This document shows, piece by piece, positions 1 through 64,000 of a DNA stretch of 64,000 nucleotides. Numbering within the stretch: the stretch's first letter is position 1; every line of letters begins with the position of its first letter. The position numbers were made by a program, and so were the translations under genes. The DNA comes from Phallusia mammillata. Taxonomy: Eukaryota. The DNA is taken from the NCBI GenBank assembly GCA_965637545.1, contig OZ281497.1:18848001-18912000 (forward strand), in the 5' to 3' direction. The notes beneath the pieces were generated by a model. The model was not told where the DNA came from, ran no database searches, and was given only the letters and a program-made list of their open reading frames with translations.

Positions 1-285
1 GACAAGTGGAAATGGGGTGCAAAAAGTACAACAAAAAGAAAAATATTCGCAATAAGAAAAAGCTTCCAGTATTTTGGATCGGCCTAAATAGTTCGACATC
101 CACATTTCCAAATGAGGATGCCCATGTCTTGTTTATTAAATCCTGACTAAGTATCTTAAGTTAGGAACAAAGTGTTGAGTGTATGTTTAATAACCTATGG
201 AAAATAAAAGACTGCACTTGTTTGGGCTGTGTAAAGGTTGTATGGGGCAGGCCAATTGTCGTTACCAGTCGTTAGATCGTTTCAA

Positions 286-1754
286 TTAAAAGTAGTCGTC
301 GTCGCCGCCGCCGTTTGCGTCCCCACCAAAGTCATCCTGGTCATAAGCGTCAAAATCACCAAGGTTGTCAAATGCAAGGTCGTCACCGTAATCTAGGTCG
401 TCGAGATCGTCGTTGCAATACTGATCCATGGTGTCGGTATTAAAAAAACTCGCAAAATTGTCCTCATCCCCATCGCGCGGCGCTACGTCACAGTCGTCGC
501 TTTCGTAACGGTCTTCCTCTTCATCGAAAAACAACCTTTTCTCGTCTTCGCCAATGCTGGAAAGTATACAGAAACGTAATAATTTTTAAAAACAGGCGAA
601 TGAGGCCAGTTTGCAAGCTCAGAGAGGTCGTTTTCCAGTCACTTTTATAACAATTGATGCAAAGCATTCTTTCTTTAATGATAAAAAGAACTGCCCAAAT
701 AGATGTAAAAAGCGACATGTTTTATTGTTACAACGTTTTGGCAAATGCTCAAGCCATCATCAGTGATATTTGGGCCATTATTTTTATCATCAAATTTATG
801 AACAGATTTATATGTAGTGTTCCAAATTGACATGTAGTTTTAAATAAACATTTTTTTTCACTAAAAGATTTTACCTATCCTCGTCATCTGGATAATCATT
901 TTTCCAATGATCCTCATCATTGCTATCTTCATCCTCATCATAATAAGTTTGCTTTGTTATGTGCGACTCATAGCAAAGATTGAGATCTCTGTCAAACAGG
1001 CGGAACAAAATTACATTTATTGCTTTGGAATTAAAATTCGCTTAAAAGTGTTCATATACCTGCATGGTTGAACATAAAGGATATCCTTAACTGACCATGT
1101 GGGCTGAGTTCCTTGACAATAATATAGGTCATACACAAATTCATCATCTTCTCGTTTAGGTTCAGAAAGACAAAGTTTCTCTCTCAGCATTTGCACTGAG
1201 TTACAGAGGATATCTTCAGGCTTTATAGAGGAGTTGCACTTTTTAGTCTCTTGCTCTTCCACATCCAAGATTGGAGTGAAATACGTTGAAAGTTTCCGCG
1301 TGTCTGTGTGGATGGCCTCACATGGCTGGGACGGTGATTCTGTTGTTTTGTTTTCTGAAGTTTTAATTTTTGGGTGAGCACTAACAAATTCAGGGTTTCT
1401 GGATGAAACCCGCAACAGCTTGTATCTTGCACATTCATCTTGGTGCGAGTGATCAGCTGGGACACCAACCACTGATCTTTTGTGAGAAGTCAAGGGCCGT
1501 GTTTTGTAAATGGAGTTTAATTTGCTGTGCAAAACAATGGCATCTTTTACTTTATTTTTGACAGCCTCATCCATTTTGGCATTTAAGCCCACTGTGGTTG
1601 CGAATCTGAAAACATTTTCTTCGATTTGAATGATGTCAGCCATTCCACTGTTTCCACGGAAGTGCTCATCCTGCTTTATCCGCTTGCTTGCAAGAAGAAG
1701 TGCTTCCACTGGTTCCGCATGGCGCTTGCGCTTGACTCTTATCACTGTTGCCAT
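286..1754 (-). CDS. SLC7A6OS: SLC7A6OS / Iwr1-family RNA polymerase II nuclear localisation protein, 3 exons (1754-1060, 988-875, 556-286)
   Basis: N-terminus MATVIRVKRKR..EPVEALLL. The Iwr1-like block 'EFVYDLYY' and 'YYDEDEDSNDEDHWKNDYPDDED' spans exons 1-2, followed by an Asp-rich C-terminal exon ending DDDYF*. The GT-AG junctions keep frame (both phase 2). Confidence 0.85.
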
Positions 1755-3118
1755 TATAATATCATGTGCTCACCTATACTGCTTTTAACAATACTGCAAT
1801 ACACATAACTTAAAGGTTAAGACAATTGTTTTCCGACACCAACATCTTTTGTTGAGTGACCTGATCTGCAACTGACTGCACAACATGATAAGTGTACTAT
1901 TGAACCCCTTTAATTGTAAATGTATCTTTGCCCTGTCTTGTTGATTGCAAAGAAGTTGCAATTTTCCTGTTATAAACCAGAAAGGAAAAAAATCTTCATG
2001 CATCAATTATTAATGCTTCAAAAGCTGATTTCCCTTGAGACATATTGGATTGACACACAAATAAAATTATCAGCCTGTCTATCACGCCAGGTCACTTAAA
2101 AACACATAGCCTTTTTGACAGTAATTTAATGTTATCAGCCTCCATATATTTAAAAGAATGGCAACAATTTTATGATTTAGTTCATTTTTTTTCCATTTTG
2201 TTAATTACTTGAAAATTAGTTTCATATAACTTTTACCTAATTTTTTTAATTGTGTTGTGCCCCATAAATTTAACAACCTTCTTTAAACAATTAATACCAA
2301 CTTAGGTTTTGGACAATTGAAACAAGAAAAACGTAAAATTAAATGAGTTTCCTCAAAGAAGGCGTACCATGATAAAGTTTTGTAAATAAGCTTGAATTAA
2401 AACCATATCAAAAACAAAACAACTTGGTAACACACGATCAACAATCCTTGCCTGTTCCATGTTTATGCTGTAAACTACAGATAACCTATCAAGCCTCGAA
2501 ACTTATTTCGGTCTTCATTATTTTGCCGACAAATAAATTGGCTGTATTTGTTACGCGGGCAATCTTAGGAACCACGTGGGCTGAAATACCAATCAAAAAT
2601 AAACCAGTTACCTGAAAACCTTGCTTTCTAAGTGATTCACTTATTTCTTTTGGGGCCCAAACTGGAAAACTTTCGTAGTCTGTCGCAACATCAACGCAGT
2701 TTCTCATCGTCTCAGAAAGACGTTCCACAAACAGTATTCCGCCACTATTAACAAAGTTCCCGTACGACCTGCGAATCGGGTACTCGATCGCTCACATACA
2801 AACCATTAACGCTAGCTAGCGGAAAGAGTTTTGTTGCTGATGTTGGCCGTGTTTGCAACCAGTTGGTGAATCCAAACACGCTAAAATTTTGGGTGGTAAT
2901 GCATAAATAATTAATAATCTAAATTTAATATTTTTGGTATAAAGGACATAAAAATATCAAGGAATAGTAGTTTTTTTGTCAGTTCCTTGTAACTTGTATT
3001 CAATGAAGCGTAACGCATCATAACAAAGGTTGAGATCAGCTGATTTGCAGATTTTTATGCAGGTTGTTGAAAATCTGGAAGTTATAAACGCGAAAGTCGA
3101 ACTGGTTATACTTTATAG

Positions 3119-5150
<2,032 letters not shown>

Positions 5151-6332
5151 AAGCAGCTTTTCTAACTTGGTCCAAGAATATTTTGGAAAAAAAACTAAAT
5201 GCATTTGATTTCCTCCAAAGTTCTATGTTAGTTCAGTGAACAAAAAATGCTGGTCCTTAACTGTCAGTGTTTTTCCTCCTAATGATCCCAACTGAGTACT
5301 GCCAACCTGTCCAGAGTCAAAGGCATTATTTTGTGTTTATGGTTGTACTATTTCTGTTACTCTTTGTTAAGTTGTATCATGAATAATGGCACTTTGAAAG
5401 GTTTGGGGAATTTACTTTTTCTGAACTTACACAAAAAGGGTTGGACAGCAACGATTTTCAGATGCAGACCTCTATTACAAATATCAATCAGAGTTTGTTT
5501 TATTTTTTGCACTAAATGTATCATGTGAATACAAAACTGTGGAGATACATGAATATGTAACCTTGTTGTTGAACCTAAAATACTCTCTTGAGCTGATCTA
5601 TTTGGATGGATATAATTTATTTCCATATACAATTCAACAAAAAACATGTCGCATATGAAATTATCAAAATCGTGAGATTAGGCAAATCACTCAGACATCT
5701 ATGAACAGATAACACCTACTGTAAGTACATAATACAAGATTCGGTCATATATATGAAAATACTTGTAGAGCCCAACTGCATTTTTTTAAATCTGAACTTC
5801 GAAAAATTGTGTCACAGTTCAAAATTTGTTAGCGAATTATACAGTACCACTCAGTAGTGAATAACTACTACCATGCATGGCAAGCATGTCTTCACTGTTT
5901 CTAGTTTCAATATCCCTAAACAAAAATACAAGCGCAGATCGGTGCAAATAAAAGCCACAACAAAAAAGTGCATAGTTGACTGCACACAATAATACAGGTT
6001 TGCTAAATGTTTCCCTGGAATTTACAGCATATTCAGTAACAACCATTGGTCAAAATATAAAAATATTATGCAACAATCTCCACAATTGAACACTATGCTT
6101 CCAGTCTAGTAACCGTCCATATTAAAGTATTTTACTAAACTATACTTAATATAAATCATGGAATGTTCTACAGTATAATAAGGTTTTGAAAGACCACACC
6201 ACAAAACTATTACACATAATTATATCCAAAGCAAAATACAGAGAAACTGCACATTATCTTTATGGCTCTTAAAACATGTTGAACATTGGGATACAAGTCT
6301 TCACTGAAGAAAAACGTTTACAAGCACCAGAA

Positions 6333-9300
6333 CTACTTTTTCCAACGAAACATAGTTGGGCTAGGAGGAGCTTTAAACTTAATTTGGTCCCATGTGGTTA
6401 GTATCTTTTTGCGAGCATCATCAGCACCAGATGTTACAACTTGGCCTAGCGGCAAACCTCCAATGCTGCCAGAGCCACGATGGAACATTCTCGGGCTATA
6501 ATAAGTATACAAAAAAGTTAGAAATATATGAGTTTAGATGCATCCAAATTATTTTTGTGACTATTTAAATACCCAAGAACAGCAACAACAACAGCATGCA
6601 AAATCTATAAATAATAGGTTATTTGTAACTAAATCAAGGGTACCCAATATTTTTACACATGTACCCAGACTCTAAAATTACACTCCAGTAAATATACTGA
6701 CAACTTTAATACAAAGTTACCACTTGAATTTAGTGCATAATCAAAACATACACATTGAGTTGGAAAACAAAACTTGAATGACAAACTTAAAACTTGGTGC
6801 TGTACAAATTCATATTACATATACTTACAACATCAAGTGCAATCTTCATGAAATAGCAAGACTTAAAAGAGCCTCGTAAATTTTTTCTTGGTTTGTTTAT
6901 GGCTTGCAGAATCAACACTGCATGCAAGTGGACGACAACATAAGTACAAGGACAACAACAAACATGAAATAATTTACAGATGTGTTAATTACCTGCCCTC
7001 AGAAACAATGCTACCCCTTTCAAGTTTTTGTTCCACCTCATTAAGCAATGATGACACTTCATTCTGGACAACAAAACGTGTTGTTTGTTGCGATATATAC
7101 AGATATGTAAAACTGCAAACTTACAGAACGTTCTGGATGCATGGTTTCAATATCCAAAAGCAGACACTTAAGAGCTGGTAAGAATGATCCATGCAGCAAA
7201 TTTGTTGGTATGACTTTGATCGTGAAGTCAAGTACAATATATTTTAAAGTGATATAAATATAACAGACAATTTGCCAACTTCTACACATTAATTGTGCAA
7301 GTTACCTGATTAATACCTACCATGCACCAAAAACGTTTACCAAAAAGAGAAACAAGTGTAAATCTTCCTTGATTTGTTTAAATTGTTTTTACTTAAAAAT
7401 AACAAAAGCCGACAACCTAAAGCATGTATTTGAAAGGATACAGCAGCATGAAAGGTTGGTGTATGTCTCAAGCAGCAAAAGGGCAATTTCAGATCGTTTT
7501 GAGCGATCTTTCTGCTGGCTGTTGCTGGCTGCAATTACCACAAGATGGGGCAAGAGAACTGTAGGACAACAAACAAAATTTCAAATTATTCCTTTAACAT
7601 TTAAAAACAAACAATGTTTGTCTTACATTCATCCCTGAATTTGGGATGAGCAGTTGGGGCAATTTTACAAGCAGTTGTTACAAGTTGAAGTTGCACCGAG
7701 TGCAATCCAAGCAGTGTGCCGTCATGTGAGTGCTCATGGTAACCACTGGTACTTGCTGATACTACATCAATCATTTGGGTTATGACACGCTCAACAGCAT
7801 CGGCTGTTACTGAAGGATTTTCAACCACTGATGCAAAAGCAGGAATTGTTGCCACTCGAACTTCTCTGTAAATTCAAAATTATATTTTTATTTTTTACCA
7901 AAGCTAGTTCAAACTTCAAATATCAGCATTTTTAACCATGTGCAAATAAATGTAGTTTTTTTTTCAGCTAAAATAAATATACAACCAGCTATTATCAATT
8001 TACAGTTTATTCAAAGGCATAGATTAACTAACATGGTTTCATCTGTTGACAATGTAATAAGTGCTGGTAGTATCCGCGATGACAAAACATGAGCTTTTAC
8101 ATCAGCAGTTGTCATCACAATGCTAAGTTGTGCCGAAGCTGCTCTTACAAGAGGTGACTCATGCATCACCCCAGACCACAACACTTGCACAATGGCATCG
8201 TGATGTTGAGGATTTGATCTAAAACAAAAAAATAAATCTTAAAACATCATTGGATATTTTTTGGAATTTTGAATAAACCGTGGTAAAAAAATCTAAAAAA
8301 ACAACACAGAATTTGGAAGATTCAAACTTAGAATGGAAACTTACAGGAAAACTCATATTTTGTATTACAGGTTCATTAAATAAGGTTTTTGGTAAGTAAT
8401 TCACTCTAAGACATAAAAGGGAACTCAATTATCGTCGACAATTTCTTATGATGAATAATGCTTATTGAAGAAAGCTGGGTGTATTGACGTCAAATTACAT
8501 CACAAGGTGCATGACAAATTCTTAGTTTGTTCATTATGTCTGAACTTTGCTTGACAGGAGGAAAGGAAGGATTGAAATGGAATGGATTATTCACACACAC
8601 AGGGCTACCAAAATACTCCTGATCTTATCATCAGAACAAAGGTAGCAGTACTTTTGGTTCTTATCAAGCCATTAGCTAAAGGCAAATGCCCAAAAGTCTT
8701 TTGAATAGGGAATTTATTGCAGAAAATTATGATTTTTGGATATTGTGCAGTGTAATTTTCACCAATTTATTTTCCGTTAGTAAGCTGTACAGGTTGAGAA
8801 TGTCTGGAATAAAATTTAGTGTTCTTATCCTGGTAAATCTTCTACACTGCACAATATTTATAAGTGCTTGTCCAAGCAAATGTGTCTGTGCTGGGCAACT
8901 TGTTAACTGCAATAATGCTGACTTATTTGATATTCCTAGCAATGTACCAAGGGATACCAAAGGCTTCACAATGGCATTCAACAAGTAAGTCTATAGCAGG
9001 GATGGGCAACCTGCGGCCTGCGGCCCTTCATTAAAGCTTGTGCGGCCCACAGTGACGCTTGGATTTTACTGGCAAAGTACTGGCAAACGAGTCCAATTAT
9101 TACATATTTTTGAGCGGATTAATGCGTCTGATGCTAGGTTTCAGCGATCTGGCAAAATGTGGCTAGAATCAAATACAAATTATACTTGTAGTTAAGTTTT
9201 TTTGGTACGAAACAAAGCAAAATCACTTTGTGTGATGAACATGTGTGGCCCTCGATCCAATTTTGACATTTATAATTGGCCCTACAGTAACAAAGGTTGC

Positions 9301-12300
9301 CCACCCCTGGTCTATAGCATGACTCCCTCTATAAAAAGTTATGCTAACTTTGTTTGCGATTAAGTGCTTATTTCTTTGGTTCGCTGTGATAAAGTTTTCA
9401 CATTATAGTTGAAATTTTTCCAAACCTAAGTTGACATATTGCATATTTGCAGAATAACTAGACTGGAAATCACCAATGGAGAATATGTGGCATCAATATT
9501 AAACTCAGGAGATTGTGAAAACAGTCCCTTTATGAGCATTACAAGTATTGATCTTTCAAATAACGTGATCAGTGAAATACACAGCATGCTGTTATTTCTT
9601 GCTTGTCACCTAGAAGATCTTACTTTGGACAACAACTGGATTACAGAATTAGTCAGTCCACAAAATGATACTTTTGGACCATTTGAAATGCTACACTCAC
9701 TGCGACGGCTTTCCCTACACAACAATCGAATATTTCATGAGTTGAGAGGGATGAATTTCAAGTCTTTGACCTTATTGAAAAAACTCGATCTCAGCATGAA
9801 TATGATTCCTTCAGTGGCTAACAGTGCATTCACAAATACTCCACACCTTACAAAGATAAACCTGAGTCACAATAGAATATCATTTTTGGAGTCTGGCTGC
9901 TTTAATAATCTATTGCTGCTTAAAACTTTGGACCTCTCCCACAACAATTTGCAAGTCTTGAGCACAAGTGTATATAACAACCAGCTTTCTGGACTGGGTA
10001 GAGTCAATGTATTGGATTTTTCACACAATAAGATACACAAAATGGATGACAACCTGCTTATTAACATGGTGTATTTGCAGTTAGTGAATATATCCCATAA
10101 CAGAGTAACCACTCCACAAGCGTTTGTCAGTAATGCTTCATTTGTTGTCGATACCCGAAACAATCCAGGTAACTCATCATGTCCAGCATGGAAAAGTCTT
10201 GTATTGGAACAAAGCAGAGCAAGACTGGTCTGCCAAGAGGTGGAAGGTCATTATGTGGCAAAGGTTATAGGTCAGGCTGGTACCATGTGCACAGTAAGCA
10301 GCGAGTGTACATGCACAAGTTTGCATGACTTAAAAGTTCTCTGTGGCTTTGCGGAAGAAGAAAACCACATTTCAATTCAAACCATAGTCATTATAACTGT
10401 TGTTTCTGCAATTGTTCTTATCGGCTTAATCCTTACAATCATTATGATATATAGAGTAAAAAGAATGCGAGGGATGGATTTGCAAAAAAAAATGAGGAAT
10501 GAAAACAACCAGCAAAGTCAAGGCTCAGGAGTTTCTGAATGGAGGAGGCAAACCTTACGGCGCATACGACGGCCAATTCAGAGAAGCGTCCATGCACCAC
10601 CTATCAGCAATGTTGAGAGTCTGTCTATTCGACACATCTACTACAGTATAAAGTATGATGAAGAACAAAACAGCTATTCTTCCGCCCAAACCAATGAACG
10701 AATCTACAGTGAGATTAAGCAGGTTTTGAGAGGGGAAAGCCAGTATGGACACAGAAGCATAACTGAAAAAGATGAATATATAGAAGTTCAGGACATATCG
10801 ACACACACAAGTTCACCACAAAGTGAAGCTACTTTAGGTGCAGATGATTTTGTGATAAGAGGACAATATTGCATTCCTTTGGGTCAAACAGTGACCAAAT
10901 CACCAGTTTTGGAAAAATCAAGTCCCAGTGTGGCAAAACCTGTATTAAGTGATACAACACCCAATTCAAGTGGTACTGTTCCCCGACCTCATTTTTTGCC
11001 TTTGATGCCTACTACTTTTCGCCAAAAAACAGGCAATAGTGTTTATGAGCAGCCAATGGCACACAATCGAGCATCGTATTTTGAAATAAGTCCTTAATCC
11101 TTTTATTAAGTTTATGCTCTGAACTGAATTGGTTTACAAAGTGAATGTAGAAGCATTCTTTAGACTTTTGTCGCCTTCAACTTCTTCATTTATGAGCCGC
11201 AGTACAAATGTTCAGCTCGATAAATTTTTCAATTCACAATATTTAACCCTTATACTTAGTCTTCCAAAGTTTCCAACAACTTGGTTGAAGACATGTTAGT
11301 GAATGTATTTCTTTTTTTGCCTTCATACAGTTCTGTTGTCCTATCGTTTAGCCATACTGATTTGATTAATGTTAAAATATATATTGTTTGTTTCCTTTTA
11401 TTTTGTGTGTATTTGTGAGCCTGCAAAAACTTCTTTTGATATTTTTGTGAAGTACCTTTGTTTGCATTTTCCCTCATGTCAATGTGTTTATACCTTACCT
11501 TTTAGAAAAATATGTTTCTCACATGGTGACATAACTAAGAAACGATTTTCTTTTCTTCAGTTACCATTAAACATAAAGGTAAAAAAGTTTACAAACTGTA
11601 CTGTATATAAACTGTACATAAATTGTCCCACTTCTGGTATATTGTTTCTAACATGAAAACCTTATTATTATGACATTCTGTTTTGGGCATTTCACTCCAA
11701 ATTTGGCAAGCGTAAATATATTCTTCTCTGAATTTTTCGACAGTTTGAAAGAAATGCAGAAAAATTAGGTTCACAGTTCTAGTAGATTACAAAAAAGTGG
11801 TGATATTTGAAAATTTTTGCTCACCTTAATGAAGTCAATGTTGATAACATAGCTGTCATTGAAAGCTCCGATTTTGACAAGGATACAATGGATTGTAACA
11901 AAAACTCATTCAATGTTGGCACTGACTGTACCAAAATCATAAACAAACATTAAAGGCCGAATATTTATTCAATCTTGAGTAAGATATGTTGTACTTACTT
12001 CACTATTTAGAGATGAAATAGTTGCTACATAAACTGGCAATACACATGTAGTATGGTTTTCTGGACACTCTTCCAGAAATGAGACGAACCTTTTCCATAC
12101 CTTAGTTGACATCAATAGTAAATTAAAGTGATGAAGCATCTGCTTAAACCGTTTAAAATATTGACTGTACCTTGTTTTCATAGAAAATACTTCCAAAAAT
12201 ATTTTGAAAACTTAAAATGAAATCACACAAACATTTGACAATTGGTTGTGAAGAAGGATCAGCAAATTTGCAAATCTTTAAAAATCTTGGAATGCTGAAA

Positions 12301-15300
12301 AGTATCAGTAAAAAGTTAAGACTATTTTTTCAAACATTTCTATACATAGCAAGTGATCTTTACAGTCATTTTTTCTCACAATGTGCAGATGAAGAAGTAG
12401 TTAATGGGTAAAGTAACTAGAATAGTGGTTTTCCTATATATTGCCAGTTTATATATACTACATCATATTTAACGATGTATCACATATACCATTTACTATA
12501 TTTATAATAGATATATATTTGGCACCTACATTTCATTGGGTCCCTATCTTTTTTCTGGCACTTTATACCATAATTGTTTCGGCAAGCATAATCTAATGCA
12601 GTGGTTCTTAACCTTTTTATAACGGCCGAACCCCTACGATATTCTTCAGCCTTTGATCGAACCCCAAAGTTACATCCTATGTTTTTAACCCATTTTGTTT
12701 GGTGGATCATAATTAGTTTTTGTTCAAACGTAGTGGCAACAGTTATTGTTTGTCATTTTATTAAATTCTGACTTCATAATACAAGCAACTTGTTTCATGA
12801 TTGCTTTAATTCCGGCAATTTTTAGTTTTTACCAAAATGAAGCATTGTATTTTTAGCATCTGTACACAAACATGAAAAAGATGAAGTAATAAGTTTTTGC
12901 TGCCAACAAAATTTCGTTGCTTTCTGCTTACGAACAATGGGAACAATGCTCTTTGTTACGTCAAAAAAAGAAAATAAAACCTTAGTGCAGGGGTGCACAA
13001 CCATTTTGCTAGGACGGCCGCATCACAGATTCTTATTTCACCGACGGCCGCCATTTACCTGCTTATTTTTGTTTCAAAATACTTGGTTTATATCATGTAT
13101 TTACCATCTCATAGCGCCCAAAAAGCCCAGATTAATTTCTAGCTCGGTGCACAGATTGAGCTGCACAGCGAGGAGATCAGTCTTAAATGTTTATGATGTC
13201 ATAATCTATATTGTGATGCTTGTGGTACCTGTTTTGTTCGCATTGTTGGCACACAATAGGCGTACAAAAAGTCTGACACATATGGTTATTAGGCTGGTAA
13301 TACTCTTTTTAGTACCACAAAAACTGTTTAGAGCAGTTTAAAACACCCCTGCCTAAGTTTAACCTTCCAGTGTTTTGAAATTGAGCAAATACAAATTGCC
13401 GTTTTTAGCAACTATAGACCCTAAAGTTTGACAAAAACGAGTATTTGTATTGTACTTCAAAAAGAACTACGTCGAACCCCTGATTCGGCGTTGCCGAACC
13501 CCGGTTAAGAACCACTGATCTAATGGGTCCCCAAACATGTGCATATGCAATTTGGTAACAGTAAAAATAGGGCACAATCATTGTTAAACTGGAATAATGG
13601 TTTGCCTATTTTTTCCATTTTACAGAAACTGTGCCATATTTACGCACCATTCATTATAATTGTAAGGGATATATATTTGATGGATACATTCAGTATGGTA
13701 CCAATACTTTTGTGGCCTGTTATAACATCATTGTTTTGCAAGCAAAAACCAATGGGTCCCCACAAACACATATATTTTGAATTTGTAACAGGATGAATGG
13801 CGCATGCATATGCTAGGTAAGAATTTGAATTGCACAGATGACATTTGTCGTGTTAAAGAAATATTTATAAACTTTTGTTTTGTAACAGTCACAGCCCTTT
13901 GTTTGTTGAATTATGATTTTTAATCCGCACAGCGTTCCCTGGTGCCGTTAAGTTTCCACATACCAACAATACGATTGCTTAGCTGGACTTTTTATGTCCA
14001 AAACCTGTTCTGAAACAGTTTTATTAACGCTTTCAGTTCAAGAAGTCACGTTACACAGGTGTAACAAATCGTGCTGCGTTGTCGCTCTGCGTTTCGAAAC
14101 ACGAATAAGTTGACCTACATTAACGTTTACAGCGCAATATAACTAACATCGCAACATCTTAATTCCAACCAGTGAGAAAATGGTCAAGTGACGACTGCGT
14201 TCATGCGTGAAGCAGAGGCATTTTTTCCATGCGCCACAATTGTCAATCACTCCCATTGCGTCAGCTGTGCACTGAGTGACAGGCAAATACGGTCATGACG
14301 CCATACACATCGCCTGTTTGTTGATCAAAACGACGTCATACACACACCCCTTTTTGTTGATCAAAACGTGGGAACAAATCCGAGTTAAAAATTTCACGTT
14401 TTGGGGGCTGTGGGTGAACCGAGGGATCAAATGGGGTCAAAATTCACATGGACCATCTTTAGACCAATATCTATAATGTGTGTAAATTTAAAAAAGTTTG
14501 AACCATTTTTTGTTGACCAAAACGTGGGAACAAATCCGCATTAAAAATTTCACGTTTTAGGGGGCTGTGGGTAAACCGAGGAATCAAATGGGGTCAAAAT
14601 TCTCATGGACCATCTTTAAACCAATATCTATAATGTGTGTAAATTTGAAAAAGTTTGAACCATTCTTTGTTGACCAAAACGTGGGAACAAATCCGCGTTA
14701 GACGGAAAAAAAGAAAAAAAAATATCGACAAAAACAATATGGGTCCCCTTCAGGGAAGGGGACCCATAATTTGCTTTCAAACACAAGAAAAATGTCCTTA
14801 CAATTGGTTTACAGTCCATGACAGCAGTTCATATCCCTCCAATTTAGCATCATTTTCAACAAGTTGATCAAATGACTGTATCAACTTATTGCACTTTGTT
14901 TCATCACCAACAATAGTACGGGGGTCATTGAGTTCATGTTTGAAAGGTGGAAGTTCATGCACTGAGGCAGATGTTTCTGCAAAATAGGTTGTTTAAGTTT
15001 TTTTTTTTAACAATTGACTAAAAATTAAGTTCAGATAAAAGAAGTAACTGCAGTACCTATGCTAGGGTTGTCATTTGCTTCTTGTATTTCCAAAAGAACG
15101 GCTGAGTACAGATAGGATAACAAGTTATACACTGGGACGAATTCTTCTTCAGCAATTGATGCATAAGCATAAGTATCTTTTTGATTCTGAAAATTATAAA
15201 ATAAATTTGAAAAACTCGATTCATGTCACACAGCAAAGGAAAAATAATCTTACATGATCGTTTAGAGCATTTTCAAGGTCAGACAAAAGTTGGTCATAAA

Positions 15301-18300
15301 GATGTGAATGTAAAGTACAGCGATTGATAGACCACAGTGCGACAGCAGGTAAGTACGTGGAAACAGCAATTTCTCTCACAGTGGAGCTTTTATCTCTGAG
15401 AAAAGACCTCATCAGTTGAAAAGCCTGCAAAAAGAAGAGATGTACATTTGCTTAATTTTTCTCTGCAACACTTTCAGAAATTTTTCGACTGTACCTGTTT
15501 GTATTTGTCGTCATCATCTTGAAGGGAATGAATAAGAGCAAGAGATTTCACAACTGAACATCTCACAGCATCCATCTTTTCCTCTTGCTCAATTTGCTGC
15601 AGTATGGATACAAGCAGGGATCCTCTCATTTCAGCCTGTCACAACCCAAACAACACAATTTAGCACAGAAAAAATAATTGAACCTGTATATCAGAGATTG
15701 CTATTTGTGCTGAAAATAAGCATGATGAGTTACAAACAATAAGTCAAACGTTTTACTCTATGGCAGGGGTGCCCAACCCGTCGATCGCGATCGACTGGTC
15801 GATCTCGGACTGATCCCAAGTCGATCGCGAGGGTTGCAGAAAATTATTTAAAATAGTTGCTTTGTAACGCGTTGCTGTACATAGATGACTTTATTGTGTG
15901 AATTAATCATAAGGATATGTTAATAAGCTCATAAGTAGGCGCTTTGTTACGTTACAAAAGTAATAGTTGCAGTAGTAATTGTTATTTTGTTCTGGTACTC
16001 GCTATGTCTTTGCTAATTTGTATTGGAATGGTAGATCTCGAGAGTTGAACTACCTCAAAAGTCGATCGCGAGTGAAAAAAGGTTGGGCACCCCTGCTCTA
16101 TGGTAATGTTTATGTATGTTATTGATAAAGAGGCAAAAGCACAGAAAAACAAAAATCATAAATAAACTGCATATTTGAAGCAAAATTATAATTCAAAACA
16201 ACTTGTCTCCACCTACTCGTAAATATGGGGCAATAGCGCCACAAGCTTCTGCTACAAGTTGACGACGTTCAGGATATTTGTGACCAATTTGCTCCCAGCA
16301 TTGTGGAAGTAATTCCTCTTCTGATCGACTTTCACCAATATGTTTTGCATATGCCACACAACCAAGCAGGATCATCTGCCTGTAGTAAAAAACAGATGGT
16401 TTACAAAATTTTCAAGACAGAAATGAATTGGTGTCAATAAAAAGTGAAGATGTGGGGCTGTTGGACCAAACACTAAAACTATTTTTTGCAAAGTAAAATA
16501 TACACAATATATTAATCTGCACTCAAAATTATTTGAATTGCAGAGGTGGGTTTTTACAGTTAGGCACAGTCAGCAATAAAGCTAACTCTGGGTCATGAAC
16601 TTTGGCATGTTATTTTTTGATCACATTTTAGTGAATTGCTGGGTCAACAGAGGTCAAACTTAGGAGGGCAAACATGTGAAATCAAGGCATTAGAAAAAAG
16701 GGAATTTAAATACACAGAAAAACAATACAATTCTCAATATCAGAAAATGAAAACTTTTGACAACTGCCAGCACGTTAAAATACTTTAAACCATTTTTGGA
16801 CAAACATGTGGAACAAAATGGCATAACATAAAATATATATATATACATATAAATGGCATAACAAAAAACATAGTAAATGCATTTTTATTTAAATGGCATA
16901 ACAAAAAAACATAATAAATGCATACCTATTTTTAAGCAAACCAGTACATATACACGTATATTGCCATTTGGCAATAAGTCAAACATACATATACTTTGAC
17001 AGTAATGCCTTAAGGGCTGCAAAAGGTCATATTGATTTTAGGGTTTAAGTGAAACTGTTAAGGAAGAAGCTTAACAATGGGAAAATCAATAAAGATTTAA
17101 TGGATTGGGGTCAATCTAGGAACCACCAAGAGACTTTCTAACTAGACTATAGGGATGTATTACAAATAGAGCACATGCTTTTGAACAAAGTATACACAAA
17201 GAAAAGCTATAACTCATGCTTGCATGCTAACCTCTACAAAAGCATTAACAAAGCAAGTTACAAACATAATAAAACAAGAACAAAACTTCAACTAACCTTT
17301 CAGTTTCATCTGGCTTTTTGATCAGATTAAACAGTATGTTTACCAGCTCATTACGAGTTGAAATTTCAGGGTGCAATGCTGCTGCACTAAGTAGGAGTGG
17401 AATCAGCTGATCCCGTTTAGCCAGAAGCACTGTTGGTACAATATGGGGCAGACATTTGGTCAGAAGACTGGTCAGTTGCTCTGGTGTTTTACAAACATTC
17501 AGAATCTGTAAATAATGTAAATATAGGCATGGTCTGTAATGCAATTAGTATAATTCAAAGACATTGTCGAACCTCTTCTTTAAGCCAGGAATTTTCCACA
17601 TTTGATTGGACTTTCGAATACAAGGCATTCCAGAATGGAGTAGTTAATTGACTGTAAAAAAAATCAATCTGGTCATACTAATTTGACATTATGAAAACAT
17701 AATTTAAATTGAAAAAAAAACGATAAAGAGTAAATACTAACCCATTTCTAAGCTGGATAGTTTCAGGAGTAATAGTATCAGAGTTTTGGGTAGTTTTGGT
17801 GGCAGAGCCATCAATAATATCCTCAGTGACTAATTGTTTGTTTTCGATAATTTCTGTTGGGGAAGTTGTAATGTTGCCATCAACATTAGTACAGTCATTT
17901 ATCACCTCAACAGCTTGCATTGATTGTAGCCTCACAATTTCTTCACAAGCAAATTTGGCTTCTCTGAAAATTAGATACCCAACACTTTAGACATTACTTA
18001 ATAGTTCAAGCAAGTAACAAATATACCTTTTACAATTTTCCAATTCTTTCTGTAAGTCAAGGTTTTCCTTTTCAAAACACATCACCTGTTTTTGAAGTGT
18101 TTCTACAGTGGAATTTAGATCAGCAACTTCAACCTAAAAAGAAATCACAATTTCAGTTATGCCACTGCAATATTGTAGTTGCTTATACACTAAAACCCAC
18201 TAAATAAAGTTTTGTACATGACTAGAAATTTTCGATTTAAATCTTTCTTGACAGAAAAAATTCCTTAAAACTGGTCAATAACACAGAAAAACATAGCAAA

Positions 18301-19609
18301 TTCATAAATTCAGGTGCTTACTGATGAATTGGTTTCCATCTCCTCTGTCATAGTTCCAACTTGTTTCAACTGTGCCGATGGTATAACATGGTTGTTAAAG
18401 TCACGGTAGAGATTCAACAGACCTGGTGGCTTCGCAGTATTCAAACCCACATCATGCCAATCTTCAAAATCCTTCAACAACAAAAATTAAAAATCATATC
18501 TGTGCATCTGATCATTTTTAATGGTCTACTTTTTACCTGTTCCTCATTTTCATCAGCAAAAGTTATTGCAGAAAGTTTGTATTGGTGGTCAGTTAAATAT
18601 TCATTAACCAGATGATTGATGGCCCTAATCTCCAATGGTTTTGCTTCCTCAGTCTCAACCTCCCATCCATTGCCCAATTCTATCTGACCATTGGATATTG
18701 CTTCGTCAGTAATGTTTTGAAGGCACGAGGCTTCTTGCTCTAAAATAAAATATTTTCCTATTGTTGATGTTGCAAGCCATACAAATCAGTATGTCACCTG
18801 CTGTGTTGGTAAGGTTTGCTCGAAGTGACTTAATGGTATCTTTGGCCTTGCGAAGTTCAAACTCCAGAACTAAATAAAAAAACATACTTTAAACACTTAC
18901 AAAAAATACCTCCAAATATATATTCAAACACATTTAAGGTTTCAATCAAAAACAGAATGGAAAGATAGCTTGGGAATACAGAATACATTTTAGTCTTAGG
19001 TTATGGCTTTCATTAAATTAAGCCCAGGTGCAGTGTTCTTATGGTTTTGCTTGATGTAACAGATTTGGGACATTTTTTATGCAAGGGAAATTAAAAAATA
19101 AACTTACCAGCAATACGTTCATCTACCTGTTGTCCATCATCGGAAAATCTTGTTATATCAAGTGAATCGAATGTACTGCAGCTACTGGTGCGATCTGTAT
19201 TAAACAATTGTTCAATCCAGTAAATACTCAAAATATATATATATTAAACAAAAAAACATAACATCCTAATATTTACAAACATATTACGTCCATGCTTCGT
19301 GCAAGTTACCAACAACATATAAAAACACTAACACAGGCCTTCTGATGTTTCTTTGCAATTAATTTGTTGCTCAAAGTTGCTTGGATTGGAAAAAAAGTTG
19401 CGTAATCTAGGTAGATCTTTTCCCCTTTCCTGCATTTCCGTATACAGCTCCAAAGCAGTCAAGACATAGTTTTTCTTCAAAAGTTGTTCTGCAAGAATGT
19501 CCACTGGAATTTCACCATCCATTTTAGCTGGTGATGATTGGTGAGCATAAACATGTTTTGGAGTTTCACTGTCACTATCATCATCAAGAAATGGATTTGA
19601 ACCAGACAT
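6333..19609 (-). CDS. RELCH: RAB11-binding LisH, coiled-coil and HEAT-repeat protein (KIAA1468), >20 exons
   Basis: First exon MSGSNPFLDDD...ILAEQLLKKNYVLTALELYTEM..GKDLPRLRNFFSNPSNFE. A second LisH-like segment reads PLEIRAINHLVNEYLTDHQYKLSAITFADENEEQ. HEAT exons include LLPQCWEQIGHKYPERRQLVAEACG, VLWSGVMHESPLVR and RVATIPAF. The last exon ends PTMFRWKK* (TAG at 6333-6335). Not every internal boundary was checked. Confidence 0.92.
8800..11097 (+). CDS. Leucine-rich-repeat type I membrane protein (signal peptide, LRRNT, ~8-9 LRRs, LRRCT-like cap, TM, ~200-aa tail), 2 exons (8800-8984, 9453-11097), 609 aa
   Basis: Exon 1 gives MSGIKFSVLILVNLLHCTIFISA-CPSKCVCAGQLVNC. Exon 2 has repeated LxxLxLxxN motifs, a hydrophobic IVIITVVSAIVLIGLILTIIMIY followed by RVKR, and a Tyr-rich tail. 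The phase-2 GT-AG junction joins to 1830 nt in frame. Confidence 0.9.
8997..9309. mobile_element. hAT-type MITE (313 bp)
   Basis: TIRs CAGGGATGGGCAACC / GGTTGCCCACCCCTG (14/15 match). Perfect 8-bp TSD GTCTATAG at 8989-8996 and 9310-9317. Subterminal GCGGCCC/GGCCC motifs. Confidence 0.92.
12599..13517. mobile_element. hAT-type non-autonomous element (919 bp including a probable nested insertion)
   Basis: Perfect 15-bp TIRs CAGTGGTTCTTAACC / GGTTAAGAACCACTG. Perfect 8-bp TSD ATCTAATG at 12591-12598 and 13518-13525. CGAACCCC is repeated near both ends. Confidence 0.92.
12988..13351. mobile_element. Probable degenerate hAT MITE nested inside the 12599-13517 element
   Basis: Left end is CAGGGGTGCACAACC and right end is ...CACCCCTG. 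Flanks CCTTAGTG / CCTAAGTT match at 6/8. The right TIR is decayed. Confidence 0.55.
14355..14700. repeat. Tandem repeat, ~156-157-bp unit, ~2.2 copies
   Basis: Units start TGTTGA(T/C)CAAAACGTGGGAACAAATCCG at 14355, 14511 and 14668. The two full units are nearly identical, and a short extra TTGTTGATCAAAACG lies near 14318. Confidence 0.9.
14738..14768. other. Perfect hairpin (14-bp stem, 3-nt loop)
   Basis: TATGGGTCCCCTTC-AGG-GAAGGGGACCCATA, immediately after an A-rich tract that follows the tandem repeat. Confidence 0.9.
15764..16095. mobile_element. hAT-type MITE (332 bp) in a RELCH intron
   Basis: Perfect 15-bp TIRs CAGGGGTGCCCAACC / GGTTGGGCACCCCTG. Perfect TSD CTCTATGG at 15756-15763 and 16096-16103. 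Subterminal GTCGATC motifs. Confidence 0.93.
16816..16923. repeat. Short imperfect direct repeat (3 x AAATGGCATAACA, 35-40 bp apart) with a (TA)n tract
   Basis: Copies at about 16816, 16851 and 16891; intronic. Confidence 0.7.
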
Positions 19610-20854
19610 CTGTGTTGGTTTTAGAAAAGCTGTTGGTCAAAAAATTGTTTTGCCAGAAATGTGACCATTACATGACAGCTTATATCGCTTTAACAATCTT
19701 ACACAGTCAACATAATCATGCTCTATGAATTAACCTAAATAATAACTGCACATTACTAAATATATAGAACAAGCTCAAATACAAAAGATAAAACTGCCAA
19801 ATGTTTCCATGAAATCAATAGTATCATCATTTTAAAACAACCCCCAAAAATCAACAAACCTATGGGTTTTGAGTTTTGACGTTTTGTACACACACAAAAT
19901 GTTTGTTCACTGCAAAAAATCAAATTTGGTGTGAAAGAAGTTTTCTATAAATTTGCAAACATGTTTCTATCATTTGATATTACTTTGTCTATTTTTAAGC
20001 AACAGTGTCAAATGTAACATAGTAAGAAAATCAACAACTACGAACAAAAAACGACAAAACACAGTTCGCACGTCTTTGTGTGCCCTGTAGGCTTTTGCTT
20101 GCATTAAACAGTGCTTTAGGTGTAAATTTACAGGTACGCTCTGAAAAATGAATTCGCAATCCTCTCAGCAGATGGAAAAGACCTGCTTAAAACGCTTTTG
20201 AACTGCAACGATTTAACAATGGAACTACAGTGGCAATATTTTTTGTATTCTTTAGTTTTGAATGCGTAAAAGTGTTCGCAACATTTACGTACCACTTGTA
20301 TGGACTTACACTGACCATAACGTGCAAAAATGTTTACGTATTAACAAAAGTTTACTTATGTTAATTTTTTGATAAAATCGGAATTAAACATTAAAGATAA
20401 GTAAGCAACATATATTCAAACTTATTGATTTAATCTGAATATATCGCAACTTGCCCGGATCCGATGAGTTAAAAATAATTTTCACTCGTTTAAATCGATA
20501 AGCTTTATCTGAAAGAATTACAGGAGTCTAATAATTGTCACTTTACCAGTTCGCTTTTGTTTGTCCGATTTGCTGCACAGTGTCAGTATTCGCAGTGTTA
20601 TTGTTGAAGTTTGCATGCTTTATCTGTACTTATGGTTACTACGATAAACAATTGAGCGAAACTTATGTGTTAATCATGTAATAAAATTGGAGATTCATTT
20701 ATTAATATAGATATCTTTTTTTAGTTGCTCTTTCAGGAAAATTGTTGAATGCAACTTTCGCCTTTTGTGCACCTGGGCTTTATCTTTATGCAGCATTTTT
20801 TAAATTGGCTTAAAAGATTTGTATTCAAAGAATCCAAGTTATAATGTATTGAAC

Positions 20855-21034
20855 CAGTGGTGGGATTCAAATTTTTTGTCAGCCGGTTCTATCAGAAAAT
20901 TCGTATTTTTCAGCCGGTTTTGTTACAAAAAGTCAATTGACAGTGACCAGTTATGCCAACCGGTTCGCTGATCTCATAAAATTTCGTGAGACGGTTCTAT
21001 AGAACCGGTGCAAACCGGCTGTTTCCCACCACTG
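20855..21034. mobile_element. 180-bp MITE with 8-bp TSD (hAT-like); same family as 32693-32872
   Basis: TIR CAGTGGTGGGA / TCCCACCACTG. Perfect TSD TATTGAAC at 20847-20854 and 21035-21042. Internal CGGTT/AACCGG motifs. Confidence 0.9.
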
Positions 21035-21221
21035 TATTGAACCCATTAGCAGTGTATATTATAATTATGTACATTTTTATGTGTCCTTTTAAAAAAAAAA
21101 ACTTTGATAGTGTATGTGTAATGGCAAAATACAAATCCACCCTTCTAGTTCTTATCTGTTATAAGGTAAAGCGGGTATAGAGCGCTGAACTAATATTGAC
21201 TCTTTTTTACAGAAATTTAAG

Positions 21222-22949
21222 ATGTCGTTTGATATGTCTGAAATGGATTATGCCGTTACAGAGGAAACCTTGCAGAATAACTCCTTTCCTACTGATGCAT
21301 TTGCAATGCTGCAAAGAATTCGGCGTCTTGGGAAAATGTGTGATGTTACATTGAAGGTTGATGATACCCAGTATTCTGCCCATCGCATTGTCCTTGCTGC
21401 ATCAATTCCATATTTTAACAGCATGTTTACCTCAGACATGGTGGAGGCACATAAAAATGAGATCCTAATTCAGGGAATAGAAGAACATGCCCTGGAAGCT
21501 CTAATAAATTATGCCTACACTGGAAGCATTACAGTGGACAGCAGAACAGTTCAATCCATTATGGTAGGAGCGAACTTCCTACAACTTGATGTTGTGAAGG
21601 ACTTCTGTTGTGACTTCCTGAAAAAGCAACTACATCCAAACAACTGCCTTGGCATTCGGCAATTCGGTGAAATGCTCATGTGCATGCCACTTGTTGAGAA
21701 AGCTAACAGCTATCTTCATCAACACTTTGTTGAGGTGTCCAAGTCTGAGGAGTTTTTGTTGCATACAAAGGAATCTGTTATCAATATTTTGTCTCGGAAT
21801 GAGCTTCATGTCAAATCAGAGGAACAAGTTTTTTATGCTGCCGCAGCTTGGGTAAAACATGATTTTGAAAATCGCTCATCTTTTATGCAGGATTTGTTGC
21901 AACAGGTGCGGTTACCATTGCTTCGTCCTGAGTTTTTAAGTGATGTTGTTCAAACTGACCAGGCTGTGAAGTGTTGCCTTAAATGCCGAGATTTAGTAGA
22001 CAAAGCAAAAGATTATCATCTCATTCCCGATCGACGGTCTGAATTTCCACCCAATATTGTCCGCCCCAGATACTGCAGCGAAATTCTTGACATGATTTTT
22101 GCTGTGGGTGGTCTCACATCTGCTGGTGAAGCTCTAAACACAGTGGAAAAGTACACACCAATTGTTGGAAGATGGGAATTGGTGGCATCCATGCGCACTT
22201 GCCGAAGTCGTGTTGGTGTTGCTGTCCTAGCTGGCCAGCTGTATGCTGTTGGAGGTTATGATGGTACAAACCGCCTCAACACTGTTGAAATTTATCTTCC
22301 AGACACAGATGAGTGGTGTGATATCAAACCCATGCAGGAAAAGCGGAGTGCACTGGGTTGTGTTGCACATGATGACCAATTGTTTGTATGTGGTGGATAT
22401 GACGGCATTGCCTCATTGAGCAGCTGTGAAGTGTACCGACCACACACCCAAGCATGGGACAAAGTTGCCAATATGAACAAAAGCCGAAGTGCTGCCGCTG
22501 TAGCTGTGTTTGAAAGTTCTGTATATGTTTTGGGTGGGCATGATGGTCTGTCTATTTTTAATTCGATTGAATTTTATGACCAAAAACAAGACAAATGGTG
22601 CCTTAGTGTGCCAATGCTTTCTAAACGATGCCGACATGGGGTAGCTTCACTACAAGGTCGCATGTTTGTCTTTGGTGGCTATGATGGACAGAAGTTTCTC
22701 AACTCTGTGGAAGTGTTTGACCGGGTCACCAACCAGTGGTGTTTTTTGGCACCCATGAGCCTTCGAAGAAGTCGAGTGGGAGTTGCAGTCAGCGGTGGAA
22801 AAATATACGCCCTTGGTGGATATGATGGCTGTTCAAACCTCAATTCAGTGGAAATGTATGATCCAGAGACCAACTCATGGAAGCAATCTGATCGTATGTG
22901 GGCACATGATGGAGGTGTTGGAGTTGGAGCTGTCCCATTTTCAGGCTAG
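21222..22949 (+). CDS. KLHL18: Kelch-like protein 18 (BTB-BACK-6 Kelch), single coding exon, 575 aa
   Basis: LCDVTLK..SAHRIVLAASIPYF, LHPNNCLGIRQF, VRCC-type CRDLVDKAKDYHL, six GG-Y/H-DG Kelch repeats and terminal HDGGVGVGAVP closely follow human KLHL18 as I recall it. Confidence 0.93.
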   Translation: MSFDMSEMDYAVTEETLQNNSFPTDAFAMLQRIRRLGKMCDVTLKVDDTQYSAHRIVLAASIPYFNSMFTSDMVEAHKNEILIQGIEEHALEALINYAYTGSITVDSRTVQSIMVGANFLQLDVVKDFCCDFLKKQLHPNNCLGIRQFGEMLMCMPLVEKANSYLHQHFVEVSKSEEFLLHTKESVINILSRNELHVKSEEQVFYAAAAWVKHDFENRSSFMQDLLQQVRLPLLRPEFLSDVVQTDQAVKCCLKCRDLVDKAKDYHLIPDRRSEFPPNIVRPRYCSEILDMIFAVGGLTSAGEALNTVEKYTPIVGRWELVASMRTCRSRVGVAVLAGQLYAVGGYDGTNRLNTVEIYLPDTDEWCDIKPMQEKRSALGCVAHDDQLFVCGGYDGIASLSSCEVYRPHTQAWDKVANMNKSRSAAAVAVFESSVYVLGGHDGLSIFNSIEFYDQKQDKWCLSVPMLSKRCRHGVASLQGRMFVFGGYDGQKFLNSVEVFDRVTNQWCFLAPMSLRRSRVGVAVSGGKIYALGGYDGCSNLNSVEMYDPETNSWKQSDRMWAHDGGVGVGAVPFSG

Positions 22950-23645
22950 ACTTATAGACAATATTTGTAACAAAACATTATAGCCCATATTATTTGCAGC
23001 GTTTGGTTATTATTTACCTAAATATATACCTTTTTTACTTGTGTGCAATGTAGCATTAATTTAAAATGCTTAATTCAACTGAATCATTCATTTTATCTAC
23101 CTTGTCATATCAAGTGTGTTAGAGTCTGCCATTTTTTTAAAACATCTTTGCTTTCTGTTCTATTGTTAAATAAGTGTTGTTTTGATGTTCTTGTTTAGAA
23201 AATAAACATTTTATTTTGTTTCCTTGCAATTTGGAGTCATATGGAAAACTATTGATTTACAGCGAATTGTGTTCATAAGGCAGAATTTGTAATGTGGATT
23301 GAAAAATGTGTGAACAGAACCGAATACCTACCTCTTTAAGTGAAGTTAAAAACGATGACAAATGATAAAATATTTGTAGTTTAATGTTAGAACAATGGAC
23401 TGGAACCAATTTTCTAATCCATGACTCCACAACAAATGCATAGGTCTTGTTTAGGGTAGCTAACCAAATTATTTTGCTGTTGGGCTGCAAAACAAATACC
23501 CTTAAAACGGTAGAACTAAATATAACATGATTTGTCGCATGCAATGACAAGGCAGGCAGTTTTACAGGACATGAATATGCTTTAATGAAAATTATGATTT
23601 TGCGGACTTTTGAATTCGCTGATTTCACAATGTGATATTCTAAAC

Positions 23646-23980
23646 CAGGGGTACATGTACCCCTTGGGGGTACGAAGCACCAAAGTAGGGGGTACGACAG
23701 TCAATGTGAAATTATACATTATTTAGGCATATTTGTGAAGAATGCGTAACAAGTTACTTTGTTATGTGTAGTTGATTTTAATTGCCTGATTGTTGGTGTT
23801 CTGTAAATTTTGTTGAACTTACAAGACTGTTTTAATGCATGTATTCAACATGTAAGTTATAAATACACTGAGATTAATTCCCATTATTGTTTGCTTCTGT
23901 CGGCCATTGTAGAGAGGGGGTACAAGAAAATATCATGAAAGCTCAAGGGGTACAAGCACTAAAAAGGTTAAGAAACACTG
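23646..23980. mobile_element. hAT-type MITE (335 bp) with a damaged left TIR
   Basis: Perfect TSD TTCTAAAC at 23638-23645 and 23981-23988. Right end is GGTTAAGAAACACTG. Left end is CAGGGGTACATGTACCCC, lacking the inner TIR. GGGGTAC motifs occur at both ends. Confidence 0.85.
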
Positions 23981-24200
23981 TTCTAAACGATATACCCTGC
24001 TGTATTTAGTACCACCCCCTTTAGATCTTTAGCTTGTAGGCTATAAAATATAACAAGTTATAAGAAAACCAATCAGATTTTTAAGCATAAATCATTTATT
24101 ACGGTTGAACTCAAAATTTCCGAAAAATTTATAAACATAAATACATCCAATTTTTGTTTTATTTAAATGAAGCAAACATTGGCATGCAGTACAACATATT

Positions 24201-24740
24201 TTATGCAACCAGTTGATTCTTCAAATTCCCACGAAGTTTCCAAATTTTCAGAGCATTTGTCATGCGGAAAGGAATCATCGTCAGTCGTTCAGTGTAGTCT
24301 TCAAAATCCAAGAGGGCACACTTCATCATCTGTCGCTCATTTATTTCTTGTTTTGCATTGTGTATAAGCGGGTCCAAGTACTGGTGGTCAGCATCCATGG
24401 GGGTCCACTGGTCAGTAGGCAAAATCTGGTGATTTGCAGAAAGCAACAAGGCACGGTTGATTCGGAAATATCTTGCTTGATGTTGCTCTTCTGTCATGCG
24501 CCCTCTGGCAAGTTGAATTATAGGATCCTTTTCATTTAACATATCATGTCGCAAGAGCCCCAGTTTACAGTATCCTGTGGTGATGTAGTTGAACTTATGG
24601 AGTTTCTTTTCAAGTTGAGCAGAATCAGCATGTATGCAATCCAACTGGTTGGCATACTTTCCTACCTGCCAATCCAAGTTAACAGCAAATGCAGGGCGAA
24701 CTTTTTGTAGCACCTGCAATCCATGCTTTGTTGCAGACAT
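24201..24740 (-). CDS. UQCRB: Cytochrome b-c1 complex subunit 7 (UQCRB/QCR7)-like, single coding exon, 179 aa with N- and C-terminal extensions
   Basis: The core GYCKLGLLRHD..RYFRINRALLLSANHQILPTDQWT..YLDPLI aligns with human [41 protein letters not shown] as recalled. Confidence 0.85.
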   Translation of the reverse strand: MSATKHGLQVLQKVRPAFAVNLDWQVGKYANQLDCIHADSAQLEKKLHKFNYITTGYCKLGLLRHDMLNEKDPIIQLARGRMTEEQHQARYFRINRALLLSANHQILPTDQWTPMDADHQYLDPLIHNAKQEINERQMMKCALLDFEDYTERLTMIPFRMTNALKIWKLRGNLKNQLVA

Positions 24741-26298
24741 TTTACCAATGAAACAACCTAAAAAAACATTTTTTTAACAAAAAAGGAACATTAAGACAAA
24801 CAGTTGGTTTGCACACATGTCACACATTATTTTATAACATGTCTCTGAAGTAATATCATTAACTCTCTTCTCACTTAATGTAACCTTTCTCATATGTGGT
24901 CGCATGTGTTTCATTATTCATGGTGCATTTTTGTACCAGTAGGTTAAAAGCAAAAACAGTAAGAAGTATGTTGACAGGAAAGACATACACTTTAAAAAAT
25001 AAATAATCATTTCCATTTCATCCCATTTCTTCAGAATTATTTTCTCAACAACTGATAGTCAAGGAATAGGAACAGATCCAGTTAACCAGATTCCTGATAG
25101 TATTTAACCAAACTATTTTCTTAATAAGTGATGGGTAATGGTTTGGGTTGTGCAAAAATGTGCCTATTAACCAGATTGGCATCATTTTGTCAGTAGTTAG
25201 ATTAGATGCAGGACTGGACATTTGTAATCGTTAACATAACTTTCTAATAACGAAAAGCTATTCAACAACCTTATATTGTTTCATAGCCTCATGCTAATTG
25301 CATTCAAAGGTTTGTTACAACCCCGAAAAAACGTCCTGTTAATTTGTAACCATTTATCATGTGTTTAATTATAATGCACAAAGGTTTTTTACAAAAACAG
25401 TTATTTAACATCACAAAAAAGGTACAGGTACTTGTAAAACGTAAGTTGTTTAACAAATCTTAAAACTTCACACAAATGAAAATAATTTTAGCAGCACAAA
25501 AACGCTTTTTCAAATCATGCAGCACAGAAATGTCTCACAAATCAGTCCTATAAAATATATAACACATATGAATATATTACCATATAATGGTTTCAAATTC
25601 TCAAAACTAACAAACGCTCGTTACGCACGGTTACTAAACATGTTCTAAAAATAACCCAACGACATTACAACGGTTCACAAGTCCTGATAAAGTCGACAAT
25701 GTCAAAACTTTCGACACCCTTTTCTTTACTTTAACGTACACCTTTTAGTACACACATTTTAAAAGCATTTTTGATCAAATGGAAAGCGGTAGTTACCGGG
25801 GGGATGTAAGTTAAAAAGAAACAAATATGTTTAGCACTTAAATATTCATAGTTATATTTGAGAACAAATTCTGTAATAACGTCTGCCTATCAACATTTAT
25901 TTTACGGTAGACTCACAACCAACGTCACAAGTTTATGCAGCCGATATCACTCATTTACAATTTATCACTCATTACAAAAAGAAGTATCGTCGATAATGAC
26001 GTGTGTTTTATCTATGTAAAGTTATTAACTTAAACTTTCACTTTTAGAGATTGCCGTCCTAGACTATCGAGTATCGAAGTTATAGTAAATAAGCGCTAAG
26101 ATCATTCAAGAATATGATTCCACGAACGTTTTATTTTGTCATCGTACCATTATCAGTACTCTTCCGTTGTCACTTTTCGTCATCTAAGACCTTATGCACA
26201 ATTGTAAAGGTATAATCAGTTTTGTTCACTATACATTCACATGCGATGTTACGATAGCAACCTTTATTGACTCACATCTCTTACCTTAGGGTCATTAC

Positions 26299-26384
26299 TA
26301 GTGATGCACCGAACCCGGCTCAAAACGTTCGGCCGAAACCGAATATTCAATGTTCCGGCCAACCGAAACTTTTGTGCATCATTA
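26299..26384. mobile_element. 86-bp internally deleted copy of the TAGTGATGCACCGAA hAT family (inverted relative to 59071-59466)
   Basis: The left end TAGTGATGCACCGAACCCG matches the reverse complement of the 59466 end. The right end matches the 59071 start (GTTTCGGTTGGCCG). The TSD is only 5/8. Confidence 0.75.
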
Positions 26385-26575
26385 GTAAATAGTAATAATA
26401 CAGACCCTTTAATCGGACTAAGCTCAGACAGCCAAGATAAAGTGTAAAATATCCTTAGCAAAAGATACTTCTTTAATTAAGTACGACTTCACCGTGAATA
26501 AAACCCTACACCTTTACTGTAGGTTTAACATTATTTTAAGTGAATCATCAAAGTAATCTTAGCTATAGATAAATA

Positions 26576-26655
26576 CCGTATTTACTAGATTGAAAGTCGC
26601 ACAAACGGTGGGTAAATAACTTTATAAGCCGCGACTTACAATGGAATAAATACGG
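26576..26655. mobile_element. 80-bp Tc1/mariner (pogo-like) MITE
   Basis: 25-bp TIRs CCGTATTTACTAGATTGAAAGTCGC vs CCGTATTTATTCCATTGTAAGTCGC (4 mismatches), flanked by TA on both sides. Confidence 0.8.
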
Positions 26656-27000
26656 TACAGTCCACAAAAAAATGAGTTAAGCAAAACCGACTGTTAAAAG
26701 CAAAACGTTTGCAGCCGCACAGGAGTTATATGTTCGATGCAGGTAACATAACAATTTATTCGTAAACACTCAAGTAAAAGGCATACACATTGTCAACTGT
26801 CCAGATTTAAAAAACACGATACAATTTAAAAGTCAAAACAAAGTCAATATTTAACGAGTGTGCGCATATTTTGCAAAGGAACAATTCGTTTGTAGGCACG
26901 AATCACCAAACCACACAACAAAATTGCTAACAATCACCAACAGTGCGATGCGAGTCGATTGTTGATTTCTAAAATAAGTGCACAAAACACCGAGTGACGA

Positions 27001-28988
27001 TCAACCAGTGAATGCTTGAAGTCCGGTTATTGCTCGACCAAGAATCAGGGCATGAATGTCATGTGTGCCTGAAAATAGATTTTTACTTGTTTGATGCCAA
27101 TGACATGTAAAGCTAAGTCATACCTTCGTAAGTGTTTACTGATTCCAGATTCATAACATGGCGAATTATGTGGTATTCATCGCTAATGCCGTTGCCGCCC
27201 AAAACATCACGCATTTGTCTGGCAATGTCCAACGATTTACCACAAGAGTTTCTTTTAACCAAGGATACCATTTCAGGAACTGATCTGTATCACAACATGT
27301 TAGTTTTCATTTGTAACACATCTTATTAAGCCAGTAGTTTAATTCCATCAAACATTTAGCTGAACACTTGCCTGCCTTCTTCCATCAATCTTCCAACTCT
27401 TAAACAAGCTTGTAAACCGATGGATATTTCTGTTAAGGCATCAGCAAATTTCTTTTGTATCAGTTGGTTATGAGCTAACGGTCTGTTGAACTGTATTCTG
27501 TCCAATGCATACTGGCGTGCAGTTGCAAGGCAAAATTCTGCAGCACCCAAAGAGCCCCAAGAAATACCATATCTGGCACTGTTAAGGCAGCCAAAAGGAC
27601 CCTGAAAAATGATAAGTTTTTAAAACATAAGCATTTCATGACAGGCACTTGTTAGCTTTTTGCAGTACCTTTAGTCCCTCAATATCTGGAAAAACATTTT
27701 CACCAGGAACCTTAACATCCTCCATTACAATTTGTCCAGTTGTTGATGCCCTCAGTGAAAACTTCCCTTCTATTTTTGGTGCTGATAAACCTTGCATACC
27801 CTTTTCCAAAATAAATCCCCGGATCACATTATTTTCACGCCCTTCTTTTGGACTTTGGGCCCAAACAACAAATACATCAGCAATAGGAGAGTTGGTTATC
27901 CTGTTAATAATAAAACACATTTGTAATGCTTTTCAAAGCTATGAAATGGTAACATAGAAGTACAGTATACTAAACTATTTTACCAGGACTTGGCTCCATT
28001 CAATGTGTAGGTATCAGTAGCTTTGTCGTATGTAGCTCTTGTTTCCATGCTTCCAGGGTCACTGCCATGATTTGGCTCCGTGAGACCAAATGCACCAATC
28101 AGATCACCTCTGGCTTTAAATGCAATTGTTTGCCGTTGGTACCAAATCTTTCATATGTTTACAGTCTTACCTAACTTTGGCAAAAATTTATCCTTTTGTT
28201 GGTCAGTTCCATAAGCATTAATTGGATGCATGACAAGTGACGACTGAACACTCATAGCTGATCTGTAAGCACTATCCACTCGTTCACATTCCCTGCACAA
28301 AAATGTGTTAGATGTACTAAAGCTCACATGTGTAGTTTTATAAAATACCTCGCAAGCAATCCATATGCTACAGGAGAAGCACCAGCACAACCATATCCTT
28401 GAATTGTTGCACCCAAGACCCCTAGCTCACCCATTTCACTCATTATGTTTCTGTCAAATGCTGAAAACAAATTGTTATGTTATCAAAGGCAATTGTGGCT
28501 TGGAAAACAGTTCATATTGGTTTGTATTAAAACAGTTCATACACTCAATCAAATAATAGTGCTACATATAAGAACCATATGTAAGTATATTGTGCACAGA
28601 TTAATATCACAAAGAACTCTTACTCTCATTTCTGTTGGCTTTGGTAATCCTAGGCATAAGTTTTTCTTGGCAGTATGAATGGAATTGATCTCGAATCAAA
28701 ATTTCATCAGATGTTAACTGACCTTCCAAGGTAAATGCATCCTCCCAATTAAATTTTTGCTTTGTGGATGAACTGAATTTTTGTTGATGGTTTGGAAATT
28801 TTCCTGCTAGAAAAATACTTGCTACAAATTTTGCATTGTGGGCAGTTTAAAGTGTCACAAATAGATAAAAAAAAAGATAGGTTGTCAATGCAACGTCTCA
28901 CCTACTTACCACAGCATAATGCAGTCCAGCAGACATTTGCACTCTGCAAAGAATTTCGTACAACAACACCTGTCCTTAAACAGAACAT
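27001..28988 (-). CDS. GCDH: Glutaryl-CoA dehydrogenase, mitochondrial, multi-exon
   Basis: Exons read [97 protein letters not shown] and [21 protein letters not shown] non-coding exon lies at about 29124-29165. Confidence 0.95.
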
Positions 28989-30426
28989 GTTTAATTTATA
29001 TTCTGTATAAACACAATCAATAAAAACACACTTGATATTTGCCCTGTAACTGCAATGTACCAATTGACTTATATAACCTCAACAGTCAACATAACAACTT
29101 ACAAAATACCAAGTAGAACTTACGCAATAGAACTTCTAGGCGCAACGGCGCCACTTGTGTCCACTCTAAAACAACAACAGAGTATTTTGTTAGTGGCGCA
29201 CTGCGCACATAGGATAGGTTGATGAGGGGCGTGTTTCACGCCAACTTGCTCGCAGAAATGAGTTAATGCGGCCGTGACCATGTATATTAAAATATATGTA
29301 CTGGCAGCAGTGACGTAAATAAAACTCTTTTGCCGAATAGTTCTATTTTAAAGCAGCCCAAAACGATTTTGTGTAGTTGGAATAAGTTTTGTAATACCCA
29401 GCTTAATAGCCACATGCCTCAGACTTCCCTATTTCTTTCAGTGATATTAAAATAAAAACGAGCAAACACTTTTGACGGCCTTTGGTGAAACTGCGTTGTG
29501 TTAAAAAGGATGTGCACTGCATTTTTGTTGTCAATGATTATTGCTGCAACTATTTTCACTTACATCTCCATTAGTTTACTTTTAATCTCAACGAATTGCT
29601 ATGTAGGCTACTATCACAGCTCACGCCAAACATGCGGTATAAAACACTTTTTAAGACCCAAGAAGAAAACTTCGTTGTAACTCTCGGCATGCTTTTGTTG
29701 CAGTGCAAGTGCTCTATGATAGCACAACAACAAAAATATTGCATATTATGAATGTACATTAGCTTGTCTTGTCGTTATAAAATGCGATAAAAAAACACAG
29801 TTATAGGCTATAACGGTATTGCAAAGTGAAAGAACCTTCAGTTGAACAACATGACGTCACATTTACAATTCCTGATTTTTTTTATACCGTACGCCATTTC
29901 AAACGTCTCCCCAATGCTTCTTTTTTTTCTGCCATCACTACTATAAAATGAAATCAATGTAACAGGTTAAGCCACTGATCGACAGGTCATTCGGCCCCGA
30001 GTAAAATACCTAACTTGCAATTTCCAATAGATATATGGTGGGCTAGGCCTGGCTTGAAGCCACAGTTTTGCCTCTCCATTCCTCAAAAATGTTAAAATGC
30101 ATACTCTTAATACGTCACTTTCTTGTAGTTATTAAACATACCTATAGTTTTCGCTCAACAGTTTCCATGCCAGGAAAAGTTGGATAAAAGTGTTTAGTCA
30201 GTAGGCCTATTTCTAAAATTTAGTGGATTTCTATTCAACATAACAACACTTCGGTGCCTGAAGCTTTACCGTTTAGCTAGCCTATACTTAAAATAAATTG
30301 ACACCATGAAATGAGGCTTACGCGCTTATTGTAATGACAAAAGACAGCCAGAATTGATTGTATCCTTGTTAGCAACAACATCACCAAAGCAAAACCAGCA
30401 GCAATTTAGTCGGTTGTTATTTACAT

Positions 30427-33196
30427 TTATCGACTGGCACTTGCACGATGGCCAGCTGGTGGCGCCTTTACGCCCAAGTACCGCCCTTTGTTCTCATACA
30501 ACACTGGAGGCTCGTACGACATATTAAAAGTCTTAACATGATCAATGGAGTCCACTGAAGCTGAGTCTGTCGCAAGATCACTCTGTGGAGTATTTGGCTG
30601 TGGCGCAGCCTCTTCTGCCAATGCTTTGAGAAATTGCTCTTCGGTTTCCCTCTGCCTTCGTCGAATAGATCTTTCTGTGATTTCAGTTCGGCGCAGTCGG
30701 TCTGCTAAATCAGCGATGTCAAAAAAGAAGTCACGCGAAGGCACGGTGTCTTTTGTAAATGTATGGAGTGATGTGAGTGTTCCCTTATTTTGACTGTTTG
30801 TTTGAAGAACAGGTAGATTCACAACACCGACGTGAAGATCAGCCACACGTTTATCGTACCGCGGTTTAGTTTGGATTTTAACCGGAGTCATTTGAGTTGT
30901 GCTGAAATTTTTTTCAATCTTTTTAACCTCGTCATTGCTTTTATTTTTTTCATTTGCTGGAAATAATCTAACTTTATGCGGCTTTTCTAAATCGAGTTTT
31001 CTGTACTCGACCCGCGGTAGATCTTCATCAGTGGAAGTGTCTGGGGAAAATGGAATCGCTCTAATTTCGTCGTCCAAATCCGATTCACTGGACGTCTCGG
31101 TAGCTTCTGGAATCGTTTCAAATGTTGACGCGGTGCCAGGTTTGGCAAACGACTTAGATGACTTGAGCTCCCGAGATCTACGTTTATTTATTGTCACGGA
31201 AATTTCTGGGTCTTTCTGCATGAACAAATTCTTGAGATCAACATACAAATAAGTTTCAATAGAAAATGTGTATATTTTGCTAAATTATGCTTCTGTACGA
31301 TTTCTGTAGAGCGATTCTTAGGGTGTTGTGTAACGGAATGTTGTCACATACAATGTGTTGTCGTATAAGTTATTATAAAAGATAAAAAGATAAATAGTTA
31401 TACGTTGGGTAAAATGAAATTTACAAGCAAGTCAACATTGCTTACGTCCGGTTGTTCTATGTCGGTTTTTGATTCCAATGCAGTGGGCGCTGTTGTGCTT
31501 CGTAACCGTGCACCAACATTGTCGCTAATATCTCCATCGTAAACCTTTCTCTGAACTTCACGCATGCTAAGATAAGGGGCGCGCTCATGTACCAATGCCA
31601 ACTTGTACACGTCGGTTGCAACAGAAGGACTCGTTTCTCTGCAGCAGAAAGTCACCAATGGTTACTAATCACAAACTTAACCTCAAAATCCTGTATGACT
31701 TAAACTTTGGTAAACCATTTGAAATCACACTTACATGCATCGGCGCTGATGGGACCTTTGTGACCTTGTTCTTGCACAGTCAGGGCAGGATTCGGGTCCG
31801 AGAATTTCACAGTACTCGCGAGCCATCACTGTGTTGGGATTCGTCAAAATTCGGCTTAACGATCTGCAACAAGTTTAAAACAATTGCAATTGTCGATGTG
31901 CTTTTAGAACCATGATTTAATAGAAAATAGGTTTTCGGTTGTTACCTTCCTTCTATTTGTATATCTGGAAAATCAGAGCAGCGCACACATCTATCCGCGT
32001 TGTGAATCGGGTAAGAATCTTGAGACTTGGTGGATGATTTAATGGACTCCCAAGTTCTTGGTATCTACGCCAGTTAAAAAATCCTTATTGTTTAAGAACA
32101 AGAAGCGCAAATATGGTATACTAGTATATGTATGTTAATGATTTTATAACAGCTATAATAGATATAGTCGTAGACACTAACCTCGATCTTGCTGCTTGAA
32201 TATTTCGTTGCTGTAGCATCCCCGAACATTGTTTGTGTTGAAGCTTGCTTACTGCATAACAAACCATATTTATCCTACTTCATCGCCAAAGGAACAAAGC
32301 GAACGTATTTTTACCTCATCTCCTTTGCCGATACGTGTTTCACAAGATGTTGCGCCAAACGTGGTGTTGGCAAATCTCCACGAAGTGACAAGGCCGGAGA
32401 TGTCGGCTCTTGAGAAAGCCTGCGCAGATCCACAAACTGACCCGGTTTCACCTTTCTTCTTCCGCTCTGCAGGAGTAATAGCGAGCTGCCAAACGACTGA
32501 CGGATGAGGTCGGATTCTGGCGACTGCGCCAACGCTATCACATCTTCCGGCGAAAGTTGGCTGCCTGCAAATATCAACGTAAAAGCAATCCCACGCACCC
32601 CAAAGTTACATACACTAAAGTTTGTGTATAAGTTGGACACACAAAAGCAAAAGCTCATTATCGTGTTCGTGCCATTTTGTAAGTAGCCTACCCAGTGGTG
32701 GGATTCAACTGTTTTGTCACCCGCGGTTCTATCACAAAAGTCACGTTTTAGGCGGTTCTGTTACAAAAAGTCCATTGACATTAACCAGTAATTCTGACCG
32801 GTTCGCTGATCTCATAAAATTTCGTGAGGCGGTTCTATAGAACCGGTGCGAACCGGCTGAATCCCACCACGGAGCCTATACCCAAACTCAAATTGTCAAA
32901 CTTTTTCACACTTTTAGTATGATATATTTTTGTTTTTAGTGCGAACTAGGACCGTTTAAACATTACGTAAAGTTTTTTTTTACAAACCATCGTGATCCCT
33001 TACTCGGCATTGAACTGTGATAGGAAACGCATCCTGTCTGTTATTTACCTCTTGTGCTGGGGCGCGATTGTATTTTAACCGACTTCGGAGTAGATCCTCG
33101 CCTTCCACCTTGCCTGCTAAACGTTCGGTTCGCAGTAAAGTTGTATTGGAACTCGCCCCCCGGAAAGTAAGACTTTGTCTTCGTTCCGCTAACCAT
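30427..33196 (-). CDS. Uncharacterised 7-exon gene, ~565 aa (33196-33049, 32564-32315, 32251-32182, 32064-31946, 31863-31735, 31638-31446, 31215-30427)
   Basis: All six GT-AG junctions conserve phase (1,2,0,2,2,0), giving 1698 nt with no internal stop. I recognised no domain. The start codon and the last acceptor are the least certain parts. Confidence 0.75.
32693..32872. mobile_element. 180-bp MITE, second copy of the 20855-21034 family, in intron 1 of the uncharacterised gene
   Basis: CAGTGGTGGGATTCA ... GAATCCCACCACGG. The internal sequence is collinear with the 20855 copy. Flanks are AGCCTACC / AGCCTA(TA)CC. Confidence 0.85.
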
Positions 33197-34116
33197 GTTT
33201 AAGTATACAACAGACTTTGTGCAACAGCAGGTTAAGTATTAAATCAATATAATGTCGTCTGTCTTTTGTCCGCAACCCGTCACTAAACGACTGAACGTGC
33301 TTGTATTGTATCAAACGGGTCGCCCTTCCCTCCTGTCAGGCAAATACAATTTCTTTCAGACCAGCCGTATTTACATAACATTCAATATTGTTACGGCAAG
33401 AAATGGTCGAATCGCAACAATACCTAACCCGTTACATTCTTATACAGCCACTTTCGGCACCGATGATTTAACGCCTTCCTAACTTTACGCTTTAAAATGA
33501 AATAAATGTATTTCGGAATTTGCCTTGCTGCTAGTAACACAAAAACATAAGCATTTGTCAGTGCCGTATCGTGTACTGTGACACCTTTATTCATTTTACA
33601 GGCTTGATGGGAAACATGCCTTCGCGCTTTCATTCCCTGGCAGAACAATAGGAAAACAAAACGAATTAACAGCTATTATGTCGCGCCGTAAACATAGAAG
33701 GGTTTCACAATCAACTCATTACATCGTCTTTGTTTGTCGTCCCGAAGACATTTTTGTAACCAAACTTCGCAGCCATGATTGGCAGGGTTTTATATCAAAA
33801 GATCCTTGCTGTGTTATTGTTCGCGGTAAAACGCACCGAGTCTATGCATTTCTGTTGTTGCTTCTTATAGGCCTATATTTTAAAGAAATAAAACACCTGG
33901 TTATCGTGATAAAATTGTGTAGCGCAATTTAATATAGTCGAACCGATTCCGCAGTACTTTCGCGGTGTGTACGACCCATTTTCCAACGTTTGGTTCTTTT
34001 TTAAATTCATAGTAAAACTGAACGCACAAAACAAAATTCTTTGCAAAGTTATTTTTTATTAATTTACTACACACGAAAAAAACAACCGAATCAAATTTAC
34101 TTCATACAATCACAAA

Positions 34117-37100
34117 TCATTCCTTGTGTTCAACAAACCCCCGTAGCTTGCGTTTATGCTCGGGGTTGATGGGAACGGCGTCAAGGTGGGAGCCAAACGT
34201 GTTAGTGATGCGATAAATCGCGTTTTTGCATTCGTTCCTCAAGCCACGAATTTCTCGCAATAGGGAAAGTACTGCTTGCGATGAAGAAGCTACTGGCAGT
34301 TTGTTGTATTTTTCCAGGGCCTGTGTAGAAATGTGCGAGGTTAAAAAAAATTGGCTGTAGAATGCTTCGAATGTGCAAGCCGATGTTTGACATTTTTTTT
34401 AATCAATTTGGTTCAAAATAGTTTAGGCACGATTTACTAGAGCTGGAAGCTGTGCAACAAGAATACTGGATGACCAGTATCATGTATTGTAGTAGTGTGT
34501 ACCCGTGTAACATTTTACCGTAACTTATGCAAAGGACATTATCACATCAATTGCAAAGTAAAAATGCCAAAAACAGTCGCTTACAGTGTGGAGATCCAGA
34601 AGCACTGCTATAATCTCATGAAGTCGGCGCTGCACCACGCCAAAATTGTCCTCGGTAAATGAGGCTTCCACCACAATCGAAATGCTCTGCAGTGCCCATT
34701 TACACACGCATCGCCCGGAAAACAAGTTGGCAGCGCTACGGTCTGGCATCTAAAACACGAGCAGAGCTTTTTAAGGCGAACATAGGAAATGGCCAGTCAC
34801 GATTTGCAGTGCTTAGCTGGAAATTGATTTGAAATAGCTTTTTTACGATTCTGCGCTACGATGTTCACCTTTTTAATTAAGTAAGAAACGATGGAGAACT
34901 TCTTGGCCAATTTCTCGATCCTTGCAAAAAGGCCGCTCATTTGTGTATTTAACTGGTGCTGGTCGACCTGAGAACATATGTGATTAACGATTACTTAATC
35001 GTACACTTACACGGGTTTACAAACATCATTAGAAAAACGTTTGATCTCAAAAACTTACAATCTTCCAAACACAGTAGACTAAAAAAAGTAGTTTTTTTCG
35101 TAATATACAGTAACATCGTATAAACGGAATTTGTGTAATACCCTCATTAGCCAATGAAACCGGGCCTACATTAAATACGTTTGTTGTAATCGATATATAC
35201 TTTCTCACACAATGTGCGGCAAAATGAAAGCTTGGTTCACCTTTTCGTTATAACCATCTGCATTTTGTGTCACTGGTGAATTGCTGAAGCTCCCCTAAAA
35301 GGTAAAAACGGATTTGTTAAGTTATCATTTCCAAAGAAAGGCATTGAATCATATAACAAGCGAGGTACCTTATACAGCTGTCGTGTCCACAACTTTGGCG
35401 TCGGGATAACCAGATTTGGTCCACTGCGATAAGGCGAATTTACGTTGCCCGAGTTTGTTGTGGTGGCGTCCAAAGAAGATACCTTTGAAGTAGGAACATT
35501 TATGGCTTTGCAAAATGGAAACAAATATTTATTATCCAAGTCAGAGTTTTTTTGATCGAGTCCACGGGATTAAAGATTTTTTATGAGTCTGGGACCACCA
35601 CCGATCGAAAAATACTTTCGTACATTTTTATTATCTTACATTTTAAAAGTGCACTAATCGTTACGCCCAAACAGAAGTATTTGAAAACTTTAAAAAGTTG
35701 AAAAACACGCGGTTGATTCGTTGCAATCTATACTTACATCGAAGTATGACATGTTTGGAGAATTGCTTGCATCAGATTGCAATGGACGTCGACGCAACGT
35801 GGAAACAGATAAAAATGGAGATTTTTCATCTAATAGAAAACAAAATAGATGTTGGTAAACACACAACAAAGCAAGAACACGTCACCACATAAAAGGTTAA
35901 ATTAAAACTAATTTAGCACAACATTGGTTCAACTCACACTCTAACTGTCATTTCAAGAATTGAGGTTTTCAAAAAGTCACATAGGCATACCTGTGCTAGA
36001 CTGAGATGAGGTTGATGATTTTGAGGAAAGGCGAGAAATGCCCTTCTGGTCATTATCAAAGAGACCTAAAGGACAAAAAAATAAGTAAGTTTGATTTACA
36101 CTACAGTTTTGTAGTAGTGGCAATTTTTTTAAGAAGACTGAATGGTTGAAAAACATACTTGAATGTTTAAGATTGTGGTCGGTCAAGGCATTGGTCAAGT
36201 TTTTGATACAAAGCAAACACTCATCGGCAATCACATTCCACTTTGAGGACCTGTTACCAACACCTCCCCTTTCCAAAGAAAATATTTGTTTTCGAACATT
36301 TGCTGAGTGGCAAGTGACATGACTGAGATGCTGGAATGCCAAATGCTGGCAAAATAAAAATCACATAAAACATGAAAAGTTTTTTTGCAGCCAGCATGAT
36401 GCGATGTGCCCAAAAATAAACTGGACATCGCATCAAATGGCATTACATTGTACGTGACAGATAAATCAATTAATCTTCTGATGCAACATCCTGTCTTGGT
36501 GGATAATCAAGCCCTAAGTTGGTATCAGTACGTGTCACCATCTGTCAGGCGTGTCTTGTCTTACATTTATTTTCAGTTTTTTTGTGAATTGTCATGTATG
36601 TAAACTTTTATTGAGAAGATTCTTCCTGTAGAATTCTTCCTGTTTTTGTTTGTCAAAGAAATCAAGATATGTTTAAGAAGAATTTTATCTGATGATTCAT
36701 GTGAAATGGTCTGCATATGGAGTTATAAGATACTGCCTCTATTATTTCTAGGATTTGGGGTTGTCAAACCAAAACGTGAGATTGTTTTATCAAACAGTAG
36801 ATAAACAGCCTTGAACTAGTTTTTGGTCTTCTATATCTTTTGTTTGACAAATATTGTTTCCTTTTTAGAATGCAACCTTACAAAAAGTTGTGGTGCTGGC
36901 CATATAACAAAGGAATTGTGTACTCAAAGAAGATGTTGTTACAATCCCACTAATATAAAAAACGATAATTGCTTTGCTTGGGTTCTGCCAGGTTTGTGAA
37001 CACCATTAGTATGTATTTAAATTCGTAGACTATGAAGTCAAGTTTACATTTTAGGGATATGATTATTTAAAGTATACATTTAATTTGTGGTTAAGAAGAA

Positions 37101-40100
37101 AAGCTTAACTGTAAGATGTTTTCAGAGACAGTCAAACGGAAAAGACATATTGTTTTTTGCTTGACAGACAATAAACATCATGTGTTACAAATACAAACTT
37201 ATTTGTCTTAACTTAAACGTAGACAGGAAAAAAGACAACTTTGTTGCAAAGAAATAGTAATAAAAGGTGGTGAAGTCTCCAAATCAGCCATTTTTGTGTC
37301 TAATTCAGAACCTCCGCCACCCCTTCCCTTGGTTGTACATTCACCAGAAATATTTACTGAAATATTGCCATCGGATGCCCTTGAAATTAATCCAAGCCTA
37401 GAGAGACAACTAAACAAGCTGAAAGATGAACATGCGAGTCTTACCAAAGCACAGGCCATACATATTGCAAACTCGGTAACACTATGTGAATATATTTAAA
37501 AAAACATTTATGTAACCTTTGCTGTGTAATGTTTAGTTGGAAAGATGGCTTCGAGACAAAGGACTTGAAGGTGAAGGTGTCAATTGGGACTTCAACAAAA
37601 ATGGAATTTTCAATGCATATGTCAAGGTCAGACTAGTTATAGCGTACTGAATGTTGCCCTAACTATGCTGTAGAGGTTTTTTAATGCCCATGTATTTGAG
37701 AAAAATACTTCACGTTACATAGTTGCTTCATCTGATAAAAAACAGAGTTTTATTACTGTTTGTATCATCAGTTTCCAAAATAACTGGTAAGATTTGCAAA
37801 CAATTTTGTTCATTCCTTCCTTTTTTGTGTACTTTACCCCTGTCTTTTTATTAAAAAAAGTATCTTCTGACAGAGAGACAGGTCAACATTTTTTGAACCT
37901 GTGAAGTTCAGAAGTGGCACAGTAATCGCAGTGGACAAAAAGAACCAGATCGATAAACTTAAGATTGGCCTTCTGGTATTTGTAGAATATACAACACTTT
38001 CCACAATACTTCAAGGGTAAGTGGAGAAGTAAAATCGTAATGCACCATTTACAAGTTTGTTGTCAACAGGACCAAAGAGGGTGCCCTCCAATGTACAGCA
38101 AACAATGAGTCTATTGTCTCAGTTAATGCATATACCGAGGAGGGTAATGACGTTTCAATTTCACTATCTTTTAATCAACCTATCAAGAAAAATGACAGAA
38201 AGTATGATACTGTGTCTACTCCCACATATACTCATATAACTAAATCCCTTGTTTGACAGCTTAACTTGTGAGTATTTAAATGAGACCTCACACCACTGGT
38301 TTTCTACTGGATGCATCACAACTGCTTCTGGATCCGATTCAGTTACTTGCTTTTGCAATCACACAACCAAGTTTGCAATTTTGTTTCAAGTCACACCACA
38401 TTCGTTCATGATTCCCAAGTTTCACCAAAATGTTATACAGGTAAAAAAAATGCTGATAAGACCATACTGTTCACTAAGATTTTATGAAAAGAGAAGGGTG
38501 GCCTTTCTAAAGTAAAAGTATGTGACCATCTGGTATTTTAAAAGTTTCACTGCTTTAAAATTCTATTAGGTACTGATGTGTAACAGACATTAAAAAATGC
38601 AAATTTTATCGGGCCAAAATAGTTTAATAAAAATTTATTTTTGACTAATATTTGTATTTCACAAACTTCCGAATATAATTTTTTGGAATTTACAGATTCT
38701 TGAATATGTCATGGAGGGATTGTCATTTGTCTGTTTACTAGTTACTTTTCTAAGTCTGATTCTTGTGCTTCGTCGAAGATCCAAAACTGTGTCTACTAGC
38801 AGTGCCAAAGCAAAAGAAAGAACAATTGTCCACACTAACTTTGTGGCAGCATTGGGCTCTTTTCACATGATTAGACTTCTCAGTGAAGCAGCATATGGGA
38901 TCAGCAGTTTATGTGGAGCTATTGTGTTTCTTAGGTGAGTTTAGAAAAGACATTAAGCTTTTTCTTCCGCATTTTCATGAAATTTATGAACACCTTTTTC
39001 AGTCACTATTTCATGTTGGCAAGTGGAATGTGGATGTTAATTGAGGGCATCGTTCTTTATGTTAACTTGGTCATAAAAAGCATGAAATCCACAAGACTGG
39101 GCTGGATGAAATTTGCAGCTGGATGGGGAATTCCTGGTCTTATCGTACTGGTTTCTTCAGGTATAGATCATTTTATTTCCTTTATTTAATGACTTTAGAT
39201 CCATTGACTTCTTTACATATTTTAAAGCAATTGGATTTTCGAACGACAGTTATGTTGAAAAACAGCATGATCTTCAGTGTCCATCTGGTCAGACTAGAGT
39301 TGAAATTAGTCCTCTAAGAAAGGTAAACAACCACACAGGAGAAGATTTAACTGACTTCACAAACTAACCACTAACTCTTTGGCATAGAACACAACACAAG
39401 AGTACTGCTGGTTGAGTATCTCAAGCAATATGATATGGTCAGCACTGGGGCCACTCATATTCATATTTGCAATCAACTTCTTTATTCTGATGCACACAGT
39501 TTCTTTTGTGTTGCGACTCAGTCTTAAAACAGACACAATGAAGCCGGCTAGTCAAAAAAGTCAAAACTTTAAGCATTTATGGTAAGTGCAATGAAATCAC
39601 AGCAAAAATTTGCCTGCAATTTCTGTGTATCCAGGAATACAACTAAGGGAATACTGGTGTTGTTTCCAATTCTTGGGGTACCTTGGCTAATTGGTTTTCT
39701 TGTCAATCTTGAAAACCAGACTGCAAATATTGCATTTCAATACATACATGTGATCCTGAATGGTCTACAAGGAGTATTTATTTTTATTCTTTACACTGCT
39801 GTAAACAAAGAGGTATTGCATGATACAATACACATCTTGAAATGAGTTTTCAGTCATATAATTCTTGCAGGTTCGTGAAATTGCCTATCGAGTTATCAAC
39901 AACAGATGGCAGCAGCACAAAATATCATCTTCAAGATCTGCAAACAATTCCACACTAACACCGAAAGAAAGATTTAAAAAAAGTATTACCAGCATCATGG
40001 GTACACCACTCCACAGGAAAAAGTCATAGTATGTTACGTGTTTAACCACACTTCTTCTATACCATAATAGAACTGCAGCAACATACATGCCTTAAAAGAG

Positions 40101-43100
40101 CACTTTAAAAAAAATGTTTTTTAGCAACTTTCAACGTGGGGGAAGCAATAGCCATTACAGCTTCCAGTCCAACACACAACATCGACAAAGTTCTGGTTCC
40201 AGCTCTGTGACCAGCACAATGTTACGAATGAAAAGGTAAATAGAAATACATGCAGTTTTTGGGTCATTAGTGAAAACACATTTGGTAATACAGGGTGTAT
40301 GAATTGCACAACAAATTCGACCCTGTTTAAAACACTACAATTTTTAAAAACATGAAAATGTGCATTAAACTATGATGTTGGCCACAATAATTGAGTAAAA
40401 AGTCACATGTGTCCTACTGGTCACATGTTTGTCACCCCAGTTTAGGTCATTACACCCAGAATTACAATTTAGTTTTTAACTTCAAATTTATTACAGTTAC
40501 AGAAAATATTCAACTGGTTCAATAGACCGGTCACGATTGGCAGTGCCACCAATTGGCCAAATTGGACCTGGATATAGTGGAAGTTTGCCCCGAGGATGGG
40601 GATATCGCACAACACCACAAGTAACCCGAACACCAAGTATCAAATCTCTTCACTCAGACCACAGTGGTAGTCCCAAGATTTGTTCAATCTGTGGGACTTC
40701 AAGAAAAACATGTCGCCACAATTCAGGCTCTATGACAAAACTGAACTGGGAGGCTTCAGACCAAGTTCAATCCTACTATGAATTTCAGTCAACAATTGGG
40801 AGAGAACTGCCAACTCTAAATTCACGTTGGCATCGCATGACTGCAGAAGAGTTCAAGCGATTTTCCGCTATTCCTGAAGAGAAACGTAGAAGTGGTGTGA
40901 ACTCTTTTTACCTGGAGGGTAATGAAGGAATGAGCAGTACACAGATGGCTTGGGATAAGAAAGCAAAAACACTGGAACGCACAAACCTCTCTTCACACAG
41001 TAGTTCTATGAGACAGTACAGTATTGCAGTTGATATCCACTCCCCAACACACAAAAAAGAGGAATCACAACTTTTACCCTCACCGTCTATCAAGACCAAA
41101 ACACCAGAGACAAATAAAAAACTATCAGAAACCATAACAACCAATCGCCCATTAACTCCCAAAAAGCTAAAGGCAAAATCTATCAAGACCTTTGAAATTG
41201 GCCGTTCCCTTGGCAAACGCAGTGGTAAAAAGGGTGATCCAAACCAAGCAAAGTTGAGTATGCCCACACCAAAACATTCCAAAAGAAAAAGTGAGCGAAT
41301 GTCAGCTTATAGTGAAAAACTTATTAAGGCAGTGGAAAAATGGAAGCAAGAGGAAGAACGGATGAAAATAAATGTTGTGACATGAAATCATGTTTACTGT
41401 GCATTTGAATCTGCTTTTTTGTCAGATGCTGCAAAATGTTGTTTTTTCTCCAAATGTTCCATCTAAGTTTCAAAAATCAAAATAACCAAAAAAGATGCTA
41501 AGATTGACTTATTACAAATTGCCTGGCACTTCTAGTGTTAAAACACCCAATTGTCACTGTACCCTGCCTGTATGACTAGTTCAAATGTATAAAATATGTA
41601 TCAAACTCAGGCAACAAATACCTGTACAAGTGGGGGCTGTTTCCCATTCAAATTGGCAGTGAGGATCTTGGTTGCATCCTCTGGAAACACTGACTCGAGC
41701 AAGAAATTATATCGCTGCAAGAATAGATACAATATATTTGCTGAATGTTTTAAGGAAAAAAAATGTGTTGTGTAAATACCTTCGTGTTGCACAGGTTGAA
41801 TAAATTCCAAGACACATCATGAAAAACCAATAGTAAAGTTCCACAAAGAAGCAATGTCCAAAGGATTGGTAGAATTGCAAATATGTTCATAACACTTATC
41901 ACATGGTAATCACTAAAAGTGTCATAAAATAACAGTATTGACTTAATCACAGTTAATTGCATTTAATTAAACTTACCATGTTTTAAGGCCAAGAAAACCT
42001 GCTATTAAATCTCTGGGCACAAATCCCAAGAAGTAATAAAACATTACAAAATTGCGAAGAAGTCTTGTGCATGAAATTGTGGCATTCTTTACAATTGTTG
42101 AAAAGTTGCATTTCAAATACAGTAGCCTTGTTTGCTGAAGTAATGAAAAAAAGTTGAAACTAGCAAGAAGCATATGCGCACAAATGAATTGATAAACATA
42201 CTTGAACTAATGGAAAACTCAAGCAATATTTTTGTTCTTTTTCATTGGCTATGAAATTGACAGTCCCAACAAAGCCACTGAACAGAAGCAGCAACAACCA
42301 GTGCTCATTGAAGCATCTTGTAGAAAAACAAAACACTTTAAAATTATTCAAAAATTTTATCAAAGAAAAAAGATAATTTTGGTCATTTGCAACTACCTAA
42401 AAATGCCCATGCCCTTTAAAACTTTTGTGTGTATTTTCACAAAATAAACAAATATTTTTAGTGAGTCAGTGATCACAATCTACAATTAAAAAAGCCAGAC
42501 AAACGACATCCATCCTTAGAACAATTTTACTGCATTGTTCACGGGTACAACTAAAGTAAGAGACCGCCTAAGACTTAACCACATATGTTAATATACATAC
42601 ATTTCTCCAGTTGATGCTTGAGCAGAGCAGTCAGTAAGAGGTGAAGAATACTGACTTGGTACCAACAAAGACACAAAGGTAAAAATGACAATAGCCAGCA
42701 AACTATGGCACAAGACGTACATCACATGTTTTCCATGGAAACATTTTTTAAGTGTTTCATAATGAGAAACTTCTACCTTGGGAACAACTTAAAAAAGGAA
42801 GTGGTAAAAGTAAGGCATTTAAAAAAATTACAGAAAGCAATTTACCTGAGAAGTGGTTGGCAAACAATGCAATGTAGGTTGCACTTACAAAAGCCAAAGT
42901 GAATATTACTAACCACACATGAAATGACAATAAGCGTAGAACATAATCTGGAATTTAAGGAGATTATTAAAAACACAGAAAGTGACTGGATATAGGATGT
43001 CATGAGAAAACTTTAAGTTTATGAGTACTTTTTAAAAAACGCAATCTCACTTTCGTAATAATAGTCTGTCTACCTCTTCTTTACAAAATAAAAACAAAAC

Positions 43101-43802
43101 AATTAGTTAGAAAAGTTATGGATAAAACTTCAATTAAAACAAAACTGGCAGCTATACCAAACATACCATGAACCACGTAAACATGATTCCAAGGATTGAT
43201 CACCCACAAAAAGAAAAACACTTGTAGGAAAAGAAAGTTTGTTGTCCATGACCAGAACAGTGCAGAATATGTTCGAAATTTAAATTCCTAAAAAATACAC
43301 AAAGGGTTCCAGTACGAACTTCATATCAAGGTTAACTGCTTAATATGAAATGATACTTCAGCATAAGGCAAGGCTAGGGGTCATGTCTAAAACTGTGGGC
43401 CCACTTGGCCCGTTTTTCCCTGCGAGAGACGGCCAAGCAATGGATATAGTGGGCCCGCAGTTTTTCCTTGCAAGAGGCGGGCCAATCACTGGATATTGTG
43501 GACCAGCAGTTTTTATACTCTCGAAAAGCGGGCCGCAGTTTTTTAATTGCATGAGGCAGGCCAAGTGTTGGGCCAAGCGGGCCAGGCGGGCAAAGTGATC
43601 CAAGTGGGCCCGCAGTTTTAGATGTGACCGCAAGGCTAGTGGTTGTAGGTAAATGACTTTGCAAATATTTGGAGTCATGCAACTTGCTGCTTGTTAATTT
43701 GCACATTTTTTTTTATCTGTGATGGCCTTCATTTACTAAAAAAACATTAATTTGTGTTTATTATACATCTTTCAATAGTACCTGGAATAAAGTGATATAC
43801 AT
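34117..43802 (-). CDS. NDC1: Transmembrane nucleoporin NDC1 (TMEM48), multi-exon, split by a 5.3-kb intron (41621-36346)
   Basis: 5' exons give CFNEHWLLLLL..LSFPLVQ and RNFVMFYYFLGFVP. The junction NGKQPPLVQ|HLAFQHL matches human NSNPPPIIK-YLALQDL. 3' exons give WALQSISIVVEASFTEDNFGVVQ and KNAIYRITNTFGSHL..KLRGFVEHKE*. The start at 43802 (MYITLFQ|EFKFR) is tentative. Confidence 0.9.
36706..41385 (+). CDS. Adhesion GPCR (signal peptide, trefoil-like domain, GAIN/GPS, 7TM, long C-tail), ~16 exons, nested antisense in an NDC1 intron
   Basis: GPS reads TC..W...GC..VTCFCNHT/TKFAILF. The 7TM exons give HYFMLASGMWMLIEG, AGWGIP, YCWLS, GILVLFPILGVPWLIGF and ILNGLQGVFIFILY. Tail exons 39871-40028, 40125-40235 and 40503-41385 join in frame. 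One ectodomain junction (~37720-37880) could not be phased with certainty. Confidence 0.88.
43378..43630. mobile_element. 253-bp MITE with long TIRs and a 9-bp TSD (Mutator-like or other non-hAT superfamily)
   Basis: 31-bp TIRs match at 27/31 (GGGTCATGTCTAAAACTGTGGGCCCACTTGG). The flanking direct repeat is CAAGGCTAG (43369-43377, 43631-43639). GGGCC(C)GCAGTTTT is repeated internally. Confidence 0.8.
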
Positions 43803-45286
43803 GAAGGGTCATACATTATCTATTTTTTAAGCTTGTGTTTCCATTTCCATTAACTTCAGACAAAATGGCCTTCAAGAATATTTCTCAACATATTGCTCTA
43901 CACAAAGCTTTACTAGACCCAGGCAACCATTCAATTTGTATGATGCTCATAAAATAATAGTGGTGCAGCGTTCTGCAAAGTTTTATCACAAACCAAAAAC
44001 TTCGTTTGCAACTCACGTGTAAAATTAGCCAATGTGAATCCATTTTCGATGGTTTATGTCATGGCTCATAAGTAAGATCCAAAAAGCGACGTTTGTAAGA
44101 CTGAAATTAAAAGCAAGTGCTTCAATAACAAGTTAGTAAGTTACACGCTGCAAAATTTGTGTGGCCCGCGCCGATTTTGGCATTGTAGCAGCGCCATCTT
44201 CAGGTTTTATGATTTTTTTGTCCTGTTTGGAATTTCAGCTTTCAGGCATATTGCTCGTTCATGAATGGTGTGTGAGAATAAGCTTGTTTTATTTTTGTCC
44301 AAAAAACAAACTTGGAATCTATAACACCTTTTTACTGGTAATACAAGTGCTACACGGGCTTGGTAATATGATATCGTTGTTTTGGCACATTTGGCGCGCA
44401 AAATGCAATCCAAGATGATGTGTTGTGTTGTTTTGCTTCTAAGTTTTTGGCAGAATGAAGAGCAAGCAATATTTGTGTTATCTGGCACTGACATAAACCA
44501 ATATTGTTAGTTAAAGGTGGTTACAAAGCTGTTAGTCACTTTTCTTCCAAAACGTTTAGTGTTTTTAAGGCGAAACGGGATTTTTTTTGGGAAAAACATT
44601 CAGGAACACCCAACTCAATGAAGCAGGGTAAGTGAAAGTTCTTTTTATATTTTTATTATGTACTTAATGATAAAATAACTTCTGTGTGCTGTGTGGTGAT
44701 TTTTATAAAAAAAACTTTTTAAAATATGTAGTCCATGGGAGATGTGTAAAGGCTTCTAAAGGTTGCAGTGTAGCATCATTGTTTATGTAATAGTAGGAGG
44801 TGCAATGTATAAGGGATTACAACTATCACAAATAATGAGGTACAATTATACTTTTCTTATTGTATTAGTCATTACAAAGGTGCTCAGCTTAAAAGGAACT
44901 GTTAAAAAAAACTTTTGTATATTGATGTTGCTTGAGATTGGCATATTGCTGCCTGAGATGTAATTTGGCACAAACGCAACATAACTTTTTATTAAATTAA
45001 ACAGTTAATAAATTAATGTCTTTTTTACTATTCACTGTTATCAACACTAAATACCAGCAACAAAGCTATGTTGGCAAGAACATTTAATCAAGATTAAAAC
45101 AAAAAACATGGTACAAGTTCTTAATAATAAACAATAAATGTGGAAAATCTCTTTAAACAATTAAACGGCTAACAGTTTTGCAGTTTTGGTTTATCACTTC
45201 AAGTCCAAAACATGTACATTGTATGTTTTGGTCTATGTTTGTGACATGCAAGTAATGATAAATGCTAATTGACATAGAAAAAACAA

Positions 45287-48200
45287 TTATATGACAGTTT
45301 CCTTTTCTTGATCTTCTTCTTTCTCTTGACTGGTGGTTGATAAAGCTTGTAATTCTGGTGACGAGTTGACCTTTTCCTCGTCGTCAAGTTGTTTCTTCTT
45401 CTCTTCTCCAATTACAAAACGATATAATGCTATTATGAAGCAGAGTGACAATATTTTTACAGCAACAAGCAATCCACCAAAACTTGTGCGAAAACTGTCA
45501 GCATCATACAGCTGCAAATATTTGGAACATAAGTGAGTCAAAATTGTGCAAACAGTTTTGCATGTAGGTGCAAGAAGTTTAAAATTTATTCAAAATAACC
45601 TCATCAATGTTTCACTCTCTACTTAGCCTGTTACTAATTCTTAATGTGTGTGGGGTTTCTCTATGTGACACTTACTCACCCGACAATATGATCGTTCACT
45701 GCAAGTTTGCTGCGTCCATAACAAACAAGTTTGGTCAATCGCATAGCCAAACACAATAGGAGCAGGTATCCAACCGAGCAAACGATAAACAAAAAATGCC
45801 ACACTAAGTCCAAAAGACTTCTCTTTTGGCCCCAGGGTTCTAAACAAAATTGTTTTAATAAGTTGTCTGCAAAAGTTAAGCGCACTGTGAAATAGTTACC
45901 TCATTACCAACATCATTAAAGGAGTGGCAGCTAAACCGGCAACGAAATTTGTGAGCGATGTGACGCCAATTACAACCCACGCCAGCCCTTCACACTTGCT
46001 TTCGTAACATTTGCCGACCGTTACAACTTGCTCGTGAGGAGATTGTGCAACGCATGAACATAAGGTGTAGTTCTGGACACACGGATATTATTGAATATAT
46101 ATGAGCAAACTAATTCAGATAACTTACTTGAGCATTGCTGCTTTCGTCGTAAACGGAATCACTACAGCCAGCTATACATGGCGATTGGTATGTTATTTGA
46201 CCTGGTCCGCACACTGGCGTGTAAACATCAGGATTGCAATTGCAAGCAGAATTACATTCAGCTGTGGTTGTACCTTTTGAGGTTTCATAATCACTGCCGT
46301 ACATATTGTTTTTATTAAAACGTTGTTGTTTCTCTCTGTCAAAAACTTACCTATTTGGATACGGCACGGTCAAACCTGCGAAGTCGTTGGGGCCACATCC
46401 AATCACTATTAGAGCAGCGAAAGCGACCAGGGTAACTACGTACGTTGCAAGAACCAACCGTATGTTAGCCATCACTCCCAACTTGAACCGCTTAATTGCT
46501 AGTGCTCCCAACATTGTACCAACCACCAGAAAGGGGAAATTGACTGCCCCTAAAATAAGAGAAAAATTTAAATCTTTCGGATTCGAAGATGTCGAAGACC
46601 GAGAGACGTACCCACTAGAAAGCTTGCTTCAGCGGCCGTCTTACCGAATCCCACTTCCAGATATTTCACCATGAAAGTTACAACGCCAGATATCTTAAAG
46701 CATTCGCAGATCCACGATCCAACTAACAGAAGATATTTCGGATTGTATAGCAACTTTTTTGTTGCGATGAGAAACCCACTGCATTTGAAAAAAATAATTT
46801 TAACAATTTAAAATTATAGTGTTAAAGTAATGAGAGTAGTACTGGGAATTGGGAGTAGTTATTTGTTTGCATTTGGTTCCGAGTCTTTTAAGTCCGTATG
46901 CACAAGGTTAAAAAGCAATAATACACATTAACATAAAGTTTTTTAAACGTGTTATGTTTTATTACACACCTCCAGTCATTTACAGCCTGATCTTGCTTGT
47001 AGCTATCTTTAAAATCTATTTCACCTTCTTGTATTTCCTCGTCAGAAAGACCCTTCTACAGAAAACAGTGTTATCTTTGTTGAATTGCTGCTTAACCAAA
47101 GAGGATTATGAAAGTTCGAAATATTTAAAATTGTAAAGGCTTTTAAAACCTCTTGTTTCTCTGTTTCTTTGGTCATGGTTTTCGGGTAAAACCAAACGGG
47201 CAAACTGGAGACGAGCATCGCCGCGGCAGCGATATAGAACCCGAGCCACCAAGCTCCGACCCAACCTGGATGGTGGGGATCAATCGTGATCGAATCTTGG
47301 CAAAAAATTAAAATTAACAAATGTGAGAGTTACTGCTACAAATTTGAAATGTGTTGATGGTTGTGACCAGCACGTCATTGCGAATGGCCTACAAATGAAT
47401 AAATTGTTTTATTGACGTTTTTTAGAACGCCTTGAAGCGAACTCAGCGAATTTGATTTGATTGCTAATTTAAGTTTCAGTAAAACTGCTTGGATTTGTTT
47501 AAAAAGGTTGTGAACATTCACTGAAACCTGCTCGGTTTTCGGTTTCTCTTGCTCAAGGCATGTTTTTTTTCAATGGAAAACCCTACAAGTCATGAAACAC
47601 TATCTTAAACGTTGTTACTCTCTGCGAAGTAAAGAATGACGGTAATAAGACACAAAATGGTGGTAAAACAAACCCGTTTACCTTCATTCACCCATCCAAT
47701 ATCAACATATATCTTAAGAACAGCGGCCCCTCCAACGAAGCCTACAATCGGCCCCACCAATGCGATGGTCTGTATAATTCCTGAAATTTAACACGTTAAA
47801 TCGCGTCACATGAAGGGTTGAAAACGTTCAATATGTGTAAAACATAAGTTATAACATCCTTCGCGGTGTGTATTAACACAGTTTTGCAAGCTTACTCAGC
47901 ATGTTGTCTCACGGCTGGCTTGAACGAAACCATGACACAGCACTTTGAGTATGAAAGCCTACACTTCGTTTTGTTTTTTTACTTCAACTCAATGTGAATT
48001 AAGTTTTAAAAGCTTTTTGCATTTCTAACTTGCATTTTTGTCTGATCATGAATGTGTGAACGTAGTTGTTTCGACAGCATATTATTTATACTAGCAATAA
48101 AACCTTTTTGGCCAATAAAATTCTAACACCTGTCACGTATATATATTTTATATATATGGCCTGCATTGAAAGTTTTATTGTCGACAAATTGTTATGATAC

Positions 48201-49252
48201 GCCTGCGGTTGTTTTGCAAAAACCTTACCAATATAAGCTGCGGCATTGTGTGATGACGCGTGGTCGTCAACGTACGCAAAACCTAATGGAAAAAGCGGTG
48301 CGTCCCCAACCCCAGCGAGCATCACTCCAATTACTATTAAAATGTACAAGTTTGACGAGGATGCGGCGTCGGTATCGTCAGCATCACATTTTTCCTCAGT
48401 TATCGCAGTGGTAGGAGAACTAAAACAAAGTTTGAAACTCGTTACCTTACATTCGGAGTTCACTGGATGATGATACAGATTATATATAATGAAGCTGCTT
48501 GTTGGTGAAAAACCGAATTATATTTGAATTGGAAGTCATTAAAAATGTGCTCACAACCACGAGACTAAGCTATATGATAACTTACTGCAAATCGCATGTA
48601 ATCGATTGGCGTTGATCGGAACCTTGGTAACTTGTATTAATGGATATGTCATCAAACTTGTAGCGACCGCCAATGAACTGCGGTAATCCACATAACAAAT
48701 ACCCCGCCGTTATCACCAAACATCCTATGCCGATCATTCGAGGTCTAAATAACACGAAAAGTTAACAAGCACACGGTAAAAGAACGCCTGCTTCAGTTGC
48801 ATGTGAAGTGGGACTGACCTGTTAAAGCGTTGTCCGAAATACCCGACAAACAACATTACGCTGAGATTACCTATTTGCGCACTGGTCGCAATTAGGGCAG
48901 AGGTCGTGCTGGAAAGTTGGAACCTTCGTTCGATTGTTGTCAACACACTTTTCGTGTACGCACCCGCAAATATCTAAAAAATAACATTAAACTGGAGATA
49001 AATGTATTTGATATTGCTTATGCTTCGTGCATGTATATTTGTGCACATATATAAGCCGTCAGTATGGTGAACCGATTGTTAAAAACATACTGCCAAACAA
49101 AACCCCACTTTTGCAGCAAAATTTAAACAAATTTAAAGCACGATAAAGTAGGATCTAAATCCAAAGGTTAAAAAATTTACCTTTACGAATCCAAGCAATC
49201 CAACCCATACTGCAAATGTCCGGACAGAAACGCAACAACTTCTAAATTTCAT
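45287..49252 (-). CDS. SLCO: OATP/SLCO organic anion transporting polypeptide, paralogue A
   Basis: MKFRSCCVSVRTFAVWVG, TTIERRFQLSSTTSALIA, PLFPLGFAYVDD, WVGAWWLGF, Kazal-like CNSACNCNPDVYTPVCG, LLGWIPAPIVFGYAID; ends EKETVI*. Confidence 0.92.
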
Positions 49253-50353
49253 GGTATGTGTGAGCTGTGGTGCGTCGATATAGTTTGACAAAACTTGACC
49301 AAGCCTAACAGTTCTGCAAATTTATGGTCTGATCTGCAAAAAAATACAGGTGTGTGCAAACGTAAATAAATATTTTTTATACAAACAGATTGCATTTCCA
49401 GTACATTGCACTATCCAGACACTCGGTTAAAAATTAATTGCAGAAAATATGGTTAACATGTCTATCTCGAACAATGCGAAGTAACCCAATCTTTCAAAGG
49501 CTGTCTAACTCATTTGCCAAATTTGATCAAGCATTCGTGATACACTGCATACATCCACGTCTTAGTGTGTCTTGAGACTAATAAAACACCACACCTTGGG
49601 CACCTTCTCTCTTATAAGTGACCATTGTTACGAAACGTATAAACGCGTTGATTTGAATCGGGTACAGCGAGCGCCGACAAGGGAAACACTATAACAAATA
49701 ATAATTTCTCTTTCTTCTAAATAGTGCTGACTTTAGTAAAAGTTTGCGATATTTAACACCATTTAAAATCGCCATGTCACTCTGACGTGTGATTACAAAT
49801 TGAACAGCAATGCTTATCTTTCGACAGCAGTAACTCAGGTCGCGTTCCACAGCAGAAATTTATTTGTTTGGTGAAAAATGCTTACGACGACCAACATGTG
49901 ACGTAGAAGCAAACGCTTGCTTAACTGCCGCAAGAATCTGCTTATTTGTCAACATGTTTACCAGGTAGCAACCAACAGTATATAAGTTGCGTGGAAGTTT
50001 GTAATGCATGGTAGGGATAGGCTATACTTCTGCAAATAGTTCATCAACATTTGTTTGTTAAGCTTTCGTTTTGTTGGCATAAAAATTCGTCAATACCATT
50101 TATATTAAGTTTGGGCCACATAAAAAGTCTAGAAACCACTGTCCTAAAACTACCTCAACACCAAAAAAAATTAAAAAAAATGACTGATGTACGATTGGCT
50201 GCAGGTCACTCTTAATTCGTAACGCACTAAATTAATTTTATATTGTAATGTACAAAAATCAAGACGTTTAAAGGGCAAGTTTGGACAAAGAAAAAATGCC
50301 CCGCTAAACATGTTTTTTAAAGTGAAAAAACAACAGAAAACTCATGTTGGATA

Positions 50354-53300
50354 TTAAATAACAGTTTCTATGTCCTTTTCTCTGTCGTCTCTGTTGAGAG
50401 GTTGTTGTTCGTCAAGATTCTTATCTTGTTCAATTTGCTTTTTATTTGTTGCTTTGTGACAAAGCACCCGGTACAGGTATATCATGACGACCGTCGATAC
50501 AAACTTGATACCAATCATAAAGCCACCGAAACACCATCGGTACAAATCGTTGTCAAAAAGCTGAAGAAGCAAAAAGGCAACGTAAGTTAGATTTTTACTA
50601 AATCGGGACAAGTTTCGTCAAATCACCCTGCAATAAGCACGGCCGCTGCACTCTGCTTCAGTCCAAAACAAACAAGTTTCATCGATAGCAAACCCGACAA
50701 GTATTGGTGCAGGAATCCATCCAACCAAGCGGCAGATGAAGAATGAAACTCCAATACCAAACGACTTTTCCTCTGGCTTTAAAGATCTTATTGCATCGAA
50801 AAATGACTGTTTAGTCGTTGTTTATTACTCAGATAATGTTTGTACGGAAGAGTTGTGCTTACCTCATGAGGAGGACAAACAGTGGAGTCGTAGCCATCCC
50901 GGCTATTAAGCTAGTAAACGCCTTAAGTGCTATTACTACGTCGGCAAGATTTTCACATTTGCTGGTGTAACAGAGACCAATGGACACCACCTGTTCTTCT
51001 GGTGCATTTGATACACACGAACACGATGAGTAATTCTAAAAGCAAATGAAGGTTAATACGATACGTTTACTGATGCATATTTTAAAGTTTTGTTGAAACA
51101 AACCGCTATGCTGTCTCCTTCGTAAACCGAATCGGAACACCCGGCAAAACAAGGTGATACGTAGGAAATTTGCCCAGGTCCGCAAACCGGCGTGTAAACG
51201 TTTTGGTCACAGTCGCATGGCGCATTACAATCATTGACCGGTGTTTTTTTCAGAGTGTCTGTTTCACTGCTTTAAAGGTAGTTGTAAGAGGAAAAGTGAA
51301 GCGTGTTTGCATTGAATGGACACTTGCCTGTTTGGATATGGAACGGTCAATCCTGCCATGTCAATAGATCCACAACCGATAAATAGGAAACCAATAAAGG
51401 CTATGAGGCTGGTGATATACATAACCAGAACCAGACGCACTATGGCAACCTGACCGAGTTTCCACCGCTTAATCGCAAAACTTCCCAAAATGGTTCCAAG
51501 TACCAGCAATGGAAGATTGGCAACACCTGTAACACATACAGTGTAGTAAAAACACTGGTGTTAAGTTCTGTCAACCACAAAATCAAGGTTTCTACGTTAT
51601 ATTTCAACACCCACTAAATAGTCAGTACAGAAACATACCGATAAGAAAACTACTTTCTGCTGCTGATTTTCCAAACGCCACTTCAAGGTATTTTACCATA
51701 AAAGTTGACACAGAGGAGATTTTAAACCATTCGCAAACCCAAGAAGCCACCACCAGCATAAATCGCTTGTTGGTGAAAAGTTTTTTCAAAGCTGTCCAGA
51801 ATTCGCTGCAAAAAAGTTGTTTTGACCTTACAAAAAATTCAACAAGATTTTGATACGTAAGTTATATCTTTGTTTTATCCGCAGCACTTAAAATAAGTAT
51901 AATCGCAAATCCAACCCTTGGAAGAAAGTCAATGATGTGGTCATTTAAATCATTTGAAACCAAACAAAATGTTCGTACCTTGCTTCTTTACTGATAATGT
52001 TTTGTTTGTGCGATGCTTTAAGATCGGACTTTTCGTCGCTTTCCTGGATTACTTGTGACTGAACTTCTTCATCCTTTCAAAAGCAGGTTTTATCAATCGA
52101 AATTATGATGCTACATCGGTGGCGTGACCAGAAATAATTTTGGCAGGGGGACACAAATTAGGGGAAAGTCTAAAAATTTTGGGACTTCGTGCAAGTCATT
52201 TTAAAACACCAAGTTATGGAACCAAAATGTGCATTTAAAAAATTGCTGTGGGTGTATTGGGTTTACCCTTCTCCTTTCTGTATTAACTCGCCTTCTATGA
52301 AATAACCTTTTAGTTATTGTACCAATTATCTTGGAAAAATTTGTATATTCAACGTAAATAAACATCAGCTTGCTTAAACCAGTGGTCAGCAACCGCCGGT
52401 CCGCGGCCGGGTACCGGTCCGCAAGGGGTTCGTTACCGGGCCGTATAATTTTTCAGGTTAAATGGTATAAAAAATTGCCCCTGTATCCCAGGGATCATAA
52501 ACTAAGTTAAGCGTTCTTATTTGCAAATATTTGTAGTTTTTTGAAGACCGGTCCGCGATAAAATTTTAGTTTCAAAAACGGTCCGCAGTGCAAAAAAGGT
52601 TGCCGACCCCTGGCTTAAACGATCGATAAAAGAACGCACGTTGCCTACTTAATATTAAAACAGTGGCAATGAAACAAAGGTAACACAAGTATAAACTATT
52701 AAAAGATTAACCTAAATCGGTCGTTGATTTTTTTAAGCATAAGAAAATATCCTATCACAAACAAGAGCAAAACCTTTGGCACACTCAAACTGATCGTTGC
52801 ATTACGGTCAAGGTATGTTGCATAAACCTTTGACCTGCATAATCTGAAAGGGAGGATTGTGCACTCCTTATCGCTGTTGAACATGACTGCAAATGACGTT
52901 TTAGTTTGTAACTTTTGTTGACTCAGAAGTGTCAGCTTAAAATCCGTGCGTATAGACATGCAACTAAGACGCAAATGCAAAAACAAGAAACTATTTGAAT
53001 GCTAACAGCTTTGGACTGAAAGCTTGTAAATGTGCTTTCACATTAAAAAACGAGTTTGGGCTTAGTATTGGGGTTTCCGGTTTTTGGTATCGCGCTGGTT
53101 CACCTTGTCTTTTTCTACTTCTTTTTCCATCTCCCTTGGATAGAACCACACGGGAAAACTTGAGAAAATCATTACACCCGCAGCAATAAGGTATCCTAGC
53201 CACCATGCACCGACCCATGCTGGATGACGGGGGTTAATCGTAATTGTTTCTATAAAGAACTTTCATATTAGAATTCATATTAATTCTCTGTTTGGGACAA

Positions 53301-54920
53301 TGAATACTTTTTATGCAAAGAAAGACCAATGTTTATCAGTTTGTAACATTATATTCATTACCTGTGTCCACCCAGCCGATGTCGACCCACATTTTCAGAA
53401 AAACGGCACCAGACACAAAACCAAGCATTGGGCCGATCAGCCCTATGGAGTTTATGATCCCTAAACATACATTTTTTCTAAAAAGAAACACACGATCTCT
53501 AAAATTACATTTTGAATTGGTCTCATCAATAGCCTATTGCTGAAACATTTTAGTCGGCACATTTATTTGTACTGTGCTACACATATGTAGGCTATAATAG
53601 CCTACCTACCTACGTACACAGCAGAGTTGTGCTCCGTTGCATGATCGTCGACGTAGGAAAAACCAAGAGGCTGAATAGCGGAACCTCCTATTCCACAGAT
53701 CATGATCCCGAACATAACAAGGATGTACGTGTTTGAGACTTCTCCCGACGTAGTAGCAGTTTCGCAGTTAACTGTGCTCAAGTTTTTGTCGCTGTGATGA
53801 TCGAATCATATTCTTAGAAGTTCAATACCAACAAATTATATATATTTTGTACAACATTATTTTTTCTCTATTATTAAGTATTTTCAGCTTGGATGGGCCC
53901 GCAAAATCATGATGTTTACCAAAAGTTTATTTGTAGGAATACCCTTTAGGTTGTGTGTTGTTTGTTAACATTGGAGAGAAAGGTCTCGTACTATTTTTGT
54001 AAATACGGGTATAATCCAATGCTGTGCAGAAAAAGTATATCGTCTTAAGTGCTGGAAGACAAAATGTTTTGTTACTTTGCATTGCAGGTTACGAGATCCA
54101 CGCCATCTTCAGTTGTAACATTAACCGAAATATCGTCAAAATGATACCGATCGTCTACGAACTGGGGTAGTGCTGAGATCAAATAGCCGAATATCATCAA
54201 AAGACAACCGAAAGCTATAAGTCTTGGTCTATAAATACACAAATAATTACAAGTGGGTAAGTTTGTATTTGAATAAAGATATAAAATTTAAGTACGTGAA
54301 AAACAGTCGGCTTCTACATATCTCCGTTATAAGACTGTGCAAATATATGCGTACTAACAAGAAGGGTTAGACCGATACTTAGTTTCCAATCCGATAGCAG
54401 TATTATCGGACCCACCCTACTAGCAAGTTGGTTATAATAATAGATACACTAAACGTTCGAAAGCATTGTTGAGTATTTATGTTTGATCAACTCTCACCTG
54501 TGGTATCGTTGTCCGAAGTAACTTACGAACAACATAACAGTTAAGTTTCCAATTTGTGACCCTGTTGCAATCACGGCCGATATTGTGCTGGAAAGTTGAA
54601 ACCTTCTCTCAATGGTGGTAAGGACGCTTTTTGTGTAAGCCCCATTATATATCTGGAATTAGTACGAAACTTGGTCAATACATATGTAACACAAAACACA
54701 GGTGAACGTCAAAAGCATTTTTATCCGGTAGTGCATGTGTACCTTTTTACTTTATTAATCGCGTTACAACTGTGGTGTTGGATTACTTCAAATATTTTGT
54801 TGTGCAAACAAGTCGAATGGGTTCAAAACAAAACGCCTCAGCCCATACCTGGGTGAACACAATCAGTCCAATCCATATTGCGAAAGTCCGCGGTGAGAAA
54901 AAGCAACTTTTGCATTCCAT
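50354..54920 (-). CDS. SLCO: OATP/SLCO paralogue B
   Basis: MECKSCFFSPRTFAIWIG, TTIERRFQLSSTISAVIA, WVGAWWLGY, Kazal-like exon at ~51100-51290, WIPAP; ends DIETVI*. Confidence 0.9.
52380..52612. mobile_element. hAT-type MITE (233 bp) in an SLCO-B intron
   Basis: TIRs CAGTGGTCAGCAACC / GGTTGCCGACCCCTG (13/15). Perfect TSD GCTTAAAC at 52372-52379 and 52613-52620. CGGTCCGC motifs. Confidence 0.92.
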
Positions 54921-56022
54921 ATCGTCTTCTGCGACACCTTTCCTAACAGCTACTGTTCTGTTCGCACTTTGAGACTGTCACCGCGGTTGCAGGTTGCTTG
55001 AATTCGACTCAAACCTAAAGGTGTCAACTAGGCATCTCCACATGATTTTGAGCGTCTTGTTGCGACGATGAAACTCGGTTAAAGATTAATTTTCGCATAT
55101 TAGTGGTCGGCCATACGTATGTGTGTGCGCTGCAAATGATGCGTGGTAAATACGTTAATCTTTCGCGACCTTTGCCTCCATTTGTGACTGGACAGTTCGT
55201 TAGGCATGCTCAAAGATTTCGGCCAAGCGCTGGTATGCTATTTTGCCGTAAGACCATGTTTTCGATGATGCTGTTTCTATGCATACTTGCTTGTTCAACT
55301 GGAGTAGCCTAGTAGGCTACTATTTGCAGAATACCAAGTCTTTGTTGTTTAGTCGAACTCAAAGAACTCGTTACCAATATCATATCACAAGGCAATTGTA
55401 ACATAGTATTGTTCGCTCCAGGATATTTGCGTCAGCTTTGCCTTGACCCCTGAAAGTTGGAAAACCTTCACCCCTGAAAGTTGCTTTTATTGGCTGCGGT
55501 CATCAAATTACATTTAAAGTAGCAACTTTGCAACGAAGCGAAAGTAACACTTGTAAGTTATTTGCAAGCGCGTGACTGGGTCAATTTGACAGGTGTCCAG
55601 CGTTCGACGTGCCCCTGTTTCTATGTCGTGGAACACATTTTACTGTTTTGTGCTAAAACAAAAAAATGAAGACTAGTACAGTATATTCACGATGAAAACG
55701 TTTATTTAAACTTTACTGCATAAATAAAACGCGTTCTAGGCCTACAATGCTTTTAACTTTGATAGATAGTAGTCTTAACAAACATTTTTATTTACAACTA
55801 ATAACTTATTGCATCCTGCCCATTTAAATGGCAGTGTTGTCAACAAGTGTATTACAAATGGACACATACAAAACGTGTGTTTGGTTTGTTTGCATATATC
55901 TTTCTGTTATAACATAGATTTAGGTATTTGTGTATAGGGCACGGAGCGAAACAAATTTTGTGTGCTGTAGAATGCAATTATGAATATCCCAACGCCAATC
56001 CTATATTATAATCGTCAAATCT

Positions 56023-59000
56023 TCAGACAACGGTGTCTTTGTCCTTTGCCTCGTGACCATTAGATGCGAGAGGTTGGCTTTCCGCAATTTGCGCCTTTTC
56101 CTGTTCCTTAACCTTTTCCTCCTTTGCACTTCGACAGACTACACGATATAAATACAACATGATGCAGGTCGACACAAACTTAACAGCGATTAGAATTCCA
56201 CTGTAACTTCTGCGGTACACGTCGTTGTCAAACAGCTGAAACAGAAACGTTTTTGTCAGTGAATCAAAAAAGTATAATATTGTCGGAGCCAAGTCTTCTG
56301 AAAAAAATCTGCAGTGTTTTTGGTTTTAAACCATTTGTTTACCAAATTTGTCTTGAAAGGATGTGAACGTACATTTTTCACAAGGCCGCACAAGTTTATT
56401 TACTAGTCCGCGGTAAAATTTGTCCTTACGGGTTTAATACGGCACTGACGTTGGACAGTAAGATGGTTAGAATAAACATCAGTGACCAAATGTTAAAGGT
56501 AGTAAATCAAGTTTGTATTTACCCTGCAATACGACCGACCACTGCAATCCGCCTTCGTCCAAAACAAACAAGCTTCGTCAATTGCGTAACCAACCAGGAT
56601 TGGAGCGGGAATCCAACCCAACAAGCGAGCTACAAAAAAGGCGATTCCAATTCCAAATGCTTTATCAGCTGGTGTGAGTGATCTGTAGGTATAAAAGTTT
56701 ATTCACAAGTGCAAGGTCAAATGAATTTGCTTCAAATAGATGGCCCTTGGACACGTTTGTTTTTGAAACATTTTTAGAACTTTTAATCGAAACATCCTCC
56801 AGAGGTTATTTTCTTGGTTTGGAGCGCCCATCTCGAGACGTTTTCAGTCGACAGTTTATGCATATGGGCAAAATCTGTCTGTTTACATTTCAAAAAATAT
56901 ATCGCGCAGCTTGTGTCATTCTAAGGGAATAACATGGAAAGGAATTTCCAAAGAATGTCAAACGTACGTTTTATAGATTTTTTGTCCAAGGCTTAAGCAT
57001 AGGCTTAATGTTTTACCTCATAAGAAGGACAAACAGCGGCGTGGTAGAAACCCCTGCTACGAAGTTCATAAACGTTTTCATGGCAATCACAACTTCTGCC
57101 AAGCCCTCACACTTGCTCGTGTAACATCGACCAATCGAAACCACTTGTTCTTCGGGGGAATTTGAAACACATGTACAAGACGTGTAGTTCTGGAAACAAC
57201 TTTATTATTCAAAACTAATTTGCATTGAAACTATAAAAGGTAACAACACTGCCAACAATAAAGTAACTGTGCAGTTGAAAACTGTTTTGCGGTGATGTAG
57301 GCCTACAGTTTCTTGAAACTTTCAAAACTTTGGACAACTCATAACTATAACATTCGATACATGCACGAAGTATCGGTTCGTCGCACAAACCAACCGTTAT
57401 GCTGCCTCCCTCTTCGATCGAGTCGGAACAACCGGCAAAACAGGGGGACACATAGGAAATTTGCAATGGTCCGCATACGGGCGTGTAAACGTTCTCATCG
57501 CAGTCGCATGCAGCGTTGCACTTACTCACGGGCGTGTTCTCGAGTTTTCCTGTATCACTGTGTTGTAAAAATATATAGCAAAGCAAAGAATTCAATGATT
57601 TTGACTAACTACTGCACCATTGTACCTGGTAAGGTATGGGACAGTCAGACCAGCCATATCAATGGATTTACAGCCGATAAAGAGGAATCCAAAGTAGGCT
57701 GCCAGGGAGCAGATGTAGGCCATTAGAATCACCCTCACCATGCCAACTTTTCCCAATTTCCAACGCTTAACTATGAAACTTCCAATAACGGTTCCAAGCA
57801 CCAAAAACGGAAGGTTGATAGCACCTTTGGATAAGAAACAATCATGTCACTACAGTACTTAACCTGCGTAAAACAAATAATTTTATTGCAGTATGTATAG
57901 GCACAGTAATTCGTTTTAATGATTTGTTTGATAGTAAAAACGATTTACCATGAAACAACGGCTAATTAACTGCCCATGAGCATGTCGTTTCTACAATAGC
58001 GTAAAAACACCTTTGATCACCAAACAAACCTACCGATGAGAAAGCTGCTTGCTGCCGCCGATTTGCCGAATCCCACTTCAAGGTATTTTACAATAAAAGT
58101 GGAAACGGATGAGATTTGAAACCATTCGCAAACCATTGATGATACGATCAGTACAAACCCCATGTTGTACGCCAGTTTCTTTACCGCTACCCATATTCCA
58201 CTGCCAAAAAATGATTTTCAGTTATTTTTTTGTTTGACAAAATACATTAGGTATATCAGTAAATGGTAATACCACCTCAGTTCCTTCATGACAGCGTTTT
58301 GTTTGTATGCTGACTTAAAGTTCAGTTCATTTTTCTTTTCTTCAAGAACAGGTGGTTGGACCTCTTTGTTCTAAACACATCAAAGTGAAAATTCAAATGT
58401 AACTTGTATCTAGTCTTCTGGCGACTCGTTTTGACTCTACTCTAGTCGCTTGTACTGAATACCGTACTTGACTCGCCCAACCTGATTTAACCTACTAGAC
58501 TCAGATGTGATACGTTGAATTAATTTGAGACTTGCTCGTGGATAAAGACTCGATCTTAATTGCCCTGTGTACGGCGAAGTTTAGTACAAATTTTTTCCGT
58601 TACTACGTTTAATATTTTTGAAAGAAGAGTAGATTTTTGTAGGATTTTCTTTTGTTTTTTTCTTTTACTTTGTATTAGGAAAAAACACTTTCGGAAGATG
58701 CAAAGCATTTTTAGGTGTGGATAAACTTCAAACGGACTAAATATCATCGGAAACTATGTCGTTGCAAACTTGCTGTAGGCCTACTAGTACAGCTTACAGT
58801 TGTGTAGATAAAGTGTAAATCACCCTACAACACGTCATATCTGTCGGTGCAATATGTTTTTTGAATGTAACGTACGCTGACTGCATAGTTGCATTTGTGT
58901 TTGAACAACTTAATGGTGGCGAAAAGGTAGCAAGTATATCCGCATATTTGATATTTTTACATGTCAACTCAGGGACAAATCCGCTCAAAACATGACTAAG

Positions 59001-61432
59001 TGTTTGCCGTGTGCTGATGCAGTTTAATTCAGGCGTTAAATCACATACATTTATTGATAGTAGTAGATAGTAGTGATGCACCGAAGTTTCGGTTGGCCGA
59101 AACATTTCGGCCGAATCCGCTGTTTTCCAATGTTTCGGTTTCGGCCCGAACTTTTTTGAAAATTCGGCCGAAACCGGACTTTTTTATTGCATGGAATTAA
59201 GGCCTTAAATTTCATTTACACCCATACGAAACATCATTAATTAACTATTTGTTGTATCTATGAAATACCAGCCACGTTGTCTGCAAACTATTAGCTGTTT
59301 AGCAAAGTTTACCCAGTGTGAAAGTGATTTTAGTTTGTCAAAATTGAGTTCACTCGCATCAACAACACAAGGTCCAGTTGAAACCATCCAAAAAAACGGG
59401 GATTTTAGGTTCGGCCTGATTCGGCCGAAATTATTCGGCCTCAAGGCGGGTTCGGTGCATCACTTAGTAGATAGATCTTGATCGTAACCAGCAAACTACA
59501 GTATTCTGTTTTAGGTCACACATGGGTCGTTAATGCTTTAGTATCTGGCATTTCTTTGTTATCTCGTGTTTTTAGACACAAAACATATTAGCATTTGTGT
59601 TTCAGGCTTTTATTATATGCTGTGTTTTGGTGTTGATCGTTTCGACATTTAATTCTTTCTCTCTTTTTTTTGTCACTTCATTACTATTTTACCTTATCAT
59701 CATCCTTTTCTATTTCCTTTGGATAGAACCAGACAGGAAAACTACAACAGGTCATTAACAAAGCTGCGATCACAAACCCAAGCCACCAAGCTCCAACCCA
59801 AGCAGTATGACGTGGCTCAATCGTAATAGTGTCTAACAGTAAAGACACGAAATAATATCAAAGAAATGATTGATTGTATACAAGATACTTTACCTGTGTC
59901 CACCCAGCCCACATCGACCCACACTTTTAGAAAAACACCCCCCAAAACATAGCCAAGCATGGGACCAATTAACGCAATAGAGTTTATGATACCTAAAAAT
60001 ACACCGGTAATCATTGTCAATTATAATTTGGTTTCATTTCTTAGCCAAAAATAGGCTACACAACAATTCTTTCGCTTACCCACGTACATGGCCGAATTGT
60101 GTTGTGTTGCATGATCATCAACATACGAATAGCCAAGCGGTTGTATTGCGGAACCACCGATTCCGGTTATTAAAATCCCAACTACAATCAGTATAAAAGT
60201 ATTTGTAGATGCTTTGTCTTCCGTGACAACCTCGCAGTCCACTTCTGTCACGTTTCGTCCACTGTCATGTAACAAACAAATAAAATATTTTAGCTACACT
60301 ATAACGAGACTTAAAAGTAGGCGAAGTGAAAAATGTTTTTTGTTATAATAGCTACGTTAGATTGTGCATGTTGCCACTTCTGCGCCGATTTACGTTCTAT
60401 ATAAAATTTGCTTATATTTTAGTCCCAGTCTGAGACGATTCTGTTCATACCACTGAGCGAAGAGAAAACTGTACCCCACCTTGCACTGCAAACCACTGCG
60501 TTATTGCCATCCTCAGTGGTAATGTTAACCGAAATATCATCAAATTGGTATCGATCTCCTATGAACTGAGGCAATGCTGCCAATAAGTAACCGAATATCA
60601 TCATCAGACAGCCAAGAGCAATAATTTTGGGCCTGAAATTCAAAAAGATAATTAGATTTGTTCGGATTTAACAACAAAGACCAGAAAACGTTTAGTTAAT
60701 TAAGGTATCAGCTATTGATCTCTCTTTTGCCTTTTTTACTCTAATGTCGGTGCATACATCTAAAATATTTATTGGCCAAAAAACACACAGTTTTGCACCA
60801 TTGCAGAGAAAAAATAAACAACAATTAGGCCATTTAATTTAACATGGCAAAACGCATCATGCAACCTGTTGTAGCGTTGCCCGAAGTAGCTCACAAACAA
60901 CATCACGGTCAAATTGCCAATCTGTGCTCCAGTTGCAATAACAGCGGAAATTGTACTGGAAAGTTGATATCTTCGTTCAATGGTTGTGAGCACACTTTTG
61001 GTATAAGCGCCGCAGTAAATCTACATCGTAAAACACAATGAAAAGTGTCGCCATTCTCATATAATAGGCCTATACACTTTGGCTGTTGTTTCTTTGGCCA
61101 TCATTAGGCTATATATTTTAAGGACTTTTTGAGCTTTAAAATCGTTTCAAAACATGTACCAGAATATTATACCTATGTTTAGGCTACAGGCGAACAATTA
61201 AGAAACAAACAATGAACAACAATCGCCAAAAAAAAAAAAGGAAAAACTTGCTGCAGTAGTTTAAACTAGGTATTTTAATATTTTATTTTCCTCAGTAAGA
61301 AATGCTAAAAATTTTTATCACATGCAAAAGTTTTGTTTCATTAAATAACTTTTTTCTTACCTGCGTGAAAACGATCAAACCAACCCATATTGCAAAAGTT
61401 CGTGGAGAGAAAAAGCAGCTATTAAATCCCAT
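56023..61432 (-). CDS. SLCO: OATP/SLCO paralogue C
   Basis: MGFNSCFFSPRTFAIWVG, TTIERRYQLSSTIS, QPLGYSYVDD, WVGAWWLGF, CNAACDCDENVYTPVCG, WIPAP; ends KDTVV*. Confidence 0.9.
59071..59466. mobile_element. hAT-type MITE (396 bp) in an SLCO-C intron
   Basis: TIRs TAGTGATGCACCGAA / TTCGGTGCATCACT(T)A. TSD GTAGATAG at 59063-59070 and 59467-59474. CGGCCGAA is repeated near both ends. Confidence 0.88.
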
Positions 61433-62723
61433 AACTGCACTTATACTGGATGACGACTCGACTATTGTGTTTGTATCATAAAGCCATGCACTATATTATT
61501 GAGATCAGACGCGTGAACGATCAAACCGTAAAAGTGTCGATCAAATAAATCATGCCCACCTACTTTGAATCACATTTTACTCCGAGTGGGTGCTGGTTAA
61601 ACATTAATTTGCAAGTGGCCAAATGTGTTATACCATACTGTCCGTCACGGCGACAAGGAAGGAATACGACAAACGCATCATAAACGTATCGGTATGACGC
61701 AGCCAGTTACATCAGAGATGAATGTACTTTAAGCATTTCCATTCCACACTTTATACGCATCAACACTTTGGGGTATGGTAAAAAACAAAAATGCATGTTT
61801 ATAACATCTTGTTTGGATTTAATCTGGCGGAACAAAGACGTTTGCGGCTTTTAAGGACCACAGATCACCGATTCGGGTGCAAACAATGCAGTAAATCGAC
61901 TTATTTTCGGTAAACAATTTCCAAAAGTTTGGACCTTTAACACAGTAGGCAAAATCGTTTCGTATCGCCCAATATCAGCATAACATCGAAGGTAGATATG
62001 GTTTTATCCACAACCAAAACACCGTTTTGTCATTTCCGAAACATATTGATCGAGCCAATCACATCGCAGCCACTAAAGCGTAGTAGGCTACATTGAATAT
62101 TAAACAAAATTATGCAGATACATTTCAATCCGTACAAGACAGCGATTGTCACATGTATAAACCGTGAAGAAAATATTTCCGTTTTCAATCGCCAAAATAG
62201 GTCATTTTGTAATTTCTTTTGTTAGTGGCTGCAGAAGTCTTGCATTATAGACTTCGCCAGTTTTTATTCAAAAAACTATTTTTCTACTGAGAATCCGTTA
62301 TTTTTTAGTTCATATCTTCCATCCGAAATTAATCTATACTTACACAACTCCTGATGTTGTTGTGAAAGAACTAGTTTTACACTCTACATAAAATGCTAGC
62401 TATATAGCTTTAACATTTAATCCAGCTTATGGAACATAATGCACAAAGTACAACTCGAAGAACAGATTACATTACAAAAAAACCAACAGGAATGCACAGA
62501 TTTTTTATCAGAAATTATACTTGTTCTGTGTTAACTTGAAAATTGGGTTTGAGAATTGTTCTATTGCACTTGGATTATTCACTTCAAATCTGGAAACTTT
62601 AAACCCTTAGCATTGGTCAGGAGTAAGGACGCCATCACCTTGAGGTGATAGGCCTTAATACCGATGATTACCGGCAGTTTTTTAAATACATGCAATGAAC
62701 AAGAACGACAACAAATAATAGTT

Positions 62724-64000
62724 TTATACAACAGTTTCTTTGTCCTTAGCCTTTCCACCGTTGTGTGTAAGAGGATGTTGTTCTGCGTTCAGAGACTTCT
62801 CTTCCTTGTTTTCTTTGTCAGCCTTTGCACTGCGACAGACTACCCGATATAGATACAACATGATGCAGGTCGATATAAACTTAACAGAGATTAGAATTCC
62901 ACTGTAACTTCTGCGGTACAAGTCGTTGTCGAAAAGCTGAAAGCATAATAGAATTCATAGTATTTAATTCAAGCAGGTACGAACGATTTCTGCTGACTAT
63001 GATAGTTTTAGTCAGAATCTGAACATATACCCTTGCTTTTTACAACTTTTTTTAAACCATAGGCTGTGTAGCCTACGCCCAGGAAACGATATACGTCGTG
63101 AAGTATACAGTTTGTATTTACCCTGCAATACGACCGACCACTGCAATCCGCCTTCGTCCAAAACAAACAAGCTTCGTCAATTGCGTAACCAACCAGGATT
63201 GGGGCAGGAATCCAACCCACCAATCGACCAACAAAATAAGCGATTCCGATGCCAAAAGCCTTATCAGCTGGTGTTAATGTTCTGTTGATGGCCGGGTAGG
63301 CAATAAAGCGTAAAAAATAATCTATGGTTTGATTATTGCGTTTGCAAGGAAATATTTTACGGTTTAATTTTTGTCCTAGTTGTTAGGAAATTTAAAGTTG
63401 TTTTCTGACATTTTTTTAAATAAGAAAAGCGAAGTAGCCTATATTGTTCATTTTAAACAAAGACCTAAATGAGAATGCAAATCGTTACTATTACCTCATA
63501 AGAAGCACAAACAGCGGAGTGGCCGCAGTACCAGCTATAAAGTTCATGAACGTTTTTATTCCAATAACAACCTCCGCCAAGCCCTCACACTTGCTTGTGT
63601 AACAGCGACCAATTGAAACCACCTGTTCTTCAGGGGAATTGGAAACACACGAACACAAAGTGTAGTTCTGAAAACAAATTATTGGTGTTGAAATGTATCC
63701 ACGATATGCATTTAACGGGAATTCCATTTTGTGTAACATTTAACTTGATACGCTTCACGTGGGCCTGTTGCTTTTAATTCTAAAAAGAATCGTAATAGTT
63801 CTTGCAAATACAAAGTGTTAAAGTATGGTGGTTTGTCGCATAAACTAACAGTTATGCTGCCTCCCTTCTCGATCGAGTCAGTACATCCGGCAAAACAGGG
63901 GGACACGTAGGAAATCTGCCCTGGTCCACATACGGGCGTGTAAACGTTTTCATCACACTCGCATGCAGCGTTGCACTCACTCACAGGCGTGTTCTCGAGC
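62724..64000 (-). CDS. SLCO: OATP/SLCO paralogue D, 3' exons only (continues beyond the window)
   Basis: CNAACECDENVYTPVCGPGQISYVSPCFAGC, TPLFVLLMR, WIPAPILVGYAIDEAC, YRRSYSGILISVKF; ends KETVV*. Confidence 0.9.

Follow-up and report, generated by a model that had tools for sequence, protein, structure and literature searches.

The window analysed here is a stretch of 64,000 nucleotides of the Phallusia mammillata genome (contig OZ281497.1, positions 18,848,001 to 18,912,000), and within it a gene of 16 exons on the forward strand sits inside an intron of NDC1, on the strand opposite to NDC1, a nesting that also occurs in Ciona and Clavelina. Exon 1 (36706..36775) begins at an ATG at 36706, with A at -3 and G at +4, and encodes a hydrophobic leader (MVCIWSYKILPLLFLGFGVV..), a putative signal peptide which resembles the leaders of Styela and Clavelina; it ends in phase 1 at the donor AAAC/gtgaga. 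Exon 2 (36869..36991), located between the leader exon and 14 further exons, comprises 123 nt, is bordered by the acceptor tttttag/AA and the donor CCAG/gtttgt, is in phase 1 at both ends and encodes a trefoil (P-type) domain. Exons 1, 2 and 3 join in frame by splice phase.

The remainder of the gene, also on the forward strand, encodes the receptor proper. Exon 3 (37309..37475) carries a proline-rich linker that starts with EPPPPLPL, as well as the start of the GAIN region, and an RNA contig from run X5 spans 37318-37475 and has a loose end (TTGGAAAG) that matches the start of exon 4, thereby supporting this junction. The GAIN region continues through exon 4 (37537..37626), which corresponds by tblastn to residues 126-157 of the Clavelina RefSeq orthologue P0002, exon 5 (37674..37786), exon 6 (37882..38016), where the tblastn match to residues 158-328 of P0002 starts, and exon 7 (38070..38201), whose donor AA/gtatga is followed by an intron of 58 nt. 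The boundaries of exon 5 were inferred by phase alone and, as it gave no separate tblastn match to the orthologues, this exon is the least well supported of all sixteen. The GPS and the tethered agonist (Stachel), CFCNHT/TKFAILFQV, are located in exon 8 (38260..38440), and the transmembrane segments are distributed among exon 9 (38696..38934; TM1-TM2, 58% identity to residues 328-404 of P0002 and 55% to the Styela orthologue P0003), exon 10 (39003..39160; TM3-TM4), exon 12 (39388..39581; the end of ECL2, with YCW, and TM5) and exon 13 (39635..39812; TM6-TM7). Exon 11 (39228..39322), placed by phase, encodes an extended ECL2 with an extra Cys, and the long loop is also found in P0002, P0003 and P0013.

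The cytoplasmic tail starts in exon 14 (39871..40022) and proceeds through the Ser-rich exon 15 (40125..40235) to exon 16 (40497..41385), a long tail with the invariant motif RW.RMTAEEFKRFS.IPEEKRRSG.NSF followed by the stop codon. An X5 contig joins 40235 to 40497 with GT..AG ends. The donor of exon 14 (AA/gtcata, after 40022) is weak and was accepted because it is the sole donor phase-compatible with exon 15; it agrees with the orthologue sequence, and no RNA contig was found to support it. The tail of exon 16 aligns to P0002, P0003 and P0013 and matched no Pfam family. The open reading frame 40497-41385 was at one point considered as a separate downstream gene or operon, an idea that arose from the obvious exon 14 donor (40000/gt) being in the wrong phase; it was rejected, since the orthologues hold the tail in one protein and the donor 40022/gtcata restores the phase.

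Translation of 36871-36990 (+) in the window gives CNLTKSCGAGHITKELCTQRRCCYNPTNIKNDNCFAWVLP, with the cysteine spacing C-x5-C-x9-C-x4-CC-x10-C-F. From Cys II to Cys VI (x9, x4, CC, x10) this spacing is that of canonical trefoil domains, while loop 1, between Cys I and Cys II, is x5 in the window, in Ciona, in Styela and in two further assemblies (L008 and L009) and x7 in Clavelina, compared to x9-10 in canonical trefoils. The peptide scored 33.9 bits (E 2.8e-8) with the Pfam Trefoil profile (PF00088), for which the curated gathering cut-off is 21 bits, and the orthologous exons of Ciona (25.8 bits), Styela (30.6 bits) and Clavelina (27.9 bits) also exceeded this value; the match to the Pfam profile, which has 43 positions, starts from Cys II (profile position 11-12). 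A family HMM applied to all six frames of the window detected one site, at 86.8 bits, with a runner-up site of 9.6 bits, and the profile built from four orthologues matched porcine TFF2 (E 6e-9) and then TFF3, GAA, TFF1, SI and MGAM.

The trefoil module was modelled twice with AlphaFold (pLDDT 76 in both models), and Foldseek placed TFF3, TFF2 and TFF1 at the top (probability 0.95-0.77, TMq 0.61-0.66, rmsd 2.3-2.7 A), while the two best matches in a Foldseek-independent all-against-representatives search (VIA) were also trefoil domains, those of MGAM (Z 3.2) and then GAA (Z 2.8). These structural scores are low in absolute terms (Foldseek E 0.3-2, VIA Z ~3), as expected for a module of only about 40 residues, so that the ranking alone carries weight. 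Judged by HMM score and predicted fold, the P-type trefoil module encoded by 36869-36991 is genuine, albeit with a short loop 1. The sequence-only reading of this DNA had proposed, at exactly these coordinates, a six-cysteine trefoil-like domain with the spacing given above and a loop 1 shorter than canonical, located behind a signal peptide and ahead of a proline-rich linker, GAIN and GPS; the exon with its AG/GT borders, the translation and the neighbouring features agree with that description, and two of the checks it called for, the Pfam HMM and the structure prediction, came out in its favour.

The receptor nature of the downstream exons is indicated by several profile matches. The Pfam GPS model was matched at 37.5 bits (cut-off 22.5), with the GPS located directly before TM1, and the PDB matches of this region are ADGRG1, ADGRD1, ADGRG6 and ADGRL3. 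The sequence CNHTTKF is invariant across four ascidians and includes the His at -2 and the Thr at +1 of the cleavage triad; position -1 is occupied in all four by Thr, where Leu is usual, and autoproteolysis is therefore not assured. Pfam 7tm_2 matched three separate exons (exon 10, 47 bits; exon 12, 35.8 bits; exon 13, 33.3 bits; cut-off 20.6) over profile positions 81-250, and the TM1-2 exon was recognised solely via the orthologues. The top PDB matches were ADGRL3 and ADGRD1 for exon 10 and ADGRD1 (E 2.9e-8) for exon 13. Between the linker and the GPS lie about 250 residues that align to the orthologues; Pfam GAIN gave no match to them, and a Clavelina fragment is named 'GAIN-B domain-containing' in UniRef. 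Assignment to the ADGRD subfamily failed, as no pentraxin/laminin-G-like domain was found in any exon and the best PDB match was split between ADGRD1 (TM6-7) and ADGRL3 (TM3-4). As far as can be recognised from the sequence, the trefoil is the only binding-type domain in the receptor ectodomain.

Orthologues of this gene were identified in Clavelina (LOC143459788), Styela (LOC120336161) and Ciona (LOC108949702). The proteins of Clavelina lepadiformis (XP_076813181.1) and Styela clava (XP_039259706.2) are full-length RefSeq models, both named 'uncharacterized protein', which have the same layout and the same tail motif and show 37-58% identity. Our own Pfam scan found Trefoil, GPS and 7tm_2 in both of them, in keeping with the earlier proposal that a trefoil stands at the N-terminus of an adhesion GPCR; the precomputed Pfam annotation of the orthologue proteins in databases holds GPS and 7tm_2 only, with Trefoil missing. 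Ciona (L001), Styela (L002), Clavelina (L011) and the two further assemblies all have a trefoil exon of phase 1-1 ahead of the exons for GAIN, and all six Cys together with the Arg three residues ahead of the CC pair are invariant in the six species. On a related contig (L010, from the species of protein P0001) no trefoil exon was detected in 9.4 kb upstream, but neither was any other 5' exon, and the contig ends there. The RefSeq model of Ciona is N-terminally truncated, and its trefoil exon falls within a different gene call, ~1.7 kb upstream. The trefoil exon of Clavelina has a tandem acceptor (ttagcag), the use of which makes isoforms X1 and X2 differ by a single residue, and a GC donor (ACAG/gcaaga); gene models with tandem-acceptor isoforms or GC donors usually rest on transcript evidence. 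A word search with the full-length Clavelina protein returned three orthologues, all from tunicates, followed by generic adhesion GPCRs (23-27% identity), with no non-tunicate orthologue and no adhesion GPCR listed with PF00088 among the matches listed from the best 8000 candidates; a similar search for other trefoil receptors of comparable length, with the Styela trefoil region, scored two candidates and returned only the query, and so has no bearing on other taxa. By these sequence comparisons, at least six genomes of sea-squirt type have retained the combination of a trefoil and an adhesion GPCR, and the family has been seen so far only in genomes of this type.

The sole RNA contig over exon 2 comes from run X1 (36654-36900) and is unspliced, as are all X1 contigs of the region. 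Run X5 supports the junctions of exons 3-4 and 15-16, not exons 1-3, and the exon 1-2 and exon 2-3 junctions were absent from all RNA contigs of Phallusia mammillata examined; inclusion of exons 1-2-3 is thus deduced from splice phase, conservation and the orthologue models. This lack of a spliced contig for exons 1-3 would agree with exon 2 being a chance ORF or part of another gene, outside the receptor transcript, which is nevertheless very improbable considering the Pfam E-value of 2.8e-8, the canonical splice sites with matching phase, the occurrence of the exon at the equivalent position, with every Cys unchanged, in five other genomes, and its inclusion in two independent full-length RefSeq models. 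The symmetric phase 1-1 exon right after the leader exon indicates that the trefoil module was probably acquired by exon shuffling, and each TFF domain is likewise encoded by a single symmetric exon. The same symmetry, conserved in 6/6 species, means that skipping of exon 2 preserves the frame, and the exon may be imagined as a cassette, receptors with and without the trefoil coexisting and the domain being a regulated option. The Clavelina model P0010 (CAK8681288.1), which joins the leader straight to exon 3, would fit such a cassette; it is better explained, however, by the GC donor of the trefoil exon, as many gene predictors reject GC donors, and it was set aside as evidence of exon skipping. 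RefSeq isoforms X1 and X2 of Clavelina both include the exon, and a regulated cassette seems unlikely.

As to the function of the module, it had been suggested from the sequence that the receptor senses mucus or mucin glycans. According to this reading the trefoil would bind mucin O-glycans as a TFF-like lectin, and the receptor would be a mucus/glycan sensor of the filter-feeding apparatus; the module shares its fold and HMM family with the TFF lectins, and it is the sole candidate binding module of the ectodomain. On the other hand, neither GH31 enzymes nor ZP proteins have trefoil domains that are known to act as lectins. Moreover, Asp20 and Trp47 are the only side chains of TFF3 that contact GlcNAc-alpha-1,4-Gal, and the mutations D20A or W47A abolish binding (PMC7221086). 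Both are replaced in the window receptor. The position of Asp20 (just before Cys II; Asn14 in TFF1) is occupied by Ser in the window and by G, L, P, P and N in the other five species, with Asn only in L009; that of Trp47 (just before Cys VI; Trp41 in TFF1) is Asn in the window and N, T, N, R and Q in the others, so that the Trp is replaced in 6/6 species. With both TFF sugar-contact residues missing, the proposed mucus-sensing role is unproven and unsupported, and a TFF-like lectin appears doubtful.

A structural cap or protein-binding knot, derived in its fold from a trefoil but without a role in carbohydrate binding, which might stabilise or shield the GAIN region or bind a protein partner, is a possibility to be taken seriously, if short of probable: the TFF sugar contacts are lost, yet neither the disulfide frame nor the Arg ahead of the CC pair varies, and in sequence the module resembles the non-lectin trefoil of GAA no less than it does those of TFFs. 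These results are equally compatible with another glycan specificity, however, and the proline-rich linker between the module and GAIN suggests that the module projects instead of packing on GAIN. A trefoil with its own glycan or mucin specificity, unlike that of vertebrate TFFs, would allow the receptor to sense the mucus net mechano-chemically (in the endostyle, pharynx or gut), in that bound mucus would pull off the N-terminal fragment and expose the TKFAILF agonist; this is a rather improbable proposal, but if true it would be the first trefoil domain wired directly to G-protein signalling.

The reading preferred here, and considered very probable, is that 36869-36991 is the trefoil exon 2 of a 16-exon adhesion GPCR composed of a putative signal peptide, the trefoil, a proline-rich linker, GAIN/GPS, an ADGRD1/ADGRL3-like 7TM domain and a long conserved tail, for which action by a tethered agonist is proposed. 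The receptor would work like other adhesion GPCRs: the trefoil may hold an extracellular partner, the GAIN domain would bury TKFAILF, a tethered agonist similar to the one in ADGRD1 (TKFAILFQV here, TNFAILMQV in ADGRD1), and pulling on or displacing the N-terminal fragment would expose the agonist to the 7TM domain, leading to G-protein signalling.

Compared to known systems, the ascidian module shares with TFF1-3 and porcine spasmolytic polypeptide the Cys II-VI spacing, the core CG..(I/V)(T/S)...C..R.CC(F/Y) and the predicted fold, and differs from TFF1-3 in its loop 1 (x5 in the window, 9-10 in TFFs), in the replacement of the Asp/Asn and Trp lectin contacts and in being tethered to a membrane receptor, whereas the TFFs are small secreted peptides. 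The GPS, the tethered agonist and the 7tm_2 core are common to this receptor, ADGRD1 (GPR133) and ADGRL3. The ectodomain of ADGRD1 contains a pentraxin/laminin-G-type domain and that of ADGRL receptors contains RBL, olfactomedin and HormR domains, while the ascidian receptor has the trefoil only, Thr for Leu at GPS -1 and a long lineage-specific ECL2 and tail. The GH31 glucosidases (GAA, MGAM, SI) and ZP1/ZP4 are likewise large, unrelated proteins in which domain shuffling has put a single trefoil close to the N-terminus, and the GAA trefoil sequence ITQEQCEARGCCY resembles the ascidian ITQTQCEQRNCCY; the ascidian trefoil is joined to a GAIN-7TM receptor, where theirs are joined to an enzyme or a ZP polymer module.

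No human adhesion GPCR is known to have a trefoil domain. Trefoils are not among the listed ectodomain modules of vertebrate adhesion GPCRs or in the searchable surveys of Ciona and amphioxus GPCRs, and no paper linking a trefoil domain to the adhesion GPCR architecture was found in the literature open to search, which is consistent with the earlier remark that no vertebrate adhesion GPCR with a trefoil was known. In a survey of Ciona intestinalis, 21 of 24 unclassified adhesion GPCRs had the GPS as their only N-terminal domain and no vertebrate orthologue (Kamesh et al., 2008, PMC2396169). The Ciona orthologue described here, which in its current annotation consists of GPS and 7tm_2 only, has the profile of these 'Unclassified Adhesion' GPCRs, and since its model is truncated and the trefoil exon lies upstream, at least this 'GPS-only' receptor of Ciona has a real N-terminal domain, hidden by truncated models and weak domain scores. 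Two annotation errors are flagged in this way, the truncated RefSeq model of Ciona and the ENA model of Clavelina that skips the exon at the GC donor. Adhesion GPCRs are largely defined by their ectodomain modules, and a trefoil-headed receptor across three ascidian orders adds a domain type to this set. As a natural coupling of a trefoil to a receptor, it could help to ask what trefoils bind without the TFF sugar contacts.

The second exon of the receptor gene encodes a trefoil (P-type) domain, an assignment supported by sequence profiles as well as by predicted structure. The exon lies on the plus strand at 36869-36991 (123 nt; acceptor tttttag|AA, donor CCAG|gtttgt; phase 1 at both ends) and its translation in the frame starting at 36871, CNLTKSCGAGHITKELCTQRRCCYNPTNIKNDNCFAWVLP, agrees in peptide and in cysteine spacing (C-x5-C-x9-C-x4-CC-x10-C-F) with what the sequence-only reading had quoted. 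Pfam Trefoil (PF00088) matches it over profile positions 11-41 of 43 with 33.9 bits (E 2.8e-8; gathering cut-off 21 bits), and a family-specific HMM run on the six frames of the window returned this site as its sole match (86.8 bits; runner-up 9.6 bits). Direct sequence searching of the PDB with exon 2 led to porcine spasmolytic polypeptide (TFF2) and TFF3, and a profile of the exon from four orthologues improved the TFF2 match to E 6e-9, followed by TFF3, the trefoil of lysosomal alpha-glucosidase, TFF1, sucrase-isomaltase and maltase-glucoamylase. Two AlphaFold2 models, one built on the exon sequence alone and the other on an alignment of six sequences, each reached a mean pLDDT of 76; Foldseek ranked TFF3, TFF2 and TFF1 at the top (TMq 0.61-0.66, rmsd 2.3-2.7 A, probability up to 0.95) and an independent structure search of 48,161 chains had the MGAM trefoil (Z 3.2) and the GAA trefoil (Z 2.8) as its leading hits, scores that are low in absolute terms because the module has only 40 residues, their ranking alone being informative. 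The module follows the family pattern except for loop 1, which has 5 residues versus the canonical 9-10, its single departure from the canon; HMM score, PDB profile matches and fold ranking uphold the trefoil proposed from the sequence.

The exon limits of the receptor were read off the DNA sequence and then compared exon by exon with orthologues; searches and fold predictions used individual exons of the window rather than a concatenated protein. On the plus strand, exon 1 (36706-36775) encodes a hydrophobic leader, exon 3 (37309-37475) an EPPPPLPL linker, exons 4-7 (37537-38201) the GAIN region, exon 8 (38260-38440) the GPS (CFCNHT|TKFAILFQV), exons 9-13 (38696-39812) a 7TM domain with a long ECL2 and exons 14-16 (39871-41385) the tail. 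The GPS scored 37.5 bits in Pfam and 7tm_2 was matched in three exons (47, 35.8 and 33.3 bits); the Stachel, the putative tethered agonist right after the predicted GPS cleavage position (TKFAILFQV), aligns with TNFAILMQV of ADGRD1, and these three features together identify the protein as an adhesion GPCR. An extra exon at 39228-39322 lengthens ECL2 by about 31 residues and contributes an added Cys (..LQCP..) before the usual YCW, and the long loop is conserved in three orthologues. Between 40022 and 40125, the sole phase-compatible donor of exon 14 is a weak AA|gtcata, followed two codons later by an in-frame stop (40027-40029), and read-through would give a short-tailed receptor devoid of the conserved tail motif. 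This motif, RW.RMTAEEFKRFS.IPEEKRRSG.NSF (about 28 residues, exon 16, about 40810-40910), is invariant within an otherwise divergent cytoplasmic tail, is common to Ciona, Clavelina and Styela, and belongs to no Pfam family.

A HMMER search of the full library with exon 9 retrieved just seven proteins, two of them full-length and each labelled 'uncharacterized protein': XP_076813181.1 (Clavelina lepadiformis, 1020 aa) and XP_039259706.2 (Styela clava, 1025 aa). The precomputed database domain list for this pair holds GPS and 7tm_2 only, whereas our Pfam scan found Trefoil, GPS and 7tm_2 in each, so the architecture claimed for the window is present in complete proteins with the same layout. Identity per exon between the window receptor and those of Ciona, Clavelina and Styela ranges from 45 to 71%, which marks the window as DNA of an ascidian other than these three. 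The RefSeq model of Ciona intestinalis LOC108949702 is truncated at the N-terminus and begins within the GAIN domain; its trefoil exon (Ciona locus 8236-8376) lies about 1.7 kb upstream, in a separately called 173-aa gene (7923-8950), and two small 'genes' there (173 and 143 aa; 7923-10001) probably hold the missing 5' exons. A trefoil exon of this kind also precedes the GAIN exons in two further assemblies (L008 and L009). At every locus read its phase is 1-1, and all six Cys stay unchanged across the six species, as does the Arg located three positions ahead of the CC pair. The Clavelina exon (Clavelina locus 3250-3390) has a tandem acceptor (ttagcag), at which a single Ala distinguishes RefSeq isoform X1 from X2, and a GC-type donor (ACAG|gcaaga); models with such a combination usually derive from transcript evidence. 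Probably because of the GC donor, the Clavelina ENA model (CAK8681288.1) omits the exon, and the ENA annotation splits the gene in two. In L010, the contig of the species of protein P0001, positions 1-9400, upstream of the GAIN exons up to the contig end, yielded no trefoil exon and no counterpart of the exons for residues 1-160 of the full-length Clavelina protein, a result that loss of the exon and mere distance would both produce.

RNA runs for the region were available as contigs. The minus-strand NDC1 exons flanking the receptor are clearly spliced (CT..AC joints 41714/41780, 41912/41977 and 42134/42202), which indicates that the runs contain RNA. Contig set X5 supports the junction of exons 3 and 4, by a loose end TTGGAAAG at 37475 that agrees with the beginning of exon 4 (37537), as well as the splice from 40235 to 40497, bordered by GT..AG. 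Exon 2 is covered by one contig (X1, 36654-36900), unspliced like every X1 contig in this intron; inclusion of exon 2 in the receptor transcript of Phallusia mammillata is thus inferred, from splice phase, conservation and orthologue models. At 40600-41459, contig set X7 has a joint spliced on the minus strand (41005 to 41398, CT..AC) within the last coding exon of the receptor, which suggests either antisense transcription or an alternative exon of NDC1 overlapping the receptor tail.

An intron of NDC1 (Ndc1_Nup) houses the receptor gene, in opposite orientation, in the window (36346-42316), Ciona intestinalis (L001, 4022-17916) and Clavelina lepadiformis (L011, 117-8267); being common to Ciona and Clavelina, this arrangement is older than the split of those ascidian orders. 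The neighborhood also includes, on the minus strand, an SLCO/OATP organic-anion transporter gene with a Kazal-like loop (45600-49000; Pfam OATP 48.4 bits, Kazal_2 26 bits) and an open frame of 273 aa (30427-31248) with a high content of Ser, Asp and Lys, without Pfam family.

Placement of the receptor in ADGRD or ADGRL is not possible, since the best solved-structure matches of its 7TM exons are divided between ADGRD1 and ADGRL3, it contains none of the pentraxin, RBL and olfactomedin domains of those families, and a word search with the full-length Clavelina protein listed no orthologue outside tunicates among its matches. In a survey of Ciona GPCRs that makes no mention of trefoil, 21 of the 24 adhesion receptors left unclassified were described as 'GPS only' (PMC2396169), and no paper linking trefoil with adhesion GPCRs was found in the searchable literature.

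The sequence-only reading had regarded the protein as a sensor of mucin glycans or mucus, a proposal that the comparison with TFF3 does not sustain. In the crystal structure of TFF3 with its disaccharide, GlcNAc-alpha-1,4-Gal is contacted by the side chains of Asp20 and Trp47 only, and the mutants D20A and W47A lose binding (PMC7221086). These residues precede Cys II and Cys VI, respectively; across the six species the equivalents of Asp20 are Ser (window), Gly, Leu, Pro, Pro and Asn (L009), and those of Trp47 are Asn (window), Asn, Thr, Asn, Arg and Gln in the alignments. The window trefoil thus lacks both residues expected of a TFF-type lectin, and the TFF-type sugar site is not conserved; another sugar, or a protein, could still be the ligand of the fold. 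We prefer a generic adhesion-GPCR mechanism, in which the trefoil, carried on a proline-rich stalk, would be the tip that binds a partner, GAIN would hold the tethered agonist, and removal of the N-terminal fragment would activate the 7TM domain. Position -1 of the GPS is a Thr, invariant in four ascidians, where Leu is usual, so that GPS autoproteolysis cannot be taken for granted. The matches listed do not show that the architecture is confined to tunicates; within ascidians, the evidence supports a conserved adhesion GPCR bearing a type of N-terminal module not previously noted in the searchable literature.
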